DNA of 64,000 nucleotides from Fusicatenibacter sp. (lineage in GTDB: Bacteria; Bacillota; Clostridia; Lachnospirales; Lachnospiraceae). The stretch lies in the NCBI GenBank assembly GCA_050872605.1, contig JBNMHD010000009.1; one strand, given 5' to 3'. The position numbers were made by a program, and so were the translations under genes. Shown piece by piece: positions 1 through 64,000 of the stretch. Within the stretch, counting starts at the first letter, position 1. Every line of letters starts with the position of its first letter. The notes beneath the pieces are model-generated. The model was not told where the DNA came from and searched no databases. It saw only the letters and a program-made list of their open reading frames with translations.

Positions 1-59
1 GGGCGGTTCCCCACCTTTTTATGGAAAAGCCGCCCGTTGTATCTGTTTTTATACAATTT

Positions 60-3212
<3,153 letters not shown>

Positions 3213-3392
3213 CTATCTTCTTTTATCCAGATTGGTGTTCCTTTTTTGCTTTCCTGTGATATAATACATCTGTGGATTTCCAGAAGATTTATGCAGTTAC
3301 CTTATGATTTAGTATAAAACACTGCACGTGGATGAGAAATAGTTGATCTGGTGTTTCTTTTATCCAAAATGGGAAAGTAAAGGAGAAGGCGT

Positions 3393-4262
3393 ATGATACC
3401 GGAATATCTGCTTGCAAAAATCAAAAAGAGCGATGTCATCTATCGCTGTATTGGAAATGAAATGAAAAACGGGATTCTGGCATGCGGTTTTATGCGGAAA
3501 GAAACGGCGGACCGCTCCCAGTACCATTTTTCGAATGAATATTACAGCTGTTTTGTGCTGCTGCGCGGGAACGGAGAATATATTGCCGAGGACGGCACCT
3601 CCTATCCGCTGCAGACGGGAAGTCTGGTCCAGCGTCTGCCAGGCGTGCCGCATTCCACACGCGTTGATCCAGACGGGAAATGGCTGGAATTTTTTATCTC
3701 GATTGGGAAGCCGTTTTTTGAATCGTTCTGCTCGCTTTCTGTGCTAAACCGCGAGCCGGTGTTAAAAACGGAGCTGCTTCCCGGTGATCTCGAGCGGTAT
3801 CAGAAACTTCTGCAGTCGCTGAAGGCCACACCGGACAGTCTGCTTCCTTTACAGATTCCGGAGCTGCAGACGGAGATTCTCCGGATGTACGGTTACCATG
3901 CGCACCGGGTAAACCTGCAGCGTGACCCGATCGAGGCCGCCTGCGATGCACTCTCCCAGAATCTTGACGGGGAGATTTCTCTTGAGGAACTCGCTCAGTC
4001 ACTTCAGATCGGTTATGAGACGTTTCGAAAAATATTTAAAAAACAGACCGGCGTCTCTCCTGCACGGTACCGCACCGGGAAGAAAATGGAGCAGGCCCGT
4101 ATTCTTCTCGAGGGCGGCGTACCGATGAAGGAAATTGCCGGTCTGGTAGGATATGGCGATGTCTATGCATTCAGCAAACAGTTCTCCCGTTTTTTCGGAT
4201 TCCCGCCTGGAAAGTACCGTTCGCGTTTTCAGTCGGATACGGCTGATTTAGAACAGTTTTAA
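3393..4262 (+). CDS. AraC/XylS-family transcriptional regulator, divergent from lacZ
   Basis: 289 aa. N-terminal cupin-like half and C-terminal double HTH ('ISLEELAQSLQIGYETFRKIFKKQTGVSPARYR', 'IAGLVGYGDVYAFSKQFSRFFGFPPGKYR'). AAGGAG RBS. Confidence 0.85.
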   Translation: MIPEYLLAKIKKSDVIYRCIGNEMKNGILACGFMRKETADRSQYHFSNEYYSCFVLLRGNGEYIAEDGTSYPLQTGSLVQRLPGVPHSTRVDPDGKWLEFFISIGKPFFESFCSLSVLNREPVLKTELLPGDLERYQKLLQSLKATPDSLLPLQIPELQTEILRMYGYHAHRVNLQRDPIEAACDALSQNLDGEISLEELAQSLQIGYETFRKIFKKQTGVSPARYRTGKKMEQARILLEGGVPMKEIAGLVGYGDVYAFSKQFSRFFGFPPGKYRSRFQSDTADLEQF

Positions 4263-4784
4263 AATATCATCTACCGTTTTGCGTTTTGGCTTATCCGGGT
4301 TGATCGCGCGGTAGCCGACAGCGATGACAGCACCGAGGAGTTCCGTTTCCGGAATGGAAAGCGCTTCGCGGATGGCTTTCTCATTGCGGATACCCATGAT
4401 CAGGGTGTCGAGGCCGAGTTCTCTTGCGCGCAGGATGAAGTTTTCATCGTGAAGACCAAGATCATAGTAGCCCCAGCCATTTCCAACCTCATTGTCCGGG
4501 GTTCCGTCCTGCATAAAGCCGGAACGGTCTTTGACGAAGGTCGTCACTACGAGAACGGCTCCTTTGGAGCTTTTCTGATTGAATTCCGGCAGACATTTTG
4601 CGGAAAATTCTTCGACTTTCTCCGGTGTTACAAGGGCATAGTACCGTGTTGTCTGTGAGTTTTTCCAGGACGGAGCCTGAATGGCTGCCTGTACGATCTC
4701 CTGGATCTGCTCTGCGGTTACGTGTTTCTCCGGATCAAATGCGCGGATGCTTCTTCTTTCTTCCAGCAGTTTTGTAAATTCCAT
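4248..4784 (-). CDS. nitroreductase-family protein (FMN-dependent NAD(P)H oxidoreductase fold)
   Basis: 178 aa. N-terminal 'RRSIRAF' motif and size are typical of the family. AAGGAGGA RBS. The 3' end overlaps the araC-like 3' end by 15 nt (convergent). Confidence 0.8.
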   Translation of the reverse strand: MEFTKLLEERRSIRAFDPEKHVTAEQIQEIVQAAIQAPSWKNSQTTRYYALVTPEKVEEFSAKCLPEFNQKSSKGAVLVVTTFVKDRSGFMQDGTPDNEVGNGWGYYDLGLHDENFILRARELGLDTLIMGIRNEKAIREALSIPETELLGAVIAVGYRAINPDKPKRKTVDDILKLF

Positions 4785-4804
4785 GATGTATGTCCTCCTT
4801 TTTC

Positions 4805-5362
4805 TTATAAGGCCTCGTAATCTTCCCGTGAAAAACGGTGGTACGTCAGGCCGAATTCATTTTCTTCGACACAGTAACAGTATTCATCTACAGACGGGTC
4901 TGCAAAAGAAAATACATGGCCCATCTCATGCTCCTCGGATGCGTTTTCTTCCACGGTAGTATGCATTTTCTCTGCATAGGAAGAAAAGCAGTCCCGAACC
5001 TGCTCCATTGTGTTTCCAGGCATTGTGATCACCTGCAGAAGGTTCTGTAAGAGCTCCGGGACAGGAATCTCGCGTTCAATATAGGAACAGCCTTCCTCCG
5101 GGATTTCCACGCAGTAACGGTCTTTGATTGCTGATATTGCAAGAGCGCCAAGACGTGGCTGTACTTCCTTGCAGAATGCCGCAAGTGCGCTGTCCAGATC
5201 TTCTGTTTCGTTTAAAGAGAGGGAACGGCGCAGGGATTCCGCCGGGTAGTAGAGCTTCATCGTACCGCCCTCATAGCCGATCTTCACCTGCCATTCCCGA
5301 ATCGTATCAGTAATATGTTTTTCCAACAGTTCTGCTGTCATATTTTTTTCAGTCACCTCCAT
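4805..5362 (-). CDS. conserved hypothetical protein (resembles DUF3877-type proteins from memory, unverified)
   Basis: 185-aa ORF with coding-like composition and no TM segment or signal peptide. The start is uncertain: an alternative ATG at 5341 lies 14 nt downstream of a GGAGG. Confidence 0.55.
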   Translation of the reverse strand: MEVTEKNMTAELLEKHITDTIREWQVKIGYEGGTMKLYYPAESLRRSLSLNETEDLDSALAAFCKEVQPRLGALAISAIKDRYCVEIPEEGCSYIEREIPVPELLQNLLQVITMPGNTMEQVRDCFSSYAEKMHTTVEENASEEHEMGHVFSFADPSVDEYCYCVEENEFGLTYHRFSREDYEAL

Positions 5363-5450
5363 TATGCTGCATATGCGAAAAGCACAGTATTATCATCGCA
5401 CGAATCGTCCTCTGTTTCAAGAAAAAATTTCTGTTTTTATCCAGAGAAAC

Positions 5451-5495
5451 CCACAGACCCCTTCAATCCAGATTTTCTGGCGGAGGGGTCTGTGG
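5451..5495 (-). terminator. stem-loop downstream of the surface-protein gene
   Basis: 12-bp perfect stem CCACAGACCCCT / AGGGGTCTGTGG (5451-5462 and 5484-5495), followed on the minus strand by GTTTCTCT, a weak U-tract. Confidence 0.5.
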
Positions 5496-5537
5496 ATTCT
5501 TATGATCAGAAGAATTTCTCAGTCATTTCATTCTGGA

Positions 5538-8500
5538 TTACTCTTCATCTTCGTTTTTCTTTCTGCCGCGGAGTTTAAGTCCAAGTCCGCCGGCGCCAAG
5601 AGATGCAACGGCCATGCTTACCCATCCCCAGATGTTGGTTACATCACCAGTCTTTGCATTATCACTCTTCTTGGAAGTAGATGTATTGGATACATTGCTG
5701 CTTGCAAGCGGAGTCGAAGTTGCTTTCGGCGTGCTGGCCGGGGTCTTGGTCGGCTGTGCCGCAGGTGTTGTAGTCGGAGCAGTCGTCGGCGTTGTAGTCG
5801 GCGTTGTTGTAGGCGTGGTGGTTGGAGTAACAGTTGGAATCTCAGTTGGTGTTACGGTCGGAGTTTCCGTTGGGGTAACAGTCGGAGTCTCGGTAGGTGT
5901 TACAGTTGGGGTTTCCGTCGGGGTAACAGTCGGAGTCTCAGTCGGTGTTACGGTTGGGGTTTCTGTAGGAGCCGGGGTTGGCGTATCTGTTGCTGCTTTT
6001 ACAAGTGCTTCAATAGCTGCATTCAGATGCTCGGCTGCCTCATCGACCGCTGCCTGCGTATGTTTTGCTTCCAGTTCTTCTTTCGCTTCGGAAAGCTCGG
6101 TCTGCATGCTTGCCCAGGATTCTGCGGTGTAATCAGCCTCATTCAGTGCCTCTGCTTTTGCAATCGCTGCTTCCAGAGCTTCCGTACTCTGTACCGGATC
6201 ATCTTTTACAATGTTCTCATTGGTTGCCTGGAATTTGTAGGTTACATCTGCATAACCAAGTGCATGCATGGTGATCGTCCAGTATCCGGTTCCGTCAGTT
6301 CCTTCCGGAAGCTGGCAGCGTACCGAATCGGTCAGTCCGAGCTGGATTCCCATAGATTTGTGCATCCAGTTATCTGCGGCAAATTTCGTTCCGAAGGTGC
6401 GGAGTGCATTGGTATAGGTATCATCATTTCCATAGTAGGTCCAGGTTACACTCTGCATATTAGCGCCAAGGTCACCATAATCCTTATTCAGGTCTACACG
6501 AAGGAACTCGCCGAAGGAACCGTTTGCTTCCTGAACGGTCAGGCCAGCATCTTCTGCTGATGGAGCTGTCTTCAGTGCCTGATCTTTGATTCCGGATTCA
6601 CTTCCAACTGTTCTTGCAGAGAAGGAGAAGCTTCCATCTTCGTTTTTCACTGCCGTTTTCAGTCCGTTGGTGTTCTCTGTTACATTAGCAACAAGGCCGG
6701 TGTAGCCGCTCAGTTTACCCTCGGAGAAACCGCCATTCAAAATTCCGCCGTTTTCTACAACTGCATATTTCTGGCAGAATGCTTCATAATCATCCTCAGC
6801 TACTTTAACTGGAACGTATTTCAATCCGTATACTTCATAATGATCGATATCTTTTGCATCATAGGTTACTGTCTGGCCGTTTGTCAGAACTACCGTTGTT
6901 CTGTCCGTGTAGTAAGCTACTTTGTACTGGGTGCCGTCTTTCATAAAGATAGTAGCATTGCACTGATAGCTTCCTCTGTGGAGACCATGGTTTGTAGTTG
7001 CACGGGTTACGGTATCAAATGCACCTTTATCATACTCGCCTTTCGCATCTACTTCTTTAGATTCCTCCGTACTTCCTGCCTCATATACGCCCTCATTTGC
7101 CCAGTACTCACTCCAGGAAAGACCTGCATATACGTATTTGTAAGTAATCTCTTTCTTTACAAGTGCTTCAATGGCTGCATTCAGATGCTGTGCTGCTTCA
7201 TCCACTGCTGCCTGGGTATGTTTTGCTTCCAGCTCTTCTTTTGCCTCAGCCAGCTCGACCTGCATATTTGCCCAGCTCTCTGCGGTGTAATCAGCCTCAT
7301 TCAGTGCCTCTGCTTTTGCGATAGCTGCTTCCAGAGCTTCTGTACTCTGTACCGGATCCTCTTTTACAATGTTCTCATCGGTTGCCTGGAATTTGTAAGT
7401 TACATCTGCATAACCAAGTGCATGCATGGTGATCGTCCAGTATCCGGTTCCGTCAGTTCCTTCCGGGAGCTGGCAGCGTACCGAATCGATCAGACCCAGC
7501 TGAATTCCCATGGATTTGTGCATCCAGTTATCTGCGGCGAATTTCGTTCCGAAGGTGCGGAGTGCATTCGTATAAGTTGCATCATTTCCATAGTAGGTCC
7601 AGGTTACACTCTGCATATTAGCACCAAGGTCACCATAGTCCTTATTCAGGTCTACACGAAGGAATTCACCAAAGGAACCATTTGCTTCCTGTACCGTCAG
7701 GCCTGCATCTTCTGCGGATGGAGCAGTCTTCAGAGCCTGATCTTTGATTCCGGATTCGCTTCCAGTTGTTCTTGCAGAAAAAGAGAAACTTCCGTCTGCA
7801 TTCTTTGTTGCAGTTTTCAGTCCATTCGTATTCTCTGTTACATCTGCAACAAGACCAGTATATCCGCTCAGTTTGCCCTCAGAGAATCCACCATTTAAAG
7901 TTCCGCCATTTTCTACCACAGCATATTTCTGGCAGAATGCTTCATAATCTTCGGATGCTACTTTGACGGGAACATATTTCAGTCCATATACTTCATAATG
8001 ATCAATATCAGCTGCATTATAAGTTACAGTCTCACCATTCGTCAGAACTACCGTTGTTCTATCGGTGTAATAAGAAACCTGATACTGCGTACCGTCTTTC
8101 ATAAAGATGGTGGCATTGCACTGATAGCTTCCTCTGTGAAGTCCGTGGTTCGTCGTTGCACGCGTTACAGTATCGAAAGCGCCTTTATCATACTCGCCTT
8201 TGGCATCAACAACGCTGGAGCTTGTGGTATCTCCGGCCTGATATACGCCTTCTGCTGCCCAGTACTCTGACCAGGAAAGGCCTGCATACACATATTTGTA
8301 TTCATCCTCTGCAGGTGTTGTGGTAGGCGTTGCCGTTGGGGCTGCTGTAGGAGCAGCTGTAGGAGTCGCCGTTGGGATCGACGCTTTCACAAGCGCTTTT
8401 ACTGCCGTGTTCAATGCGTCTGCTGCGGTATCAACAGCCGTCTGAGACTCTTTTGCAGAAAGAGCCGCCTTTGCTGCGGTAAGTGCGGTCTGAACAGCTT

Positions 8501-9053
8501 TCCAGGAATCTGCGGTATAATCAGTCTCTTTTAATGCTTCAGCAGATGCGATTGCTTTTTCAAGAACTGCAGTATCTACGACAGCTGGAGTTGGAGTTGT
8601 CGTTTTGGCTGCTGCAAGAGCTGCTGTTTTTACTGCTGTAGAGGTTCTGGTTGCACCGGATACGGTATCCCAGCTTTCGATATTCGCAACAGTTGCATCT
8701 TTTCCCTGTAACTGTGCAATAATACCATTAGCTTTTTTGGTGCCGTTTAAGGCTTTGTTAAAATATGATCCATTTTCAGTTGCAACGTAGCCGCTTCCAG
8801 GTGTAACGGAAACATCTGTAAATTTTCCGTCTGCAACGGTCAGTTTAACGTTGACGTCATATTCATTCCATTCATTTTCAGCGTCATCGTCTTCTTCCGT
8901 TCTCGTAACATGAGCGGTAGACTCATAAGTGCCATCTGCCAGCACGCCGCTTGTGGAATCTGCCAGTACAGTTCCCGGGAGCAGGCTCATGGTCATGGAA
9001 GCTGCCATAACGGCGGCTAATGATTTTTTCTGAAGTTCCTTTCTTTTGATCAT
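5538..9053 (-). CDS. sortase-anchored surface protein: signal peptide, FMN-binding domain, FIVAR-like helical domain, 2 x (unassigned ~320-aa module + FIVAR-like domain), Pro/Thr stalk, NAKTG sorting signal
   Basis: 1171 aa with AAGGAGGAA RBS. The N-terminal signal is 'MIKRKELQKKSLAAVMAASMTMSLLPGTVLADS'. The flavinylation-type motif 'DTVSGATRTS' lies at aa 129-138. The C-terminus is NAKTG + hydrophobic segment + 'RGRKKNEDEE'. Confidence 0.9.
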   Translation of the reverse strand: MIKRKELQKKSLAAVMAASMTMSLLPGTVLADSTSGVLADGTYESTAHVTRTEEDDDAENEWNEYDVNVKLTVADGKFTDVSVTPGSGYVATENGSYFNKALNGTKKANGIIAQLQGKDATVANIESWDTVSGATRTSTAVKTAALAAAKTTTPTPAVVDTAVLEKAIASAEALKETDYTADSWKAVQTALTAAKAALSAKESQTAVDTAADALNTAVKALVKASIPTATPTAAPTAAPTATPTTTPAEDEYKYVYAGLSWSEYWAAEGVYQAGDTTSSSVVDAKGEYDKGAFDTVTRATTNHGLHRGSYQCNATIFMKDGTQYQVSYYTDRTTVVLTNGETVTYNAADIDHYEVYGLKYVPVKVASEDYEAFCQKYAVVENGGTLNGGFSEGKLSGYTGLVADVTENTNGLKTATKNADGSFSFSARTTGSESGIKDQALKTAPSAEDAGLTVQEANGSFGEFLRVDLNKDYGDLGANMQSVTWTYYGNDATYTNALRTFGTKFAADNWMHKSMGIQLGLIDSVRCQLPEGTDGTGYWTITMHALGYADVTYKFQATDENIVKEDPVQSTEALEAAIAKAEALNEADYTAESWANMQVELAEAKEELEAKHTQAAVDEAAQHLNAAIEALVKKEITYKYVYAGLSWSEYWANEGVYEAGSTEESKEVDAKGEYDKGAFDTVTRATTNHGLHRGSYQCNATIFMKDGTQYKVAYYTDRTTVVLTNGQTVTYDAKDIDHYEVYGLKYVPVKVAEDDYEAFCQKYAVVENGGILNGGFSEGKLSGYTGLVANVTENTNGLKTAVKNEDGSFSFSARTVGSESGIKDQALKTAPSAEDAGLTVQEANGSFGEFLRVDLNKDYGDLGANMQSVTWTYYGNDDTYTNALRTFGTKFAADNWMHKSMGIQLGLTDSVRCQLPEGTDGTGYWTITMHALGYADVTYKFQATNENIVKDDPVQSTEALEAAIAKAEALNEADYTAESWASMQTELSEAKEELEAKHTQAAVDEAAEHLNAAIEALVKAATDTPTPAPTETPTVTPTETPTVTPTETPTVTPTETPTVTPTETPTVTPTEIPTVTPTTTPTTTPTTTPTTAPTTTPAAQPTKTPASTPKATSTPLASSNVSNTSTSKKSDNAKTGDVTNIWGWVSMAVASLGAGGLGLKLRGRKKNEDEE
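5646..5660 (-). other. cell-wall sorting motif NAKTG (LPXTG variant)
   Basis: aa 1132-1136, followed by the ~20-aa hydrophobic stretch 'VTNIWGWVSMAVASLGAGGLGL' and a basic tail. This is the classical tripartite sortase signal. [SPN]xxTG variants are known in clostridia. Confidence 0.6.
5739..5996 (-). repeat. Pro/Thr-rich stalk: about 6 x 'TETPTVTP' (24-nt period) then 'TTTP' x 4 (12-nt period)
   Basis: Read directly in the translation (aa ~1020-1105) and as a 24-nt periodicity in the DNA. It is in frame within the CDS. Confidence 0.85.
5997..8300 (-). repeat. tandem direct duplication, period 1158 bp (386 aa), two near-identical copies
   Basis: 'acaagtgcttcaat' recurs at 6001 and 7159. 'YKYVYAGLSWSEYW' recurs at aa 252 and 638. 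Long identical nucleotide runs are broken only by scattered substitutions. Confidence 0.9.
8610..8942 (-). other. FMN-binding (FMN_bind-like) domain of the surface protein; predicted flavinylated Thr135 (motif nt 8649-8660)
   Basis: 'DGTYESTAH...VNVKLTVADGKFTDVSV...WDTVSGATRTSTAVKTAALAA' follows the NqrC/RnfG/PplA-type pattern ending in D-x-x-S-G-A-T. Confidence 0.75.
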
Positions 9054-9076
9054 AACTTCCTCCTTTTTCCTTTTCC

Positions 9077-9107
9077 ACAGTTTTGCAGGAAAAACAGGGG
9101 CAAAACT
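9077..9107 (-). promoter_or_regulatory. 5'-UTR stem-loop about 24 nt upstream of the surface-protein start codon
   Basis: Perfect 9-bp stem CAGTTTTGC / GCAAAACTG with a 13-nt loop, lying within the 283-nt AT-rich gap 9054-9336. Confidence 0.4.
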
Positions 9108-9336
9108 GTTGTTTATTATTATATTAGCTTTTGCTAATTAATAATTGTTTTAACTAACTGTAAATTATATTACTAATCCTAGATCGTTTTGTCTAACTCG
9201 CAAGTGGTTATTTTTTCTCAAAAAAGACACAGATTCTCCTTATTGAGTTTTTTTCACTATTTACTTATCTGATTTTTTGAAGTTTGCGGAATGATTTTTG
9301 TTTCCACACAGAAACATTTCTGAAGATATGCAGTGT

Positions 9337-9861
9337 TTACCGCGAAGAACTCTTCCGTCCTTCGCGTTTTACTGCCGAAAGAATGCGGTCCGAAAGGATT
9401 CCGATCAGCATTCCGGTGATGACACCGGCCACGAGAAGGGCCGGCAGATAATAGAACAGTTTGCGGTTCTGCACCACGAAAGCCGCCACGCAGATCTGGG
9501 CAACATTGTGTGTCACGCCGCCTGCAATGCTTACGCCGGTGATACTAAATCCTTTGATGTGTTTCAGCAGAAGCATCACCAGAAAGCTCAAAAGTCCGCC
9601 GGCAAGGCTGTAGAGGATGGACATTCCGTTTCCAAACAGATAGCCCATCAGAAGAATGCGGGCAACGGAAATCATCAGGACTTCCCCTGCCGGAAGGAAA
9701 AAGAGGCCGACAACGACAACCAGATTGGCAACGCCAAGTTTGATGCCGGGAACGCCGAGGTTGATCGGGATTAGTACCTCCACGTAACTGAAAATCATGG
9801 CAAGTGCCATCAGCATGGCGCATAAGGCAATTTTTCTGCTTGCAGTGCGGCTGTCTCTCAT
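9337..9861 (-). CDS. Gx transporter family protein (formerly 'heptaprenyl diphosphate synthase component I'-like)
   Basis: About 174 aa with 5 predicted TM segments and Gly-rich helices ('GVPGIKLGVANLVVVV', 'AGGVTHN'). I chose the ATG at 9861, 9 nt after AAAGGAA; the ORF track starts at a TTG at 9870. Confidence 0.7.
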   Translation of the reverse strand: MRDSRTASRKIALCAMLMALAMIFSYVEVLIPINLGVPGIKLGVANLVVVVGLFFLPAGEVLMISVARILLMGYLFGNGMSILYSLAGGLLSFLVMLLLKHIKGFSITGVSIAGGVTHNVAQICVAAFVVQNRKLFYYLPALLVAGVITGMLIGILSDRILSAVKREGRKSSSR

Positions 9862-9892
9862 AAGTTCCAATTCCTTTCTTTTGCTGGTGCGT

Positions 9893-10276
9893 TTATTTCA
9901 CAATGACATCCGGCGCATCGTCTGTGTCGTCTGATATCGAGCCATCGCTTTCTACCTCCGCCACCAGCTTATGCGGCAGGCACACGATCGTCTCATTCAC
10001 CCGGGAAATCGTACCCTGTCTTTTGCAGTAGCCGTCCGGGCAGTCGGCCTCTTCCATGTGGGCACTTCCATTTTTAATCACGAGGACATTCGTTCCGTGA
10101 TCTGTCTGAATTCTCACGGTCTGATCCTCTGCGAGCAGATACGTTCCGTAAACCTCGCCGTCCACCGTGACTTTCATGGTATTTCCATTTTCCGTTTTCG
10201 GCAGCCGAAGCGCCAGGGCAAGGATTCCGGCCAGGAGCAAAACGGCGCCTGCCAGAATCAGATCTTTTTTCTTCAT
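9893..10276 (-). CDS. NusG domain II-containing membrane-anchored protein
   Basis: 127 aa. N-terminal TM anchor 'LILAGAVLLLAGILALAL', then a small beta-rich domain with 'CPDGYCKRQG...CLPHK'. It is paired with a Gx transporter, which is the usual arrangement. Confidence 0.65.
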   Translation of the reverse strand: MKKKDLILAGAVLLLAGILALALRLPKTENGNTMKVTVDGEVYGTYLLAEDQTVRIQTDHGTNVLVIKNGSAHMEEADCPDGYCKRQGTISRVNETIVCLPHKLVAEVESDGSISDDTDDAPDVIVK

Positions 10277-10297
10277 ACAATTTTCCTTATTCTGAAA

Positions 10298-11170
10298 TTA
10301 GATGCCAGCCCATAACAGCAGTGTCAGCAGGAATACCGCACGGAACAGGGTAAACAGGATTTCATTTCCATGAAGTTCCTTTACTCCGCAGCAGATATTG
10401 CCTTTCGGACACGTATCAATACATTTCTGACACTGGAAACAGTCGCCGGAAATTTCCATGGAACTGTCGGACGGCAGCTCCACCGCAGACGGACACTGTC
10501 TCGTACAGGCGCTGCAGCCGCGGATACAGTTTTCACGTTTCCGGTGCAGGGTGAAAAACGGCAGGATCGGGAGCAGAGAAAAGACAGCTCCCATCGGGCA
10601 CAGGAAACGGCAGAAAAAGCGTTCCTCAAAAAACATGCCGACCAGGATCAGCAGCAGGAGTACAATTCCCGGAACATAAGAGGAAAGCCGGAAATTTCCT
10701 GCATGCAGCATGGAAAAGACATCCCACGGACTCGTTCCTCTGGCTTTCTGATAAACTCCTGCAAAGCAGCAAAGTGCAATCAGAAGCAGAATGCCGTATT
10801 TGAACAGTGCCAGTTTTTTTGCTGTTTCCGGTTTGATGCGTCTGGGCTTCTTTTTACGTTTCTTACAGATTATACCATAAATTGCGTGCATTGCATCCCC
10901 CAGACTTCCAAAAGCGCATGCAAAACCGCAGAAAAATCTGCCAAAAACAATCGTAAATGCACAGACAAGGAGCAGAGCCGACACAAACGCGGTCATTTCG
11001 ATTTTCTCGCCCTGTCCCAGCTGCGTAAAAATGTATTTGACTCCGTTAAATGCAGCAGTGAATACCGACGGAAGAAACAGGAAATATAAAAGCTGGATTC
11101 CGGCGCGCAGGCAGGAAACGATCTGCTTTCTCTTCTTTGCCGGCAATTTGGATAAGTCTAAATTTTTCAT
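10298..11170 (-). CDS. NapH-like polytopic 4Fe-4S membrane protein (polyferredoxin)
   Basis: 290 aa. Two membrane CxxxC motifs ('GRFFCGFACAFG', 'RFFCRFLCPMG') and two ferredoxin motifs ('CIRGCSACTRQCP', 'CFQCQKCIDTCP'). The start codon lies 1 nt after the upstream gene's stop. Confidence 0.8.
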   Translation of the reverse strand: MKNLDLSKLPAKKRKQIVSCLRAGIQLLYFLFLPSVFTAAFNGVKYIFTQLGQGEKIEMTAFVSALLLVCAFTIVFGRFFCGFACAFGSLGDAMHAIYGIICKKRKKKPRRIKPETAKKLALFKYGILLLIALCCFAGVYQKARGTSPWDVFSMLHAGNFRLSSYVPGIVLLLLILVGMFFEERFFCRFLCPMGAVFSLLPILPFFTLHRKRENCIRGCSACTRQCPSAVELPSDSSMEISGDCFQCQKCIDTCPKGNICCGVKELHGNEILFTLFRAVFLLTLLLWAGI

Positions 11171-11171
11171 G

Positions 11172-11660
11172 TTATTTCTCCGCCTTTTCTATTGCTTCCT
11201 GCGCCGCATTTTTGATGCCGGTGGAGCTGAAGGTTGCTCCGCTTATCGTATCAACATCGGCGGACTGTGCCTCAAGAATCTTTGGAATGATCGCCTCCGC
11301 GTTTGACAGATACGCACTGTCCTCGCCGTCGGCGGATGTGATGGCAAGATCGGTAATCTGGCCGCCCTCTACAGTTACTTCAACTGCAATGGTGCCGCCG
11401 AAGCCGTCAGCCTCACCGTCATACGTGCCGTCCACGTACTGCCCTTCTGCTTCTGCTGCTTCATCCGCGCCCGTATCCGCCGTGTTGGATGCAGCTGCGG
11501 CGGCCTGCAGGTTTTCCTTCTGCAGCTGGGTCGTCTCAAGCTCTGCCGAAAGCCGTGCGATCTGATCCTCTTTGTCTCTTTTGTCGAGCACCGTGTTGTA
11601 GCCGATCAGAACAGCGGCAATGACAGCGATATTCAAAAAACGAACAATCAATTGTCTCAT
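11172..11660 (-). CDS. membrane-anchored single FMN-binding-domain protein
   Basis: 162 aa. TM anchor 'FLNIAVIAAVLIGY', a coiled/Ala-rich linker, and the domain 'YVDGTYDGEADGFGGTIAVEV...VDTISGATFSSTGIKNAAQEAI'. The SGAT motif is at nt 11232-11243. Confidence 0.85.
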   Translation of the reverse strand: MRQLIVRFLNIAVIAAVLIGYNTVLDKRDKEDQIARLSAELETTQLQKENLQAAAAASNTADTGADEAAEAEGQYVDGTYDGEADGFGGTIAVEVTVEGGQITDLAITSADGEDSAYLSNAEAIIPKILEAQSADVDTISGATFSSTGIKNAAQEAIEKAEK

Positions 11661-11672
11661 CTGTTTTCCCCT

Positions 11673-13739
11673 TTATTGCGTTACTTTCGCAGCGTCCAGC
11701 GCATTCCGGCATGCCTCAAGAATGGCTTTTGAGGAGCAGGTTGCGCGGGAAACGGTATCAATGTTCTCAAGCGTTCCTGTTTCCAGAATCTGAGCGGAAA
11801 CGCCTTTGATTTTGGAGGTTCCCTCGGATGCGCGGCGGATGTAGGAGGCATTCTGACTATCTCCGTACCCGGTGATGTTGCTTAATGCTACGATTTTATC
11901 GTTTTCAATCGTTACCGTTACGGAAAGCTGATAAGCAGTAAAATCTTCATCTTCATCCGGTTCGCAGACGGCAATCGCTGTGTATTCGCCGTCCTGATAG
12001 ATCTTTTGTTCCGGAGTTTCCGTCGGCGTTGGGGTTGGCGTCTCAGTTGGCTCCGGGGTTTCGGTCGGGGTTGGAGTTTCCGTCGGTGTCGGAGTTACCG
12101 TTGGCGTCGGGGTTGGATTTTTCTTTTCTTCAGTTACGCGTTCTGCCTCTTTTAAAGCTTCCTCGATTGCCGCAAGAATTCCCCTGGAGCTGTAGGTTGC
12201 GCCGGAAACAGTGTCAACTTCCAGTGTCTGGTTTTTCACAACGTCCTTTGCCGTCTGTTTTGCGCGTTTTAAGAATGCTTCGTCATCTTCACTCTCGGTC
12301 ACGAGAATGGCCTTGATCGTCTCATCCTGAATGACAACTGCCGTTGTAATGTCTCCCAGATAGCCCTCACCGGTTCCGTAGTAAATGCCTTCCTCGTATG
12401 GGAATTTTCCTTCCGGAACCGCTGTGGTTCCGCCGCTGTTCGTTCCGTTATCCGGAACGGTTTCGCCGTTTGTTGCTTTCTTCGCATTTTCCAGTGCCTG
12501 TTTTACTGCGTTCTGGATGCCGCGGGAGCTGTAGGTTGCGCCGGATACGAGATCCACATCGGTTTTCTGTCCGTCTACGATGCGGTCCGCTACGACTTTG
12601 GCACGGTTGAAGAATGTCTCGTCATCTTCGTTTTCCAGAATCAGTACCGCTTTGATCGTCTGATCCTGCAGGGCTACCGCCACTTTGATGTCTCCCTGAA
12701 AACCGGCGGCTGTGCCGTAATAAATGCCGTCCTTATACGGGAAACTTCCCTTGGATGCGGATGAGTTGTTGCTCTGACTGTTTCCATTGCCGTTGTTCTG
12801 GCTGCTGTTTCCATTGTTTGTATTATTCTGGCTGCTTCCATTTGTGCCGGAAGATCCATTCACCGCCGCCTGGCTTAACGCGCTGCGTACGGCTTCGATA
12901 ATACCGCGGGAGCTGTACGTTGCACCTGAAACGGTATCCACATTGGTGCTCTGTGTCGAGATAATCGTGGAAATCAGGGAAGAAGCGCTGGAAAGATAGC
13001 TCGGTGTATCACTGTTTTCCACAATATTAATCGAGGTGATTTTTCCGCCGCTGACAACAACACAGACTTTCATCGTACCGCCAAAGCCCGTTCCGCTTCC
13101 GTAATACGTTCCGTCCCGGTATGCGGCCGGTTCTTCGATTTTCGATACGGTAACACTTCCGCCGGAAGATGCAGCGCCTATCGCACCAGATGCAGATGCC
13201 GGTTCTGAGGTATCTGTCTGACCGGTCAGTGCATTTTTTACGGCCGCCAGGATTCCTTTAGAACTGAAGGTTGCACCGGATACCGTGTCCACATCCACAC
13301 TTTGGGATGCGATGATGCGGTCAATGACACCCTTGGCACGGTTCAGGAAGGCTGCGTCCTCACCCGGAGCACTGACAATCGAGATAGACTGAATGGTTTT
13401 GTCCTTTAATACCACAGATACGGTAATTGTTCCGCCAAAACCAATTCCGCTTCCCTCATACGTTCCGTCTGCCAGTTCAAAACTGCCGGAGCCGACTGCC
13501 GCAGCAGTTTCTGCTTCGGTATCAGTTGTCTTCTTTTTCGTATCCTCTTTCTTTTTATTGTCGTCTTTCTTTTCCGCTGTATCGGTATCCCGTCCCGGCT
13601 CCGGTGTCACCAGTGCCTCCGGCTGCTCTACGGCATAAACCGGTGCAGTATATCCATTCAGCGAAATGCCCGCGCAGGCCGCTACAATAACCGCTGCAAG
13701 AGCCGGTGCAAATGCTGTCAGTTTTTTCCATTTTCCCAT
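11673..13739 (-). CDS. secreted or lipid-anchored protein with five tandem FMN-binding domains (four canonical, one variant)
   Basis: 688 aa. The N-terminal signal has a possible lipobox, 'IVAAC'. SGAT motifs lie at nt 13269-13280, 12918-12929, 12534-12545 and 12195-12206, and an SRAT variant at 11739-11750. The domains are separated by K/D/T-rich, S/G-rich, N/S/G-rich and P/T-rich linkers. Confidence 0.9.
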   Translation of the reverse strand: MGKWKKLTAFAPALAAVIVAACAGISLNGYTAPVYAVEQPEALVTPEPGRDTDTAEKKDDNKKKEDTKKKTTDTEAETAAAVGSGSFELADGTYEGSGIGFGGTITVSVVLKDKTIQSISIVSAPGEDAAFLNRAKGVIDRIIASQSVDVDTVSGATFSSKGILAAVKNALTGQTDTSEPASASGAIGAASSGGSVTVSKIEEPAAYRDGTYYGSGTGFGGTMKVCVVVSGGKITSINIVENSDTPSYLSSASSLISTIISTQSTNVDTVSGATYSSRGIIEAVRSALSQAAVNGSSGTNGSSQNNTNNGNSSQNNGNGNSQSNNSSASKGSFPYKDGIYYGTAAGFQGDIKVAVALQDQTIKAVLILENEDDETFFNRAKVVADRIVDGQKTDVDLVSGATYSSRGIQNAVKQALENAKKATNGETVPDNGTNSGGTTAVPEGKFPYEEGIYYGTGEGYLGDITTAVVIQDETIKAILVTESEDDEAFLKRAKQTAKDVVKNQTLEVDTVSGATYSSRGILAAIEEALKEAERVTEEKKNPTPTPTVTPTPTETPTPTETPEPTETPTPTPTETPEQKIYQDGEYTAIAVCEPDEDEDFTAYQLSVTVTIENDKIVALSNITGYGDSQNASYIRRASEGTSKIKGVSAQILETGTLENIDTVSRATCSSKAILEACRNALDAAKVTQ
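12009..12119 (-). repeat. Pro/Thr/Glu linker 'PTPTPTVTPTPTETPTPTETPEPTETPTPTPTETPE'
   Basis: Low-complexity in-frame repeat between FMN domains 4 and 5. A second, Asn/Ser/Gly-rich linker lies at about 12753-12857. Confidence 0.8.
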
Positions 13740-13741
13740 GG

Positions 13742-14905
13742 TTATGTATCACCGTCTTTCCTGATAATGTTTGTCTCATGATCGGATGTGAAATCATCGG
13801 CGATTCCTTCGGTTACGTACAGAACGCCGTTCTCATCCTCCAGAATGGTGTCGAATTCATCGCTGTGCGCACGCCAGTATTCGGCCGCCTTATCCTTTCC
13901 CATGATGAAAAGAGAAGTCGAAAGGCCATCCGCCAGTGTTCCGTCCGCGCTTACGATCGTCACAGATACCAGACCGTTATTCGCCGGATGACCAGTTGCC
14001 GGATCAATGATGTGATGGTATCTCACACCGTCCTGTTCGAAATACCGCTCATATCCACCCGAAGTGATGACTGCCCGGTCAGCTGTTGAGAGAATGCCGA
14101 GATAATCGTCCTCTGCTTCCGGACTCTGCACGGCAACACGCCATTTGCTGCCATCCGTTTTCGTGCCGACAACCTGAACGTTTCCTCCGAGGTTGATGAG
14201 CCCGCTCGTCACACCGCATTCCCGGTAAATATCCGCGATTCTGCCGGACGTATAACCCTTTGCAATTCCGCCGAAGTCGATTTTCATGCCGCTCTTTGCG
14301 AAGCTGATGGATGAATTTTCTTTGTCGTAGACAATATTATTGGCATCGGTCAGTGGAAGGAGACTTTCGATCGTCTCATCCGAAGGAACGGTATAATTTC
14401 CAGTCGTAAAGCCCCAGGCATCCATGATCGGGTAAATTGCGATGTCGAAAACACCGTTTGTGCTGTCATACAGATCCAGGGAGCGTTCCAACAGATAGGT
14501 GGTATCCTCCGATAAGGTTCCGCCGCCGTTCGCATTGATCTGCGCGACCTCACTCGTTTCCTCTCCAGTCGACAGGAGCGCATCCAGCCGCTCAATCTCC
14601 TGCTGTGCCTGATCTACCGCCTTCTCTGCGTTTGGACCGTAGGCAGTTACCGTCATGTACGTATCCATCGCAAAAATATCACGGCTGCTCGACGCATCGG
14701 CGGCATCGGAAGAAGATGTGGATGACGCGGATTCCTGCGTGGAATTCTCTTCCGAAGCGTCAGAACTGCTCGAAGACTCCGAAACAGACACCGGCTGTGT
14801 CTGACTTTCACTGCTCTCCGGCTGCGCTGCTGTCCCCGTACCGGAACATCCGCCGACCGTCATCACCATGGCAAGACAAAATGCTGCAACAATTTTCTTT
14901 TTCAT
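13742..14905 (-). CDS. apbE: FAD:protein FMN transferase (ApbE family) lipoprotein
   Basis: 387 aa. Lipobox 'MTVGGC', a Ser/Glu-rich tether, and ApbE-type motifs ('DIAIYPIMDAWGF', 'DFGGIAKGY', 'VITSGGYERYF', 'HHIIDPATG'). The stop codon lies 2 nt before the next gene's start. Confidence 0.9.
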   Translation of the reverse strand: MKKKIVAAFCLAMVMTVGGCSGTGTAAQPESSESQTQPVSVSESSSSSDASEENSTQESASSTSSSDAADASSSRDIFAMDTYMTVTAYGPNAEKAVDQAQQEIERLDALLSTGEETSEVAQINANGGGTLSEDTTYLLERSLDLYDSTNGVFDIAIYPIMDAWGFTTGNYTVPSDETIESLLPLTDANNIVYDKENSSISFAKSGMKIDFGGIAKGYTSGRIADIYRECGVTSGLINLGGNVQVVGTKTDGSKWRVAVQSPEAEDDYLGILSTADRAVITSGGYERYFEQDGVRYHHIIDPATGHPANNGLVSVTIVSADGTLADGLSTSLFIMGKDKAAEYWRAHSDEFDTILEDENGVLYVTEGIADDFTSDHETNIIRKDGDT

Positions 14906-14951
14906 AAATAAAACTCCATTTTTTCTTATGTTAGGAAACTCTAACTTTGGT

Positions 14952-14960
14952 ATTATAACA
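14952..14960 (-). promoter_or_regulatory. candidate extended -10 promoter (TGtTATAAT) for the apbE operon
   Basis: A perfect TATAAT preceded by TGn, about 45 nt upstream of the apbE ATG. No good -35 element. Confidence 0.35.
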
Positions 14961-15085
14961 TTAACTTGTAACTTACGCTATGAATTACTTGATAAAAGTT
15001 TTTCAATTAGTGTTCTGCATCTGATAAATTTTCTCATTTTATATACTCTAAATCAAGTGGATTTTACTGGAATTCAAGCACCGAT

Positions 15086-15129
15086 ATACAAAAAGCCCCC
15101 ACAGCCGCATTGCTGCGGCCGCGGGGGCT
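15086..15129 (-). terminator. rho-independent terminator of pflB
   Basis: GC-rich stem GCCCCCGCGGCCGC / GCGGCTGTGGGGGC with a 6-nt loop, followed by TTTTTGT on the minus strand, 23 nt after the pflB stop. Confidence 0.85.
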
Positions 15130-15151
15130 TTAGAAATAACATTTTCAGAAA

Positions 15152-17404
15152 TTACATATGATCATGGCAGGTACGTGCAATTACGTCCATCTGCTGCTCT
15201 TTTGTCAGGTCGATGAATTTAACTGCATAACCGGATACACGGATCGTGAAGTTTGCGTACTCCGGTTTCTCCGGGTGCTCCATTGCATCGATCAGTTTTT
15301 CGGTTCCGAATACGTTTACGTTCAGGTGATGTGCACCCTGCTCGAAGTATCCGTCCAGAACGTGTACCAGGTTCTCGGTACGCTCTTCGTCGTTGTGGCC
15401 GAGTGCGCCCGGGTTGATGGTCTGGGTGTTGGAGATTCCGTCCAGAGCGTCCTCATACGGCAGTTTTGCTACAGAGTTCAGGGAAGCAAGAAGTCCGCTC
15501 TTCTCTGCGCCGTAAGACGGGTTAGCTCCTGGAGACAGAGGCTCGCCGGCTTTTCTGCCATCCGGCAGAGAACCAGTTGCTTTACCATATACAACGTTGG
15601 AAGTAATGGTAAGGATAGAGGTAGTCGGCTCGGAATCACGATAGGTATGGCAGTATTTCAGTTTGTCCATGAAGGTACGAAGCAGCCATACAGCGATCTC
15701 GTCTGCTCTGTCATCGTCGTTACCGTATCTCGGGAAGTCACCGGTTGTCTCGAAATCAACAGCCATTCCTTCTTCGTCACGGATAACTTTAACTTTAGCG
15801 TATTTGATTGCGCTTAAGGAGTCTACTACGTGAGAGAATCCTGCGATACCGGTTGCGAAAGTACGTCTTACATCGGTGTCGATCAGAGCCATCTCTGCTG
15901 CTTCATAGTAGTATTTGTCATGCATGTAATGGATCATGTTCAGAGTTCCAACGTACAGATGAGCCAGCCAGTCCATCATAACGTCGTATTTCTTCATAAC
16001 CTCATCATAGTCCAGATACTCGCTGGTGATCGGCTGATATTCCGGAGCAACCTGCTGTTTTGTCTTCTCGTCTTTACCGCCGTTGATTGCGTACAGAAGG
16101 CATTTTGCAAGGTTTGCACGAGCGCCGAAGAACTGGATCTCTTTACCGGTCTCGGTAGCGGATACACAGCAGCAGATGGAGTAATCATCGCCCCATACCG
16201 GACGCATTACATCATCGTTCTCATACTGGATAGAGCTTGTCTGTACAGAAATATGAGCTGCATATTTCTTGAAAGCTTCCGGAAGGTGCTCAGAGTACAG
16301 AACAGTAAGGTTCGGCTCTGGGGACGGTCCCATGTTTTCCAGTGTATGCAGGAAACGGAAATCGTTCTTTGTAACGATAGAACGTCCGTCGATTCCCATA
16401 CCGGCAACTTCCAGCGTAGCCCATACCGGGTCACCGGAGAACAGCTGATTGTAAGACGGAATTCTTGCGAATTTAACCATACGGCATTTCATTACCAGAT
16501 GGTCGATCAGCTCCTGAGCCTCTTTCTCGGTCAGGATTCCTTTTTCGATATCTCTTTCAATGTAGATGTCAAGGAAAGTAGATACACGGCCAACGCTCAT
16601 TGCAGCACCGTTCTGGGTCTTGATTGCTGCAAGATATCCGAAATACAGCCACTGAACAGCCTCTTTTGCGTTCTTAGCCGGCTGGGAAATGTCATAGCCA
16701 TAAGACTGTGCCATAACTTTCATTTCCTGAAGTGCTTTTACCTGGTCTGCGATTTCTTCTCTTAACTGGAAGTCACCACGACGCATTCCCTGACGGTTGG
16801 TTGCAGCGAAATCTGCTTTTTTGCGCTCGATCAGGTAATCAATACCGTACAGAGCAACACGACGATAGTCGCCTACGATACGGCCACGGCCATAGGTATC
16901 CGGCAGACCGGTCAGGATTTTATTATGACGGGCTTTCATCATCTCTGGTGTGTAGATGTCGAATACACCCTGGTTATGTGTTTTGTGATATTTAGTGAAA
17001 ATTTCATGAAGCTTCTCGCTTGGTTTGTAGCCGTAAGTCTCGCAGGACTGCTCAGCCATTTTAATTCCACCATACGGCATAAATGCACGTTTCAGCGGTT
17101 TGTCTGTCTGAAGACCAACTACCTGCTCCAGATCTTTCATGCTGTCATCGATATATGCTGCGCCGTAAGCTGTGATTCCGCTTACAACTTCTGTCTCCAT
17201 ATCCAGAACGCCGCCTTTTGCACGCTCTTCTTTCTGGAGTTCCTGTAATTTGCCCCACAGACGGTCTGTAGCCTCTGTCGGTCCTTCCAGGAATTTTTCA
17301 TCTCCATCATATGGAGTATAGTTGTTCTGAATAAAGTCACGTACGTCAACGCCTTCTTTCCAGAGTCTTCCGGAAAAGCCGTCCCACTGTTCAAATTCTC
17401 TCAT
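15152..17404 (-). CDS. pflB: formate C-acetyltransferase (pyruvate formate-lyase)
   Basis: 750 aa. Glycyl-radical motif 'RVSGYAVKF' near the C-terminus and active-site 'SICCCVSA'. AAAGGAA RBS. Confidence 0.95.
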
Positions 17405-17488
17405 TTGATTTGTTCCTTTCTGGTGTTATTTTGTTTCGTCACGCTCCGGCATCTTCTTTGCACCGGGCATGAACACCTCCGCATGCAT

Positions 17489-17517
17489 AATATAACAAAT
17501 CTCTGCTTTCCGCGCAA
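17489..17517 (-). promoter_or_regulatory. candidate sigma-A promoter for pflB (TTGCGC-17-TATATT)
   Basis: The hexamers were read on the minus strand, with 17-nt spacing, about 85 nt upstream of the ATG. Confidence 0.45.
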
Positions 17518-17529
17518 GATATGCACTTG

Positions 17530-17568
17530 AAAAAATACAAGGAAAAACCACAAAATCTTGTATTTTTA
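17530..17568 (-). terminator. AT-rich stem-loop after the GH-like gene
   Basis: AATACAAG / CTTGTATT 8-bp stem followed by TTTTTC on the minus strand. Confidence 0.45.
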
Positions 17569-17600
17569 TAAGAACAAAATCTACATGTGGCGCTTTCTTT

Positions 17601-19481
17601 TCAGGCTCCGTATCCTATCTCGTAGATCTGTTTTGTAAAGTCACAAATGACATACGTTCCATCGGAAAATTCACTTTTCTGAATGCTTCCGTCAGCCGCA
17701 AGGCACGTATGGCGTACCAGCTCCAGAAATGCCGTTTTTTCATGGAGTTCTGTCACAACGCGGCACCGTTTCGCCATCTCTTCCAGGCTGATTTTTTCTC
17801 CGTCAAACGCTCCGTCCGTATTCGGGTAGGCACCGTCCCGTACCAGATACGGCGCGCCGCCGGCGAGGAGGGCGTACAGCATATAATCTTCGTCTTTTGT
17901 CACACGGTCCATCATCCACGGCTCGATTATGCAGTCATGATACACAAGATTAAAGAGCGGCACCGGGATTCCTTTTTTCGGTGTCTCTGCCGGGCGCAGC
18001 ATAAAGTCATACGGTGCATAATGGCAGAACACCAGATATGGAACGGCCCAGTCGCTGACCTCCTCGGAGCTTGAGAGAATCCCCTGTGAGATCAGCCAGG
18101 AGAAGCAGTTTCCGCGGTACGTATAGCAGTCTCTTCTCGTCATCACATGCTCCGGATTTGCGCACTCGTCGCCCTCGTTGCACGTAAACACATCGAGGTA
18201 TGCACCGTCAAGCCGGATTCCGTTTTTCTTCAGTTCGGCAAAATTCCGTTTCACATAGAACGGTGCCTGCGTTGCACAGAGATAGCTCTGCGGTCCGCCC
18301 GCCCAGTAACTGTGTCCCGGTATCGTTCCGTCCGGAAGGCGGCAGGCATAATTTTCATCGTAGCTCGGTGCTGCGTGGTAATAATCGCGGTACTGATCGT
18401 GAATCCCGAATTGATAGCCGAAATCATGCATTGTATCGACAAGCGATTTCATGCCTTCCCATCCGCCGGCCGCTTGGCATGCCGGTGTGTAGTCCGGATG
18501 CTGGTTGTCATACCCCGGTTCTGCCCAGCCGTCCAGATGAAGATAGACTTTCTCTACGCCGAGATCATGAATTTCGCGGATCTGCTGCTCGCGCACGGAA
18601 AACGGCACTACGCGGTTATTTTTCTCCGGGTTCTGCGGATCGAAAAAGCCGGACTCCGGCTGCACAACCGTCTTGATTCCCGTATGAACAAAACACGTTC
18701 CCACAAGATCGTGAATGGACGGATTCTGTACTGCCTTTTCTTTCAAAGTGCGCAGATGGCCCTGTTCCCGTACATACTGGCGGTACGTTTTGCAGAGGTC
18801 GTTATAATCGCAGTCATTTAAAAACGTATAACGGAATACGCGGCGGTAATTCATTGTTCCAAGGCTCGGCTCCAGCCATGCCCCCACGCTGGTATACGGG
18901 CCGCCTGCCGGGTGCTCTGCCTGATAACCGGCGTTCCACGGTGTTGTACAGATCGCTGTATAGCCGCATCTTTCCTTCACCTGGCCGAACCACGGCATAT
19001 AGCCGCCGGAGGTCTCAAATCTGCCGTCAAACGAAAGCTTTCCAAGTTCCGTATTCCAGGTATTCGGAATCAGAAGTCCCTGTCCCTCGGTAAGGAGTGT
19101 ATACCAGTCATCACGCCCGTTTGTAAACTCCATTGCCGTCGGCCACAGCACCTTTACCGGATGCAGTCCCTCCTCGCAGAGCGGAATCCACTCCATCCAG
19201 AGTGTTTCATCCACAGCTTCGATCCAGATAATCGTCTCGAAGGCATACGGTGTTCCCGCAAATCCCGCATAACGGCTCCGGATGCCGCATCCGACACCGA
19301 AGGAATAGACCTCATGGGAAATCTCCTCTGCATCCAGAAAACGGTATGTTCCCTCTGCAAAAATCAGTTCAGGTGTCTTTTTCGGATCCGTATTCCAGAC
19401 AACGCTGTCTTTTTCGATCCTAAGTCCCAGCGTCTCTTCATCGAGCATCACAGCAAGCGATCCGCTTTCTGTTTTTTTCAT
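17601..19481 (-). CDS. uncharacterised protein, probably a (beta/alpha)8 glycoside hydrolase (GH101/GH129-like impression only; family not established)
   Basis: About 626 aa and cytoplasmic (no signal peptide). 'VYLHLDGWAEPGYDNQHPDY...FGIHDQYRDYY' resembles barrel strands of retaining glycosidases. The start was moved to the ATG at 19481, which is preceded by AAGGGGGA; the ORF-track start at 19592 has no RBS. Confidence 0.55.
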   Translation of the reverse strand: MKKTESGSLAVMLDEETLGLRIEKDSVVWNTDPKKTPELIFAEGTYRFLDAEEISHEVYSFGVGCGIRSRYAGFAGTPYAFETIIWIEAVDETLWMEWIPLCEEGLHPVKVLWPTAMEFTNGRDDWYTLLTEGQGLLIPNTWNTELGKLSFDGRFETSGGYMPWFGQVKERCGYTAICTTPWNAGYQAEHPAGGPYTSVGAWLEPSLGTMNYRRVFRYTFLNDCDYNDLCKTYRQYVREQGHLRTLKEKAVQNPSIHDLVGTCFVHTGIKTVVQPESGFFDPQNPEKNNRVVPFSVREQQIREIHDLGVEKVYLHLDGWAEPGYDNQHPDYTPACQAAGGWEGMKSLVDTMHDFGYQFGIHDQYRDYYHAAPSYDENYACRLPDGTIPGHSYWAGGPQSYLCATQAPFYVKRNFAELKKNGIRLDGAYLDVFTCNEGDECANPEHVMTRRDCYTYRGNCFSWLISQGILSSSEEVSDWAVPYLVFCHYAPYDFMLRPAETPKKGIPVPLFNLVYHDCIIEPWMMDRVTKDEDYMLYALLAGGAPYLVRDGAYPNTDGAFDGEKISLEEMAKRCRVVTELHEKTAFLELVRHTCLAADGSIQKSEFSDGTYVICDFTKQIYEIGYGA

Positions 19482-19687
19482 CGTGTGATATCCCCCTTTT
19501 TCTTTATCATATGCGTTCCAAACGCCAGAAAGGCGCAGAGAACCCGTCCGCCTTTCTCTGCACGGTTCCGGATTTTCTGCGCCTTTTTCCACCTAACTAT
19601 CATTTCGCAAACATGATTTTTCTGTTTTTCGTAAAAATCGTTATCCTCTGTTTTAAGCAATATTTGCTTGTTTCAGACGATTAGTAG

Positions 19688-19715
19688 TCTAAATAAAATC
19701 TGAATTTTATTTAGA
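19688..19715. repeat. perfect 12-bp inverted repeat TCTAAATAAAAT-CTGA-ATTTTATTTAGA
   Basis: Read directly. It lies in an AT-rich non-coding stretch about 115 nt upstream of the zinc-ribbon mini-ORF and is followed by TTTTG on the plus strand. Confidence 0.7.
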
Positions 19716-19831
19716 TTTTGTTGCTATGAAGTGTGAAAGCACTATTATTGTTGTCTTATTCTCGTTCAGCCCTTATACTATATATACAGCCTACCGCCAT
19801 AGGTGAGTATTTAGAAAGGAGCTTTGAAAAT

Positions 19832-20056
19832 ATGGATAAGTTTGTCAAAATTCTTGCAAAAGATGAACCTTATATTACTCCGGATTGTCCTAATTGTAAT
19901 AATGCGTTAAAAATTAAGACAGAAGATTTTTTCGGTGCTAACGACAACTATGAAACAATTTGCCCCCACTGCAAGGGGAAAGTCACATTTTCCGGCATAA
20001 AGAAACAGCTTGACCAGTTAAAGAGACAGTTTGAAAGTCTCGGAATAACATGGTAG
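19832..20056 (+). CDS. small zinc-ribbon protein (74 aa)
   Basis: 'CPNC...(34 aa)...CPHC' forms a four-Cys ribbon. GAAAGGAG RBS 8 nt upstream of the ATG at 19832. The ORF-track extension back to the GTG at 19733 has no RBS. Confidence 0.5.
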   Translation: MDKFVKILAKDEPYITPDCPNCNNALKIKTEDFFGANDNYETICPHCKGKVTFSGIKKQLDQLKRQFESLGITW

Positions 20057-20197
20057 TTATTGGTCACAAGGGATTGTTCCCCACCTGAATGAAAATTTCA
20101 CATCTTCTAAAGTAGGGTTTTTCTTTATTTTTACGAGATTTTTTAGGTATTCATTTAATTCTTTTTTGTTTTTTAGGTAGATTTTAGCTTTTCTCAT
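20057..20197 (-). CDS. possible 46-aa Lys-rich mini-protein (below the ORF-track cutoff)
   Basis: ATG preceded by GGAGGCAAA. The translation is MRKAKIYLKNKKELNEYLKNLVKIKKNPTLEDVKFSFRWGTIPCDQ. Its stop codon abuts the stop of the convergent zinc-ribbon ORF. Confidence 0.3.
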   Translation of the reverse strand: MRKAKIYLKNKKELNEYLKNLVKIKKNPTLEDVKFSFRWGTIPCDQ

Positions 20198-20207
20198 TTT
20201 GCCTCCA

Positions 20208-20245
20208 TTAAAAAAGCGTATCACCGGTTTTGCCAGTAATACGCT
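20208..20245 (-). terminator. rho-independent terminator of the obg...rsfS operon
   Basis: 13-bp stem with two G:U pairs, AGCGTATTACTGG / CCGGTGATACGCT, a CAAAA loop, then TTTTTTAAT on the minus strand. Confidence 0.65.
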
Positions 20246-20324
20246 TCGTTTTGTTGGTTGGTTTGCTACAGAATAATTGTTTTTACAAATTATAGAAAAA
20301 TGCTAGTTACTTCTGTACACTAAC

Positions 20325-20678
20325 TTACATAATCTCTTCTTTTTCTACGACTTTACCGTCTCTCCAGATTCTCTCCAAATCGTAGAACAGGCGGTTCTCC
20401 TCATCAAAGATGTGGATGACAACATCGCCGTAGTCCATCAGAATCCAGTTTGCAGTCTGATAGCCTTCGATCTGTTTTGGATGTACGCCGGCTTTTCCGA
20501 GTACCTCCTCTACGTTGTCTGCCATCGCCTGTACCTGGTTGCGGTTGCTTCCGCTGGCGATCATGAAATAATCTGCCAGAGTAGAAACATGGGTAATGTC
20601 CAGAATGCGGACATCCATTGCTTTTTTATCTTCCAGTGCTTCCAGTGCAAGTTTTGCAGTCTGTTTTGCTTCGCTCAT
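20325..20678 (-). CDS. rsfS: ribosome silencing factor RsfS (iojap family)
   Basis: 117 aa. 'DYFMIASGSNRNQVQA...NWILMDYGDVVIHIF' is typical of the family. It occupies the last position of the nadD-yqeK-rsfS set. Confidence 0.9.
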   Translation of the reverse strand: MSEAKQTAKLALEALEDKKAMDVRILDITHVSTLADYFMIASGSNRNQVQAMADNVEEVLGKAGVHPKQIEGYQTANWILMDYGDVVIHIFDEENRLFYDLERIWRDGKVVEKEEIM

Positions 20679-21281
20679 TTATGCTTCCTCCTTTGCCGTC
20701 CGTTCCCGGTGCAGTGCCTCATAGAACTGATATGCCTGCTCCGTCATCGGGTCCATCGTCTTCGGGTTTTCCGACAGATACGCCATACTGTCTTTTAAAA
20801 TTTCATACATGCATTCGTCGATATCGGTGAATGCCAGCTTCCGAAGGCGGGTAAGGTGCGGTGCCTTGTTTCGTGCCGGCTCGATATAATCTGCGATATA
20901 GATGATCTTCTCCAGCAATGTCATATCTTCTTTTCCTGTCGTATGCCAGGTGATGGCACTTAAGATCTCCGAATCTTCCACCTTATACTTGTCCTTCGCC
21001 AGAAATGCACCGAGCTTGGCATGGATCAAAAACGGATTGTTCCGCTCAAACTCAGTGATTTCAATCTTGTTTTTCTCACACATGGTGATTTTTTTCTTAT
21101 TCGGAATGCATTTTGCACAGTCGTGAAGCAGTCCCGCGACACGGGCTTTTTCGAGATCCTCGCCCCATACCATCGCCATGGATGCTGCGGTAAACATCAC
21201 ACCGAGCGTGTGATGATAGCGGTCTTCATCGACTTCCTTCTGGAGTTTTTTGTCCAGTTTCCATAAATCGTACTGTTCCAT
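20679..21281 (-). CDS. yqeK: bis(5'-nucleosyl)-tetraphosphatase (symmetrical), HD-domain YqeK
   Basis: 200 aa with HD motifs 'RYHHTLGV' and 'AGLLHDCAK'. Conserved position after nadD. Confidence 0.85.
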   Translation of the reverse strand: MEQYDLWKLDKKLQKEVDEDRYHHTLGVMFTAASMAMVWGEDLEKARVAGLLHDCAKCIPNKKKITMCEKNKIEITEFERNNPFLIHAKLGAFLAKDKYKVEDSEILSAITWHTTGKEDMTLLEKIIYIADYIEPARNKAPHLTRLRKLAFTDIDECMYEILKDSMAYLSENPKTMDPMTEQAYQFYEALHRERTAKEEA

Positions 21282-21293
21282 CCTGCTCTTCCT

Positions 21294-21914
21294 CTAATCC
21301 TGATAGATTTTCTGCTCCTGAATGTAGGAAATCACAGAATCCGGCAGATAGTATTTCACGGATTTTCCTTCCCGGATCCATTCCCGAAGTTCGTGGGAAG
21401 AAACATCCAGATTCGGTGTGTCGAGTTTCAGAAAGGTACCGTGAAGTTTTTCTGCATTTCGTTCCATACAGGCCAGAAGCTCTTCCTTTTTTGCCCGATC
21501 CCTGGTCGCCACAAGGATCTTTGCCGCGGCGCAGATCCGCTCTGGATTTTTCCACTCATCAAAATAGAACAGGGAATCCGCTCCAATGATAAAGTAAAAC
21601 TCCGTGCCCGGGTTCTCTTCGCGCATCGCCTCAAGCGTCCGATAGCTGTAGGTATAGCCCTCATCTTCCATCTCTTTGGTGCAGAGCACAAAATGAGGAT
21701 TGGATGCGATGGCACGGCGCACCATCTCGACACGCTGTGCATCCTTTGCCCGTCCCGCCCGGTTCCTCTTATGTGGCGGATTTCCGGCCGGAAGGAACCA
21801 GACTTCATCGAGCCCGAACTGCTCGTACGCCGCCTCGCCAAGGATCAGATGACCGATATGAATGGGATCGAATGTGCCTCCCATAATGCCAACTTTTCTG
21901 TTTGTCTTTTCCAT
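21294..21914 (-). CDS. nadD: nicotinate-nucleotide adenylyltransferase
   Basis: 206 aa with the 'GIMGGTFDPIHIGH' nucleotidyltransferase (H/T)xGH motif. Confidence 0.9.
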   Translation of the reverse strand: MEKTNRKVGIMGGTFDPIHIGHLILGEAAYEQFGLDEVWFLPAGNPPHKRNRAGRAKDAQRVEMVRRAIASNPHFVLCTKEMEDEGYTYSYRTLEAMREENPGTEFYFIIGADSLFYFDEWKNPERICAAAKILVATRDRAKKEELLACMERNAEKLHGTFLKLDTPNLDVSSHELREWIREGKSVKYYLPDSVISYIQEQKIYQD

Positions 21915-21981
21915 ACGTTTTCCTCAAAAAGCGCCGGAACTGCAGCGGTATGCTCCGGTCCCGGCGCTTCTTTCCTGCGGA

Positions 21982-22275
21982 TTATTTCGGAAGCTGAATT
22001 TTCTTTTTCTCTTTTTTGCCCTCTTTGTACAGCACGATCTTTTTGCCGATCACCTGTACGACCTGGGAATTGGTGCGTTCTGCCAGAACTTCTGCGATCT
22101 CTCTTGGATCATCGAGGCAGTTCTGCAGTACATTGATTTTAATCAGCTCTCTCGCCTCAAGTGCCTCTGCAACGGCAGCGGTATGCTCCGGTGTGATGCT
22201 GCTTTTTCCTACCTGCAGAATCGGTTCCATGGTCATGGCAAGGCCTTTCAGGTATGCTCTCTGCTTGCTGGTCAT
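21982..22275 (-). CDS. yhbY: ribosome assembly RNA-binding protein YhbY (CRM domain)
   Basis: 97 aa: 'LTSKQRAYLKGLA...PILQVGK...ELIKINVL'. Confidence 0.85.
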   Translation of the reverse strand: MTSKQRAYLKGLAMTMEPILQVGKSSITPEHTAAVAEALEARELIKINVLQNCLDDPREIAEVLAERTNSQVVQVIGKKIVLYKEGKKEKKKIQLPK

Positions 22276-22306
22276 ACGTCTCCTCCTTCGTTTTTATTCG
22301 TTCGTT

Positions 22307-23629
<1,323 letters not shown>

Positions 23630-23724
23630 CTACGCAGCTATTCAGAACCCCATTTCGAATCCGGCTCTGAATAGTTAACAAAAACGGCTTCAAACCTCTT
23701 AAGATTTGAAGCCGCACCTTTGTC

Positions 23725-24015
23725 TTACTCTTCTGTTGCTACCGGATATACGGAAACCTGTTTTTTGTCACGTCCTTTTCTTTCGAAAGCTACGCGTCCG
23801 TCAACCATAGCGAATAAGGTATCGTCTTTTCCGATTCCTACGTTCACGCCTGGATGAATCTTGGTTCCACGCTGTCTGTAAAGAATGTTTCCAGCCTTTA
23901 CAACCTGTCCGTCAGCTCTTTTTGCTCCTAATCTCTTGGACTCGGAATCTCTACCGTTCTTGGTAGAACCAACTCCTTTTTTATGAGCGAAAATCTGAAG
24001 GTTCATATTTAACAT
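23725..24015 (-). CDS. rpmA: 50S ribosomal protein L27 with cleavable N-terminal extension
   Basis: 'MLNMNLQIF|[21 protein letters not shown]'. The Firmicute-type propeptide is consistent with the adjacent prp. Confidence 0.95.
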
Positions 24016-24019
24016 GGTA

Positions 24020-24340
24020 TTACACCTCCTTGAATGCGATCTCTAAGTATTGTGCTCCATAATCGCGGCGGATACTTTCGAGGCCCAGCAAAAGTGATTT
24101 TACAAGAAGTGCGGTACTTTCAGAATACCCATTCGGGAATGAAAAATACACGTATCCATCTCCAGCCTCACTTATAATCAGATCCTCTGTCAATGTTTCC
24201 ACGGAATTTACGGTGTTTACAACCAGTGCGGAGACAGCAGCACAGATAATATCCTGCCCTTCCTCTGCATAGCCTGCATGACCGTTTGACTCCACGGAGA
24301 TGTACTCGCCGTCACACTCTGTTACGGTTATACAAATCAT
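24020..24340 (-). CDS. prp: ribosomal-processing cysteine protease Prp
   Basis: 106 aa with 'GHAGYA' and '[10 protein letters not shown]' as the His/Cys dyad context. It sits between rplU and rpmA. Confidence 0.9.
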
Positions 24341-24345
24341 AAGAC

Positions 24346-24651
24346 TTAAGCGTTGATTTTTTCAATCTTCACTTCAGTGTACTGCTGTCTGTGACCGTTT
24401 TTCTTATGATAACCAGTTTTTCTCTTGTACTTGTAAACGATAACTTTTTTGCCTTTACCGTTTCCAACTACAGATGCGGTTACGGATGCATTTTTAACGT
24501 CCTCGCCAACTTTCAGTCCGTCATTGCTTACTGCAAGTACCTGATCAAAAGTTACGGTTTCTCCAGCTTCAACGCCAAGTTTCTCTACTCGGATAACATC
24601 GCCTTCAGCTACCTTGTACTGTTTACCACCTGTTGCAATAATTGCGTACAT
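24346..24651 (-). CDS. rplU: 50S ribosomal protein L21
   Basis: '[14 protein letters not shown]...'. The start is set at the ATG at 24651, 6 nt after GGGAGG; the ORF-track start at 24669 adds 6 unsupported residues. Confidence 0.95.
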
Positions 24652-24722
24652 ATGGCACCTCCCTATCAATTACTCGCCAGATTCGGTGGTCTTTCGACTC
24701 TTTTACCTCTCTGTGCGGCATA
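24652..24722 (-). ncRNA. rplU 5' leader (position and length fit the Firmicute L21 ribosomal-protein leader)
   Basis: About 70 nt lie between the predicted TSS and the rplU ATG, and the sequence has self-complementary segments. I could not score it against a covariance model. Confidence 0.45.
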
Positions 24723-24729
24723 CTTCTAC

Positions 24730-24758
24730 AATATATCATCACATCTGCTGTTTGTCAA
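24730..24758 (-). promoter_or_regulatory. sigma-A promoter of the rplU-prp-rpmA operon (TTGACA-17-TATATT)
   Basis: Consensus -35 at 24753-24758 and -10 at 24730-24735 with 17-nt spacing. It starts 10 nt after the degV stop. Confidence 0.7.
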
Positions 24759-24767
24759 TAGTATTTT

Positions 24768-25643
24768 TCAGGAAATTGCAGATTTTTTTTCGCATGCAAT
24801 TGCCAGTGCGCCAGGTCCGATGTGGCAGGCAACGCTTAAGGACAGCGGATGCGCATCGACTTCAAAATCCGGGAAGGCTTCTTTTACTTCGGCAATCCAT
24901 CCATCGATTACTTCTTTGTCGTTTGCGGTATAGGCAATGTGAAGTCCCATGATGCCGGCTGCACGCTCTTTTGCGAAGCGTTTGTCCATATCTTTTTTCA
25001 TAGCCTTGATCATGGCTTTCTTTGCCTGTTTCACACCGCGCGCTTTTTCAAACGCGTCAAGCTTCTCTCCCTGGATCGTCAGCACCGGTTTGATATTTAA
25101 AACGGTTCCGATCATGGCTGCTGCCGGCGTAATGCGGCCGCCTTTTTTCAGGTATTTTAACGTATCTACCATAATATAGATACTTGCATCCAGCGCATCC
25201 TCTTCCAGAATTGCTTTGATGTCTTTTGCTGCCACGCCGCGGTTTGCCATTTTCTTTGCATCCAGAACGGACTGCTGCTGCGTAACGGAGATTCTCTGGT
25301 TGTTGACAACCTGCACTTTTCCTTCGTAGTCCTCGGACAGCACGGTCGCTGTATCACAGGAGGCGGAAAGGCCGCTTGACATCGGAATATAAACAATGTC
25401 ATCGTACTCTTCGAGAATTTTGTTCCAGAAATCCATCAGATCTCCCGGAGACGGCTGAGATGTGGAAACAGCCGCATCCTCTGCCAGAATCTCGTAAAAC
25501 TGTTCCTGTGTCAGGTCGATATCCTCAAACTGGATTTTTCCGCGCATGAAGAAAGGCATCGGAAGGACAAAAACGCCCAGCTCTTTCGCCTGACTCTGTG
25601 TAATACCGCTGTTGCTGTCGGTAGCAATAGCTGTTCTTGCCAT
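24768..25643 (-). CDS. DegV-family fatty-acid-binding protein
   Basis: About 291 aa from the ATG at 25643 ('MARTAIATDSNSGIT...'), with the typical DegV N-terminus and length. The ORF-track start at 25712 adds 23 residues. Confidence 0.85.
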   Translation of the reverse strand: MARTAIATDSNSGITQSQAKELGVFVLPMPFFMRGKIQFEDIDLTQEQFYEILAEDAAVSTSQPSPGDLMDFWNKILEEYDDIVYIPMSSGLSASCDTATVLSEDYEGKVQVVNNQRISVTQQQSVLDAKKMANRGVAAKDIKAILEEDALDASIYIMVDTLKYLKKGGRITPAAAMIGTVLNIKPVLTIQGEKLDAFEKARGVKQAKKAMIKAMKKDMDKRFAKERAAGIMGLHIAYTANDKEVIDGWIAEVKEAFPDFEVDAHPLSLSVACHIGPGALAIACEKKSAIS

Positions 25644-25803
25644 AGTTCTTATTCCTGCTGTTTTTTGTTTTCCGAAAAAACAGCTTTTCCTTTCTGTAAT
25701 ATCGTGTAACACTTAATTTTCTGTTATTCTATCACAAACCGTACCTGTTTTCTACCCGGCTGGGACATTTCTGCAAAATTGCCCAAACTGCTTTTGATGC
25801 TTT

Positions 25804-26820
25804 TTACATCATACCAATACCAAGGAAAAACAGTCCGCCAAGGATCAGCAGAATGGTCGGAATTACGATTTTTGCAATGGTCTTTTTTCTTCTCTCCTTC
25901 GGGAAAAATCCTTCGCTTTTTGTCTGCTGGTACGTCAGAAGACGGCTTCCCATATAAAGGCCGATCGGCATCAGCGCTGCTTCGATCAGATACATGCCGA
26001 TGTACGTTTCCGTTGCGTATCCGCTGCCTGCTGCTGCGTTCCCCTGCGAGAACATATAGAGGAAGCTTGCCGCAATGCTCGCCACAATCGTCGATGCATT
26101 GTGGACGAAATGGAACAGCGAGCTGTAAAACATGTTGTCGGTCTTCATCCGCACATACGAGAGAACGATTCCCATCATCATCATGGGAAGAAAACGGACG
26201 ATGCTCATGTGAAAAGCGCCGAAATAAACGCCCATCAGAAGCAGCATCACCCATTTCTTTTTGATTCCGCGCAGGCTGTACTGCAGAAGACCGCGGTGCA
26301 GTGCTTCTTCACAGATGGCCGGTGTCAGCGCAACGACAAGCAGCTCGCCGAAATAGGAAAGGCCCGCCATACTGCTGTCCATGGATTCCGAGAGGCTTGC
26401 GTATTCCTGCGGGAAAATCCATTCCATCAGAAGGAAAAGGGCAAGCACACCGCGGTACGTCACATACCACATCAGAATGGTTCCGAGGATTCCGGCTCCA
26501 TCCGGCTTTTTTAATGGGAACACTTCTTTTAACGGAATATGAAGTGCCCGTACAACGAGAATGGATCCGATCAGGAATACGATGATCTCGTCCAGCGCAT
26601 TTCCATACATGCCGCCGGCAAGAACCAGCGGGATTCCGGCGAGATTAAAAAGAACCATCAGAAAGGCAAACACCAGCAGGCCCTGCCATGGTTTCAGTAT
26701 CTTTGCTTTTTCCGCCGGATGCGGCCGTTTTGCCGGCATCTGGTTTCGAAAGGGTTCGTAAAGATATGGGGTATCATTTTCATTGAGGTGAATCGGTTTC
26801 TTTTGTGGTTCCATATTCAT
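25804..26820 (-). CDS. CPBP-family intramembrane glutamic endopeptidase (CAAX protease/Abi-like)
   Basis: 338 aa and polytopic, with motifs 'EEALHRGLL', 'FGAFH' and 'FHFVHN'. Confidence 0.85.
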   Translation of the reverse strand: MNMEPQKKPIHLNENDTPYLYEPFRNQMPAKRPHPAEKAKILKPWQGLLVFAFLMVLFNLAGIPLVLAGGMYGNALDEIIVFLIGSILVVRALHIPLKEVFPLKKPDGAGILGTILMWYVTYRGVLALFLLMEWIFPQEYASLSESMDSSMAGLSYFGELLVVALTPAICEEALHRGLLQYSLRGIKKKWVMLLLMGVYFGAFHMSIVRFLPMMMMGIVLSYVRMKTDNMFYSSLFHFVHNASTIVASIAASFLYMFSQGNAAAGSGYATETYIGMYLIEAALMPIGLYMGSRLLTYQQTKSEGFFPKERRKKTIAKIVIPTILLILGGLFFLGIGMM

Positions 26821-26841
26821 CCCTCCTTTGTAAGGTTACTG

Positions 26842-28041
26842 TCATTTCATCTGTTCTGACAGCGGCCGGCGGATTTTCTTTCTCGTCAGTTCCACGAGAT
26901 GAAGCGCCGTCATATCGACAACTTTGGTCTGGACGGGATCTTCCCGCACAAGACCCTGCAGGAAGCCGAGAAGGCGCTCTTCCTGCTCTTTTTCCGGCAT
27001 GTTGATAAAGTCAATCAGGATCAGACCGGAAATCCCGCGCAGGCGGATCTGGCGGGCGATTTCGCGGGCTGCCTCCTGGTTTACGCTGTACAGAAACGTA
27101 TTTTTCCGTCCGCCGAGCTGCTTTCCGCTGTTCACATCGATCGCGGTCAGCGCCTCGGTCGGTTCGATTACGAGAAATCCGCCGGAAGGCAGTTCCACAC
27201 GTTTGTCGAGTGCCTGTTTTACGTGATATTCGAGATTTTCTTTCTTTGCCAGCGTGGTAAGCTTATCCTCATACCAAGTCAAGCGGCAGTCACGGAAATC
27301 ATGACGATCCAGATATTCTCTGCAGAGCTCATACATTTCTCTGTCATCTGTCACAAGTTCTGAAACTGACGGTGCATACCGTTTGACAAGTTCCGGCACG
27401 GCATCCGACGCCCGATACAGGCAGGAGTACAGGCTCCGCATCGTTCCATACTGGACAATCCGCGCGAGTTTTTCGGACAGCTCGAGATATTCCTGCCGGA
27501 TCTCTTCTTCCGAAGCATCAGCGGATGCGGTGCGGAAGATCACGCCAAACGGAAGGCTTCCGCCGGAAAGCTCTGGAAACATCCGGCTTCCCAGTTCTTT
27601 TAACCGTTTTTTCTGCTCCGGCAGAAGGCGTCCCGAGCATGAGATTTCCGGCTTTCCATAATAGAGCGCCAGGGCACTTCCCGAAAGAGAAAGTTCTGCT
27701 GTCGCCGACGGAAGCTTCGTTTTCTGCGCTTCCCGCTGGATCTGCACGACAATTTCATCTCCGACATGCAGTTCCGTTCCCGGTGCTTTTTTCAGAAGAT
27801 ACCCTTCTTTTACACGGGACAGATCAAGAAAACAGCTCTGCTGCTCCGCAAACGAGACAAATGCCCCGCGGATCCCGGGCGCCAGTTTTTCCACCCGGCC
27901 GACATAGATATTGCCAAGCAGCGTTTCCTTCTCCCTGCAGAGGGCCGTCAGTTCGACCGGTCTTTCTCCTTCCACCAGCGTGTGTACCAGGTAATCTTTT
28001 CCCTCCCACGGCAGATGGGCAATGACAACTCGTTTACTCAA
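26842..28041 (-). CDS. rng: ribonuclease E/G family protein (short RNase G type)
   Basis: 399 aa. N-terminal S1-like segment 'NIYVGRVEKLAPGIRGAFV' and catalytic-core 'LTAIDVNSGK'. It overlaps the upstream gene by 8 nt. Confidence 0.85.
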   Translation of the reverse strand: MSKRVVIAHLPWEGKDYLVHTLVEGERPVELTALCREKETLLGNIYVGRVEKLAPGIRGAFVSFAEQQSCFLDLSRVKEGYLLKKAPGTELHVGDEIVVQIQREAQKTKLPSATAELSLSGSALALYYGKPEISCSGRLLPEQKKRLKELGSRMFPELSGGSLPFGVIFRTASADASEEEIRQEYLELSEKLARIVQYGTMRSLYSCLYRASDAVPELVKRYAPSVSELVTDDREMYELCREYLDRHDFRDCRLTWYEDKLTTLAKKENLEYHVKQALDKRVELPSGGFLVIEPTEALTAIDVNSGKQLGGRKNTFLYSVNQEAAREIARQIRLRGISGLILIDFINMPEKEQEERLLGFLQGLVREDPVQTKVVDMTALHLVELTRKKIRRPLSEQMK

Positions 28042-28741
28042 CTTCTTCTCCTAATGCTTCCAGCGGAACCAGCTTTCGCTCTTCTTCCGTTCCGATGTCT
28101 GCGTAAACTTCCTCGCGCAGAATCGTGTATGCAAACGGCGGCAGTTCAACCCCGCACCATTTGCAGAACGCTTCCATCACGAGCTCCGGTTTCAGGTTCG
28201 AAACACTTCCGGTGGAGAGCTGCATCCAGACACCACTTTTCTTTGCTTTCATATCGTAAATCCATGGGCGGATATCGGTCAGCTTTTCGCTTCGTTTTGT
28301 CTTTCGCATGATCTCAATCTGCGGAAGTGCAAAAAACACCGGTACTTTCGTTTCCAGATCAATCTCCGGCATTTTTCCCTCGCGGAACTGCACGAGATAA
28401 TCGGCTCCTGCTACGAGAGACATTGCCTTGCTTGCTTTTCCATCCGGCACATGGCGGGCGGAAAGCACTTCCATTCCCTCAACCATCGTCGCATTCAGAC
28501 GTTTTACAATCTCGTCGGTTTTCATATCTTCCGCGAGCACCATATCGAAATATTCACCGGTGCTGCTGATGCCGACACCGAGCGGAGAAGCAAACGACAG
28601 CAGCATGTGCGGGCTGAAGCCCTCGGAATAAGCGATCGGAAGTTCTGCACGGCGGATTGCTTTCTGGAAGTAACGCATCACATCCAGATGACCCACAAAT
28701 TTCATCACACCTGTTTTGGCAAACTTAATTCTGATTTTCAT
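28034..28741 (-). CDS. TIGR03936-family radical SAM-associated protein (DUF2344)
   Basis: About 235 aa: 'MKIRIKFAKTGVMKFVGHLDVMRYFQKAIRRA'. The ATG at 28741 follows GGAGGAGG. It is always paired with the TIGR03960 radical SAM protein. Confidence 0.8.
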   Translation of the reverse strand: MKIRIKFAKTGVMKFVGHLDVMRYFQKAIRRAELPIAYSEGFSPHMLLSFASPLGVGISSTGEYFDMVLAEDMKTDEIVKRLNATMVEGMEVLSARHVPDGKASKAMSLVAGADYLVQFREGKMPEIDLETKVPVFFALPQIEIMRKTKRSEKLTDIRPWIYDMKAKKSGVWMQLSTGSVSNLKPELVMEAFCKWCGVELPPFAYTILREEVYADIGTEEERKLVPLEALGEEVE

Positions 28742-30590
28742 AGCAGACACCTCCTCCGAATGATTTTGCTCCGCAGCCGGAACACTGCATCTTACAGTTC
28801 GGGGTAACGGTTTCTTTCTGTGCCCGCTCCCATTCGCGGATCAGGAATTTTTTCGTCACGCCGATATCAAGGAAATCCCACGGAAGGATCTCATCGGTGC
28901 TGCGCTTACGGCAGGCATAGAACGAAACGTCAATGCCGGTCTCTGCAAACGCTTCTTCCCAGGCATCTTTCCGGAAATACTCGGACCAGGCATCGAAAAT
29001 AGCACCTTTTCTGTACGCTTTTTCAATAACTTCGGCACATTTCCGGTCACCGCGTGCAAGGAATCCCTCCAGAAGGGAAATATCTGCCTCATGATAAATG
29101 TAACGGATGCTCTTCTGATTCAGCTGTGCGCGGACCTCTGCCTTTACAATCGCCGCTTTGTCAAGAAACTCCCTCTCCGTGTTCATCGGTGCCCACTGGA
29201 ACGGAGTGAACGGCTTCGGAATAAAGAACGAGGAGCTTGCCGTAATCTGGCATTTTCCGTTTCTCTGGTCTTTCGGAATCTCATAGTAACGCTCTGCGAT
29301 CTTTTCCGCCAGATGTGCAATTCCTTTGATATCATCCTCGGTCTCGGTCGGAAGGCCCAGCATGAAATACAGTTTTACTTTATTCCAGCCGCCCTCAAAC
29401 GCTTTTCCGGCTCCTTCGAGAATAACCTCCTCAGTCAGACCCTTGTTGATGACATTCCGCATCCGCTGGCTTCCAGCCTCCGGTGCGAAGGTCAGGCTGC
29501 TCTTTTTGATGTCCTGTACTTCGCTCATGACATCGAGGGAGAATGCGTCGATACGGAGTGACGGGAGGGAAATATTAACACCTTTCTCCGGACAGCTGTC
29601 GATCAGATAGTTGACGAGTTCCGGAAGATGGCTGTAGTCACTGGAACTTAACGAGCTTAAAGAAATCTCATCATGTCCGGTGTTCCGCAGCATATGCGCG
29701 GCAAGCTCTTTTAATTTCTCAACATCACGCTCTCTTGTCGGACGGTACACCATGCCCGCCTGACAGAAACGGCATCCGCGGATGCATCCTCTCTGGATCT
29801 CCAGAACGACACGGTCCTGTGTTGCCTTGATAAACGGCACGACTGGTTTTTCCGGATAGGTTGCCTGTGTCATATCCATAACAAGCTGTTTTTTGATTTT
29901 TTCCGGCGCTTCCGGAATGGCCGGTGTAAACGCTGCAACGGTTCCGTTCTCGTGGTACGTTACTTCATAGAACTGCGGTACGTAAATGCCCGGGATCTGA
30001 CATGCCTTTTTCAGAAAATCCAGACGGGTTCCGCCGTTCTTTTTATTTTCCAGATACGTGTCGAAAAGCTGGTCGTACACAACCTCACCTTCTCCGATAT
30101 AAAACAGATCGAAGAACGGAGCAATCGGCTCCGGGTTGTACGTGCACGGGCCGCCGCCGATGACGATCGGATCCTCATCGGTACGATCCACCGCATGCAG
30201 CGGGATTCCGGCAAGGTCGAGCGCCTGCAGAACGTTCGTATAACACATCTCATACTGCAGGGTGATAAACAGAAAATCCTCGTTTTTCACCGGCTCCTGG
30301 GATTCCAGTCCGAAAAGCGGAATGTTCTGTTCGCGCATCACGCGGTCCAGATCCGGCCACGGGGAGTAAACGCGCTCGCACCACATATCCTCGCGTTTGT
30401 TGAACATATCGTACAGGATCTGGATGCCAAGGTGGGACATACCGATCTCATACACATCCGGGAACAGGAATGCGCCGCGCAGGGCTACTTTCTCTTTGTC
30501 TTTTACGACACTGTTGAATTCATTTCCAATGTATCGCGCAGGCTGCTCAATCTGGAGCAGCACTTCTTCTGGCAATGCTAATTTTCTCAT
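28725..30590 (-). CDS. TIGR03960-family B12-binding-domain radical SAM protein
   Basis: 621 aa with the radical SAM cluster motif 'CIRGCRFCQAG'. Confidence 0.85.
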   Translation of the reverse strand: MRKLALPEEVLLQIEQPARYIGNEFNSVVKDKEKVALRGAFLFPDVYEIGMSHLGIQILYDMFNKREDMWCERVYSPWPDLDRVMREQNIPLFGLESQEPVKNEDFLFITLQYEMCYTNVLQALDLAGIPLHAVDRTDEDPIVIGGGPCTYNPEPIAPFFDLFYIGEGEVVYDQLFDTYLENKKNGGTRLDFLKKACQIPGIYVPQFYEVTYHENGTVAAFTPAIPEAPEKIKKQLVMDMTQATYPEKPVVPFIKATQDRVVLEIQRGCIRGCRFCQAGMVYRPTRERDVEKLKELAAHMLRNTGHDEISLSSLSSSDYSHLPELVNYLIDSCPEKGVNISLPSLRIDAFSLDVMSEVQDIKKSSLTFAPEAGSQRMRNVINKGLTEEVILEGAGKAFEGGWNKVKLYFMLGLPTETEDDIKGIAHLAEKIAERYYEIPKDQRNGKCQITASSSFFIPKPFTPFQWAPMNTEREFLDKAAIVKAEVRAQLNQKSIRYIYHEADISLLEGFLARGDRKCAEVIEKAYRKGAIFDAWSEYFRKDAWEEAFAETGIDVSFYACRKRSTDEILPWDFLDIGVTKKFLIREWERAQKETVTPNCKMQCSGCGAKSFGGGVCYENQN

Positions 30591-30616
30591 GCAATTCTCT
30601 CACTTGTTCTTATTTT

Positions 30617-31663
30617 TTATTTGTCCAGATACGCCGCAAGTAGTTCCAGCGTATTCTTCACACCGTCCACATGGCTTCTCTCATATCCATGGGATGCGTA
30701 CACACCTGCGCCGATCAGGGCGTGGCGTGCGTCTGCACCGCCGCGGAGAGTTGCCTCCACGTCAGAGCCATAGTGCGGGTAAACATCGGCTGCATAGTCG
30801 ATTCCGTTTGCTTTTGCTGCTGCAATCAGCTCACCGGTAAAATCGTAGCTGTAAGGGCCGCCGCTGTCTTTGACGCAGATGGATACCTGGTGTTCCTTAC
30901 ACTCCAGTCCGTCGCCGACACAGCCCATATCAACAGAAAGAATATCTGTCACGCCCTCCGGAACGGAAGCAGATCCGCCGTGGCCGACTTCTTCGTACAC
31001 GGTGATGTGCTGGTAAACCGGACGGGACGGTGTGACATTTTCTTCTTTTAAATACTTTGCATAGCCGAGCAGGATTGCAACGCTCAGTTTATCATCGAGA
31101 AAACGGCTCTTGATGTAGCCCTTCTCGGTGATGCGGGTTCTCGTCTCAAAGCAGACGATATCGCCGGTCTCGATGCCGAGCGCTTTTGTCTCTTCTTTCG
31201 AAAACACCATTTCGTCCAGAACCACTTCCATATTGTCGTACGTGCGGTCCTGCTGGTCGTAGGAACCATTCACATGAATCGACGGGTTATTCATCTGGAA
31301 GCAGCCCTCGTACCGTTTTCCGTCTCTTGTGATGACAACGCAGTTCTCGGCCTCCGCATTGTTCGGATTCATACCGCCAAGCGCGGTGAGGCGAAGACGA
31401 CCGTTTGCTTTCACTTCCGCTACCATGCCGCCGAGCGTATCCGTATGTGTCTCCACAAGGACACCGCCGTTTCCTTCACAGCCTTTGGCAAGCTGCACCA
31501 GAAGGCCGCCCTTTGTGGTGATCACCGGCGCATAGCCCATCGCTTCGTACTCTGCTTTCAGCCATGCAACGGCATCCTTCGTGTAGCCGGTCGGGCTGTC
31601 GATGGAGAGCAGTTTTTTCAGTTTCTCTGTTATAAAATCAACATAAACCTTTGTATTTTTCAT
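30617..31663 (-). CDS. M42-family metallopeptidase (glutamyl aminopeptidase/FrvX-like)
   Basis: 348 aa with family-typical 'THTDTLGGMV', 'FLDDKLSV' and 'YEEVGHGG' metal-ligand contexts. Confidence 0.8.
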   Translation of the reverse strand: MKNTKVYVDFITEKLKKLLSIDSPTGYTKDAVAWLKAEYEAMGYAPVITTKGGLLVQLAKGCEGNGGVLVETHTDTLGGMVAEVKANGRLRLTALGGMNPNNAEAENCVVITRDGKRYEGCFQMNNPSIHVNGSYDQQDRTYDNMEVVLDEMVFSKEETKALGIETGDIVCFETRTRITEKGYIKSRFLDDKLSVAILLGYAKYLKEENVTPSRPVYQHITVYEEVGHGGSASVPEGVTDILSVDMGCVGDGLECKEHQVSICVKDSGGPYSYDFTGELIAAAKANGIDYAADVYPHYGSDVEATLRGGADARHALIGAGVYASHGYERSHVDGVKNTLELLAAYLDK

Positions 31664-31796
31664 GTTTCTTCCTCCAGTTTTTGTTTCTGTTTTTTGTTTT
31701 TATCCAAACAGAAACCGCAGATTTTTCTCTTTTTGAAAAAAGACCTTGCCTTTTATCATACCACAGAAATGAATGGGATACAACCTTTGGAAAATG

Positions 31797-31839
31797 CAAA
31801 AAAGGAAACCCGAAGGATTTTTGCTCCTCTGGATTTCCC
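31797..31839 (-). terminator. terminator of the cit/hydratase operon
   Basis: GGAAATCC / GGGTTTCC stem (one G:U pair) followed by TTTTTTGC on the minus strand, 18 nt after the hydratase stop. Confidence 0.55.
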
Positions 31840-31856
31840 TTTTGCATTTTCTGCTG

Positions 31857-34142
31857 TTATCTGTTTTTGTTAAAATTAATCAGGCATCCTGCTTTTACGA
31901 TCTTCTTTTCATTTTCTGTCATATCGGCAATGTATAAGGACAGTTCTTTTGGATGGCTGCCAAGTACATAGGCTTTGATTTCCTTCATATCACCATCCAG
32001 CGCGCTTCGAATGCCCGGGACGAAAATGTAGTCTCCTACTTCAAATTCCGGTTCGTCTTTCATCTGGAACGGAATCATACCCCAGTTCATGACGTTGGAG
32101 CGGTAACGTTTTGTCGCGTATTCCTTCGTGATATTGGCAAGGCCGCCGATGACTCTCTGACAGCTTGCTGCCTGCTCTCTGGCAGAACCGTCTCCCGGCT
32201 TTACCGCATAGATCATGCTTCCGATTTCCGTCTCCTGCGGCTGAATTTCTTCCTGCCCCGGAAGCTGCCGGATCTGTTCAAAAATTTCTTTTAACTGCGG
32301 CTCTTCCTCCAGCACATTTTTTCCTGCGGTTCTCGCCTTTTCCAGACGGTCTACTTCTTTGGAGCGGCCCACATATTTCGGATCTCGCCGCGACAGGGTA
32401 AACTCGGCCAGTCCGAGCGGATTGGAACGGTAGGATGACGTTTCGCCGGATGGAATCAGTTCATCGGTCGTCGTAACCGGATCGAGAATCTTCGAGCAGA
32501 CCTTCAGCAGAATGTTATCGGTTAAAGGACTCATCGCCGGCCAGTCTTTGATGTTCGGGCCGTAAACGAGCGCTTTCTCTGCATCTCCTTTTCCGTAACC
32601 GTAATAAACTCTCTTATCATATACCGACGAATCGAAGCTGTACTCCGGTACATCGCCCCAGCAGTCCATGGTTTCCGCAGAAGTCAGGATTCCTCCGTTT
32701 GCAGCGGTTGCTGCGATCGAACGGGCGTCCATCAGGGCAACGGCAGACATCTGTCCATTTCCCGGCTTGCTTCCCTCGCGGTTCGGGAAGTTTCTGGTCG
32801 TATGGCGGATGCTCAGGCCATCGTTGCACGGTGTATCTCCGGCGCCAAAGCATGGTCCGCAGAACGCCGTACGGATAATTGCTCCCGCTTCCATAAGGTC
32901 TGTGATATAACCCTGTCGTGTCAGGTTGATAAAGACAGGCTGAGAGGATGGATAGACTGCCAGGCTGAAGGTGTCGTTTCCGATATCTTTTCCTTTCAGC
33001 GCGTGGGCCGCTTCCACAACGTTCGTATAGTTGCCGCCCGCACAGCCTGCAATGACCGCCTGCTGTACCTGCAGTCCTTTTTCCGTCACTTTGTCCACCA
33101 GATGAAGTGCTGCTTTTCCCTGGGAAATCTTCTGTGCTTCTTTTTCCACATCCGCAAGAATGTCTTTGAGATTTGCATTCAGTTCATCAATCTCATAGGT
33201 ATTGCTTGGATGGAACGGAAGTGCGATCATTGGTTTTACGGTACTTAAATCCACAGAAACAACACCGTCATAATATGCCACATCAGCCGGATTCAGCTCT
33301 TTGTAATCATCTCCTCTTCCGTGCAGATTCAGGAAGTTTCTCGTATCCTCGTCCGTTCTCCAAATGGAAGAAAGGCAGGTCGTTTCTGTTGTCATTACGT
33401 CGATTCCGTTTCGGAAATCCGTTGTCATGGACGATACTCCAGGTCCTACAAACTCCATGACTTTGTTTTTGACGTATCCGTTTTTGAACACAGCACCGAT
33501 GATGGCAAGTGCAATATCCTGCGGTCCCACCCAGGGATTCGGCTTTCCGTCAAGATAAATTGCGATAACCTGTGGACATGCGACATCGTACGTGTCACAG
33601 AGAAGCTGTTTTACCAGCTCACCGCCGCCCTCACCGATCGCCATTGTTCCCATTGCGCCGTACCGGGTATGGGAATCCGATCCGAGAATCATCTTTCCGC
33701 ATCCGGCGTACATTTCTCTCATAAACTGATGAATGACTGCGATGTGCGGCGGAACATAGATGCCGCCGTATTTCTTCGCTGCGGAAAGGCCAAATACATG
33801 GTCATCTTCGTTGATCGTTCCGCCGACGGCACACAGCGAGTTATGGCAGTTGGTCAGCACATACGGAATTGGAAATTTTTCCATTCCGGACGCTTTTGCC
33901 GTCTGAATGATACCTACAAACGTGATATCGTGAGACGTCATTGCATCAAATTTCAGCTTGAGATTCTGCATATTTCCGGAGGTATTATGTGCCTCCATGA
34001 TGCCATAGGCAATGGTTCCCTTTCTCGCTTCTTCTTTTGTGACCTTCTTTCCCGTCATAGCTTCCACTTTCGCTGCTTCTGCTTCCGGCACAAGCGTGGT
34101 TCCGTTTACCAGGTATGCGCCTGTATCATATAACTTTACCAT
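31857..34142 (-). CDS. aconitase-family Fe-S hydro-lyase, long (761-aa) paralog of unknown substrate
   Basis: 'GSDSHTRYG', '[10 protein letters not shown]' and '[10 protein letters not shown]' match aconitase/IPM-isomerase cluster and substrate motifs. 'AGCAGGN' replaces the usual 'GSCTN'. A swivel domain sits at the C-terminus. Confidence 0.75.
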
Positions 34143-34165
34143 GGCGTTCTCTCCTTTATCTTTAT

Positions 34166-34324
34166 TTATGCCTGTTCTACATAATCATCGATCATTTCAA
34201 ACAGTTCTTTTTCTTTGTTTTTCGCCTCATTTTTCTGTTCGCGGCTTCTTTTGTCCTGCTCCTTTTTATATAGATTCATCACGCAGGCTCCAAAAATCGT
34301 CTGATAACTGATACTCTGCTTCAT
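34166..34324 (-). CDS. possible 52-aa Lys/Glu-rich mini-protein (below the ORF-track cutoff)
   Basis: ATG preceded by AAGGAGAA at 5 nt. The translation is [52 protein letters not shown]. It fills the otherwise empty citF-hydratase gap. Confidence 0.35.
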
Positions 34325-34368
34325 ACGCTTCTCCTTTTCCTCTGCGGTATTTTTAGGTGACTGAGGCT

Positions 34369-34410
34369 GCAGACCCGGGGCTGTGTGTGTTTTAGCCGTT
34401 CCGGGTCTGC
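34369..34410 (-). promoter_or_regulatory. intercistronic GC-rich stem-loop after citF
   Basis: Perfect 10-bp stem GCAGACCCGG / CCGGGTCTGC with a 22-nt loop and no U-tract, so it is not a canonical terminator. Confidence 0.5.
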
Positions 34411-34427
34411 TCTATCATGGCAACAAA

Positions 34428-35993
34428 TCAATGTGTGACTGGCTGTTTTGGTTTGATCTGGCGCACAACATCCATAATGGTGCCGTCGCGCGCCTCGATA
34501 ATGCCGACTACGCGGTCTTCAAATTTTACCGGATCCGGTTCTCCGACGATTCCGTATGCGATATCCCGCAGTTCTTCTATGGTTTTCAGCGGCACAGTAT
34601 CCGCTTTTTTCAGTGCTTCCAGCAGATCCGGTCTGGCCGGATTGACTGCCACGCCGTAATCGGTGACCACTACATCCACAGATTCCCCCGGTGTGGTAAC
34701 CGTTGTGACGTCGGTGCAGATCGCCGGGATTCTTCCCTGCAGAAGAGGGCAGATGACGATGGTGCATTTTGCTCCCTGCGCCGCATCCGGATGGCCGCCC
34801 TGTGCACCGGTAATCATGCCGTCGGATCCTACAACAACGTTGCAGTTAAAGTGTACATCCACTTCCAGCGCTGCCAGTACGACGTAATCCAGCTTGTTGA
34901 CAAACGCACCCTTGTTGAACGGGTTGGCATACGCGCCTGCGCTGATGCGGAAATGGTTCGGGCGGACGATATTATTGACAGCATCCAGGTCAAACGCCTG
35001 GGTATCCATCAGGCATCCGATCTGTCCTGCTTCCAGCATGTCTACCATCGGCTTTGTCATGCCGCCGACCGCAAATCCCATCTTAATTCCGCGCTCTTTC
35101 ATGATTTTTCCGAGGGAGATCGCCGATGCAATTGAAGCACCGCCGACGCCGGTCTGGTAGGAAAATCCCTCTTTGAAATACGGAGTGTTGACAACAACCT
35201 GCGTGCAGTATTCTGCCATCATGATTTTTCGGACATCCGTTGTCGGTTTCGCTGCGCCCGTTGCAATTTTCTCCGGCAGGCCGATCTGATCGACCACGCA
35301 GACATAATCCACTTTTGTGCCTGCCACATGCGCCGGATAATTCGGGAACGGCACCAGGCAGTCCGTAACGGCAACGACTTTGTTCGCATGATTTCCATCT
35401 ACGAAAGAGTACGAAAGCACGCCGCAGTTGCTTTTTCCGCCGACGGCACGGCAGTTTCCGTAATCATCGCACGTCGGTGCTCCGATAAAGGAGATATCAA
35501 TTGTCGTTTCTCCGGTCTGAATTGCACGGACACGGCCGCCGTGGGAACGCATGATGGCAAGGCCTTTTAATTTTCCGGTTGAAATGGCTTCTCCGATTTT
35601 ACCGCGCACACCGGAAGACTGAATGCCGGTAATCGTACCGTCCTCAATCATCGGAACGAGCGCATCGTGCGCTTTTCCAAGAGAGGACGCACAGATCGTA
35701 ACATCTTTGATGCCCATTTTCTGAACCTCTTTCATGACCATATTGACCACGAGGTCGCCTTCTCGGAAATGATGATGGAAACCTAAGGTCATCCCGTCAT
35801 GGGCACCGCATTTGACCAGTGCCTCGTGAATAGAGCTTACCATTTTGCTGGTGTTATGATCCATCACAACCTTTACGATCGGTCCCTGTTTGTGAAATTC
35901 CATTCCCTCTTTATAGTTATTTCCCTGGAATACTTCTTTTCCCGTCTGCTCCAGAATTTCTTCCGGGATATCTCTTCCAACTGCATTTATCAT
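34428..35993 (-). CDS. citF: citrate lyase alpha subunit (citrate CoA-transferase)
   Basis: 'GMTLGFHHHFREGDLVVNMVMKEVQKMG...MRSHGGRVRAIQTGE' parallels E. coli CitF. The ATG at 35993 follows AAGGGGGA and lies 1 nt after the citE stop. Confidence 0.9.
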   Translation of the reverse strand: MINAVGRDIPEEILEQTGKEVFQGNNYKEGMEFHKQGPIVKVVMDHNTSKMVSSIHEALVKCGAHDGMTLGFHHHFREGDLVVNMVMKEVQKMGIKDVTICASSLGKAHDALVPMIEDGTITGIQSSGVRGKIGEAISTGKLKGLAIMRSHGGRVRAIQTGETTIDISFIGAPTCDDYGNCRAVGGKSNCGVLSYSFVDGNHANKVVAVTDCLVPFPNYPAHVAGTKVDYVCVVDQIGLPEKIATGAAKPTTDVRKIMMAEYCTQVVVNTPYFKEGFSYQTGVGGASIASAISLGKIMKERGIKMGFAVGGMTKPMVDMLEAGQIGCLMDTQAFDLDAVNNIVRPNHFRISAGAYANPFNKGAFVNKLDYVVLAALEVDVHFNCNVVVGSDGMITGAQGGHPDAAQGAKCTIVICPLLQGRIPAICTDVTTVTTPGESVDVVVTDYGVAVNPARPDLLEALKKADTVPLKTIEELRDIAYGIVGEPDPVKFEDRVVGIIEARDGTIMDVVRQIKPKQPVTH

Positions 35994-35994
35994 C

Positions 35995-36894
35995 TTATAA
36001 GTCCCCCTTGTATACGCCGGACGCTTTTGCCAGTTCAATCACGCGTTTTGCTCCGTCATAAAATGCGATGTCGATCATTTTGCCGTCCACGGTAAATACG
36101 CCGATACCCATGGCTTTCTTTTCGTCAATCTCTTTTACAACCTTTTCCGAGAAAATGATTTCCTTTTCCGTCGGGGTATAAACATTATGTACTACGGAAA
36201 TCTGCCGCGGGTTGATGATGGATTTTCCGTCAAAGCCCATCATCTTGATCATGCGCACCTCTTTTTCAAACGCTTCCATGTCATCCAGATTGGTAAACAC
36301 GGTATCAAAGCACTGTACCTTCGCTGCTCTTGCCGCGATGATCATCAGCTGTCTGGCTCCTGCAAATTCCACGCCGGTTCCGGAAATCGTCGTCTGAAGG
36401 TCTTTCGAATAATCTCCGCCGCTTAAGGCGATGCCGAACAGCCGCTCAGAGGACTGACAGATTTCCAGCGCATTCATAATGCCCATGGCCGATTCCAGCG
36501 CCGCCATAATCAGGGTTCTTCCTTCCGGAATTCCAAATTCTGCTTCTGCTTTTCTGATCTCTTCTTCTACCATTCTGACATCTTTTGCGCTTTCGGTTTT
36601 TGGGATCCGGATAGAATCTGCACCGCCTGCCACACTGGCACGGATATCTTCTTTCCAGTATTCGGAATCAAGTCCGTTGATCCGCACAACGCGCTCCACA
36701 CCGTGGTAGTCAATTTCCTGCAGTGCATGATACAGAGAATATCTCGCTGCATCTTTTTCCTTTTCTGCTACGGCATCTTCCAGATCCAGCATAATGGAAT
36801 CCGGTTTGTAGATATACGGGTCTTTGATGAGTCCCGGTTTCTGACAGTTCAGAAACATCATGGTTCTTCTTAATCTCTTTTTGTTCGGATTCAT
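35995..36894 (-). CDS. citE: citrate lyase beta subunit (citryl-CoA lyase)
   Basis: 'RLRRTMMF...IMLDLEDAV' is the CitE/HpcH-type N-terminus. ATGA start/stop overlap with citD. Confidence 0.9.
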   Translation of the reverse strand: MNPNKKRLRRTMMFLNCQKPGLIKDPYIYKPDSIMLDLEDAVAEKEKDAARYSLYHALQEIDYHGVERVVRINGLDSEYWKEDIRASVAGGADSIRIPKTESAKDVRMVEEEIRKAEAEFGIPEGRTLIMAALESAMGIMNALEICQSSERLFGIALSGGDYSKDLQTTISGTGVEFAGARQLMIIAARAAKVQCFDTVFTNLDDMEAFEKEVRMIKMMGFDGKSIINPRQISVVHNVYTPTEKEIIFSEKVVKEIDEKKAMGIGVFTVDGKMIDIAFYDGAKRVIELAKASGVYKGDL

Positions 36895-37196
36895 GATCGA
36901 ATGACACCTCCCCATGGTAAATCAGATGTTTTTTCATTGGAACGGTATACAGCACATTCCACACGCGCTTTTAGGGTACAGTCCAGTGCGCCTTTGTCCA
37001 CGATATGGACTCTTGCATCACTTACTTCCAGGCGTTCCAACGTTTCCAGTACAACCTCCGTAATTTTTCTTCCGTACTGCTGGATCACGCTGCTGTCCAG
37101 TTCCAGTGTTATGCCGCCTTCTTCATTCGGCTCTATCGTGACCATGGCATCACTGGATTCCAGGGTTCCTGCTACTGCCGGTTTTTCAATCTTCAC
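36891..37196 (-). CDS. citD: citrate lyase acyl carrier protein (gamma subunit)
   Basis: '(M)KIEKPAVAGTLESSDAMVTIEP' matches E. coli CitD, including the prosthetic-group Ser14. GTG start 7 nt after AGGAGGT. Confidence 0.9.
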   Translation of the reverse strand: MKIEKPAVAGTLESSDAMVTIEPNEEGGITLELDSSVIQQYGRKITEVVLETLERLEVSDARVHIVDKGALDCTLKARVECAVYRSNEKTSDLPWGGVIRS

Positions 37197-37288
37197 TTTT
37201 TTTACCTCCTGTATGTCCTGTCTGTTTTTATCTTGTCTCTATTGTAAGCCCTCAAGGCTCCCACGTATAATTACTTAAAAGAATGATG

Positions 37289-38545
37289 TCATATAAAGAA
37301 TTTATATACTCCTGTCATCGCCATCACCGCCAGCACGGCCAGGTTGATAAACGATACCGCAAACAGCTCCAGAAACATCTTGTTCTGCGGAAAGCGTTCC
37401 TCGGAATCTTTCTGCTGCGCCACACCCGCCATAATCAGGGCACCTGTTGTAGAGATCGGCGTATAGCCTGCAATCGTTCCGCCGATGACAACCATGGCAA
37501 CCAGATAAACACCGTCTGCTCCGATTCCGCTTGCAAGACCGCCGCAGATCGGAACGAGCGTCGGAAATACAACGCCGAGGCCGGAGCTGAAAAAGGACAT
37601 GATGCCGGCCAGAAGCGCAATCACCGGTGCTGCACTCTTTTCGCCCATAACTTTTTCCAGTGCAGAGACCAGAAGATCGACACCGCCGGATAACGAAATT
37701 ACATTCATCAGAATTCCTACACCGAGCACCATGATAATAACATTCCACGGAACACCGGCAATCGCCTTCTTTTCCTTTCCGCATCCGAGAATACAGAGCA
37801 CCGAGCCGATCAGGAATCCGGTCAGGCCTACATTCCAGGATAATACCAGTACACCGAAGGCCAGAAGCAGAAGACCTGCAATTGACGCCATCTGCTGCCA
37901 GGTAAACTTCGGAAGCACTTCTTTCTCATCGGTCTGCATCGGTTTTTCCACTTTCCAGCCGCGGTAGTAAATGTAAACCAGTGCTGCACAGATCAGTGTT
38001 GTGACAATCGTACAGATCATAATCGGCACCGTATTGCCGTTCAGGTTCTGCTCCTCCATCAGGCCCCGTACAACGGCTGCTTCCGGTGTCAGCGGACTCA
38101 TTCGTCCGGCCATGGCTCCCATGTCTCCGATGATTGCCGTCATAATCGGGTTAATTCCTGCGGAAATCGAGATCGGAATGGCGATCACCGGGATGATGGC
38201 AAGGCACGGAATCGAACCAGGGCCAACGGCGCTCAGCACCATGCCGATCAGGAACATAACGAACGGAATCATCCGCGCCGGCACTTTGTTTACGATCTTT
38301 TTCGCCAGCAGCTCCAGCGTTCCGTTTCCATTGATAATGGCAAAGAGATACGTCACACCTACCATCTGTACAAACAGGGATGTACTGAATCCGGAAACAA
38401 CGTCTTTCGTTGAAAGTGTATCCGGGAACAGCAGCGTCAGAATCATGGCAAAGCCAATGCTTAAAATTCCGACATTCACATTGCGGACAAAACCGATCAC
38501 GATGGCCGCCAGCAGAAGGACCAGAGAAATTACAGCTAAGTTCAT
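37289..38545 (-). CDS. ion-transporter-superfamily anion permease (CitMHS/DASS/ArsB-NhaD-like), putative tricarboxylate importer
   Basis: 418 aa with about 11-12 TM segments and a central hydrophilic loop. It lies directly upstream of citD. The subfamily is not resolved by eye. Confidence 0.65.
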   Translation of the reverse strand: MNLAVISLVLLLAAIVIGFVRNVNVGILSIGFAMILTLLFPDTLSTKDVVSGFSTSLFVQMVGVTYLFAIINGNGTLELLAKKIVNKVPARMIPFVMFLIGMVLSAVGPGSIPCLAIIPVIAIPISISAGINPIMTAIIGDMGAMAGRMSPLTPEAAVVRGLMEEQNLNGNTVPIMICTIVTTLICAALVYIYYRGWKVEKPMQTDEKEVLPKFTWQQMASIAGLLLLAFGVLVLSWNVGLTGFLIGSVLCILGCGKEKKAIAGVPWNVIIMVLGVGILMNVISLSGGVDLLVSALEKVMGEKSAAPVIALLAGIMSFFSSGLGVVFPTLVPICGGLASGIGADGVYLVAMVVIGGTIAGYTPISTTGALIMAGVAQQKDSEERFPQNKMFLELFAVSFINLAVLAVMAMTGVYKFFI

Positions 38546-38557
38546 ATTCCGGTCCTC

Positions 38558-39601
38558 CTATGCAAATACGATGCAGACCGGGCTGCCTGTCGGGATGATG
38601 TTCAGGGTCGGAAACAGCTGGCCCGTCGCGGAATCAAATTCAAATTCTACAATGGTATCGCTGTCCTCATTTGCCACAAAGCAGCGGCCGTTCGGTGCAA
38701 AGCAGAAGAAACGCGGTGTTTTTCCAAGGCAGGAATAAAAGCCGGTATTCTTCAGATATCCCGTCACCGGATCAATGCGGTATACGGCAATACTGTCGGT
38801 GTAGCGGTTGGATACAAGCACATAGCGTCCGCTCGGGTCCACACAGACCTCACTGGCATCGGAATAGCTGGTGATGGTTTCCGGCACGGTGGACAGCTCC
38901 TGCATGGCTTCCATTGCACCTGTCTTCTCATCGAACTGGAAATAGAGCACCTTGTTTCCTTTTTCTTCGCACATATAGACCCAGCGGTTGTTTGGATGCA
39001 CTGCCGCGTGTCTCGGTTCGTCCCAGGTTCTCGCAAAGAACTGCGCCGTCTGGGTAAATGTTCCTGTCTCATGGCTGTACCGCAGTGCCCGCATCTGGCC
39101 GTATCCGTTGATCCGTCCCTGTGCACAGGCGAACAGATAATTTTTCCTCTGATCCCAGAGACACTGATGAATCGTAGAAACCTTTCCCTCTTCTTTTCCT
39201 TCATAGGTGTAGGTCGCAGCCACATCACCGAGGGAACCGTCCTCTTTTCTCTCGATCGTGTATAAAGTGCCGCCCTGCAGCGTTGCCACGATCACATGCT
39301 TATTTTCTTTGTCTATCGTAATGTCGACCGGATTTTTTCCTCCGATGTCGATGGTATTCAGATGCTTCAGAGTATGATCCGCAAGGATCTGATAGCTGCT
39401 CACTTTCGTAAAATCTCCGTGTACGGAATAGAGAAATTTCTTTTCCTGATCCATCGTCTGGTACGACGGGTTCGGCTCGGTTTCCAGACACTGCACCAGC
39501 TTCCAGACACCGGTCTGATCGTTGATTTCATAGACACATAAGCCTTTTCCTCTTGCGTTTCTTTCTTTTGTTGTTCTGCATCCTACGTATGCGTAACTCA
39601 T
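38558..39601 (-). CDS. lactonase-family 7-bladed beta-propeller protein (YbhE/6-phosphogluconolactonase-like)
   Basis: About 347 aa from the ATG at 39601, which follows AAAGGAGG. 'YVGCRT...', repeated 'P..I..D..G..L(Y/F)V.N' blade patterns and 'FEFD..TG.L' are typical of the family. Confidence 0.65.
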   Translation of the reverse strand: MSYAYVGCRTTKERNARGKGLCVYEINDQTGVWKLVQCLETEPNPSYQTMDQEKKFLYSVHGDFTKVSSYQILADHTLKHLNTIDIGGKNPVDITIDKENKHVIVATLQGGTLYTIERKEDGSLGDVAATYTYEGKEEGKVSTIHQCLWDQRKNYLFACAQGRINGYGQMRALRYSHETGTFTQTAQFFARTWDEPRHAAVHPNNRWVYMCEEKGNKVLYFQFDEKTGAMEAMQELSTVPETITSYSDASEVCVDPSGRYVLVSNRYTDSIAVYRIDPVTGYLKNTGFYSCLGKTPRFFCFAPNGRCFVANEDSDTIVEFEFDSATGQLFPTLNIIPTGSPVCIVFA

Positions 39602-39692
39602 TTTTATGACCTCCTTTTTGCAGTTTGCACGTTCGCTGTTACTGCTTTCTGTTAAGAAAATCATATAAGATCCGCATGTCAAACGGAAATTC

Positions 39693-39738
39693 ACAAAAAG
39701 ACTATGCCGGGTATTCCACATCGGAATACCCGGCATAG
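39693..39738 (-). terminator. strong rho-independent terminator after the first LysR gene
   Basis: 16-bp perfect stem CTATGCCGGGTATTCC / GGAATACCCGGCATAG with a GATGT loop, followed by TCTTTTTGTG on the minus strand. Confidence 0.85.
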
Positions 39739-39771
39739 CAGGAAGCCTTTTTTCTTGTTACATTTTTTCTC

Positions 39772-40653
39772 TCAGTTTTGTTCTGTTACCTGATTGACCT
39801 GATAATACTGTTCTACAAAGCTGACGAATTCCATGATGGCAGGGCTTAAAAAGCACCGGTCTGACATCATCATCCACACTTTTCTGCTCACAATATCACC
39901 ATGGCGGTCATACACCGGAAGCTTCTGCAGCTTCTCTTCGTTGATCTTCCATTTGGAGCCGAACACAAAAGTAACACCGATTCCGCTCTCTACCATCTCG
40001 ATGGCAATGTCGGCATGCGTTACCGTATACGTATCCCTTGGAATCTCCCCGAAATGGCTCTGCCACCACTGATTGACCATCAGCTTTACCAGCGGATTGT
40101 AATACGATTCGATCAGTGTATATTTCTCGATGTCTTCGAACCGTACCCCTTTTTGTGTCACCATATACATTTCTTCATCCAGCAGACAGACTTTCTCCCC
40201 GATATAAGGATAGTCACCGCAGATGATTCCAATATCAATGCTTCCGCTGGTGAGTTGCTGAATGATGTTGTCACTCGTATTCGATACCGTCCGGATCTGA
40301 AGGTGATTATACTGCTCCAGATACTGCATCAGCATCTGCGGCATATGAATCCGGGCAAAAGAATTTGGGACACCGATTTTCAGGATATCTTTTTTGACGG
40401 TTCCGTTAAAGTGCTGTTCGATCTCCTTCAGAAAATCAATCATGATATTTGCCTTTTTTACCAGGTAAATTCCATCCTCTGTAAATTCCACGCCCTGGCT
40501 GCTGCGCCTTACGACTTCAATATTCCACTCTTCTTCGATGGCACGGACCCGCTTGGTCAGTGCGGACTGCGTCATATACAATGCTTCTGCCGCCTTGGTC
40601 ATGCTCTTCTTTTCATATAAAACAACCAGAATTTTCCAGTCAATTTCCTTCAT
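39772..40653 (-). CDS. LysR-family transcriptional regulator
   Basis: 293 aa with the N-terminal wHTH 'SMTKAAEALYMTQSALTKRVRAIEEEW'. Confidence 0.9.
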   Translation of the reverse strand: MKEIDWKILVVLYEKKSMTKAAEALYMTQSALTKRVRAIEEEWNIEVVRRSSQGVEFTEDGIYLVKKANIMIDFLKEIEQHFNGTVKKDILKIGVPNSFARIHMPQMLMQYLEQYNHLQIRTVSNTSDNIIQQLTSGSIDIGIICGDYPYIGEKVCLLDEEMYMVTQKGVRFEDIEKYTLIESYYNPLVKLMVNQWWQSHFGEIPRDTYTVTHADIAIEMVESGIGVTFVFGSKWKINEEKLQKLPVYDRHGDIVSRKVWMMMSDRCFLSPAIMEFVSFVEQYYQVNQVTEQN

Positions 40654-41533
40654 GTTTTTCTTTGTTCTTTTCTGAAATCTCTTTTTCTACATAGGTTACA
40701 AATTCTTCCAGATGCGGGGAGAGGCGTTTGTTTTTCGAATACAGAAACCAGGTGTTTCTCGTCACCGGTCTGCCGTCCAGCGTTTCCAGCGGTGTCAGGC
40801 AGAGATGATGCTCATTTTCGAAATGGGCCGGCAGAAAACAGATCGTATAGCCCACGCCTCTTGCGATCAGCTGCCACGCCACGTCAACGTATCCTACCAC
40901 CATGCCGGACGGAAATTCGTTTTCAAATCGTTCCTCCCACCATGCATGGAGCAGTTCCATTGTGCGGTCATTCGTCTTGTAGCCCAGATACTGCATCGAC
41001 GGCAGTTCTTCGAAAGTAACCGGCTCTTTTGTCACAAGATACGCGGCATCTTTTCCGATCAGCCGCCGGTTCACAACGCCCTCATAATCTCCGCGGATAA
41101 AGCCCACATCAATGGATTCATCCAGCATCTTGCGGAACAGCACGTTGCTCTGTTCGTTTATGATGCTGAAATTGATATTCGGATGGTCCCTGCGGTAAGC
41201 AAGAAGAAGATCCGAAAGGGAATATTTACTGAAGGTATAGGAAGATCCGATCACAATCTCTCCTTTCGATTTTTCCTTCATCCCTTTCAGTTCTTCTCTT
41301 GTCTTTTTCAGGAATTTCAGATATTCCTCCGCTTTTTCTGCCAGAAAGTCTCCTTCCCTCGTAAACTCCAGTCCTTTGGGGGTGCGGTTTACAATCTGTA
41401 TCTGAAATTCCTCTTCCATATGCTGAATCCTTTTTGTCAGAGATGGCTGCGTCATATACAGCAGATTTGCCACCTTTGTCATATTTGGATTTTTATGCAG
41501 TTCATATAAAATTTCCCAGTCCGAATCCTTCAT
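40640..41533 (-). CDS. LysR-family transcriptional regulator (second tandem copy)
   Basis: About 297 aa from the ATG at 41533, 8 nt after AAGGAG. wHTH 'NMTKVANLLYMTQPSLTKRIQHMEEEF'. It overlaps the downstream LysR gene by 14 nt. Confidence 0.9.
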   Translation of the reverse strand: MKDSDWEILYELHKNPNMTKVANLLYMTQPSLTKRIQHMEEEFQIQIVNRTPKGLEFTREGDFLAEKAEEYLKFLKKTREELKGMKEKSKGEIVIGSSYTFSKYSLSDLLLAYRRDHPNINFSIINEQSNVLFRKMLDESIDVGFIRGDYEGVVNRRLIGKDAAYLVTKEPVTFEELPSMQYLGYKTNDRTMELLHAWWEERFENEFPSGMVVGYVDVAWQLIARGVGYTICFLPAHFENEHHLCLTPLETLDGRPVTRNTWFLYSKNKRLSPHLEEFVTYVEKEISEKNKEKHEGN

Positions 41534-41574
41534 CTTTCGATCTCCTTTTGAAATCACGCATTTTCTCCTGTCAT

Positions 41575-41603
41575 TTTACCACAAAACAGGCACCGGGTCA
41601 AAA
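41575..41603 (-). promoter_or_regulatory. sigma-A promoter for the LysR pair (TTGACC-17-TAAAAT with TG extension)
   Basis: Hexamers at 41598-41603 and 41575-41580 with 17-nt spacing, and TGg immediately upstream of the -10. Confidence 0.55.
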
Positions 41604-41635
41604 AATGTCTGATTTTCAGCGAGATCTTTTTTTAT

Positions 41636-42817
41636 TTATGCATTTTTCAGGTTTCGGATGGTATCCAGAAGATAATCGGTAAATTCAGCCGCACTTGCAT
41701 CCTCCGGGAATGTCGTCACGACGAGTTTTTTCTCGGTTACGGTGCAGATTTCCAGTGCCTCATCCAGAAGACGGCTGCGGTCTCCATAACCGATATGCAC
41801 CAGCATCTGTCCGATGGCACGGATCAGACTGCATGGGTTGGCATACGCGCCTCTGTTGTGGGAAATCAGATACGGTGCGGTGCCGTGGATCGCCTCAAAC
41901 AGGGCATACCGGTTTCCGATATTGGAGGAGCAGGCATTTCCAAGGCCGCCTGCGTGCTCTGCCGCAACATCGGTCACGATATCGCCGTAGAGGTTCGGAA
42001 GCACAACGACTTCAATTCCCTGGTTAAAGCTTTCATCGAGCATCTTCGCACACATAGCATCCACCAGGCGCTCCTGAATTTCGATTTCCGGATACTCTTC
42101 TCCGACTTTACGGACTGCCTTGATAAAATTACCGTCTGCCAGTTTTACGATATTGGCTTTCGTCACAATCGTCACATTTTTCTTTCCGTTCTTTCTGGCA
42201 AACTCGAACGCTGCTCTTGCGATGCGTTCGCTTCCCTGTTTCGTCTGAACCTTAAAGTCTACGGCAAGATCCTCATCTACCTGAATGCCTTTGTCGCCCC
42301 AGATATACTCGCCCTCGATGTTTTCCCTAAAGAACGTCCAGTCAATGTTTTTGTCCGGAATCTTAATCGGCCGTACCGCCGCGAAAAGTTCCAGCTCTCT
42401 TCGAAGCAGACTGTTGGCGCTGACCAGGTTCGGCAGGCCTTCTCCGGCTCTCGGCGTTACCATCGGGCCTTTCACCAGCACATCACATGCTTTGATTTCC
42501 GGAATGATATCCGACGGCAGGCTTTCCATCTTTGCCACACGGTTTTCAATCGTCATGCCCTCGATCGTTCTTACCTCGATTTTTCCGCTTTTGATTTCAT
42601 CACCGGCAAGCTCATTTAAAACGCGGAGTGCCTGCTCCATCAGAATCGGTCCTACGCCGTCGCCCGGCAGAATGCCAACGATGATTTTTTCTTTCTTCTT
42701 GAAATCGGTCAGCTCCTGTGACTCCTTCATCCGTTCAATTCGTTTCGATTCCTGCTCAATCAGGGCCCCAAATTTTTCCTGCGCCTGTTTCACATGTTCC
42801 TGTGTGATTCCGCTCAT
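41636..42817 (-). CDS. icd: isocitrate/isopropylmalate dehydrogenase-family protein, probable NAD(P)-isocitrate dehydrogenase
   Basis: 393 aa with 'ILPGDGVGPI', 'LFAAVRP', 'NLYGDIVTDVAAEHAGGLG' and 'FEAIHGTAP'. It lies directly downstream of the aconitase. Confidence 0.8.
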   Translation of the reverse strand: MSGITQEHVKQAQEKFGALIEQESKRIERMKESQELTDFKKKEKIIVGILPGDGVGPILMEQALRVLNELAGDEIKSGKIEVRTIEGMTIENRVAKMESLPSDIIPEIKACDVLVKGPMVTPRAGEGLPNLVSANSLLRRELELFAAVRPIKIPDKNIDWTFFRENIEGEYIWGDKGIQVDEDLAVDFKVQTKQGSERIARAAFEFARKNGKKNVTIVTKANIVKLADGNFIKAVRKVGEEYPEIEIQERLVDAMCAKMLDESFNQGIEVVVLPNLYGDIVTDVAAEHAGGLGNACSSNIGNRYALFEAIHGTAPYLISHNRGAYANPCSLIRAIGQMLVHIGYGDRSRLLDEALEICTVTEKKLVVTTFPEDASAAEFTDYLLDTIRNLKNA

Positions 42818-42836
42818 AGATGTTACCTCCGTTTTC

Positions 42837-44786
42837 CTAGTTTTCTAACTGTTTCTTTAAATAGCGGAGCTGTCCGCCGCTTAATACTACATCGATTTCA
42901 TTGTCGGTCAGATCGAGATTAACCTCAAACACCGTCTCTTTCGTTACGTTTTTCACCTGTACTTTTCTGGTCGGGATCTGATCGAGAAGCTGTGTGATTT
43001 CCAGCTCATCTCCCTGGTCGATCTTGTCATAATCTGCCGGATCTGCAAACAGCATCGGAATGATTCCATGGTTGACCAGATTTCCTTTGTGAATGCGGGC
43101 AATACTCTTGGCAATGACGCATTTCACGCCAAGATACATCGGATTGATGGCCGCATGCTCTCTCGAGGAGCCCTGTCCGTAATTCTCGCCGCCCACGATA
43201 ATGCTTTTGCCGAGCTCTTTTGCTCTTGCCGCAAAATCCGGTGCATATCTGTGGTAGCAGTACTGCGACATCAGCGGGATATTGGAGCGCATGCTGGAAA
43301 ATTCTGCGCTGGCCGGTGTGATATCGTCGGTGGAAATATTGTCTCCGCCTTTCAGGCTGACCGGCACTTTCAGATACTGCTCCGGCACATCCGGTACCGG
43401 GAGAAATTTGATATTTGGTCCGCGGACGATTTCGACTTCCTTTGCTTCTTCCTCCGGAAGCGGCGGGATAATCATATTGTCGTTGATATCGTATTCGTCC
43501 GGCTCTTTGATTTCGGCCAGTTTTGCCACATCGCTGCTAAGGATATCTTCTGCGGTTGCAAAGGTTCCCATGATGGCTGTTGCTGCTGCACTCTCCGGGC
43601 TGACCAGATAGATTTTGGCATTCGGGTTGCCGGCTCTTCCCTTGAAGTTACGATTGGAGGTACGCACGGCCACACCCTCCGTCGCCGGGGTCTGTCCGAT
43701 CGCACAGCACGGTCCGCAGGCAATTTCCAGGAAGCGCACACCGGCATCGATCATCATATCAACATAACCGTCGCGGAGCAGTGCTTTATACGTCTGTCTG
43801 GAATTGACGGCACATGTACAGCTCACATTATCGTTGACTTTTCTTCCCTGGAAGACCAGTGCGGCTTTTGCCACATCTGCATAACTTGTATTCGTACAGC
43901 TTCCGATGAAGACCTGCTGCACCGGAAGTTTTTCCACTTCCCGCATCGGTTTTACATTATCCGGCTGATGCGGACATGCCACCAGCGGCTCCAGTTCACT
44001 TAAGTTGATCTGGATCTCTTCGTCATACTCGGCATCTTTGTCCGGAAGAAGTTCGACGTATGCATCCTCTCTTCCCTGCGCTTTCATGAATTTATGTACC
44101 TGCTCATCCGCCGGGAAAATTGAAGTGGTAGCTCCCATCTCCGCACCCATATTGGTGATGGTCGCACGCTCCGGCACTTCCAGTGTTGCCGCACCCGGTC
44201 CCACGTACTCGTATACATTTCCAAGACCGCCTTTGATCGTAACCTTCCGCAGCATTTCGAGAATGACTTCTTTGGCATTCACACCCGGCTGCAGTTTTCC
44301 GGTCAGATTGACTTTAATCACACGCGGCATCTTCAGTCGCATCGGAACACCTGTCATCGCCGTTGCAACATCCATTCCGCCTACACCGATGCAGAGCATG
44401 CCGATCGAGCCGCCGTGCGGGGTGTGGCTGTCGCCTCCCATACTGATTTTCCCAGGCGCTCCAAATCGTGCCACATGAACGGTATGACAGATTCCATTTC
44501 CCGGTCTGGATACGTAGACGCCGAATTTTTTTGCCGCAGATGTCAGATAAATATGGTCGTCCGGTGTTTTGTGGTCGACATAGAGCAGATTGTGATCCAG
44601 ATAGCTGACGCTGCATTCCGTGCGGACACGATCAAGGCCGATGGCTTCAAAGGCAAGATACGTCATAACTGCATTAATGTCATGGGTCAGTGTCTGATCC
44701 ACTTTGATAAAAACTTCTTCCCCCGGAACCAGGCTTCCGGATACATAGTGTGATTCAATAATTTTTCTGGTTAATGATTTTCCCAA
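42837..44786 (-). CDS. acn: aconitate hydratase (bacterial ~650-aa type)
   Basis: 'GGDSHTPHGG', 'IGSCTNTSY', 'ACGPCCAIGQ' and 'SNRNFKGRAG'. I chose the TTG start at 44786, 7 nt after AGGAGG; the ORF-track start at 44876 has no RBS. Confidence 0.85.
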   Translation of the reverse strand: MGKSLTRKIIESHYVSGSLVPGEEVFIKVDQTLTHDINAVMTYLAFEAIGLDRVRTECSVSYLDHNLLYVDHKTPDDHIYLTSAAKKFGVYVSRPGNGICHTVHVARFGAPGKISMGGDSHTPHGGSIGMLCIGVGGMDVATAMTGVPMRLKMPRVIKVNLTGKLQPGVNAKEVILEMLRKVTIKGGLGNVYEYVGPGAATLEVPERATITNMGAEMGATTSIFPADEQVHKFMKAQGREDAYVELLPDKDAEYDEEIQINLSELEPLVACPHQPDNVKPMREVEKLPVQQVFIGSCTNTSYADVAKAALVFQGRKVNDNVSCTCAVNSRQTYKALLRDGYVDMMIDAGVRFLEIACGPCCAIGQTPATEGVAVRTSNRNFKGRAGNPNAKIYLVSPESAAATAIMGTFATAEDILSSDVAKLAEIKEPDEYDINDNMIIPPLPEEEAKEVEIVRGPNIKFLPVPDVPEQYLKVPVSLKGGDNISTDDITPASAEFSSMRSNIPLMSQYCYHRYAPDFAARAKELGKSIIVGGENYGQGSSREHAAINPMYLGVKCVIAKSIARIHKGNLVNHGIIPMLFADPADYDKIDQGDELEITQLLDQIPTRKVQVKNVTKETVFEVNLDLTDNEIDVVLSGGQLRYLKKQLEN

Positions 44787-44880
44787 GATGTTTCCTCCTT
44801 TTTGCTTCTTTCCGATTCTTGTTGCTGTCTTTAGTATAGCGGATACTTCTTTCGAAATGAAATTGTATAAAGTCATGTGC

Positions 44881-46122
44881 TTATTCCGAAATGGAATCCC
44901 CTTTTTCTTTGCTTTCCATATAGCGGCTCATGCCCTCCGCCGCAATTTTGGCACCCGCTACCGCATGAACCACAGTTTTGGAACCATGGACGACATCACC
45001 GGCTGCAAACACGCCTTCTTTTGTTGTCATTCCATTTTCATCCACAAGGAGAAGTCCCTGCTCGGAAGCCTCGAGTCCTACAGTTGTACGAACCAGCTTT
45101 CTTCGCGGCCCCTGGCTGATGGAAATGATCGTCGAATCTGCCTCGACCTGCTCTTCTTCCTCTTCGAAGCCAATGATTTTGTTGTTTTCATCGAGAATCG
45201 AATTGACAAAAACAGGACCCTTCTCTGTGATCCGCCGGATCTCTTTTCCAAATACGAACTCCGCCCCGTCAAGCTGTGCATACGCCACTTCATTGGAGCT
45301 TGCCGCAATTCTCGTTCCTCTCGCGTATAAGGTCACCTGGCGGGCACCGTTTCGAAGCGCCGTTCTTGCCACGTCCATCGCTGCATTTCCCATGCCGATG
45401 ATGGCTACCTTTTCTCCGAGATGGTACGCTTTCGGGCTTGCCAGATAATCAATTCCAAAATGAACATTTCCCAGACACTCTCCTTCAATCCCGAGATTTC
45501 TGGCCTTCCATACACCGGTTCCCACAAAAATGGCGGCGTATCCGTCCCGGAGCAGATCATCAATCTTCAGGACAGCTCCTATCGTCGTATTCGGCCTGAT
45601 CTGGATGCCAAGCTGCCGCATCTGTTTTTCATACCGTTCCAGAATCTGCTTGGACAGCCGGAATTCCGGTATTCCATACTGCGTGATGCCGCCGATTTTG
45701 TCCTTCCACTCAAAAACCGTCACCGGATATCCTTTTTTCGCCAGGGTAATGGCCACCGTCATGCCTGCCGGGCCGGCTCCGATCACAGCCGCTTTCTGTG
45801 TCTTTTTTTCTGCTGCCTTCACCTGCATCCGGTCCAGATACGTATCTGAGAGATACGTTTCAATGCTGGAAAAATGAACCGGCGTTCCTTTTCTGCCCAG
45901 CACGCAGTTTCCCGCACACTGTTTTTCGTGATTACAGACAATCGAACAGATCACGGACATCGGATTGTTTTCAAACAGTATTTCTCCGGCTTCCAGTACC
46001 TTGTTTTCCTTGAACAGCTGGATGACCTTCGGGATCGGCGTATGAACCGGACATCCCTGCTGGCACATCGGTTTTTTACAATTTAAGCATCTGTTTGCTT
46101 CGTCAATAATATGCAGTCCCAT
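44881..46122 (-). CDS. NADPH-dependent glutamate synthase small-chain-like oxidoreductase (GltA/SudA type)
   Basis: About 413 aa from the ATG at 46122. N-terminal Fe-S 'CLNCKKPMCQQGCP' and two dinucleotide folds, 'VIGAGPAGM' and 'IIGMGNAAMD'. Confidence 0.8.
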   Translation of the reverse strand: MGLHIIDEANRCLNCKKPMCQQGCPVHTPIPKVIQLFKENKVLEAGEILFENNPMSVICSIVCNHEKQCAGNCVLGRKGTPVHFSSIETYLSDTYLDRMQVKAAEKKTQKAAVIGAGPAGMTVAITLAKKGYPVTVFEWKDKIGGITQYGIPEFRLSKQILERYEKQMRQLGIQIRPNTTIGAVLKIDDLLRDGYAAIFVGTGVWKARNLGIEGECLGNVHFGIDYLASPKAYHLGEKVAIIGMGNAAMDVARTALRNGARQVTLYARGTRIAASSNEVAYAQLDGAEFVFGKEIRRITEKGPVFVNSILDENNKIIGFEEEEEQVEADSTIISISQGPRRKLVRTTVGLEASEQGLLLVDENGMTTKEGVFAAGDVVHGSKTVVHAVAGAKIAAEGMSRYMESKEKGDSISE

Positions 46123-46320
46123 ATTTTTTTCTCCCTTCCGCCTGCTTTTTCTTGCTCTCATCATAGCCCGAAACAGAATTCTTTGGAAAATTCTGTTTTT
46201 CTATATACGGATTCCGAAAGGGAATTGCCCGATCTCTTCCCATTTTCCTTCTTTTCCGGTATGATTGCAGTAGACAAAATCCCATACGGCATGGTATGTT
46301 TGAAGAAGGAGGAATTCAAT

Positions 46321-47739
46321 ATGACCTATCCGGCATCCGAAAAAAAATCTGGAAAAGAAGTTACTTTAGCCCAAATGCTGGAGGCAAGAGAACGGCGTGC
46401 GTTTCACCAGAAAGAGCTCCTTTCCAAGTTCCGCAGACCTCTCCTTAGTTTCACCATGAATATTGCAGGACCGGTCAAGAACTCAGAGCTGATCCGCAGA
46501 GGCTTTGCGAAAGGTTTGTCTGATCTCCGGCAGCAGCTCACACGCCAGAAAGCCGGGATTCTTTTTGAGGAAGTTTTTTCGGATATCACGGGAAATGAAG
46601 CCTTTCTCGTTGTCGATATCGACGGAAAAGAATTAAAGGAACTCTCCTGCGAGCTGGAGGATCAGAATGACCTAGGACGGCTTTACGATATGGATGTGCT
46701 GGTACCCTCTTCGGATGTGCCTTTTTTTTCAAGAAAGCTGGACCGCACCGAGATTGGAAAACCGCACCGCGTCTGTCTGATCTGCGGTGCTCCGGCAAAA
46801 GAGTGTGCTTCCCGCCGTCTTCACAGCGTGGAAGAACTGCAGGCAAAAACAGAATCCATTCTGAAAAATGCTCTGCTGGAACAGGATGCAGTCCTTATCG
46901 CCGGTCTTGCCGTGCGTTCTCTTCTCTATGAAGTGAGTGTCACGCCAAAGCCCGGCCTTGTCGACCGTGCCAACAACGGAAGCCACAGAGATATGAATTT
47001 TTATTCGTTTCTGAACAGCGCCTCTGCCCTATGGCCCTACTTTCACGAATGTGTACGGCTCGGACAGGAATACACCGGCTGTGCGCCGGAACTTCTTCCC
47101 GACCTTTTTACCCGGCTGCGTCTTCCAGGTAAACTGGCGGAAAACGAGATGCTGTACGCCACGGGCGGTGTCAATACCCACAAAGGAGCGATTTTCAGCA
47201 TGGGCATTCTCTGCGCCGCACTCGGTGCTGCCCTGCCTTCCCAGCGGAAACAGCCGGAAGAGATTTTAAAGCTCTGCTCGCTTCTGACAAACGGCATTAC
47301 AACGTATGATTACGCCGGTCTCACAAAAGAGAACGCCAGAACTGCCGGGCAGCGGTTTTACGTCATGTATGGAATTACGGGAATCCGCGGGGAAATGGAA
47401 AACGGACTCCCTGTTGTTTCCCGGTACGGTCTTCCGCTTCTCGAGCAGCTGCTTTCTGAGGGAAAAAGCGAAGATGAGGCAGGTGCTGCCGTTCTGCTCA
47501 CGATTATGGCGCATATGACAGACACCAATCTGATCGCCAGAAGTAATCTGAAAACGCAAAAGACCGTTTCCGCTCAGGTGCAGAACGTAATCGAAGCAGA
47601 TAACTGCCCGGGAACCGCCCTGCTCGATGAAATGAATGAACAGTTTATGGAACAAAATCTGTCTCCCGGCGGAAGTGCGGATCTGCTTGCCGTATGCTGG
47701 ATGCTTCACTTTGTTAAAGAGGAGCCTCTGCTTCACTGA
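46321..47739 (+). CDS. citXG: fused CitX-CitG: apo-citrate lyase phosphoribosyl-dephospho-CoA transferase + triphosphoribosyl-dephospho-CoA synthase
   Basis: 472 aa from the ATG at 46321, which follows AAGGAGGAA. The N-terminal 'VTLAQMLEARERRAFHQ' is CitX-like. The C-terminal 'VTPKPGLVDRANNGSHRDM...GGSADLLA' is CitG-like. Confidence 0.85.
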   Translation: MTYPASEKKSGKEVTLAQMLEARERRAFHQKELLSKFRRPLLSFTMNIAGPVKNSELIRRGFAKGLSDLRQQLTRQKAGILFEEVFSDITGNEAFLVVDIDGKELKELSCELEDQNDLGRLYDMDVLVPSSDVPFFSRKLDRTEIGKPHRVCLICGAPAKECASRRLHSVEELQAKTESILKNALLEQDAVLIAGLAVRSLLYEVSVTPKPGLVDRANNGSHRDMNFYSFLNSASALWPYFHECVRLGQEYTGCAPELLPDLFTRLRLPGKLAENEMLYATGGVNTHKGAIFSMGILCAALGAALPSQRKQPEEILKLCSLLTNGITTYDYAGLTKENARTAGQRFYVMYGITGIRGEMENGLPVVSRYGLPLLEQLLSEGKSEDEAGAAVLLTIMAHMTDTNLIARSNLKTQKTVSAQVQNVIEADNCPGTALLDEMNEQFMEQNLSPGGSADLLAVCWMLHFVKEEPLLH

Positions 47740-47766
47740 TGCTGCTGCTTTTGAAAGGAACTTTTT

Positions 47767-48813
47767 ATGTGTGACACCTGCACCATTTCCCATATTTCCC
47801 CTGCAGATACGCGCCGTCTCGCCGAGATTGATGCACTGCTTCTGCAGGAGGGGATTCAAAGAGACAAAAATCTCGATGTGATCTGCGCTGTTTTTAACGA
47901 GCAGAACCGGATCATCGCCACCGGAAGCTGTTTTTTTAATACACTGCGCTGCTTTGCCGTTTCGAAAGAGTACAAAGGAGAAGGATTTTTCGCAAAGCTT
48001 CTGTCTCATCTGATTGAACTTCAGTTCCAGAAAGGGTATACCCATCTGTTTCTCTACACGAAACCGGAAACTGCGCCGCTGTTTGCCAGCCTCGGATTTT
48101 CTGAAATTGCCCGTGTGCCGGATACGCTTGCTTTCATGGAAAACAGACGCAGCGGATTTTCCGATTATCTGAAAAAACTTATGGAAACCAAAACGGACGG
48201 AAAGCAAAGCGCTATTGTGATGAACGCAAACCCGTTCACGCTGGGACACCAGTATCTGATCGAAACCGCAGCTTCTCGGTGTGATACACTGCATCTTTTT
48301 CTGATCAGCGAAGATGTCTCCCTTGTTCCGTTTTCCATCCGCAAACGGCTGGTCAAAGAAGGATGCGCCCATCTTTCGAATGTCGTTCTTCATGGCAGCG
48401 GTCCCTACATCATCAGCAATGCGACGTTTCCAAGCTATTTTCTGAAAGAAGAAACAGCGGTGATCCGCGGCCATGCACTGCTGGATCTTGCTGTCTTTGA
48501 AAAAATTGCTTCTGCTCTGCAGATTACCGAGCGGTATGTCGGCGAGGAACCCTTCAGCCTGGTAACCGGGCTTTACAACGAGATCATGGCAAACGAACTG
48601 CCAAAAGCAGGCATTGCCTGTCATATCATTCCGCGCAGAAAAACAGACGGCCGCACCATCAGTGCTTCTGCCGTCCGTTCCTGTTTAAAAAACGGCGATT
48701 TTGCTCTTCTTCGAACCCTGGTTCCGAATTCTGTTTACCGGTATTTTACATCCCCGGAAGCAGAACCCGTACTTTGGAAGATTCAGCACGCCGAATCTGT
48801 TATTCACTATTAA
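47767..48813 (+). CDS. citC: [citrate (pro-3S)-lyase] ligase
   Basis: 348 aa. N-terminal acetyltransferase-like domain plus the 'IVMNANPFTLGHQYLIETAA' adenylyltransferase motif, as in E. coli CitC. Confidence 0.9.
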   Translation: MCDTCTISHISPADTRRLAEIDALLLQEGIQRDKNLDVICAVFNEQNRIIATGSCFFNTLRCFAVSKEYKGEGFFAKLLSHLIELQFQKGYTHLFLYTKPETAPLFASLGFSEIARVPDTLAFMENRRSGFSDYLKKLMETKTDGKQSAIVMNANPFTLGHQYLIETAASRCDTLHLFLISEDVSLVPFSIRKRLVKEGCAHLSNVVLHGSGPYIISNATFPSYFLKEETAVIRGHALLDLAVFEKIASALQITERYVGEEPFSLVTGLYNEIMANELPKAGIACHIIPRRKTDGRTISASAVRSCLKNGDFALLRTLVPNSVYRYFTSPEAEPVLWKIQHAESVIHY

Positions 48814-48824
48814 GGAGTATACAA

Positions 48825-49700
48825 ATGGACACAAAAACTCAGGCATCGCAGCCTGCATTACAAACGTTAAAAGAATATGCTGTCATTACCGCAGCTGTTC
48901 TGATCATGGACATTGGAATTTATGTTTTTAAATTCCCCAACAATTTTTCTTTCGGCGGTGTATCCGGTATGGCCGTTGTCATCTGCCGGTTTCTTCCGTT
49001 CACTGCCTCACAGATCAACCTTTTTATCAACCTGCTGCTTCTGCTGGTTGGTTTTGCTGTGCTGGGTCGGAACTTCGGCGTCAAGACAGCCTACGTGACC
49101 GTGCTTTCCTCGGTTCTTCTGAACATTTTTGAAAAGCTGTTTCCGATGGCACATCCGCTTACCGATGAGATCATGCTGGAGCTCTGCTTTGCCATTATTC
49201 TTCCGGCACTGGCGGCAGCACTGCTGTTTTTTGAGAATGCCTCCGGCGGCGGCACGGACATCATCGCCATGATTATCAAAAAATACTCTACGATGAATAT
49301 CTCCACTGCCCTGCTGGTGACCGACCTCATTGTTGTCATCCTTGCATTCCTGATTTTCGATACCTTAACCGGACTTTGTTCGGTTCTCGGTCTGATGGCG
49401 AAAACACTGCTGATTGACAAAACGATTGAGCGGATGAAGCTGAATAAATTTTTTACGATTATCTCCAACAATCCGCAGCCGATCTGCGATTTCATCACAA
49501 AGGATCTCAATCACAGCGCAACCCTTTACGACGCCGTCGGCGCTTACTCCTACCAGCAGCGGACGGTCATTCTCACGGTTGTGGATGTCAAGCAGGCCGT
49601 CTATCTTCAGCGTTTTATTCATGATACCGAGCCGACCGCGTTTATTGCAATTACAAAGAGCAGTGAAATTATCGGAAAAGGCTTCATGAGTTATATCTGA
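48825..49700 (+). CDS. YitT-family membrane protein (C-terminal DUF2179)
   Basis: About 291 aa from the ATG at 48825, which follows AAGGAG. 'FKFPNNFSFGGVSG' and 'GGGTDI' are YitT hallmarks. Confidence 0.8.
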   Translation: MDTKTQASQPALQTLKEYAVITAAVLIMDIGIYVFKFPNNFSFGGVSGMAVVICRFLPFTASQINLFINLLLLLVGFAVLGRNFGVKTAYVTVLSSVLLNIFEKLFPMAHPLTDEIMLELCFAIILPALAAALLFFENASGGGTDIIAMIIKKYSTMNISTALLVTDLIVVILAFLIFDTLTGLCSVLGLMAKTLLIDKTIERMKLNKFFTIISNNPQPICDFITKDLNHSATLYDAVGAYSYQQRTVILTVVDVKQAVYLQRFIHDTEPTAFIAITKSSEIIGKGFMSYI

Positions 49701-49723
49701 TCGATTTAAACCATATTTTTCAC

Positions 49724-49763
49724 AAAAAAATCCGAAGGTTTTTGACACCTTCGGATTTCTTTG
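49724..49763. terminator. bidirectional terminator between yitT and ctc
   Basis: Perfect 10-bp stem ATCCGAAGGT / ACCTTCGGAT flanked by an A-tract and a T-tract. Confidence 0.85.
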
Positions 49764-49779
49764 TATATGTTTATTCTGT

Positions 49780-50367
49780 TTATTTCTCTTCTGCTTCTTC
49801 GGTATCTTCTGCCGGCGCTTCCGCATTGTGGGAAGCCATCAGGCTTACGACGATGGATTCCGGATTGGTCTTTATGGTAATATCCGGGTCAGCGGCCAGG
49901 GACAGATCTTTGACACGGATAACATCACCGATCTTCATTTCTCCGACATCGACCATTACCTGATCGACCAGGGATGCCGGATATGCCATGTAGGCAACCT
50001 CGTTCAGATCCTCCTGCAGAACGCCTTCTGCGATCTTTTCATGGTTTACAAGGACAATTTCCGCAACGGAATGAACTTTCTCGTTGCTGACCAGTGCCTG
50101 GAACTCGATCGAATCAATCTGTCCGGCTACCGGGTTATAATCAACATTTTTGATCAGAACATCGTATGCGGTTCCGTCGACATCCAGCATAATCTGGCTG
50201 CCTTTGTGGTCTGTCTTCAGCAGTTTCTCGACATCTCTTTTTACCATCTTAACTGGAATGGATTCTTTCATCTCTCTGCCGAATACATTGCCGACAACGT
50301 ATCCTTCTCTTCTGAGTCTTTTTGCTTTTACATCCAAACTTCTCTTTTCAGCTTTTAAAGTATTCAT
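49780..50367 (-). CDS. ctc: 50S ribosomal protein L25 / general stress protein Ctc
   Basis: 195 aa with 'LKAEKRS...KAKRLRREGYVVGNVFG' and an acidic C-terminal tail. Confidence 0.9.
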   Translation of the reverse strand: MNTLKAEKRSLDVKAKRLRREGYVVGNVFGREMKESIPVKMVKRDVEKLLKTDHKGSQIMLDVDGTAYDVLIKNVDYNPVAGQIDSIEFQALVSNEKVHSVAEIVLVNHEKIAEGVLQEDLNEVAYMAYPASLVDQVMVDVGEMKIGDVIRVKDLSLAADPDITIKTNPESIVVSLMASHNAEAPAEDTEEAEEK

Positions 50368-50533
50368 TTACCTTTTCCTCCAAAAATCTGATTCTTAGCA
50401 GGCTTCTTATCTTGTGAAGGGTGTTAAGTTTGCTTTGCCTTGTGGCTATGAATAAGTTTCTTGGAACAGGATGTTTGGGAACATGCAAGGAAGCTTTTGT
50501 TTCTTGTTGATTCCCTTTCTTTGTTCTAGCTGT

Positions 50534-50562
50534 AATATAATACTGCAAACAGGATTTGTCAA
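50534..50562 (-). promoter_or_regulatory. sigma-A promoter for ctc (TTGACA-17-TATATT)
   Basis: Consensus hexamers read on the minus strand. They imply a 5' leader of about 160 nt. Confidence 0.6.
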
Positions 50563-50604
50563 CCCATCTTTTTTGATTTCACAATTTCTTCACATTTGCA
50601 GTTT

Positions 50605-51609
50605 TCAGCACGCCTCTTTATACTCCATCAGCTTCTGACGCGCTGTGCGGTTCAGACTGCGCGGTACGGCAATCTCAATCGTTGCATAATGGTCGCCGTG
50701 TACGTTCGCATCTTTCATGGATACCATACCTTTGCCTCGTAGACGGATCTTGCTGCCGGACTGGGTTCCCTCTTTGATCTTGCAGACAACATCTCCGTAC
50801 AGCGTCGAGACACGCGCTTCACCGCCAAAGACTGCCGTTGTGTATGGAATCTGAATCGTCGTATAGATATCCATTCCACGCCGTTCAAAGCCTTTCTTTT
50901 CTTCTACATTGACCCTTAACAGCAGATCGCCGCGACGTCCGTTTGATCCTGCATGGCCTTTGCCGCGCAGGCGGATGCTTTTTCCACTCTCGATACCGGC
51001 CGGGATTTTAACCAGCAGCGTATTGGTCGTTCCGTCCGGATTCCGCAGGGTAATCTGTTTTTCACAGCCCGATGCCGCTTCCTCCAGGCGGATCGAAACC
51101 TCAGCGTGCAGATCCAGATCCTCAGCTGTACCACGACCGGAAAATGCATCCTCAAACGGATGTCGGCTGTTCCCGGACCGTGTATACCGCTCGCTTCCGA
51201 ATCCGCGGCTTTTACCATGAAACATCTGATCAAAGAAATCGCCGAACATGTCATCTGCGTTTCCTTCAAAATGAAATTCGTGATAGCCACCGTTGTTTCC
51301 ACTTCCGCCGAACGGGTTTCCATATGCACTGCCGTACGGATTTCCGCCGCCCTGCTGGCTGTACGCGCCGGCTCCCTGGTCGAACGCCGCGAATCCGAAC
51401 TGATCGTATATTTTCTTCTTTTCCGGATCGCTTAAGACAGAATACGCTTCTGTCACTTCCTTAAATTTCTTTTCCGCATCCGGGTTTCCCGCATTCGTAT
51501 CGGGATGATATTTTTTCGCCAGTTTCCGGTATGCACGCTTGATTTCTTTTTCATCTGCATTCCGGCTGACGCCTAATACTTCATAATAATCTCTCTTTGT
51601 TTCCATCAT
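50605..51609 (-). CDS. J-domain co-chaperone, CbpA-like (type II; no zinc finger)
   Basis: About 334 aa from the ATG at 51609, 6 nt after GGAGG. '[31 protein letters not shown]', a G/F-rich region and two C-terminal beta domains. No CxxCxGxG repeats. Confidence 0.85.
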
Positions 51610-51822
51610 CAGGCACCTCCAGTCAAGCCTTTTCCTGATTTCCCAGGTGAACAATTCCTGGCTCTTTTTATCTGTTCTATTCGTACTATAACACGCATTT
51701 TTCGCACTGTCAATTCTTTTCACGGAAGATTCAAAATTCCTATACGAATTGAAAAAACTGCCGTGCACTGTTACAATAAGAGATATCCAATTCTCACGAT
51801 TTTTTATGGAGGTACTTGATTG

Positions 51823-53025
51823 ATGCATTCCATTTTCTGGTTCCGCATCCGGCAGTGGGTGTTGAGCCACGTTCTTCATCTGACAGAGCATAAGAAACAG
51901 ACACTCCTTGCAGCACCGGATGCCGTTCTGCAGCTCCCCGCGTTATTCCGGAAACGCCGGATCTCCCGGATTCTCCTGGTGACTACCCCAGGCTTTATCC
52001 GCCGCGGAACACTGACGTCTCTGCTGGATGGCTGTAAAAAAGAAAACATTTCCGTCACCATTTTCTCCGAAATCGCCCCGGATCCGCAGATCGAGAGCGT
52101 GGAACAGGGTTTCCGTCTTTATCAGCAGATTCAGGCGCAGGCTATCCTCGCCATCGGCGGCGGATCCGTTCTCGATGCAGCAAAGCTGATCGGTGCCCGC
52201 GTCTGCTGTCCGAAAAAGACGGTTCCTGCGATGCGGGGCCTCCTGAAAGTCCGTCGGAAACTTCCACAGCTGTTTGCCGTGCCGACGACAGCCGGAACCG
52301 GTTCAGAGGCAACGGCGGCAGCTGTCATCACAGACTGTATCGACGGGAAACCATACAAATACGCCGTCAATGACCTCTGTCTGATCCCGGATACGGCAGT
52401 TCTCGATCCGCAGCTTACGATCAGCCTCCCGTCCTCTATGACCGCAGATACCGGTATGGATGCCCTGACCCATGCCATGGAAGCTTTTCTTAACCTCTTC
52501 GCTTCCCGCAGCGTGCAGAACGCATCCATTGAGGCTGTCTGTGAAATCTTCCATGCCCTGCCCGAAGTCTGGCGAGACGGCACCCATCTTGCCGCACGGC
52601 AGGAAATGCTTCATGCATCGTATCTGGCCGGTTTCGCTTTTACCAACAACTTTGTCGGCTACGTCCATGCCATTGCCCACGCCGTCGGCGCACTGTACCA
52701 CATTCCGCACGGAAGAGCCAACGCGGTTCTGCTGCCTGCTGTTCTGCGCGAATACGGTTCCTGCATTACGCCTAAACTTGCCGTTCTCGCCGATGCGCTT
52801 TCTCTCGGCGGAGATACCGTTTCTGAAAAGGCTGAGCGGATGATTGCAGCTATCGAGGCTATGCGCGATTCGTTTGACATTCCATCCACTCTGCCGCACC
52901 TTTCGCCGAATGATTACACAGAAATAGCACGCCGTGCTTTAAAAGAAGCAAATCCCACCTACCCTGTTCCGCAGATCTGGGATTCTGAAAAAATCTTTTC
53001 TGTGCTCCGCCGTGTACAATCCTAA
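51823..53025 (+). CDS. iron-containing alcohol dehydrogenase family protein
   Basis: About 400 aa with '[10 protein letters not shown]' and the metal site '[16 protein letters not shown]'. The ATG at 51823 is 9 nt after GGAGGT. Confidence 0.85.
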
Positions 53026-53109
53026 AGCCGCTGTTTTCTCGAATTAAATTTGACAGAACGCAAAAAACATGGTAATTTATTAGAGATATCGCATAGAGGA
53101 GTGAATAAA

Positions 53110-53589
53110 ATGAATAAAAGAACCATGAAAAAAATGGCCAAAGCGAAACAGCAGGCTGCAGAAGCTGCAAAAACAGCGGAAACCGTTGTAAAGACAGCGG
53201 CACCGGCAAAAGAAGTAAAACCAACGACTGAAAAAACCTTACATACAGAAGCAGCCGAAGGAAAAGCAGAAGCTGCAAAAGAGCCGAAAAAAGCAATCAA
53301 AAAAGAAACCGTTAAAAAAACAGTAAAAAAGGAGACCACGGAAACCATGGCAGAAGCAACCAAAACCCCACGCAAAATGACAAAAGTATCTGATACCGTT
53401 CTTGAGATCTTCGAGACAAAAGTATCCATGAAAGACCTCGAAGCAGTCATCAAAAAAGAAGTAAAAGCAAACGGATTAAAAGGCGAGATCAAAATCTACC
53501 TGAACGCAGAGCAGAGAGCCGCTTACTACACCGTAGACGGACAGGGATCTGACGATTTCAAAGTAGATCTGACCACTCTTGCTGAATAA
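53110..53589 (+). CDS. Lys/Ala/Glu/Thr-rich small protein with a folded C-terminal domain (DUF6465-like from memory, unverified)
   Basis: 159 aa from the ATG at 53110, which follows AGAGGAG. The N-terminal ~95 aa are low-complexity and basic. The C-terminal part, 'VLEIFETKVSMKDLEAVIKKEV...IKIYLNAEQRAAYYTVDG', looks globular. Confidence 0.6.
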   Translation: MNKRTMKKMAKAKQQAAEAAKTAETVVKTAAPAKEVKPTTEKTLHTEAAEGKAEAAKEPKKAIKKETVKKTVKKETTETMAEATKTPRKMTKVSDTVLEIFETKVSMKDLEAVIKKEVKANGLKGEIKIYLNAEQRAAYYTVDGQGSDDFKVDLTTLAE

Positions 53590-53629
53590 TTTTTCTGTCA
53601 GCTGATCTATCAGAACAGACCAAAAGCGG

Positions 53630-53677
53630 CATGTCCGAAACAAAGTCTTCCGGATTTTGTTTCGGGCATGTTTTTTG
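53630..53677 (+). terminator. rho-independent terminator
   Basis: 15-bp stem CATGTCCGAAACAAA / TTTGTTTCGGGCATG (one mismatch) followed by TTTTTTGC. Confidence 0.8.
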
Positions 53678-53718
53678 CTGTCTGTTCCCAAAACTAAAAA
53701 ACGACAAGGTATTTTTCT

Positions 53719-55104
53719 ATGAAAACTGTAAACCATCTCGGAACCGACCCGATCGGAAAGCTGGTTCCCCGTATTGCTTTTCCGAGCATGCTGGCACAGT
53801 TCGTGAGTGTTCTGTACAGCATTGTAGACCGTATGTACATCGGCCATATTGTCTCTGTCGGTGATCTGGCGCTCGCGGGTGTCGGCGTCTGCGGTCCCAT
53901 TCTCACCATGATCGGCGCGTTCTCCTCCCTCATCGGGGTCGGCGGCGCACCGCTGCTCGGCATCCGGCTCGGAGAGAAAAATAAAAAAGAAGCATCCCGC
54001 ATCCTGGCCAATGCGTTTCTGATGCTTGTTTCCCTGTCCCTCGTTCTGACAGCCGCGGCGCTTTTTTTAACCCGCCCGATGCTGATGGCATTCGGAGCCA
54101 GCACCGTTACGTATCCTTACGCCAGAGCCTATTTTATGATCTACGTTTCCGGCTCTTTGTTTGCACTTTTATCGACCGGCCTGAACCAGTTTGTGATCTG
54201 CCAGGGCTTTGCCAGTGAGGGAATGAAATCTGTTCTGCTAGGTGCCGTCCTGAATCTGCTGCTGGACCCTGTGTTTATCTTCGTTCTGCATCTCGGCGTG
54301 CGCGGCGCGGCAATTGCAACCGTGCTCTCCCAGATCGCAAGCTGTCTGTATGTGCTGCATATTCTGTTCGGAAAGACGATTCCGATCCGCATCACCTTCG
54401 GCGGGTATTCATTTGCGATCATGAAACGCATTCTGACAGTCGGTTTTACTCCGTTTCTAATCATTGCCATCGACAATGTGATGATCATTGCGATGAACGC
54501 CGTCCTGCAGCGATATGCACCCGCCGGACAGGGAGACAGCTTCATCACCTGTGCAACGATCGTTCAGAGCTTTATGCTGATTATTACGATGCCGCTCGGC
54601 GGAATCAGCGGCGGAACGCAGTCAATCCTCGCATACAATTATGGAGCTGGAAATTCCAGGCGTATTCTCGAGGCACAGAAAACCATCATCGCACTCTGTG
54701 CCGGATTTACGACCTTGATGTTCCTCGTCTCCAATGCCGCCGGAACGCTGTTTGCGCAGCTTTTTACTTTCGATCCGCAGATCGTCTCGATGGTGGTCCG
54801 CGCGATCCATATTTCGACACTCTCAGTCATTCCGCTCGGCATTCAGTACGAGATTGTAGACGGCTTTACTGCAATGGGCTGCGTGCGCTATTCGTTTGCA
54901 CTCTCCTTCTTCCGGAAATTCGTCTACTTTACCGCTCTGTTTCTTCTGCCGCGGTTCTTTGCACTGGAAAACATCTTCTACGTGGAACCTATTTCCGACC
55001 TGATCGGGCCGGTTGTCTCAATGATCGTTTACTGGACTTCGATTCAGAAGATTCTGAAACAGCGGGAAGAGGCGGTACGGCTGATGCACACAAAAAAAGC
55101 ATAA
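53719..55104 (+). CDS. MATE-family efflux transporter
   Basis: 461 aa with 12 predicted TM segments, an internal two-fold repeat and the N-terminal 'PIGKLV..IAFPSMLAQ' MATE pattern. Confidence 0.85.
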   Translation: MKTVNHLGTDPIGKLVPRIAFPSMLAQFVSVLYSIVDRMYIGHIVSVGDLALAGVGVCGPILTMIGAFSSLIGVGGAPLLGIRLGEKNKKEASRILANAFLMLVSLSLVLTAAALFLTRPMLMAFGASTVTYPYARAYFMIYVSGSLFALLSTGLNQFVICQGFASEGMKSVLLGAVLNLLLDPVFIFVLHLGVRGAAIATVLSQIASCLYVLHILFGKTIPIRITFGGYSFAIMKRILTVGFTPFLIIAIDNVMIIAMNAVLQRYAPAGQGDSFITCATIVQSFMLIITMPLGGISGGTQSILAYNYGAGNSRRILEAQKTIIALCAGFTTLMFLVSNAAGTLFAQLFTFDPQIVSMVVRAIHISTLSVIPLGIQYEIVDGFTAMGCVRYSFALSFFRKFVYFTALFLLPRFFALENIFYVEPISDLIGPVVSMIVYWTSIQKILKQREEAVRLMHTKKA

Positions 55105-55116
55105 AAAATCTCATAT

Positions 55117-55179
55117 CAAAAAAGCTGTTCTTTTCCGCGGAGTTTTCAAAACTCTCACCAGAAAAGAACAGCTTTTTCT
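55117..55179. terminator. bidirectional terminator between the MATE gene and hisJ
   Basis: Perfect 13-bp stem AGCTGTTCTTTTC / GAAAAGAACAGCT flanked by an A-tract and a T-tract. Confidence 0.85.
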
Positions 55180-55186
55180 GCTTCTG

Positions 55187-55960
55187 TTAAAATGTCTTCG
55201 GCATCGGAACGGTTTCCTGTACTTTCAGACCGTATTTTGCTGCCAACTGCAGTGCCTTCTGTTCCGTCTCCGGATTCCAGACGGCTTTCGGCGTATGGGC
55301 ATCACAGCCGAAAACGGCGGTGTTTCCTTCTTCGCCGGCGATCTTCCAGAACTTCTCGTTCGGATACCATCTTTCTTCCATCAGACCAAGGAAATTGATC
55401 TCCAGCGGAATGTTTCTCTTTTTCACCTCACGGCAGAGTCTCCGGTATTCCCGGTCGAACACTGCTTCGTCGCCGTTGAATAAAAAGAGATCCGGGTGTG
55501 CCAGATACAGGTATTTTCCGGTATCGATGCCTGCCAGGCACTGGTCCACATACTGTTTCAGGTAGCTTCCGTCTGTTGTTCCATGGCCGCTGTAGAGAAT
55601 CTTTTCGATCTCATTTCCCAGGCTATGCTGGCCAAGCACAAAGTACTCAAACGGATAGTCCGACAAAAAATCAATCAGCTGATCCCAGAATCTCGGGAAA
55701 TACTCTGTTTCGAGTCCGAGATGGATTTCAATATCCTTGTCATACTCTTTTTTCAATGCCAGCACGGTGTCTACATAGCCTTCCACCTGATCGAGCCGCA
55801 TCCGCATGCCGGAATCGTAGCCGTCCGGGAACGGATAAGGCGAATGGTCGGAAAAACCGAGAATTTTAAGGCCGCCCTCAATCGCGCGCTCCACATACTC
55901 CCGCTCCGTTCCGTCCGCATGGCGGCACCGCCATGTATGGGTATGGTAATTTGCAATCAT
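55187..55960 (-). CDS. hisJ: histidinol-phosphatase, HisJ family (PHP domain)
   Basis: 257 aa with 'NYHTHTWRCRHA', 'GFSDHSP', 'YLAHPD' and 'GCDAH' PHP metal-ligand motifs. Confidence 0.8.
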   Translation of the reverse strand: MIANYHTHTWRCRHADGTEREYVERAIEGGLKILGFSDHSPYPFPDGYDSGMRMRLDQVEGYVDTVLALKKEYDKDIEIHLGLETEYFPRFWDQLIDFLSDYPFEYFVLGQHSLGNEIEKILYSGHGTTDGSYLKQYVDQCLAGIDTGKYLYLAHPDLFLFNGDEAVFDREYRRLCREVKKRNIPLEINFLGLMEERWYPNEKFWKIAGEEGNTAVFGCDAHTPKAVWNPETEQKALQLAAKYGLKVQETVPMPKTF

Positions 55961-55987
55961 GATCTGTAACCTTCTTTATTTTGTATC

Positions 55988-56845
55988 TTATTCTGCTGCT
56001 TCTTTGGAGATATCCGTTCCAAAATATTTTTCCGAAAGCTCTGTCAGAGTTCCGTCTTCTGCGAGCTCGCCAAGTGCTTTGTTGACTGCTTCGAGCAGTG
56101 TCTTGGTCTCATCACCTTTTTTCATCGGAATGCCGACTTTGGTGGATTCCGGATCGAGGCATGCAATTTTGATCTCTGCATCCGGGTGTGCTTTCATATA
56201 ATCGTAATACGTTACCTCTGCGTTCAGAGTTGCATCGATACGGCCGCTTAAGAGAAGCTCGAAAGTCTGCTCCAGATCGTCAACACCGGTAACAGTTGCG
56301 CCGTATTTCTCGGCAACTTCTGCATACGTACTGGAAATGGTGTTTGCAGTGCTCTTTCCGTCGAGATCCTCCATGGACTGGATTTCATCGTTAGCAGAGT
56401 TTACGATAACAGCGGTGCGGTTGTATGCATACGGATCGGAAAAGCTGTATTTCTCAGCGCGCTCCTCCGTAATATCTACGCCGTTTACCATGATATCATA
56501 CCGGCCGGAATCGATTCCTGCAAGAAGGCCGTCCCACTCACCCTCTACAAAGGTTGCTTTCACGCCGAGTTTTTCTGCGATCTGCTGTGCCACTTCTACG
56601 TCGTATCCAACCAGGTTGTCGTCCTCATCGTGATATGTCCACGGTGCCCAGGTTCCTTCCATTGCTACAACGATCTCACCCTTGCTCTGGATCTGCTCTA
56701 AAAGATCCCCAGACGCACTTGCGGAAGATGCTGCTGCAGAGGAAGAATCACTGCTGTTATCTGCTGTGCCGTTTCCGCATCCGGTCAGTAAAAAGGATGA
56801 TGTCAGGATACCTGCCAGAAATACTGCTGCCATTTTCTTTTTCAT
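55988..56845 (-). CDS. amino-acid ABC transporter substrate-binding lipoprotein
   Basis: About 285 aa from the ATG at 56845. Lipobox 'LLTGC' and family-3 SBP motifs 'VAMEGTWAPW' and 'GLLAGIDSGRYDIMVNG'. Confidence 0.85.
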   Translation of the reverse strand: MKKKMAAVFLAGILTSSFLLTGCGNGTADNSSDSSSAAASSASASGDLLEQIQSKGEIVVAMEGTWAPWTYHDEDDNLVGYDVEVAQQIAEKLGVKATFVEGEWDGLLAGIDSGRYDIMVNGVDITEERAEKYSFSDPYAYNRTAVIVNSANDEIQSMEDLDGKSTANTISSTYAEVAEKYGATVTGVDDLEQTFELLLSGRIDATLNAEVTYYDYMKAHPDAEIKIACLDPESTKVGIPMKKGDETKTLLEAVNKALGELAEDGTLTELSEKYFGTDISKEAAE

Positions 56846-56967
56846 AATATTCGCCACTCCTTTTTTGTTTTGTTCTGGAAGAAGCTGCCTTTGCTTCTTC
56901 TGTTTTCTTTATTGCAAACTGTCCGGATTCCGTGCTCCGGGCAGGATTTGCCGCTTTGCGGGATACC

Positions 56968-57711
56968 TTACTCGTAATGCTGTTCAATATTCTGCAAAAA
57001 TGTTCTCGTCCGCTCTTCCCGCGGATTTGCAAAAAATTCCTTCGACGGACCTTCCTCAACGACAACGCCGTTTTCCATAAAGACAACTTTGTTCGAAACG
57101 TTTCTTGCAAAGCCCATCTCATGCGTGACAACGAGCATCGTCATTCCCTCTTTGGCAAGCTGGCGCATAACACCAAGCACCTCGCCGGTCAGCTCCGGGT
57201 CGAGTGCTGAGGTCGGCTCATCAAAATAGATAATTTCCGGATCGGTTGCCAGTGCACGGGCGATTGCCACCCTCTGCTGCTGTCCGCCGGAAAGCTGATG
57301 CGGATAGTAGTCCGCACGGTCCAGCATGCCTACTTTTTCAAGCGCTGCACGCGCTTTTTCCTCCGCCCTGGTTTTTGGCATTTTTCTGCCGATGATCAGG
57401 CCCTCGGTTACGTTATGAAGGGCTGTTTTATTCAGGAACAGGTTATAGTTCTGAAATACAAATGCGGTTTTCTGACGGATCGCCGCGATGTCTTTTTTGC
57501 TGATGTTGTGAAACGGATATTCTTTCCCGTCAAAAATCAGGCTGCCGCCGTCCGCATGCTCCAGAAAGTTGACACAGCGCAGCATCGTCGTTTTTCCCGA
57601 ACCGCTCGGACCGAGGATTGCAACAACATCGCCCTGGTTTACTTTTAAATCTACACCTTTTAATACTTCCAGGCTGCCGAACGCTTTCTCTAATCCTTTA
57701 ATTTCCAGCAT
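56968..57711 (-). CDS. amino-acid ABC transporter ATP-binding protein
   Basis: Walker A 'GPSGSGKTT', signature 'LSGGQQQRVAIARAL' and Walker B 'IIYFDEPTSALD'. Confidence 0.95.
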   Translation of the reverse strand: MLEIKGLEKAFGSLEVLKGVDLKVNQGDVVAILGPSGSGKTTMLRCVNFLEHADGGSLIFDGKEYPFHNISKKDIAAIRQKTAFVFQNYNLFLNKTALHNVTEGLIIGRKMPKTRAEEKARAALEKVGMLDRADYYPHQLSGGQQQRVAIARALATDPEIIYFDEPTSALDPELTGEVLGVMRQLAKEGMTMLVVTHEMGFARNVSNKVVFMENGVVVEEGPSKEFFANPREERTRTFLQNIEQHYE

Positions 57712-57714
57712 GGC

Positions 57715-58389
57715 TTATTCCCCTTTTTTCTGATATGTACTCAGTTTCTTCTCTCCGATTCCCTGCAGCTTCGTGAGCACGGTGGAGAACAGCAGGTAGA
57801 TCAGTCCTACTTCAATATACAGTGCCAGCGGCTCATGGGTGCGCGCTACAATTCGCTGCGTTACCATAAACATCTCCGTCACGGTGATATTTGCGGCAAG
57901 GGAAGTATCCTTTACCATGGCGATCAGAGAGTTGGAAAGCGGTGGGAACGCGGTGCGCATTGCCTGCGGAAGAATGATTCTCCGCATGATCTGCAGATAC
58001 GACATGCCGACGCAGTAACCGGCTTCGAGCTGGCCTGCCGGAACGGCTTCCAGGGCCGCACGCATCGTCTCGGCACTGTAGGCGCCCTCATTCAGGGAAA
58101 AGACGAGAACTGCCGCCGGAAACGGATCGATCAGAATACCGGCGCGCGGAAGTCCGTAAAACACAACAAAAAGCTGGACCAGAAGCGGGGTTCCGCGGAA
58201 AATCCAGATATAGAAACGTGCAATCTGACGAAGGCCTTTGATGTTTGCAAACTGTACCATAGCCATTGCCGTCGCAATTACAAGTGCAATGGAAAACGAG
58301 ATTACAGTAAGCGGAATCGTCACCTTAAGGCCCGGCAGAAAGATTTTCCAGAAAGAATCCAGAAGAATATTCCATAATCTTTCGCTCAT
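57715..58389 (-). CDS. amino-acid ABC transporter permease (His/Glu/Gln/Arg/opine family)
   Basis: 224 aa with 5 TM segments and the EAA-type loop 'EGAYSAETMRAALEAVPAGQLEAG'. Confidence 0.9.
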   Translation of the reverse strand: MSERLWNILLDSFWKIFLPGLKVTIPLTVISFSIALVIATAMAMVQFANIKGLRQIARFYIWIFRGTPLLVQLFVVFYGLPRAGILIDPFPAAVLVFSLNEGAYSAETMRAALEAVPAGQLEAGYCVGMSYLQIMRRIILPQAMRTAFPPLSNSLIAMVKDTSLAANITVTEMFMVTQRIVARTHEPLALYIEVGLIYLLFSTVLTKLQGIGEKKLSTYQKKGE

Positions 58390-58604
58390 TTCGATATATC
58401 CCCCTTATTTTACATTTTCGAAAATTGCTATGGATAGGATAACACTTCAAGTCCGCTTCAAGTCAAGTGTTTTTTCATATACCCCTCCCCCGCATGCAAG
58501 AATCCCCGGGAAACACGTTTTTCAACGGCCCCGGGGACTCTTATTTATGGTTGGTTTTAAGAGGAAGGATCTTGTCTTTTTTATGGTATTATGTTATTTA
58601 CTGC

Positions 58605-60017
<1,413 letters not shown>

Positions 60018-60026
60018 CTATGATTC

Positions 60027-60054
60027 ATTATAACTAATTTTTTAAAAATTGCAA
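60027..60054 (-). promoter_or_regulatory. sigma-A promoter for eno (TTGCAA-16-TATAAT)
   Basis: Hexamers at 60049-60054 and 60027-60032. They imply a leader of about 115 nt that contains a 10-bp hairpin at 59944-59977. Confidence 0.6.
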
Positions 60055-60103
60055 GTGGGTAAAGTGATACTTTTTCTCAGAAATGCAAAATGTTTTTCTG
60101 TTC

Positions 60104-60532
60104 TTATTTTTCCTGTTTCAATGCCTCTTCCAGCGTATGCCATCCAAGCACTGCACATTTCACTCTTGCCGGCATGTGGGAGATATCTTTCAGTGCACCA
60201 GCCTCCTCGAGTTCGTCAATCTCCTCGTCGGATGCTTCTCCTTTGATCATGCGCAGAAACAGATTTCCCAGGCGCAGTGCCTCGTCCTTCGTCTTTCCGA
60301 TGATCATGCCGAACATAATGTCCGCCGATGCCTGCGAAATCGCACAGCCGTCGCCCACGAACGCACCGTCCGTGATCACATCGCCGTCGACTTTTAATTT
60401 CAGCCAGATATCATCGCCGCAGCTTGGGTTGACGCCCTCGAGTACGATGTCCGCATCCGGCAGATCATGCTTGAATTCCGGACGCAGATTGTGCTCCGTC
60501 AAAATTTCGTTATAAAATCCTCTACTCTCCAT
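60104..60532 (-). CDS. sufU: SUF-system Fe-S cluster scaffold/sulfur acceptor SufU (NifU/IscU-like)
   Basis: About 142 aa from the ATG at 60532, with 'NPSCGDDI', 'GDGCAISQAS' and 'ARVKCAVL'. It overlaps the sufS 3' end by 11 nt. Confidence 0.9.
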   Translation of the reverse strand: MESRGFYNEILTEHNLRPEFKHDLPDADIVLEGVNPSCGDDIWLKLKVDGDVITDGAFVGDGCAISQASADIMFGMIIGKTKDEALRLGNLFLRMIKGEASDEEIDELEEAGALKDISHMPARVKCAVLGWHTLEEALKQEK

Positions 60533-61739
60533 AGCCCATTCTCCTTCTGATTGTGGATACACTTTCGATCAGTGCATCAATCTCTTCCGGTGTATTATAA
60601 AACATCATGCTGGCTCTTGTCGAACTTCGGACGCCAAGATATTCCAGAAGCGGCTGTGCACAGTGGTGGCCTGCCCGCACATCGATGCCGTCAGAAGAAA
60701 GAATTTCGCTCACATCGTGCGGATGCACGCCGTCAATCGTAAACGAAACGATGCCCGTGTGGTTGGCCGGATCTTTGGAACCGAGGATATGAACGTACGG
60801 CAGCGCGCCGAGTCCTTCCATAGCACGTTGCGTCAGTTCCAGCTCTTTTTTCTGGATATAATCAAATCCTTTTTCCTGCAGATACCGGATCGCTGCGGCC
60901 AGCCCCACCGCACCGGCTGCATTTACCGTTCCCGCCTCAAATTTCTGCGGAACCGGTGCAAAAACGGCTCCGTCGCGGTGAACGGAATCGATCATCTCGC
61001 CTCCGGTTAAAAACGGCGGCATTTTTTCCAGCAGTTCCCGTTTTCCATACAGACAGCCGATTCCCATCGGGCCCATCAGCTTATGGCCGGAAAAGGCGAG
61101 AAAATCTGCATCCAGCGCCTGTACGTCGACCGGCATATGCGGAACGCTCTGGGCGCCGTCCACAACGACAACGGCTCCCACGCGGTGCGCCATCTCCGTG
61201 ATTTTCCGGATCGGATTCACGCAGCCGAGCACATTCGATACCTGAGCAACAGCCACAAGACGTGTTCTCTCATTAATGCCCTTTTGGAGCTCCTCATCGG
61301 TCAGTTCGCCCTCACTGGTACATTCCAGATAATGGAGCTTCGCCCCAGTCATACGCGACACCATCTGCCACGGAAGCAGATTGCTGTGATGCTCCATGAT
61401 TGTTACAGCGATCTCGTCGCCTTCCTTTAAAAAGTTCAGGCCATAGCTGTATGCCACAAGGTTCAGGCTCTCCGTCGTATTCCGGGTGAAAATAACCTCC
61501 TCCGGCTCTTCTGCATGGATAAACTCCTGCACCGTTTTCCGCGCTTCCTGATAGCTCTCTGTCGCCTCGAGGCTTAATGGATAGAAGCCGCGCAGAGGAT
61601 TCGCATTTTTCTGTTCGTAAAATTCCTGCACTGCCGCAAGGACACACGATGGGCGCTGGGCCGTCGCTGCGTTGTCCAGATAGATCGTGTCCATTTGCTG
61701 CAGAAGCGGAAAATCTTTTCTGTTGTTATCTGTTGTCAC
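60522..61739 (-). CDS. sufS: cysteine desulfurase SufS
   Basis: 'FSGHKLMGPMG' carries the PLP Lys and 'RAGHHCAQPL' the catalytic Cys. The GTG start at 61739 is 7 nt after GGAGGTG. Confidence 0.9.
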   Translation of the reverse strand: MTTDNNRKDFPLLQQMDTIYLDNAATAQRPSCVLAAVQEFYEQKNANPLRGFYPLSLEATESYQEARKTVQEFIHAEEPEEVIFTRNTTESLNLVAYSYGLNFLKEGDEIAVTIMEHHSNLLPWQMVSRMTGAKLHYLECTSEGELTDEELQKGINERTRLVAVAQVSNVLGCVNPIRKITEMAHRVGAVVVVDGAQSVPHMPVDVQALDADFLAFSGHKLMGPMGIGCLYGKRELLEKMPPFLTGGEMIDSVHRDGAVFAPVPQKFEAGTVNAAGAVGLAAAIRYLQEKGFDYIQKKELELTQRAMEGLGALPYVHILGSKDPANHTGIVSFTIDGVHPHDVSEILSSDGIDVRAGHHCAQPLLEYLGVRSSTRASMMFYNTPEEIDALIESVSTIRRRMGYGE

Positions 61740-62784
61740 GGTCAAGCACCTCCGCAAGCTGTGTTTTTACCTTCTGCTCGATGGCTGCATCACCGATCTT
61801 CTGGATTTTTGCCTCCAGTTTTGCCCACGCCATCGTATTCTCCGCCTGCGTGCGGTCCATGCCGCGCGCTCCGAAGTAAAACAGCGTCTCTTCATCGAGT
61901 TCTCCAATTGCCGCGCCGTGGCTTCCCTGTACGTTTTCCTCTGCACAGAGGATCACAGGAATCGTCTTGTTGACTACATCATCGCCGAGCAGCAATACCT
62001 GTTCTGTCTCTGCTCCGACGGAATCTGCCGATCCGCGCACAAATTCAATCGTACCGCGGAAGATCTTTTCCGCCGCATCCATCAGCGTTCCGTCTGCCTG
62101 GATCGTGCTCTCTGTCACTTTTCCGAAGTGGCGCACATTCAGGTTCACGTCAAATTTCTGCTGATTCTGCAGAAGATAACCGATTTCCGTCTGCAGCGAT
62201 GCGTGATCCTTCTGCAGCTCGGTCCAGATGCCGTCATACACATCGCCTCTTCCGACAATGACCTGTAAAAGATCCAGTGCACCATTTTTCTCGCAGATGC
62301 ATCCGACATCATTTAAAAGCTCCTGTCCCTCACCGCGCATCATCACCTGCACGAGCCGGATGCGGCTGTCTTTTTTCGCATAAAGTTCTGTCCGCACCGC
62401 GAGCTGTCCCGCTGCCTGTGCCGGTTCAAATACCTCGAAAACGGTAAGGGAAGCTCCCTCTTCTGCCGCCGCGCGGATCTTTCCGGATGAAACCGTCTCT
62501 TTTCCCTGTCCGATGGAAAGCGTGACCTGTTTCGTCTTCCCCTCCTTTGCAGAGACACTCCAGTTTTTCGTCTGCTCCGGTGCAAAAAGAATATCCGTCT
62601 CTTTTCCTGCCCCGGTATTTACAGTTTCCGGAAAATCCGTTATCTCATCATCCGCAGACGGCTCTTCCGCGCAGATTTCGCACGGCGCACCCGCCGCCCA
62701 TTTTACTTTTGTATCATTTAATCCCAGCCAGTACCATGTTTTCGATGGAAGCTGGTTGATTTTCATGCTGTTCTGTTCTTCCAT
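61726..62784 (-). CDS. sufD: Fe-S cluster assembly protein SufD
   Basis: About 352 aa from the ATG at 62784, which follows AAGGAGG. The C-terminal beta-helix region 'RGSADSVGAETEQVLLL...CAEENVQGSHGAAIGELDEE' is SufB/D-type. Confidence 0.85.
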   Translation of the reverse strand: MEEQNSMKINQLPSKTWYWLGLNDTKVKWAAGAPCEICAEEPSADDEITDFPETVNTGAGKETDILFAPEQTKNWSVSAKEGKTKQVTLSIGQGKETVSSGKIRAAAEEGASLTVFEVFEPAQAAGQLAVRTELYAKKDSRIRLVQVMMRGEGQELLNDVGCICEKNGALDLLQVIVGRGDVYDGIWTELQKDHASLQTEIGYLLQNQQKFDVNLNVRHFGKVTESTIQADGTLMDAAEKIFRGTIEFVRGSADSVGAETEQVLLLGDDVVNKTIPVILCAEENVQGSHGAAIGELDEETLFYFGARGMDRTQAENTMAWAKLEAKIQKIGDAAIEQKVKTQLAEVLDRDNR

Positions 62785-62797
62785 GTGTCTGGCCTCC

Positions 62798-64000
62798 TTA
62801 TCCAATGCTGCCCTTCATCTCGAGGCGGATCAGATTGTTCATCTCCACCGCGTACTCCAGCGGCAGTTCTTTTGAAACATCATCCGCGAATCCGCTGACG
62901 ATGCACGCTCTCGCATCCTCTTCCGTCATGCCGCGCGACATCAGATAAAAGACTGCTTCATCGCTGATGCTTCCGATCTGTGCTTCATGGCCGATGTTCG
63001 CATCTTTTGTACGGATATCCATCGCCGGAATCGTGTCCGACCGGGAGATATCATCGAGCATCAGAGACTGGCAGGAAACGGCTGATTTCGTGTTCTTTGC
63101 CGCTTTTGTTGCAGAGACTGACGAACGGAAGGTGCTGATGCCGCCGTCCTTCGAGATCGATTTCGTGTTAATATAGGAACTCGTATCCGGCGCGCTGTGG
63201 ACAACCTTCGCTCCGGTATCGAGATTCTGGCCTTTACCGGCGAACGTGATGCCGGTAAATTCCATCTTTGCGCCTCTTCCTTTCAGCACGCTCATCGGGT
63301 ACAGATAGGAAACGTGGGAGCCGAATGAACCGGAAACCCACTCGATCTTTCCGCCCTCCTCGACCTGCGCGCGCTTCGTGTTCAGGTTGTACATATTCTT
63401 TGACCAGTTTTCAATCGTAGAATAACGGAGTCTTGCATTCTTTCCGACAAACAGCTCCACACATCCGGCATGGAGGTTGGCCACATTGTATTTCGGTGCG
63501 GAACAGCCCTCGATAAAGTGAAGGTCCGCATCCTCATCGACAATAATCAGCGTATGCTCGAACTGGCCTGCGCCCGGCGCATTCAGGCGGAAATACGACT
63601 GCAGCGGGATTTCCACGGAAACCCCCTTCGGCACATAGACAAACGAACCGCCGGACCAGACGGCTCCGTGCAGTGCGGCAAATTTGTGGTCGGTCGGTTT
63701 CACCAGTTTCATAAAGTGTTTCCGCACCATATCCGCGTACTCACCATGCAGCGCACTCTCCATATCGGTATAGACAACACCCTGAGCCGCAACTTCCGCG
63801 CGGACGTTGTGATAGACCAGCTCCGAATCATACTGTGCGCCCACACCGGCGAGCGATTTCCGCTCTGCCTGCGGGATGCCGAGCCGTTCAAACGTATTTT
63901 TGATATCATCCGGCACATCGGACCATTTTGCTTTCATTTTGGTATTCGGGCGAACATATGTGACAATGTCGTCCATGTTCAGCCCCTCAATCGACGGACC
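62798..64000 (-). CDS. sufB: Fe-S cluster assembly protein SufB, 5'-truncated by the window edge
   Basis: The frame stays open to nt 64000. 'GPSIEGLNMDDIVTYVRPN...DDIKNTFERLGIPQAE' aligns to about residue 85 onward of B. subtilis SufB, so the ATG at 63976 is internal. Confidence 0.9.
   Translation of the reverse strand, partial: GPSIEGLNMDDIVTYVRPNTKMKAKWSDVPDDIKNTFERLGIPQAERKSLAGVGAQYDSELVYHNVRAEVAAQGVVYTDMESALHGEYADMVRKHFMKLVKPTDHKFAALHGAVWSGGSFVYVPKGVSVEIPLQSYFRLNAPGAGQFEHTLIIVDEDADLHFIEGCSAPKYNVANLHAGCVELFVGKNARLRYSTIENWSKNMYNLNTKRAQVEEGGKIEWVSGSFGSHVSYLYPMSVLKGRGAKMEFTGITFAGKGQNLDTGAKVVHSAPDTSSYINTKSISKDGGISTFRSSVSATKAAKNTKSAVSCQSLMLDDISRSDTIPAMDIRTKDANIGHEAQIGSISDEAVFYLMSRGMTEEDARACIVSGFADDVSKELPLEYAVEMNNLIRLEMKGSIG

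Follow-up and report, generated by a model that had tools for sequence, protein, structure and literature searches.

How do electrons that reach the outer face of the membrane leave a flavin-based relay whose locus encodes no recognizable terminal reductase? This question is raised by a flavin locus of seven genes, all on the minus strand (5538-14905), found in a 64,000-nucleotide stretch of DNA from Fusicatenibacter sp. (hereafter the window). An earlier note, made from the sequence alone, described it as an ApbE-centred extracytosolic flavinylation locus forming a membrane-to-wall flavin relay, regarded it as unusual, and left both the electron donor and acceptor undefined and one surface module unassigned. 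All seven genes were found at the coordinates claimed, and Pfam supports the FMN_bind, ApbE, NapH-like (Fer4_5), NusG_II and Hpre_diP_synt_I assignments of their products. The first six, from apbE to the Gx transporter gene, are separated by only 2, 12, 1, 21 and 22 nt (31 nt for the last gap if the Gx protein starts at the ATG at codon 4), in agreement with the tight spacing of 1-31 nt initially described. A strong terminator-like hairpin on the minus strand (15092..15131; an 18-bp stem, 12 of its pairs GC, plus a T tail) lies 3' of the upstream pyruvate formate-lyase gene and sets the 5' limit of the apbE transcription unit. The seventh gene, encoding a surface protein, is preceded by the 283-nt AT-rich gap already noticed (9054..9336, minus strand; 29.7% GC versus 49.4% across the locus). 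This gap carries a promoter-like site (TAGACA-17-TAATAT at 9195-9167) and a strong RBS, AAGGAGGAAG, and no terminator-like site was found in it on the minus strand. As it holds a promoter-like site, the surface protein may be regulated separately.

The product of apbE (13742..14905, minus strand) is an FAD:protein FMN transferase (PF02424, E=1.7e-89, 300.3 bits, cutoff 25.6). Its assignment holds at the family level and not as an E. coli-type equivalog, because its score against NCBIfam PRK10461 (131 bits) is under the cutoff of 498. Its N-terminus, MKKKIVAAFCLAMVMTVGGC, fits a lipobox pattern: a hydrophobic segment (residues 5-23) is followed by a lipobox-like TVGG-C, as a pattern match only, and then by a long Ser/Glu-rich tether. 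The protein is thus predicted to be a lipoprotein located outside the cytosol.

The FMN_bind domains that this enzyme could modify are seven in number and are distributed over three proteins, with six canonical D-x-x-S-G-A-T motifs and one SRAT variant; the Thr of the motif is the predicted site of covalent FMN attachment. The largest set belongs to a multi-flavinylated protein (MFP) of 688 aa (11673..13739, minus strand), in which a signal or anchor segment precedes five FMN_bind stretches (Pfam, E=1.6e-68) separated by low-complexity linkers. The five tandem domains of the earlier note are therefore recovered by Pfam, but one of their features had been missed: four domains carry D-x-V-S-G-A-T (13269-13289, 12918-12938, 12534-12554 and 12195-12215), whereas the fifth carries D-T-V-S-R-A-T (11739-11759), with Arg in place of Gly. 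This variant is found in the last domain of 31 of 66 homologous MFPs, versus 1/172 for the other MFP domains. The second protein (162 aa; 11172..11660, minus strand) has one N-terminal TM segment (residues 3-21) and a single FMN_bind domain (PF04205, 52 bits) with the motif DTISGAT at 11232-11252. The third is the surface protein described below.

Only 1 nt separates the gene of the 162-aa protein from that of a polytopic Fe-S protein of 290 aa (10298..11170, minus strand), which matches Fer4_5 (PF12801, 37.3 bits, cutoff 22) and has four to six hydrophobic segments; its neighbours are FMN_bind and ApbE genes. It carries two CxxxC(P)-type motifs (CGFAC and CRFLCP), as initially reported. Of the two ferredoxin motifs CxxCxxCxxxCP also reported, one is canonical and the other is CxxxCxxCxxxCP. 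According to the positive-inside rule, its Cys-rich segment (residues 209-270) lies on the cytoplasmic side. NapH/MauN proper was rejected (TIGR02163, 71.2 bits versus a cutoff of 213; PRK09477, 67.9 versus 234), and no NapG or NapAB partner gene, nor any other Nap gene, was detected among the Pfam-scanned ORFs of the window. Together, the 162-aa FMN protein and the NapH-like protein would form a split NosR/PceC-type module. Like NosR and PceC, they combine an extracytosolic FMN_bind domain, a polytopic domain with CX3CP motifs and a cytoplasmic 2x[4Fe-4S] domain. Unlike in these proteins, which act in N2O and organohalide respiration, FMN_bind is here a separate 162-aa product and neither NosZ nor a reductive dehalogenase accompanies it; the NCBIfam NosR match is 43 bits versus a cutoff of 1000.

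The locus thereby joins a known class. Meheust et al. (2021, eLife) defined NapH-like flavinylation systems operationally as a multi-TM Fe-S protein matching PF12801 (or K19339) within a flavinylation-associated cluster, and described 539 NapH-like clusters with a separate FMN_bind gene (PMC8238504). The present locus falls within this definition, and its MFP is an extracytosolic protein with more than one FMN_bind domain, which is the criterion for a multi-flavinylated protein. It resembles these clusters in having a PF12801 protein with a separate FMN_bind gene, ApbE, an extracytosolic protein with several FMN_bind domains and further FMN_bind proteins, as well as a large FIVAR wall protein, and a relay spanning the wall was likewise proposed for them; FIVAR/SLH wall proteins had already been described in MFP clusters (PMC8238504). 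It is therefore a further instance of the NapH-like and multi-flavinylated systems catalogued in 2021.

Two genes of the locus can be related to flavin supply. The Gx transporter (Hpre_diP_synt_I; 9337..9870, minus strand) matches PF07456 (E=6e-40, 137.1 bits, cutoff 30), the Pfam family by which EetB is defined (PMC9973259). FAD binding and an export phenotype were demonstrated for EetB of Listeria (PMC9973259). The Gx protein thus belongs to the EetB family and is predicted to be an ECF-S-like FAD exporter. The adjacent gene (9893..10276, minus strand) encodes a NusG_II-domain protein with one TM segment (PF07009, E=3.5e-31, 108 bits). As a NusG_II protein adjoins the PF07456 gene in the eetA position of the E. 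faecium EET cluster, this gene order suggests that it is the EetA equivalent. The earlier statement that EetA/EetB equivalents are missing must hence be abandoned for EetB and probably for EetA. No ECF-T or ECF-A gene was identified among the Pfam-scanned ORFs of the window (among them all ORFs of the locus and its flanks); the L006 homologue of the Gx protein is fused to CbiQ, an ECF-T domain.

The absences noted for reductases and donors were borne out: genes for Ndh2, Rnf/Nqr, a fumarate-reductase-type enzyme, a cytochrome or a molybdoenzyme are absent from the locus, and none of them is conserved across 80 related loci. Clustering of all ORFs of these 80 loci yielded neither a further conserved family nor a known reductase. 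We likewise agree that the donor and the acceptor are undefined. Membership in the Listeria-type EET class, defined operationally by a membrane Ndh2 (K03885) in the cluster, was rejected, as no Pyr_redox_2 protein occurs in the region 1-22 kb of the window; the sole one in the whole window (Fer4_20 + Pyr_redox_2, 44881-46164) lies about 30 kb away. The locus shares with the EET locus of Listeria monocytogenes (FmnB/PplA/EetA/EetB/Ndh2/DmkA/DmkB/FmnA) an ApbE-type transferase, extracytosolic FMN_bind protein(s) and the PF07456 and NusG_II proteins for FAD supply. However, it lacks Ndh2, the demethylmenaquinone genes and FmnA, and the membrane would be crossed by a NapH-like Fe-S protein. Furthermore, whereas PplA has two FMN_bind domains, seven are present here on three proteins and the chain would end in a different kind of unit.

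This unit is found in the wall-anchored protein of 1171 aa (5538..9053, minus strand), which consists, in order, of a signal peptide, FMN_bind, FIVAR, Tp47-like unit 1, FIVAR, Tp47-like unit 2, FIVAR, a Pro/Thr linker and NAKTGD. Its FMN_bind domain (8607-8858; 26.7 bits versus a cutoff of 22) carries DTVSGAT. The earlier description of a sortase-type surface protein opening with an FMN-binding domain thus holds for the domain; LPXTG is absent from the protein, and the C-terminus carries NAKTGD instead (sorting-like signal, 5541-5657), followed by a hydrophobic segment and the basic tail RGRKK, downstream of the Pro/Thr linker (5724-5993). This C-terminus appears sortase-like but non-canonical. 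The variant x[VAP]KTG recurs in 88 of 269 relatives, and we take the NAKTG signal to resemble the non-LPXTG sortase motifs of Clostridioides.

The module that could not be assigned proves assignable: it consists of two tandem Tp47-like units (7356-8309 and 6198-7151, minus strand), each combining PF14889 (PBP-Tp47_a; E=2e-122, 405 bits, two copies) and PF14888 (PBP-Tp47_c; E=5e-157, 518 bits, two copies). The two units are 92% identical, a tandem duplicate with a spacing of 1158 nt. The assignment is corroborated by a sequence match to Tp47 of Treponema pallidum (TP0574, PDB 1O75) and by an AF2 model (pLDDT 84) that aligns to 1O75 by Foldseek (E=2e-13, TM 0.58). The module shares with Tp47 both Pfam domains (a and c) and the blocks D-x-V-S/T-R-A-T-x-x-H-G and T-E-N-T-N-G-L-K-T / Y-G-T-K-x-x-A-D-x-W, at about 24-35% identity. 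Tp47 itself is a single-unit periplasmic lipoprotein, whereas here two tandem units are fused to FMN_bind in a Gram-positive wall protein. No established physiological function is known for the Tp47 family, decades after the protein was characterized.

Far from being unusual, this gene set was found in 62 species or more, in agreement with the description of the class in 2021. Of the species loci, 43 are flanked by at least 8 kb on either side; in 40 of these, genes for ApbE, a NapH-like protein and an MFP (at least three FMN_bind domains) lie within 10 kb, while EetB is present in 34 and EetA in 33. At least three gene orders were observed, in Lachnospiraceae, Coriobacteriia and Thomasclavelia. 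In Lachnospira eligens, ApbE is followed by a different polytopic membrane protein fused to FMN_bind and then by the Tp47-like gene. FMN_bind and Tp47 are fused in one chain in 63 of 150 family representatives (50% identity), and Pfam independently detects the fusion in 21/46. The link to the relay is weakened by Anaerostipes, in which a Tp47-like gene lies away from any flavin genes and adjoins a two-component system. Taken as a whole, these data suggest that the Tp47-like module is a conserved terminal partner of the relay, which is new here: in the main text of Meheust et al., the wall proteins are "large unannotated" ones and Tp47 is unmentioned (PMC8238504).

We therefore consider it likely that this locus specifies an extracytosolic electron-transfer system of the NapH-like and multi-flavinylated kind, which depends on ApbE and ends in Tp47-like units. 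What the analysis establishes directly are the domain identities, the motifs, the conserved gene association and the domain fusions; the relay initially proposed fits every domain assignment as well as the published NapH-like/MFP model (PMC8238504). The following scheme can be drawn. The EetB-family ECF-S-like protein would export FAD, probably with its NusG_II (EetA-family) partner and with ECF-T/A encoded elsewhere. The lipoprotein ApbE would then attach FMN from the exported FAD to the motif Thr of the FMN_bind domains. Electrons from a cytoplasmic or membrane donor would be carried to the outer face by the NapH-like protein and the co-translated membrane-anchored FMN protein, and across the cell wall by the five-domain MFP. 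The 1171-aa wall protein would take them at its own FMN_bind domain and hand them to its two Tp47-like units, for which association with flavin genes suggests a redox role. These units would be the system-defining terminal element, where the acceptor is either reduced or bound.

The Tp47-like units could, however, be non-redox, since the flavinylated lipoprotein of Listeria is itself the terminal donor. They would then be a wall scaffold, an adhesin or a ligand-binding module that positions the relay, and exposed FMN_bind flavins would reduce soluble or insoluble acceptors directly, like PplA. In 46 Tp47-family proteins, the module is always accompanied by adhesin- or wall-type domains (FIVAR 17, Shr-like_HID 12, SLH 8, Big_2 7, fn3 5); it has no cofactor signature and no invariant Cys, and besides Tp47, Foldseek gives only weak Ig/fn3-like matches. 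Yet about 40 polar or aromatic residues (D, E, R, H, K, W, Y) are invariant across 50%-identity clusters of the modules, a pattern that fits an active or cofactor site better than a scaffold. The pairing of the Tp47-like module with flavin genes is also strict, whichever membrane module is present, and this speaks for a specific functional partner. A non-redox role is possible but doubtful.

A second proposal would refine the electron-transfer system ending in Tp47-like units rather than exclude it: these units would themselves be ApbE substrates, with FMN on the Thr of D-x-V-[ST]-R-A-T. This candidate flavinylation-type or cofactor site is D-T-V-T-R-A-T in unit 1 (8154..8174, minus strand), with a duplicate in unit 2 (6996..7016, minus strand). 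It matches the ApbE motif D-x-x-[ST]-G-A-[ST] save for Arg instead of Gly; its D, V, R, A and T are each at least 98% conserved across 114 modules, T. pallidum Tp47 bears it as DAVSRAT, and it lies in a loop, the only segment with pLDDT <50 in an otherwise confident AF2 model. The same Arg swap is seen in the last MFP domain (31/66), a genuine FMN_bind fold encoded at these loci, but such Arg-variant domains could equally be non-flavinylated. A Gly-to-Ala change keeps about 50% flavinylation (PMC12052999), and DUF2271 and DUF3570 were recognized as ApbE substrates by equal logic. In Anaerostipes hadrus, ApbE-MFP-FMN-NapH is followed immediately not by Tp47 but by another, unannotated domain (YVLMNIPY...D-x-V-[ST]-S-A-T). 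A local alignment of this domain with the N-terminal part of Tp47 takes in the motif (hhalign E=3e-4), but with a probability of only about 40%, and Foldseek did not link its model to 1O75. Moreover, Tp47 was not picked out when Deka et al. searched the T. pallidum genome for the motif (PMC4436053), and the strict conservation could stem from a catalytic or structural function that has nothing to do with flavin. We consider flavinylated Tp47-like units unlikely. The broader proposal that Tp47-like domains, including syphilis Tp47, are a new terminal redox class with a Thr flavinylated by ApbE/Ftp, so that the wire would end in a flavinylated Tp47-type reductase with the YVLMNIPY domain as a sister solution, is speculative to the same degree.

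Still less probable is that the system reduces ferric iron or haem outside the cell in order to acquire iron or haem, instead of supporting energy-conserving respiration. Shr-like haemoglobin-interacting domains occur in 12 of the 46 Tp47-family proteins, and flavinylation clusters colocalize with iron transporters according to the abstract of Meheust et al. (PMC8238504). However, iron transporter genes are not conserved among the 80 loci and the 1171-aa protein of the window has no HID domain. Moreover, surface proteins of Clostridia may carry HID/DUF1533-type domains as general modules. Finally, that the Tp47-like units are peptidoglycan-active enzymes remodelling the wall for the relay, as the Pfam family names (PBP-Tp47) and the historical annotations of Tp47 as a penicillin-binding protein (1O75 entry) and carboxypeptidase would have it, is highly improbable, as Tp47 reportedly lacks a classical PBP fold in its structure paper, Foldseek finds no PBP or other fold relative of the module, nothing wall-synthetic occurs among the 80 loci and the FMN_bind fusion would be hard to explain.

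Among the abundant Lachnospiraceae and Coriobacteriia of the human gut, NapH-like/MFP systems are a common feature. What is added here is the identity of their sole conserved non-flavin extracellular component, the Tp47-like module, which becomes a defined candidate for the business end of such systems. In T. pallidum, the only proteins other than TP0171 that bear the motif include TP0572, whose ORF number is two away from that of Tp47 (PMC4436053). The Tp47 family gains a concrete and cheap test of function via ApbE/Ftp and the FMN_bind proteins TP0171 and TP0572. If Tp47 is flavinylated, the syphilis antigen would join ApbE-dependent extracytosolic electron transfer as a terminal redox domain.

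All seven genes listed in the earlier note were recovered as ORFs with Pfam matches on the minus strand between 5538 and 14905, and profile searches upheld their ApbE, FMN_bind, NusG_II and Hpre_diP_synt_I assignments. The ApbE protein (13742-14905; PF02424, E=1.7e-89) has a lipobox-like N-terminus. The other genes of the first group encode a 688-aa multi-flavinylated protein (MFP) with five FMN_bind stretches (E=1.6e-68), a 162-aa protein with one transmembrane segment and one FMN_bind domain, a 290-aa polytopic protein that matches Fer4_5 (PF12801) above threshold, and then a NusG_II protein and a Hpre_diP_synt_I ('Gx') protein. The intervals between these six genes measure 2, 12, 1, 21 and 22 (or 31) nt. 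The seventh gene follows after 283 nt of 29.7% GC, in which a strong RBS and a promoter-like site occur, and encodes a 1171-aa protein with a signal peptide and with DTVSGAT in its FMN_bind domain. As the 290-aa protein matches the NapH/MauN and NosR models of NCBIfam only below their curated cutoffs, it is NapH-like rather than NapH; the NCBIfam matches of the locus proteins were all sub-threshold and brought no further naming. Some details differ from the initial description. The five FMN_bind domains of the MFP are present, but the motif of the fifth is DTVSRAT, not SGAT; both ferredoxin motifs of the NapH-like protein exist, but only one is canonical; and the C-terminus of the 1171-aa protein, described as sortase-type, shows NAKTGD, a hydrophobic segment and a basic tail, but no LPXTG. 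This NAKTGD-type variant recurs among its relatives.

Between the locus and the pyruvate formate-lyase gene upstream of it lies a strong terminator-like hairpin (15131-15092). The syntenic flanks share 87–92% DNA identity with Fusicatenibacter saccharivorans. On the downstream side, DUF3877 and nitroreductase genes, an AraC regulator gene (3393-4262) and a divergent minus-strand gene for a LacZ-type beta-galactosidase (60-3167; NCBIfam E=4e-269) are syntenic only within Fusicatenibacter and are not counted in the system, since they are not conserved across loci. An 855-aa ORF without family hits (750-3317, plus strand) is a shadow ORF of lacZ. Further along the window, the region 31857-46164 is a tricarboxylate-utilisation island with no relation to the flavin locus; it encodes a citrate lyase (CitF, CitE-like), two aconitase-family proteins, an isocitrate/isopropylmalate dehydrogenase, a lactonase, a CitMHS/MatC transporter, a GltD-like Fer4_20/Pyr_redox_2 protein and two LysR regulators.

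The module of the 1171-aa protein that could not be assigned from sequence inspection consists of two tandem PBP-Tp47_a + PBP-Tp47_c units (Pfam E=2e-122 and 5e-157), with FIVAR domains standing between them. The only solved relative of these units by sequence is Tp47 (TP0574), the syphilis antigen of Treponema pallidum (PDB 1O75). An AlphaFold2 model of unit 1 (pLDDT 84, pTM 0.86) matched 1O75 in a Foldseek search (E=2e-13), which returned nothing else significant. The two units are 92% identical in amino acids and about 91% in nucleotides, and result from a recent tandem duplication of Tp47-like and FIVAR sequence (5998-7455, 1158-nt spacing). When the segment 5993-8301 is aligned with the corresponding F. 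saccharivorans locus (L008), both copies map onto a single Tp47 segment, and the central region of the surface-protein locus differs in length between the two genomes.

The Tp47-like family is small, with 371 clusters at 50% identity among 1.84 billion representatives. FMN_bind is found in the same chain as Tp47 in 63 of the best 150 representatives; the architectures among these 150 (F, FMN_bind; T, Tp47) include FT (37), TF (12), FTT (8), FFT (3) and FFFT (2). An independent check with Pfam found FMN_bind in 21 of 46 Tp47-family proteins. Scanning a single genome for each species yielded 310 Tp47-like loci, the best 80 of which belong to gut Lachnospiraceae, Coriobacteriia and Thomasclavelia. 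These were searched with profiles derived from the proteins of the window, the core being defined as ApbE, a NapH-like protein and at least three FMN_bind domains. The core lies within 10 kb in 62 of the best 80 loci. Of the 43 loci flanked by 8 kb or more on each side, 40 have the core, 34 have EetB and 33 have EetA. The Tp47-like loci show at least three gene orders. Lachnospira eligens is arranged differently: apbE is followed by a gene for a polytopic membrane protein fused to FMN_bind, then by an unfused Tp47-like gene; the label 'MsrQ-like' for this polytopic domain, which has no Pfam family, was dropped. A partner shared by the window and L. eligens was also rejected, the 855-aa shadow ORF being dissimilar to the 960-aa protein encoded upstream of apbE in L. 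eligens, as was a 763-aa protein of another comparison locus (L020), which is unrelated to the L. eligens protein.

When all ORFs of the best 80 loci were clustered, neither a known reductase nor any additional conserved family emerged. The earlier note had proposed that the locus would be an ordinary system if its relatives were attached to a known reductase missing from the window. In the 80 loci none is attached to one, so the objection fails; the relatives are attached to a Tp47-like module, which the window also contains. In Anaerostipes, a Tp47-like gene with fn3 (L085:6692-11857) adjoins a histidine kinase gene and a divergent gene for an OmpR-type response regulator; no flavin genes lie beside the Tp47-like genes of this genus, and the two-component system offered no hint of function. 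In Coriobacteriia (Collinsella, Senegalimassilia and Eggerthellaceae; L035, L036, L042, L044, L046, L054, L063–L066 and other comparison loci), the Tp47-like modules are 60–64% identical to that of the window, as close as many Lachnospiraceae modules. Judging from these sequences, transfer of the entire locus between gut phyla is probable.

Meheust et al. (2021) described NapH-like flavinylation clusters, 539 of them with a separate FMN_bind gene, as well as MFPs, clusters holding several FMN_bind proteins, clusters with 'large unannotated proteins' carrying FIVAR, SLH, Rib or LysM, and a relay model across the cell wall (PMC8238504). The window locus shares with these systems the NapH-like protein, the MFP, the multiple FMN_bind proteins and the FIVAR wall protein, and flavinylation of MFPs by ApbE has since been demonstrated. 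The membrane-to-wall flavin relay initially proposed is therefore the published model; it stands, but not as a new system. The locus belongs to a known, uncharacterised kind of flavinylation system and, with the same core in 62 of the best 80 loci, it is widespread rather than unusual. No link between Tp47 and flavinylation was found in the text of Meheust et al. or in the literature searched.

The locus had also been said to lack EetA/EetB equivalents, which is wrong. EetB is defined as Pfam PF07456, the family of the Gx protein, by Rivera-Lugo et al. (2023); it is an FAD-binding, ECF-S-like protein needed for FAD export to the ApbE of Listeria, and eetB is colocalised with eetA in 3,328 genomes and also with apbE and NapH-like systems (PMC9973259). 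In the supplementary entry of Meheust et al. for the extracellular electron transfer cluster of Enterococcus faecium (PMC8238504), a gene for a 139-aa single-transmembrane NusG_II protein lies between ndh2 and the PF07456 gene and, by analogy, can be taken to occupy the eetA position. Together, these data make the Gx protein a member of the EetB family and the NusG_II/Gx pair the probable equivalent of EetA/EetB. The pair would likely supply FAD to ApbE rather than carry electrons. A homologue from a related locus that combines, in one polypeptide, an EetB-family domain with CbiQ (ECF-T) (L006:18611-19999) is consistent with this role and with the assignment of the Gx protein to ECF transporters.

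The motif D-x-V-[ST]-R-A-T-x-x-H-G is essentially invariant over 114 Tp47-like modules, and the corresponding motif of T. pallidum Tp47 is DAVSRAT. Apart from having Arg where the ApbE motif D-x-x-[ST]-G-A-[ST] has Gly, this segment fits that motif, and it is the only part of the unit 1 model with pLDDT below 50. Arg also replaces this Gly (SRAT, SRST or ARAT) in the last FMN_bind domain of 31 of 66 MFPs from two phyla, including that of the window (11739-11759) and its homologues in L008, L010, L037, L042, L046 and L063, versus 1 of 172 other MFP domains. Membrane-anchored single-domain FMN_bind proteins never carry the Arg variant (canonical SGAT in 73 of 74), and half of the FMN_bind domains fused to Tp47 (21/42) have Thr at this position (STAT or TTAT). 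The variation is position-specific. Since DUF2271 and DUF3570 were identified as ApbE substrates by a comparable logic, flavinylation of the terminal modules becomes testable, not established; from the sequences, we regard it as rather unlikely.

A search of 5.8 billion proteins with 146 aa of T. pallidum Tp47, copied exactly from its alignment to 1O75, returned no match; the collection apparently lacks the family's spirochaete branch. According to Deka et al. (2015), only two T. pallidum proteins bear the flavinylation motif: TP0171 (Tp15), which was shown to be flavinylated and, paired with Ftp_Tp (TP0796), is a published positive case, and the integral membrane protein TP0572 (PMC4436053). 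By ORF numbering, TP0572 would be two genes from TP0574; it is the sole link found to the gene context of T. pallidum Tp47.

Many Tp47-type wall proteins carry, along with Tp47 and FMN_bind, an extracellular domain of about 260 aa without Pfam family, which starts with Y-V-L-M-N-I-P-Y-x-x-F-Y and contains D-x-V-[ST]-S-A-T, which is close to the canonical ApbE motif. In Anaerostipes hadrus (protein P0333, L087:10001-11308), this YVLMNIPY domain takes the exact place of Tp47 after ApbE-MFP-FMN-NapH, so that the Anaerostipes flavin core adjoins a YVLMNIPY protein instead of a Tp47-like gene. It also occurs in surface-protein ORFs of L007, L010, L012, L013, L020, L023, L024, L030, L042, L049, L054 and L056. 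At the N-termini, a local alignment links the domain to Tp47, motif included (hhalign E=3e-4, probability about 40%). Global homology is unsupported, because an AlphaFold2 model of P0333 (pLDDT 66.6) matched fn3 only and not 1O75; the local N-terminal likeness remains. The YVLMNIPY domain is a candidate for a new ApbE substrate domain.

The Cys-rich ferredoxin segment of the NapH-like protein is predicted to be cytoplasmic by the positive-inside rule, as is reported for NapH. Electrons could come from a quinol, or from a cytoplasmic carrier, for instance ferredoxin or NAD(P)H, acting through an unlinked partner; ORF clustering found no donor enzyme conserved in the best 80 loci. Many Lachnospiraceae may lack menaquinone biosynthesis, in which case a cytoplasmic donor would be more likely. 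Concerning the acceptor, Shr-like haemoglobin-interacting domains, absent from the window protein, occur in 12 of 46 Tp47 relatives and hint at haem or iron. Electrons could also flow inward. What is new here is the Tp47 assignment together with its tight linkage to ApbE-dependent relays across multiple architectures, which gives the orphan Tp47 family a testable function.

Follow-up and report, generated by a model that had tools for sequence, protein, structure and literature searches.

A wall-anchored FMN_bind protein with two Tp47-family modules as the proposed distal subunit of a NapH-type flavin electron conduit in Fusicatenibacter sp.

A 64,000-nucleotide stretch of DNA (the window) from Fusicatenibacter sp., a gut bacterium of the Lachnospiraceae, encodes, at 5538..9053 on the minus strand, a 1171-aa cell-wall-anchored protein that joins a flavin-binding domain to a large duplicated module. 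What is this module, and what does it do next to a flavin? A sequence-only reading of the region had proposed a flavinylated surface protein whose module belonged to no known family. The open reading frame on which it was based is real, the plus-strand frame of 5538-9053 being riddled with stops, and the translation and Pfam matches bear out the proposed architecture: signal peptide, FMN_bind domain with an SGAT core, FIVAR-like segment, PT linker, two units each made of a 317-aa module and a FIVAR-like segment, stalk and NAKTG sorting signal. We refer to it as the Tp47x2 protein; all features described below lie on the minus strand.

The signal peptide (aa 1-31, MIKRKELQKK...LPGTVLA; 8961..9053) has a basic N-terminus and a hydrophobic stretch at aa 12-30, followed by a predicted cleavage site. 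The FMN_bind domain (PF04205, aa 56-156; 8586..8888) matched its Pfam model at aa 66-149 (26.7 bits; gathering score, 22) and gave an E value of 3.4e-24 with an HMM made from the domains of the cluster itself. It contains the sequence DTVSGAT (aa 129-135; 8649..8669), a canonical ApbE flavinylation motif with T135 as acceptor, as defined by D-x-x-[S/T]-G-A-[S/T] (PMC12052999). The first FIVAR-like three-helix segment (aa 160-222; 8388..8576), with a sub-threshold Pfam match at aa 164-221, and a Pro/Thr/Ala linker (aa 223-248; 8310..8387) lead to module A (aa 249-565; 7359..8309), which is followed by the second FIVAR-like segment (aa 570-634; 7152..7346), module B (aa 635-951; 6201..7151) and the third segment (aa 956-1020; 5994..6188). 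The three FIVAR stretches scored 25.2 bits in Pfam, under the gathering score of 29.2, and their NCBIfam matches were to the FIVAR-bearing tails of LnbX, HypBA2 and ZmpB; in the segment after module A, the one that was modelled, AF2 predicted three helices with pLDDT >90. The Pro/Thr-rich stalk (111 aa, aa 1021-1131; 5661..5993) consists of 64% Pro plus Thr and holds a 48-bp tandem repeat in three copies (5821-5963, Tandem Repeats Finder). The protein ends with NAKTG (aa 1132-1136), a hydrophobic stretch and an RGRKKNEDEE tail (5541..5660), and of the 31 sorting-signal-like tails that 150 examined family sequences yielded, 20 had the same arrangement of xxKTG, hydrophobic stretch and basic tail.

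The duplication described from sequence was also upheld. The repeat unit spans 386 aa (module plus FIVAR-like segment), and identity between its two copies is 92% at the amino-acid level and 86% at the DNA level. Codon differences between them were synonymous in 102 cases and non-synonymous in 31, indicating that the duplication is real rather than an assembly artefact and that both copies are under purifying selection.

The claim that the module has no known family did not hold. It matched Pfam PBP-Tp47_a (E 2e-122) and PBP-Tp47_c (E 5e-157), with the second stretch covering module B, and its sequence matched PDB 1o75, the Treponema pallidum protein Tp47, an antigen of syphilis. The structure prediction and fold search suggested in the sequence-only reading led to the same protein: with an AF2 model of module A (pLDDT 86), Foldseek returned 1o75 (E 2.7e-18) as the only confident structural neighbour, and the weak neighbours of this beta-rich module were Ig-like or adhesin domains. 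Neither a recognisable redox-cofactor fold or motif in the module nor an adhesin or carbohydrate-binding match to its core was found by Pfam and fold search; a redox-free match of the latter kind, combined with an unflavinylated N-terminal domain, had been named as what would refute the sequence-only reading, and that objection thus does not arise. Tp47 (TP0574), the founding PBP-Tp47_a/_c member, has, judged by both HMM and fold, the same pair of beta-rich N-terminal domains as the module and shares with it the motifs FD-x-V-S/T-R-A-T-x-x-H-G, V-T-E-N-T-N-G-L-K and Y-G-T-K-x-x-A-D-x-W. It is likewise extracytosolic, and two locus tags away TP0572 encodes a membrane protein in which an NqrC-like FMN-binding domain is accompanied by a flavinylation motif. 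On the other hand, Tp47 is a periplasmic lipoprotein (about 415 aa) that has one module only, and its insert between residues 70 and 147 is larger. The Tp47x2 protein combines two FIVAR-trailed modules with FMN_bind at its N-terminus and adds a Pro/Thr stalk as well as a sortase signal. We take the C-terminal domain of Tp47 to be Ig-like, its WWKTG sequence to be one of its putative penicillin-binding motifs, and its putative SVTK to lie within residues 70-147; the protein reportedly has beta-lactamase activity.

Conservation across 123 modules shifted attention from the cysteines to a loop. The three Cys residues emphasised in the sequence-only reading were present in 53%, 28% and 85% of the modules, and that emphasis was misplaced because they are not conserved in the family. 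By contrast, the His/Trp-rich stretches that it quoted are conserved parts: D294, R298, A299, T300, H303, G304, W485, W510, H512 and W539 were invariant in 123 of 123 modules. The first six residues fall in the loop DTVTRATTNHGLH of module A (aa 294-306; 8136..8174), a candidate cofactor or active site that repeat comparison and conservation also place in module B (DTVTRATTNHGLH, aa 680-692, including T686; 6978..7016). These six loop residues (D, R, A, T, H and G) recur in T. pallidum Tp47, and a low-confidence segment of the AF2 model (model residues 49-61, aa 297-309) overlaps the module A loop.

This most conserved element, D-x-V-[S/T]-R-A-T-x-N-H-G, reads as the ApbE flavinylation motif with Arg in place of Gly. 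The deviation from the consensus is strict, the Arg being invariant and Gly occurring at that position in none of the 123 modules. When modules were shuffled, 0.36% of them contained D-x-V-[ST]-x-A-T by chance, and across the whole window it was confined to proteins of the flavinylation cluster. In a newly recognised domain paralogous to the module (hhalign probability 97.9%, E 3.6e-13), SAT is invariant at the position aligned to the loop, D-x-V-[ST]-S-A-T being the commonest form, and the R-for-G variant recurs in C-terminal FMN_bind domains of these clusters. An ApbE motif with a G-to-A substitution retained about 50% of flavinylation (PMC12052999). Between the module and FMN_bind, hhalign detected no domain-level homology, the 8-residue motif alone aligning (P 0.023), and AF2 docking of FMN_bind onto the module was not confident (pTM 0.64). 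Judged from this motif likeness, the modules may themselves be flavinylated, at T300 and T686.

The Tp47x2 gene closes a same-strand operon of flavinylation genes located directly upstream. In order from it, these encode an EetB homolog (9337..9870; PF07456, E 6e-40), an ECF-S subunit of the family identified as FAD exporter (PMC9973259); a NusG_II-domain protein anchored by an N-terminal TM segment (9893..10276; E 3.5e-31), probably the EetA partner of EetB; a polytopic NapH-like Fe-S protein (10298..11170; Fer4_5, PF12801; NCBIfam NapH/MauN, E 1e-19) with TM segments and two Cys clusters at aa 215-226 and 244-254; a membrane-anchored single FMN_bind protein (11172..11660; E 1e-13; TM aa 1-26) with the motif DTISGAT; a 688-aa lipoprotein-like protein (11673..13739) with a lipobox-like VAAC and five FMN_bind domains (five stretches, E 1.6e-68), which carry four SGAT cores (three DTVSGAT, one DLVSGAT) and a C-terminal DTVSRAT; and the flavin transferase ApbE/FmnB, a lipoprotein with lipobox VGGC (13742..14905; PF02424, E 1.7e-89). 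A strong intrinsic terminator after pflB (15092..15131), with an 18-pair stem containing 12 G-C pairs and then a T run, marks the upstream boundary of the operon.

Known systems resemble parts of this arrangement. The flavin-based extracellular electron transfer (EET) locus of Listeria monocytogenes, which we take to comprise Ndh2, DmkA/B, EetA/B, FmnA/B and PplA, shares with it ApbE/FmnB, EetB (PF07456), the probable EetA and a PplA-like multi-flavin surface lipoprotein. The window cluster differs in having no Ndh2 or DmkA/B, the membrane being crossed instead by the NapH-like Fe-S protein, and in an extra wall-anchored Tp47-module flavoprotein that lengthens the chain past the lipoprotein. 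In the fumarate reductases of Klebsiella and Listeria and the urocanate reductase of Shewanella, an ApbE-flavinylated FMN_bind domain feeds the working domain to which it is fused. The Tp47x2 protein likewise combines flavin domain and working domain in one chain; however, the working domain of those reductases is an FAD_binding_2 flavoenzyme, and here it is a Tp47 fold with no known cofactor. The NapH-like systems (Meheust 2021, PMC8238504) are defined by a PF12801 membrane protein clustered with ApbE and secreted FMN_bind proteins, all of which are present here, FMN_bind as a gene of its own, and so is a multi-flavinylated 'beads-on-a-string' protein. In the parts of that source considered, published NapH-like clusters are tied to NosZ, PceA, NirS or ExaA, or have no terminal enzyme, and its main text and part of its supplement make no mention of a Tp47-family terminal protein.

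The association of module and flavinylation genes extends well beyond this genome. In 80 loci from different species spread over Bacillota and Actinomycetota, genes within 10 kb encoded FMN_bind in 71 cases, NapH-like proteins in 67, ApbE in 64, EetB in 52 and NusG_II in 50, and further concordant loci were L001-L006 and L087-L089. FMN_bind was fused to the module in one chain in 63 of 114 full-module family representatives and, by Pfam, in 22 of 36 large family members. Flavinylation genes were absent from L069, L079 and L085, each with full 10-kb flanks, and from L058 and L084, both cut short downstream; at such loci the module adjoins a two-component system or NIR_SIR gene. Functional coupling of the module to an extracytosolic flavin chain is strongly supported by this context, because of its position in the operon, the linkage (64-71 of 80 loci) and the fusions (63 of 114). 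The flavin-chain link proposed in the sequence-only reading is therefore retained for the coupling, though not for a module lacking a family. Relative to its Fusicatenibacter saccharivorans ortholog, the module region shows about 74% identity and the flanks 87-92%; such faster divergence is usual for surface-binding modules.

We propose, with a probability of about 60%, that the Tp47x2 protein is the distal, acceptor-facing, wall-anchored subunit of a NapH-type, ApbE-dependent flavin electron conduit. Taking the order of the path from topology and published models of such systems, reducing equivalents from the cytoplasm would enter the NapH-like Fe-S protein, move on to the single-domain, membrane-anchored FMN_bind protein, travel along the five-FMN_bind lipoprotein and arrive at the T135-bound FMN, which the sortase-attached Pro/Thr stalk would hold outside the wall. 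FAD would be exported by EetB together with the NusG_II protein and used by ApbE as the source of the FMN attached to D-x-x-S-G-A-T threonines. The two Tp47-family modules would be the working ends facing a putative acceptor, with the loop D-x-V-T-R-A-T-x-N-H-G-L-H-R-G-S and G-T-K-F-A-A-D-N-W-M-H forming a cofactor or substrate site that would accept electrons from the tethered flavin. In the most specific version, T300 and T686 would be FMN-attachment sites, making the protein a three-flavin terminal reductase.

Redox-inert modules that bind a host or dietary macromolecule, a mineral surface or a haemoprotein through the conserved loop, and so position the T135 flavin, are a less likely explanation that still deserves weight. 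The beta-rich fold with its Ig-like or adhesin neighbours agrees with it, as does the pairing of the module across the family with adhesin-typical domains (FIVAR, Big_2, SLH, fn3, LRR and the Shr-type haemoglobin-interacting domain, HID). The cargo modules have also been exchanged cassette-like between the Tp47x2 protein and the F. saccharivorans ortholog while diverging faster than the flanks, and some members are encoded away from flavinylation genes. However, all the way from Lachnospiraceae and Coriobacteriia to Tp47 in the spirochaete periplasm, the loop keeps the same Asp, Arg, Thr, His, His, Arg and Gln, and such constancy across differing environments is unusual for a ligand-binding surface. 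The mimicry of the flavinylation motif by the loop, the purifying selection on both copies and the lack of a carbohydrate-binding or adhesin family match in the module core also argue against this explanation.

In a sub-case of the proposed conduit, with lower probability still, the system would reduce ferric iron or haem outside the cell: the modules, together with HID in relatives, would capture haem, haemoprotein or Fe(III), which the flavin chain would then reduce so that it can be taken up. Of 36 large family members, 21 carry Shr-like_HID (PF07550) beside the module, and so does the F. saccharivorans ortholog. This recalls the Streptococcus pyogenes haem receptor Shr (HID plus NEAT) and gives a hint that the substrate in those lineages could be haem or an iron protein. 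The literature repeatedly ties flavinylated systems to iron reduction and transport, and Listeria EET was measured as ferric reductase activity (PMC9973259). Yet HID is missing from the Tp47x2 protein itself, the family members surveyed yielded no NEAT domain, the operon contains no iron or haem transporter gene, and PF07550 is a domain name that is no proof of haem binding in these proteins. Finally, although the module is homologous to Tp47, which has been called a novel penicillin-binding protein (Deka 2002, through a citing paper), an enzyme acting on wall peptides or hydrolysing beta-lactams is very improbable, as the KTG tripeptide of Tp47 (WWKTG) aligns to HKSMG, only T-N-G-L-K is kept around the 'TEN' site, the segment between residues 70 and 147 is roughly halved, the genomic setting is flavin electron transfer and not wall synthesis, and a 111-aa stalk sets the modules apart from the wall anchor.

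Returning to the proposed conduit, the literature searched contained no link between the Tp47 domain and flavinylation, so the idea of a previously undescribed end-point is still plausible for the terminal module alone, the class of NapH-like flavinylated systems to which it belongs having already been described (Meheust 2021). With this proposal, the long-enigmatic Tp47 family gains a testable redox role.

The gene at 5538-9053, described in the sequence-only reading as encoding a wall-anchored flavoprotein with a duplicated module, is a real open reading frame of 1171 amino acids. It is read from the minus strand; the plus-strand frame is interrupted by numerous stops. All the parts claimed for its product (signal peptide, FMN_bind, FIVAR-like segments, PT linker, duplicated module, stalk, and NAKTG signal) were found to be present. 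A basic and hydrophobic N-terminus with a TM-like segment at aa 12-30 constitutes the signal peptide, and is followed by an FMN_bind domain (PF04205, aa 66-149; 26.7 bits vs a gathering score of 22) in which aa 129-135 form DTVSGAT, a canonical heptad for flavinylation. With these features and an ApbE gene at 13742-14905, the N-terminal domain fits the class of ApbE-flavinylated FMN_bind domains, and its T135 is predicted from sequence to be the site of covalent FMN attachment. Three stretches of the protein are FIVAR-like (Pfam 25.2 bits, below the threshold of 29.2) and, in NCBIfam, match tails with FIVAR segments from LnbX, HypBA2, and ZmpB; AF2 modelling, restricted to the segment that follows module A, gave three confident helices. 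A PT linker visible in the sequence precedes module A (aa 249-565), module B extends over aa 635-951, and each module contains both PBP-Tp47_a and PBP-Tp47_c. The C-terminal part consists of a 111-aa stalk with 64% Pro+Thr and a tripartite sorting signal made up of the pentapeptide NAKTG (aa 1132-1136), the hydrophobic stretch DVTNIWGWVSMAVASLGAGGLGLKL and the basic tail RGRKKNEDEE. This tripartite end places the protein among the sortase-anchored (LPXTG-type) surface proteins, although NAKTG deviates from the canonical LPXTG; pentapeptides of the xxKTG type are seen repeatedly in the Tp47 family. The annotated genes of the window, which reach up to ~36 kb of the 64 kb, include no sortase gene.

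The repeat unit of the protein comprises 386 aa (module plus FIVAR), and identity between its copies amounts to 92% in protein and 86% in DNA, with 102 synonymous and 31 non-synonymous codon differences. These values indicate that the duplication is genuine and moderately old, and the ratio of synonymous to non-synonymous differences indicates purifying selection on both copies. The Pro/Thr stalk is encoded in part by a different repeat, a 48-bp unit present three times in tandem at 5821-5963 (87% matching; 16-aa unit TPTETPTVTPTETPTV), where the stalk is likely to vary in length.

The module itself had been regarded as belonging to no known family. This proved to be wrong, as Pfam revealed strong matches to PBP-Tp47_a (E 2e-122, 405.1 bits) and PBP-Tp47_c (E 5e-157, 517.7 bits), both far above the 25-bit cut-off, in two stretches each. 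The founding member of both families is Tp47, the Treponema pallidum antigen TP0574. The fold search proposed beforehand for the modelled module led to the same known fold: the AF2 model of aa 249-635 (pLDDT 86.2, pTM 0.79) matched the Tp47 structure 1o75_A in a Foldseek search against PDB (E 2.7e-18, probability 1.00, TM ~0.5), and no other confident fold was retrieved from PDB, the remaining matches being noise from FIVAR or Ig-like pieces. With only 1o75 and such pieces returned, the search provided no structural shortcut to the function of the module. A PDB sequence search with the FMN_bind domain of the protein gave no meaningful match. The module spans Tp47 residues ~7-326, the segment equivalent to 70-147 being about half as long. 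In its 2002 structure, Tp47 is reportedly a lipoprotein organised in four domains, including a C-terminal Ig-like one. The window protein does not show this full organisation (lipoprotein, four domains), since a FIVAR segment follows the module at the place of the C-terminal domain of Tp47, and anchoring relies on a sortase signal instead of a lipobox.

Alignment of 123 modules revealed as invariant residues D294, R298, A299, T300, H303, G304, W485, and W539, along with a G-T-K-F-A-A-D-N-W-M-H block that includes W510 and H512; position 297 is S or T in 100% of the modules, V296 is kept in 98% and H306 in 93%. The three Cys of each module, stressed in the sequence-only reading, are kept in only 53%, 28%, and 85% of the aligned modules. 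T. pallidum Tp47 keeps the first invariant block and G-T-K-x-x-A-D-x-W, and reads FDAVSRATHGHG. Tp47-family matches amounted to 1459 in a 90%-clustered database and to 370 representatives at 50% clustering, and the family is found in at least 356 species-level genomic loci. The main hosts are gut Lachnospiraceae (Blautia, Dorea, Fusicatenibacter, Mediterraneibacter, Anaerostipes, Roseburia, Lachnospira), Coriobacteriia (Collinsella, Senegalimassilia, Eggerthellaceae), and Erysipelotrichales, and many members are surface proteins of 1000-2000 aa with two or three modules. A search of 5.8 billion proteins with fragments of T. pallidum Tp47 returned only Firmicutes-type members, with neither spirochaete members nor Tp47 itself among them.

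Six genes are located directly upstream of the target gene, on the same strand, after a strong terminator closing pflB. The first of them encodes ApbE (13742-14905, minus strand), and a 688-aa lipoprotein-like product with five FMN_bind domains is encoded at 11673-13739 (minus strand; four motifs with an SGAT core, the last one being DTVSRAT). The others encode a membrane-anchored protein with a single FMN_bind domain, a NapH-like polytopic Fe-S protein (Fer4_5 E 2.6e-9; NapH/MauN TIGR02163 E 9.5e-20) with 5-6 TM segments and two four-Cys clusters at aa 215-226 and 244-254, a NusG_II membrane protein, and a PF07456 protein of the EetB family. EetB is an FAD-exporting ECF-S subunit required for extracytosolic flavinylation in Listeria, and eetB usually adjoins eetA and often apbE (PMC9973259). 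The arrangement corresponds to the operational definition of NapH-like flavinylated systems (Meheust 2021, PMC8238504), as the Fe-S protein gene adjoins ApbE and FMN_bind genes, and the five-FMN_bind protein is of the kind termed multi-flavinylated (PMC8238504, PMC11334425). EetB, ApbE, and a PplA-like protein are common to this cluster and the Listeria-type EET locus, but neither an Ndh2 (K03885) NADH dehydrogenase nor a DmkA/B prenyltransferase is encoded among the genes at 4248-14905, and the cluster is not of the Listeria type.

The region downstream of the target gene (4248-5362, minus strand, as is the target) encodes two proteins, one with DUF3877 (185 aa), the other of the nitroreductase family (178 aa). 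Among 80 loci containing Tp47-family genes, DUF3877 was present in the Fusicatenibacter saccharivorans locus only and the nitroreductase in eight; given this rarity, both genes are probably outside the core of the system. They are followed by an AraC-type regulator gene on the plus strand (3393-4262). An ORF at 750-3317 (plus strand; 855 aa, Cys-rich, without matches), considered as a partner of a 960-aa protein of L. eligens, was discarded as a spurious shadow ORF, since it overlaps a real GH2 beta-galactosidase gene (60-3167, minus strand, 1035 aa). Upstream of the operon, pyruvate formate-lyase (TIGR01255, 1163 bits) is encoded in the region 15152-19592 (minus strand) together with a protein resembling GH101/DUF5696, and the stretch from 20.6 to 36 kb contains housekeeping genes followed by those for aconitase and citrate lyase alpha.

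The association of the Tp47 family with flavinylation genes was quantified in the best 80 of at least 356 loci, each from a different GTDB species, with the Tp47-family gene in central position between flanks of at most 10 kb. Within these limits, FMN_bind was encoded in 71 loci, NapH-like proteins in 67, ApbE in 64, EetB in 52, and NusG_II in 50, and many of the loci lacking these genes correspond to short contigs. The same gene pattern was observed in L001-L006 and L087-L089 (metagenomic). FMN_bind was encoded in the same chain as the module in 63 of 114 full-module representatives (51 N-terminal, 12 C-terminal), and Pfam detected this fusion in 22 of the 36 large family members. On the other hand, flavinylation genes were absent from the full 10-kb flanks of loci L069, L079, and L085, as well as from L058 and L084, whose downstream flanks are shorter; the existence of this minority indicates that the linkage is strong but not obligatory. 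The module motif is intact in these five orphan loci. The orphan protein of L079 (Anaerostipes) combines Tp47 with Big_3 and fn3 domains (Pfam), and its gene adjoins a two-component system; L084 and L085, also from Anaerostipes spp., have a similar ORF layout, L058 belongs to Anaerostipes spp. as well, and the L069 gene adjoins one for a NIR_SIR 4Fe-4S protein. Locus L021, a candidate for ApbE plus Tp47 without FMN_bind, was rejected because its ApbE ORF is truncated and its Tp47 ORF begins inside FIVAR, so that it is probably a collapsed assembly. For T. pallidum, we relied on the published annotation of TP0572 and TP0574: TP0572, two locus tags from tp47, is one of only two proteins of this bacterium with an FMN-binding flavinylation motif (PMC4436053), and its residues ~269-360 model on NqrC (PMC5956850 supplements).

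The most conserved element of the module, D-x-V-[S/T]-R-A-T, shows a sole mismatch, Gly to Arg, with the heptad D-x-x-[S/T]-G-A-[S/T] recognised by ApbE. The module sequence DTVTRAT, which fits the D, S/T, A, and T positions, departs from the ApbE-substrate consensus through this Arg, which is invariant and never Gly in the 123 modules. A Gly-to-Ala change in the heptad still resulted in about 50% flavinylation (PMC12052999). The tight pattern D-x-V-[ST]-x-A-T appeared by chance in 0.36% of module sequences shuffled with their composition kept (6.7% for a loose pattern), and it occurs eight times in the six-frame ORFs of the 64-kb window, only in the cluster of the target: in the five FMN_bind domains of its neighbour, in its own FMN_bind, and in the two modules. 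The DTVSRAT of the 688-aa neighbour replaces DTVSGAT in the fifth FMN_bind domain (aa ~590-688), and [S/A]-R-A-T recurs specifically in C-terminal FMN_bind domains of multi-flavin proteins from related clusters (22 domains). In the AF2 model, the motif sits in the main low-confidence segment (model residues 49-61, aa 297-309, pLDDT <50), the second such stretch being limited to four residues (258-261 of the model). A model of P0048, a compact FMN_bind-Tp47 fusion with a shallow FMN_bind alignment, reached a pTM of 0.64 without confident docking, and both its genuine SGAT loop and its Tp47 loop had pLDDT <50. Homology of module and FMN_bind at the domain level was discarded, since the hhalign alignment was confined to the 8-residue motif (P 0.023, probability 2%).

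A second domain of ~360 aa, without Pfam match and absent from the window protein, was present in 67 of 150 representatives and in 56 of 86 loci. It is related to the Tp47 module as a divergent paralog (hhalign probability 97.9%, E 3.6e-13), gave no meaningful match in a PDB sequence search, and appears to represent an undescribed domain family. Exactly at the aligned position of the module motif it contains an invariant S-A-T, mostly as D-x-V-[S/T]-S-A-T, with Ser at the position of the module Arg and the ApbE Gly. An example is found in the F. saccharivorans locus (L008:8720-9778: YVLMNIPYxxFY...VDAVTSATxNKTR...YGDYQ...RHLENIW); a Shr-like HID usually follows. The occurrence of ApbE at 64 of 80 loci, at a distance of up to 10 kb, together with a motif placed by the model in a loop that would be accessible, makes the Tp47-family domain a candidate ApbE substrate, but the FMN_bind proteins of the clusters already account for ApbE and could explain its presence without the module being a substrate. 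It is possible, though less likely than not, that Tp47-family domains, including Tp47 and the paralogous domain, constitute a new class of ApbE substrates in which the invariant Thr of D-x-V-[S/T]-[R/S]-A-T would carry covalent FMN.

The window is syntenic with the F. saccharivorans locus, with 87-92% DNA identity in the flanks (the 5′ and 3′ gene ends among them), whereas both window modules map to the single module of L008 with ~74% DNA identity. The L008 ortholog (7895-12823) and the window protein have in common the signal peptide, FMN_bind, first FIVAR, stalk, and NAKTG anchor, but the cargo is paralog-HID-Tp47-FIVAR-paralog-HID in the former and Tp47-FIVAR-Tp47-FIVAR in the latter. This comparison indicates a cassette-like exchange of cargo on a conserved flavinylated scaffold, and that the duplication is lineage-specific.

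Altogether, the domain identities, motifs, and linkage statistics favour a NapH-type flavin electron conduit of which the window protein is the distal subunit, anchored to the wall, a reading to which we assign a probability of roughly 0.6. In such a conduit, FAD would be exported by EetB and FMN attached by ApbE, and electrons would pass from the NapH-like Fe-S protein to the membrane FMN_bind protein, the penta-FMN_bind lipoprotein, and T135, and from there to the Tp47 modules, whose invariant polar loop is a candidate cofactor or substrate site; the sequence of these transfers, a redox function of the module, and the acceptor are our inferences. That the Tp47 modules are redox-inert binding modules, merely positioning the flavin, seems to us rather unlikely. 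We find a haem- or iron-specific version of the system more improbable still; it is suggested by the Shr-type HID (PF07550), which is present in 21 of the 36 large relatives but absent from the window protein. Such a version would be a sub-case of the electron conduit and not an exclusive alternative, so that the confidences given to these readings do not sum to 1. Classical penicillin-binding proteins and beta-lactamases are acylated by beta-lactams and carry SxxK, SxN, and KTG active-site motifs, and the nominal penicillin-binding function of the modules is highly improbable, since it is supported neither by motif conservation (the KTG of Tp47 aligns to HKSMG, and only TNGLK near the 'TEN' site is kept) nor by genomic context.

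In the literature searched, including Pfam names and accessions, no paper was found in which flavinylation, FMN, or electron transfer is linked to Tp47-family domains, and the accessible portions of two surveys of flavinylated systems (PMC8238504, PMC11334425) do not mention these domains; the Tp47 literature found deals with host-cell effects and the 2002 'novel PBP' structure. From this silence, the new element of the electron conduit is the Tp47-family terminal module, the NapH-like flavinylated system being already known. Tp47 is among the best-known bacterial antigens and is central to the serodiagnosis of syphilis. To our knowledge, its function in the bacterium, a 30-year-old question, has received no settled answer since the 2002 structure. 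The family, common in human-gut Lachnospiraceae and Coriobacteriia and nearly always tied by operon or fusion to the ApbE flavinylation and electron-export machinery, now provides a concrete redox hypothesis, and its module is a candidate terminal module for the uncharacterised NapH-like and multi-flavinylated systems. If the motif were a real flavinylation site, the range of ApbE substrate folds would be extended, the window protein would be a three-flavin, wall-anchored terminal oxidoreductase, and an abundant lipoprotein of a major pathogen would be reinterpreted, with Tp47 acting in the periplasm as a flavoprotein alongside TP0572 and the flavin transferase Ftp, and not as a penicillin-binding protein. 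If it were not flavinylated, these proteins would still represent a new and abundant class of surface flavoprotein in gut bacteria.

Follow-up and report, generated by a model that had tools for sequence, protein, structure and literature searches.

Which acid is broken down by an operon in which citrate lyase keeps company with a lactonase-like propeller and an aconitase-family hydratase? In the window (i.e. the whole stretch of 64,000 nucleotides analysed), seven co-oriented genes on the minus strand, flanked by two strong hairpins, encode the propeller, a MatC-like carrier, CitD, CitE, CitF, a 52-aa protein and a YbhJ-type hydratase (Table 1). In operon order, the genes are separated by 12 nt and 92 nt, then overlap twice, and gaps of about 103 nt (containing the internal hairpin) and 23 nt follow. 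The propeller gene comes first, starting with ATG at 39601 behind the ribosome-binding site AAAGGAGG; the CitF ORF was counted from a TTG, and its real start probably lies around 40 codons downstream. The upstream hairpin is the predicted terminator of the upstream LysR operon and thereby the upstream boundary of the citDEF unit. Profile matches confirm the ORFs and families assigned to 31857-39601 in the preliminary description, as do folding energies and z-scores the strong terminators proposed on both sides. Its limits hold for the seven-gene operon but not for the whole unit, which reaches upstream to a LysR pair, an operon of GltD-like, aconitase (Acn) and IDH-like genes, and the previously missed citXG and citC.

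Table 1. Features of the citrate lyase operon and the adjoining upstream island
Feature	Position	Strand	Evidence
YbhJ-type aconitase-family Fe-S hydratase, 761 aa	31857-34142	-	NF008503/PRK11413 (YbhJ), 1398 bits (cut-off 641)
52-aa protein, conserved	34166-34324	-	Homologues in 17 loci
CitF, alpha subunit	34428-36038	-	TIGR01584, 633 bits (cut-off 501)
CitE, beta subunit, citryl-ACP lyase family	35995-36915	-	HpcH_HpaI, 224 bits; TIGR01588, 362 bits (below cut-off 443)
CitD, acyl-carrier (gamma) subunit of citrate lyase	36891-37196	-	TIGR01608, 117 bits (cut-off 63.5)
Anion carrier, MatC_N/CitMHS-type, 418 aa	37289-38545	-	Family match
Seven-bladed beta-propeller, 'lactonase family', 347 aa, cytoplasmic	38558-39601	-	PF10282, 228 bits, full length
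Two overlapping CcpC-like LysR regulators	39772-40653 and 40640-41557	-	Family match
IDH-like dehydrogenase	41636-42817	-	Upstream operon
PRK07229-type aconitase (Acn)	42837-44876	-	Upstream operon
GltD-like FAD/Fe-S oxidoreductase	44881-46164	-	Upstream operon
CitXG fusion	46321-47739	+	CitX, 177 bits; CitG, 263 bits
CitC ligase	47767-48813	+	TIGR00124, 297 bits (cut-off 262)
Downstream terminator hairpin, end of operon	about 31793-31847	-	U-run; -29.3 kcal/mol; z = -6.0
Internal GC-rich hairpin between citF and the 52-aa ORF	about 34369-34410	-	No U-tract; -25.6 kcal/mol; z = -5.1
Upstream terminator hairpin	39701-39739	-	17-18 bp stem, then T-run; -31.8 kcal/mol; z = -8.0

The lyase machinery is complete. 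CitF is the sole copy in the genome, and citXG and citC, 7 kb upstream of the operon and divergent from the GltD-like/Acn/IDH-like operon beside the LysR pair, would provide for synthesis and activation of the CitD prosthetic group. The earlier suggestion that CitDEF might be a citramalate-type lyase finds no support: CitD and CitF pass the citrate lyase equivalog cut-offs, the window also holds citC, citX and citG, and the partner enzymes are all of the tricarboxylate type. The statement that oxaloacetate decarboxylase is absent stands for the locus but not genome-wide, since an OadA-like/OAD-beta/OAD-gamma/biotin-carrier cluster, unlinked to the operon, sits on contig 2.

In most Clostridial loci the LysR pair is kept directly upstream of the propeller gene, and it presumably resembles the regulators controlling citB/citZ in Bacillus. 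The window aconitase is the genome's only one of the PRK07229 type, so that the upstream operon could be a housekeeping supply of glutamate precursors rather than a catabolic one; a canonical NADP-IDH and two citrate synthases are encoded elsewhere in the genome.

Which of these genes belong together becomes clearer from 116 related loci, many of which are close relatives and so not independent observations. There, the propeller recurs together with the carrier, the aconitase, the IDH-like enzyme and YbhJ. Among the 43 well-flanked loci, i.e. those with at least 7 kb on either side of the propeller gene, Acn was found in 40, the carrier in 38 (adjoining the propeller in 38/43), the IDH-like gene in 32, YbhJ in 24 and CitDEF in 21, followed by RraA-like (11), PrpF-like (5) and GltD-like (5) genes. 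CitDEF is therefore an add-on, present in about half of the loci, and the core is not a lactonase and a hydratase bracketing citDEF, as had been proposed, but propeller, carrier, aconitase, IDH-like enzyme and YbhJ.

This gene set is kept while its order is shuffled, e.g. CitDEF-Acn-IDH-LysR-LysR-propeller-carrier-YbhJ (L144) or propeller-carrier-YbhJ-IDH-CitDEF (L162), and it has spread horizontally. Klebsiella-type contigs carry LysR next to propeller-carrier-Acn-PrpF-like-YbhJ-IDH-like, with 48-71 % identity to the window proteins, and propeller homologues at 33-38 % identity adjoin acnA and tricarboxylate carriers (MFS citrate symporter, TTT or CitMHS) on plasmids of Priestia, Roseomonas, Comamonadaceae, Burkholderia and Pantoea. 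In some relatives, RraA-like or PrpF-like genes join the set; the window genome has neither. RraA-like proteins belong to an aldolase/beta-keto-acid decarboxylase family, and their genes alternate with IDH-like ones among the loci. Since the propeller is found together with carrier and aconitase-family genes in one phylum after another, neither it nor the hydratase stands beside the lyase by chance, in line with the link drawn in the preliminary description.

The hydratase, too, had rightly been counted as part of the system. It retains the three Cys ligands of the cluster (367, 428 and 431) and the aconitase substrate-binding motifs (HD, DSHT, RNF..R and GSARE), shares about 70 % identity with E. 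coli YbhJ and groups with it in one clade with 100 % support. This module-linked clade takes in the Klebsiella and E. coli proteins and is separate from stand-alone paralogues, leaving out the genome's own second copy on contig 36. By phylogeny, the window hydratase is the counterpart (orthologue) of the E. coli orphan YbhJ. Stand-alone YbhJ genes with unrelated neighbours occur commonly across the phylum (34/401 genomes have a match above the family cut-off); therefore, YbhJ need not always serve the module.

The 52-aa protein matched nothing in Pfam or NCBIfam, and all its homologues, from 17 loci, occur where both CitDEF and YbhJ are encoded. They share the motif Y.T[IL]FG..[VI]M near the N-terminus and a terminal [EH]LFE[MI][VI]DDY[IV]EQA, with the stop directly after EQA in 16 of the 17; full-length homologues start with ATG or GTG behind a GGAG ribosome-binding site.

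As to the propeller, H145, R197, H198, E213, R266 and R297 are common to it and E. coli Pgl, while R9, T10, R14, H61-G62-D63 and N90 are specific to the module. In profile searches it scored far under the Pgl cut-offs (87 of 500 and 85 of 370). Moreover, the genome encodes no glucose-6-phosphate dehydrogenase, leaving no 6-phosphogluconolactone to hydrolyse, and a role as 6-phosphogluconolactonase is therefore unlikely.

Taken together, we consider, with a probability of roughly one half, that the operon of this gut bacterium represents a Clostridial, citrate lyase-equipped form of a mobile module that catabolises an external tricarboxylate of the citrate family. This would not be citrate itself but either a lactone or an isomer or analogue from outside the TCA cycle; the module probably breaks down a citrate-like plant acid. 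The gene content, operon anatomy, conservation and horizontal spread of the set, as well as the orthology of YbhJ, are seen in the sequences, whereas each enzymatic step and the nature of the substrate are inferred. The MatC-like carrier would import the acid, and the cytoplasmic propeller, with its lactonase-type catalytic residues retained, would open or rearrange it. Dehydration and rehydration by YbhJ and the upstream aconitase could then turn the product into intermediates of the citrate and isocitrate types. CitDEF, once CitXG and CitC have activated it, would split the former into acetate and oxaloacetate, which the unlinked Na+-decarboxylase complex could turn into pyruvate, and the IDH-like enzyme would lead the latter to 2-oxoglutarate. 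The two LysR proteins may sense the acid. The recurring propeller/carrier/aconitase sets and the module clade of YbhJ fit the earlier idea of an imported citrate relative or lactone, and literature searches found no description of this module, in agreement with an undescribed catabolic route.

Plain citrate fermentation, in which the carrier imports citrate, CitDEF cleaves it, the contig 2 complex decarboxylates the oxaloacetate, and propeller and YbhJ ride along as accessory or unrelated genes, has the full lyase machinery, the OAD-type cluster and regulators of the CcpC-like, i.e. citrate-sensing, type on its side. In addition, a classical 2HCT citrate carrier immediately precedes CitDEF in some relatives, which suggests that a separate unit for plain citrate, CitDEF, may have been parked beside the module. 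However, propeller and carrier also accompany aconitase, IDH-like and YbhJ genes in loci and phyla without CitDEF, neither a lactonase-like enzyme nor a pair of aconitase-family enzymes is required to cleave citrate, and the window YbhJ groups with the module clade rather than with the copy native to the lineage, all of which makes this explanation doubtful.

Trans-aconitate is abundant in grasses, and its import and conversion to citrate or isocitrate for citrate lyase, with the propeller or YbhJ (e.g. as a trans-aconitate hydratase) in place of a PrpF-type aconitate isomerase, would suit a genome without a PrpF gene. Fermentation of trans-aconitate through citrate lyase is known from Acidaminococcus fermentans, in which MatC-domain carriers adjoin aconitase and IDH genes (PMC3035267). 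The TarR/TarA/TarB system for trans-aconitate assimilation in Bacillus velezensis combines a LysR regulator, a PrpF-family isomerase and an MFS transporter (PMC11495376), and E. coli ybhD-ybhH-ybhI-ybhJ likewise has a LysR, a PrpF-type protein and a carrier, plus YbhJ. Yet PrpF-like genes share the propeller's operon in Klebsiella-type, Burkholderia and several Clostridial loci, so the propeller is not simply a PrpF substitute, and the route leaves a lactonase-type active site without an evident function; we regard aconitate use, too, as unlikely.

It is tempting to speculate on a hydroxycitrate-type route, in which the propeller opens the lactone of a 2,3-dihydroxy tricarboxylate (hibiscus or garcinia acid), an aconitase-type enzyme dehydrates it to oxalosuccinate, and the IDH-like enzyme (or the RraA-like one in relatives) decarboxylates or reduces this to 2-oxoglutarate or isocitrate, the latter reaching CitDEF as citrate via YbhJ or Acn. 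By chemical reasoning only, this would account for a dedicated IDH-like enzyme beside the canonical one, for the minimal operons Acn-propeller-carrier-RraA-like (L194, L203 and L212) and for the RraA-like/IDH-like alternation. Nonetheless, the window genome has no RraA-like gene, the literature searches yielded nothing on a breakdown of hydroxycitrate by these organisms, and the module occurs widely among bacteria associated with humans, animals or plants, while the known occurrence of hydroxycitrate is, to our knowledge, confined to a few plant genera (Garcinia and Hibiscus), so we give this route little credence. Least probable is anabolic salvage, with the island mainly supplying 2-oxoglutarate and glutamate from external tricarboxylates and the lyase balancing carbon rather than yielding energy by fermentation: the make-up of the upstream operon, which encodes the genome's only PRK07229-type aconitase, its divergence from citXG/citC and the presumed likeness of the regulators to those of citB/citZ would suit it, but citrate synthases and NADP-IDH are encoded elsewhere, GltD-like genes occur in only 5/43 loci, and the aerobic plasmid versions, with carriers and GntR or LysR regulators, look catabolic.

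Among known systems, the enterobacterial citrate fermentation loci (E. coli dpiBA-citCDEFXG-citT; Klebsiella citS-oadGAB-citAB/citCDEFG) share CitD, CitE, CitF, CitC, CitX and CitG, an anion carrier in the operon and oxaloacetate decarboxylation available in the genome. In the window, by contrast, the carrier is MatC-like and not 2HCT or CitT, the regulators are LysR-type and not CitAB, the OAD genes are not linked to the operon, 7 kb separate citDEF from citXG and citC, and the operon adds the propeller, the 52-aa protein and YbhJ, tied to an aconitase/IDH-like operon. The E. coli K-12 orphan cluster pgl(ybhE)-ybhD-ybhH-ybhI-ybhJ draws on the same families (YbhE-type propeller, LysR, anion carrier and YbhJ), and the Klebsiella-type module LysR is 57 % identical to YbhD. 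The E. coli propeller, an experimentally shown 6-phosphogluconolactonase, is only 23 % identical to that of the window, however, and the cluster has a PrpF-like YbhH and a DASS carrier but no aconitase, IDH-like gene or CitDEF.

Acidaminococcus fermentans, likewise an anaerobic gut bacterium, leads a non-citrate tricarboxylate through aconitase-type enzymes to citrate lyase and a Na+-dependent decarboxylase (via citrate, oxaloacetate and pyruvate), but with no propeller or YbhJ role reported. TarR/TarA/TarB resembles the window in its LysR regulator, carrier and enzyme turning an imported aconitate-type acid into a TCA intermediate; the window genome differs in having, instead of PrpF, a propeller, two aconitase-family enzymes and the lyase. 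Finally, the AcnD/PrpF branch of the 2-methylcitrate cycle moves a hydroxyl on a citrate analogue by means of a PrpF isomerase acting between two distinct aconitase-family enzymes. The partner genes differ, PrpC and PrpB being absent from the module and PrpF from its window version, and the methylcitrate cycle works without any lactonase-like enzyme, but the Klebsiella-type module has exactly such a trio, plus an IDH-like enzyme.

The operon in the window is a predicted citrate-lyase-based variant of tricarboxylate catabolism, part of a larger and apparently unstudied module to which the E. coli ybh genes belong as well. ORF calling and family profile searches fill the interval with seven ORFs with short or overlapping junctions, and the seven-gene operon between two terminator-like hairpins, as proposed in the preliminary description, is borne out by the ORFs, the family matches and the folding z-scores.

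Features of the operon and of further loci mentioned in the text (window coordinates unless another sequence is named)
Feature	Position	Strand	Match or remark
Operon	31857-39601	minus	seven ORFs
Propeller	start ATG at 39601, preceded by AAAGGAGG	minus	PF10282, 7-bladed, full-length match
Carrier	second operon gene	minus	MatC_N/CitMHS
CitD		minus	117 bits, cut-off 63.5 (NCBI equivalog model)
CitE		minus	362 bits, under equivalog cut-off 443
CitF		minus	633 bits, cut-off 501 (NCBI equivalog model)
52-aa ORF		minus	
Hydratase, 761 aa		minus	YbhJ model NF008503, 1398 bits, cut-off 641
Boundary hairpin	39701-39739		strong, T/U-run, z = -8.0
Boundary hairpin	~31793-31847		strong, T/U-run, z = -6.0
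Third hairpin	between citF and 52-aa ORF		GC-rich, without U-tract, z = -5.1
YitT-family gene	48774-49700		with DUF2179
Second YbhJ-type hydratase (L098)	window genome, contig 36, 3107-5389		
Decarboxylase cluster (L067)	window genome, contig 2, ~32400-37650		Na+-translocating
Propeller locus L063	G332 contig 17, 8700-11700		
Propeller locus L183	11061-14185		
Cassette in L123	Pantoea agglomerans plasmid, 12833-17089		
ybhJ in L215	E. coli LR-45, 7481-9741		annotated frameshifted

The unit is directly preceded, on the same strand, by two overlapping genes for CcpC-like LysR regulators. Beyond this pair lies an operon that combines genes for a GltD-like oxidoreductase and an IDH-like dehydrogenase with that for a PRK07229-type aconitase; a CitXG fusion and CitC (297 bits, cut-off 262) are encoded divergently from it. 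With CitXG and CitC present, the citrate-lyase machinery of the window appears complete. The hairpin-bounded unit of the preliminary description is therefore real, but its limits left out these upstream LysR, aconitase and IDH-like genes as well as citXG and citC. A gene for a YitT-family membrane protein overlaps the end of citC and is itself the last gene of this island; the same gene also follows citC in a human-gut metagenome contig (L178), which carries the entire island with proteins 94-100 % identical. The statement that oxaloacetate decarboxylase (OAD) is missing holds for the island, where no OAD gene was found, but not for the genome (3.06 Mb, 99.6 % complete), which encodes on contig 2 a decarboxylase cluster in which an OadA-like subunit is accompanied by OAD-beta, OAD-gamma and a separate biotin carrier. 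This cluster also encodes an MmdA/GcdA-like carboxyltransferase and, since both this and the OadA-like subunit are present, may serve two substrates. Outside the window, the genome further harbours two citrate synthases, a canonical NADP-IDH and a second YbhJ paralogue; no RraA-like gene was found in it.

The gene set is conserved and mobile. Propeller relatives were collected from 36 genome loci and 80 metagenome loci, onto which the window proteins were mapped; the census subset consisted of the 43 that had 7 kb or more on either side. Among these, an aconitase was encoded in 40, a carrier in 38, an IDH-like dehydrogenase in 32, the LysR pair in 27-29, YbhJ in 24 and CitDEF in 21, while RraA-like (11/43), GltD-like (5/43) and PrpF-like (5/43) genes were rarer; many of these loci are closely related, and the counts express recurrence, not independent events. 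The set is stable and its order variable, i.e. YbhJ directly follows the carrier, or CitDEF precedes the aconitase, in some loci. Minimal operons consist of aconitase, propeller, carrier and RraA-like genes, and some relatives have a 2HCT citrate carrier inserted ahead of CitDEF. Common denominators are a citrate-type anion carrier, a lactonase-like enzyme, a beta-decarboxylating dehydrogenase and either one or two members of the aconitase family; in the window, the propeller gene adjoins that of the anion carrier and the locus contains an aconitase-family gene.

The independence of these occurrences rests on distant relatives, i.e. those in Klebsiella and on plasmids, the neighbourhoods of mid-identity propellers being taken from records of plasmids and from a single metagenome scan. 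A propeller with 50 % identity occurs in Klebsiella oxytoca and K. pneumoniae under the name 'lactonase family protein', and Klebsiella-type contigs show a LysR gene next to propeller-carrier-aconitase-PrpF-like-YbhJ-IDH-like. Propellers of 33-38 % identity adjoin acnA and citrate- or tricarboxylate-type carriers on plasmids from Priestia megaterium, Roseomonas, one Comamonadaceae strain, Burkholderia and Pantoea, with one Burkholderia operon reading acnA-propeller-prpF. In Ralstonia the only partner is an MFS carrier, and a Rhodococcus plasmid encodes a propeller of 32 % identity that adjoins a citrate symporter and a CitE-like aldolase and has no aconitase with it. The grouping of lactonase and hydratase with transport genes proposed earlier thus recurs, as propeller, carrier and aconitase-family genes, in distant loci. 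No copy of the module was found in the three genomes sampled from the family to which the window belongs, which fits an accessory, transferred trait.

Several loci deserve separate mention. L063 has a 45 %-identical propeller between an aconitase truncated to 330 aa and a carrier that is split, and looks like a decaying module copy in a 2.1-Mb genome. Six loci (L007, L010, L021, L023, L029 and L036) contain a Clostridial-type module of 74-86 % identity under Prevotella, Moraxellaceae, Bacteroides, Parabacteroides or Succinatimonas MAG names, and probably reflect binning or labelling errors rather than true cross-phylum near-identity. In L183, the order is aconitase-propeller-DASS carrier-RraA-like-HIBADH-like reductase, and the reductase hints at an RraA-like enzyme releasing an aldehyde, e.g. 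glyoxylate or tartronate semialdehyde. On the Pantoea plasmid, a cassette of MFS, Amidohydro_2, Asp-Glu-racemase-family and IDH-family genes adjoins propeller-acnA; its trio occurs with otnK, otnC and tpiA on a plasmid of Rhizobium sp. CB3060 (L217), and the cassette, probably a separate acid-sugar (lactone) pathway, was excluded from the module because of this link to otnK/otnC acid-sugar genes. An 'arylsulfatase' annotation in the Pantoea record appears wrong.

The hydratase is the component that ties the window to E. coli. It retains the three cluster cysteines (Cys367, Cys428 and Cys431) and the aconitase substrate motifs (HD, DSHT, RNF..R and GSARE), and is therefore expected, from its sequence, to be an active (de)hydratase acting on a citrate-like acid; the PDB holds no YbhJ structure. 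YbhJ-family genes above the family cut-off were found in 34 of 401 sampled genomes of the phylum, mostly standing alone among unrelated neighbours, and the surroundings of 20 such stand-alone genes (two-component systems, FAA-hydrolase, DUF386) were uninformative. In phylogenetic trees, module-linked YbhJ proteins form one clade with 100 % support, which takes in E. coli YbhJ as well as its Klebsiella counterpart and excludes the second copy of the window genome. That copy, 64 % identical to the one in the window, groups with stand-alone YbhJ of the same family and adjoins genes for PucR-type and two-component regulators.

Homologues of the 52-aa ORF, which is a real gene, were found at 17 loci, each with CitDEF and YbhJ together, and mostly after YbhJ. 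Their N- and C-terminal motifs are conserved, a stop codon immediately follows ...DDY[IV]EQA in 16 of the 17, and ribosome-binding sites precede the full-length homologues. A search of the ESM Atlas with the protein gave no match.

As for the propeller, its scores were far below the cut-offs of two curated models for 6-phosphogluconolactonase (Pgl; NF050136, 87 against 500; NF008258, 85 against 370), and G6PD_C had no match in the 99.6 %-complete genome. In the absence of G6PD, a 6-phosphogluconolactonase role in the oxidative pentose-phosphate pathway is ruled out, and the identification as Pgl was rejected. The propeller and E. coli Pgl share the active-site residues H145, R197, H198, E213, R266 and R297, whereas R9, T10, R14, H61-G62-D63 and N90 are conserved in the propeller and absent from Pgl. 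The pattern suggests a lactonase-type scaffold whose anion-binding site differs. Its relatives in the PDB are structural-genomics proteins without assignment and Pgl-type enzymes, plus one distant match, the fungal carboxymuconate cycloisomerase CMLE (1JOF, E = 1e-9).

CitDEF is a predicted citrate lyase (EC 4.1.3.6), which would split citrate into acetate and oxaloacetate and may also accept citrate analogues. The most economical reading, to which we would give even odds, is a substrate that needs prior opening or isomerisation, because citrate itself requires no feeder enzymes. Judging from the gene content, candidates are isocitrate-type lactones, aconitate isomers and hydroxycitrate-type compounds. 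The use of aconitate isomers has one precedent in A. fermentans (PMC3035267) and another in the Tar system (PMC11495376), while a candidate hydroxycitrate-type route, drawn from chemical reasoning only, would explain why there is an additional IDH-like gene and why RraA-like variants occur. With a probability of roughly 0.4, it is tempting to speculate that the module encodes an undescribed, horizontally mobile pathway present in several phyla, by which gut- and plant-associated bacteria would consume the lactone or an isomer of a plant tricarboxylic acid (for example isocitrate lactone, hydroxycitrate lactone or an acid derived from aconitate) via propeller, carrier, aconitase, YbhJ and IDH-like dehydrogenase, with CitDEF, RraA-like and PrpF-like proteins being optional.

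Plain citrate fermentation, for which the lyase machinery is in place and in which the remaining genes, feeder enzymes included, would be passengers, appears unlikely. A PDC/oxalomesaconate-type route, whose one support is how PrpF-like and RraA-like genes of relatives are named in their best matches, is improbable, as it leaves the IDH-like gene unexplained and its source ring-cleavage steps need oxygen. The propeller was also rejected as a mere alternative aconitate isomerase: a PrpF-like gene can stand beside it, so it does not simply replace that enzyme. The citramalate-type lyase suggested earlier as the identity of CitDEF has no feature in its favour and was discarded.

The literature searched, which covered few subscription journals, contained no propeller-aconitase module, no bacterial catabolism of hydroxycitrate or isocitrate lactone, and no assigned function for YbhJ, YbhH, YbhI or YbhD; the one paper in it that deals with the E. 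coli ybh genes treats them as unassigned (PMC9068703). The preliminary interpretation of a novel route is partly supported: the recurrent lactonase, carrier and aconitase set without a description in that literature fits it, and the citramalate lyase and the unit limits fall away. If the pathway proposed here is correct, human-gut Clostridia and Klebsiella would have, as a common accessory trait, a dietary plant-acid route missing from current pathway maps, a second catalytic role would be defined for the YbhE/Pgl propeller family, and the Klebsiella version would offer a genetically tractable test system. As the window hydratase is a YbhJ orthologue, YbhJ, YbhH, YbhI and YbhD of E. coli K-12 would likewise gain a testable function, and the position of pgl beside their genes would be explained.

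Compared with known systems, the classical citrate fermentation cluster uses a 2HCT or CitT carrier and contains an oxaloacetate decarboxylase or malic-type enzyme, whereas the window has a MatC_N/CitMHS carrier and its OAD-type cluster is unlinked to the island. TarRAB-type trans-aconitate assimilation employs a PrpF-family aconitate isomerase, whereas PrpF (PF04303) has no match anywhere in the window genome. In E. coli LR-45, ybhJ is annotated as frameshifted, so that some isolates at least can do without it. The E. coli locus, with the order pgl-ybhD-ybhH-ybhI-ybhJ, corresponds to propeller, LysR, PrpF-like, carrier and YbhJ; its YbhJ is about 70 % identical to the window hydratase, YbhD shares 57 % identity with the regulator of the Klebsiella-type module, and YbhI shares 45 % identity with the DASS carrier that one variant of the module encodes.
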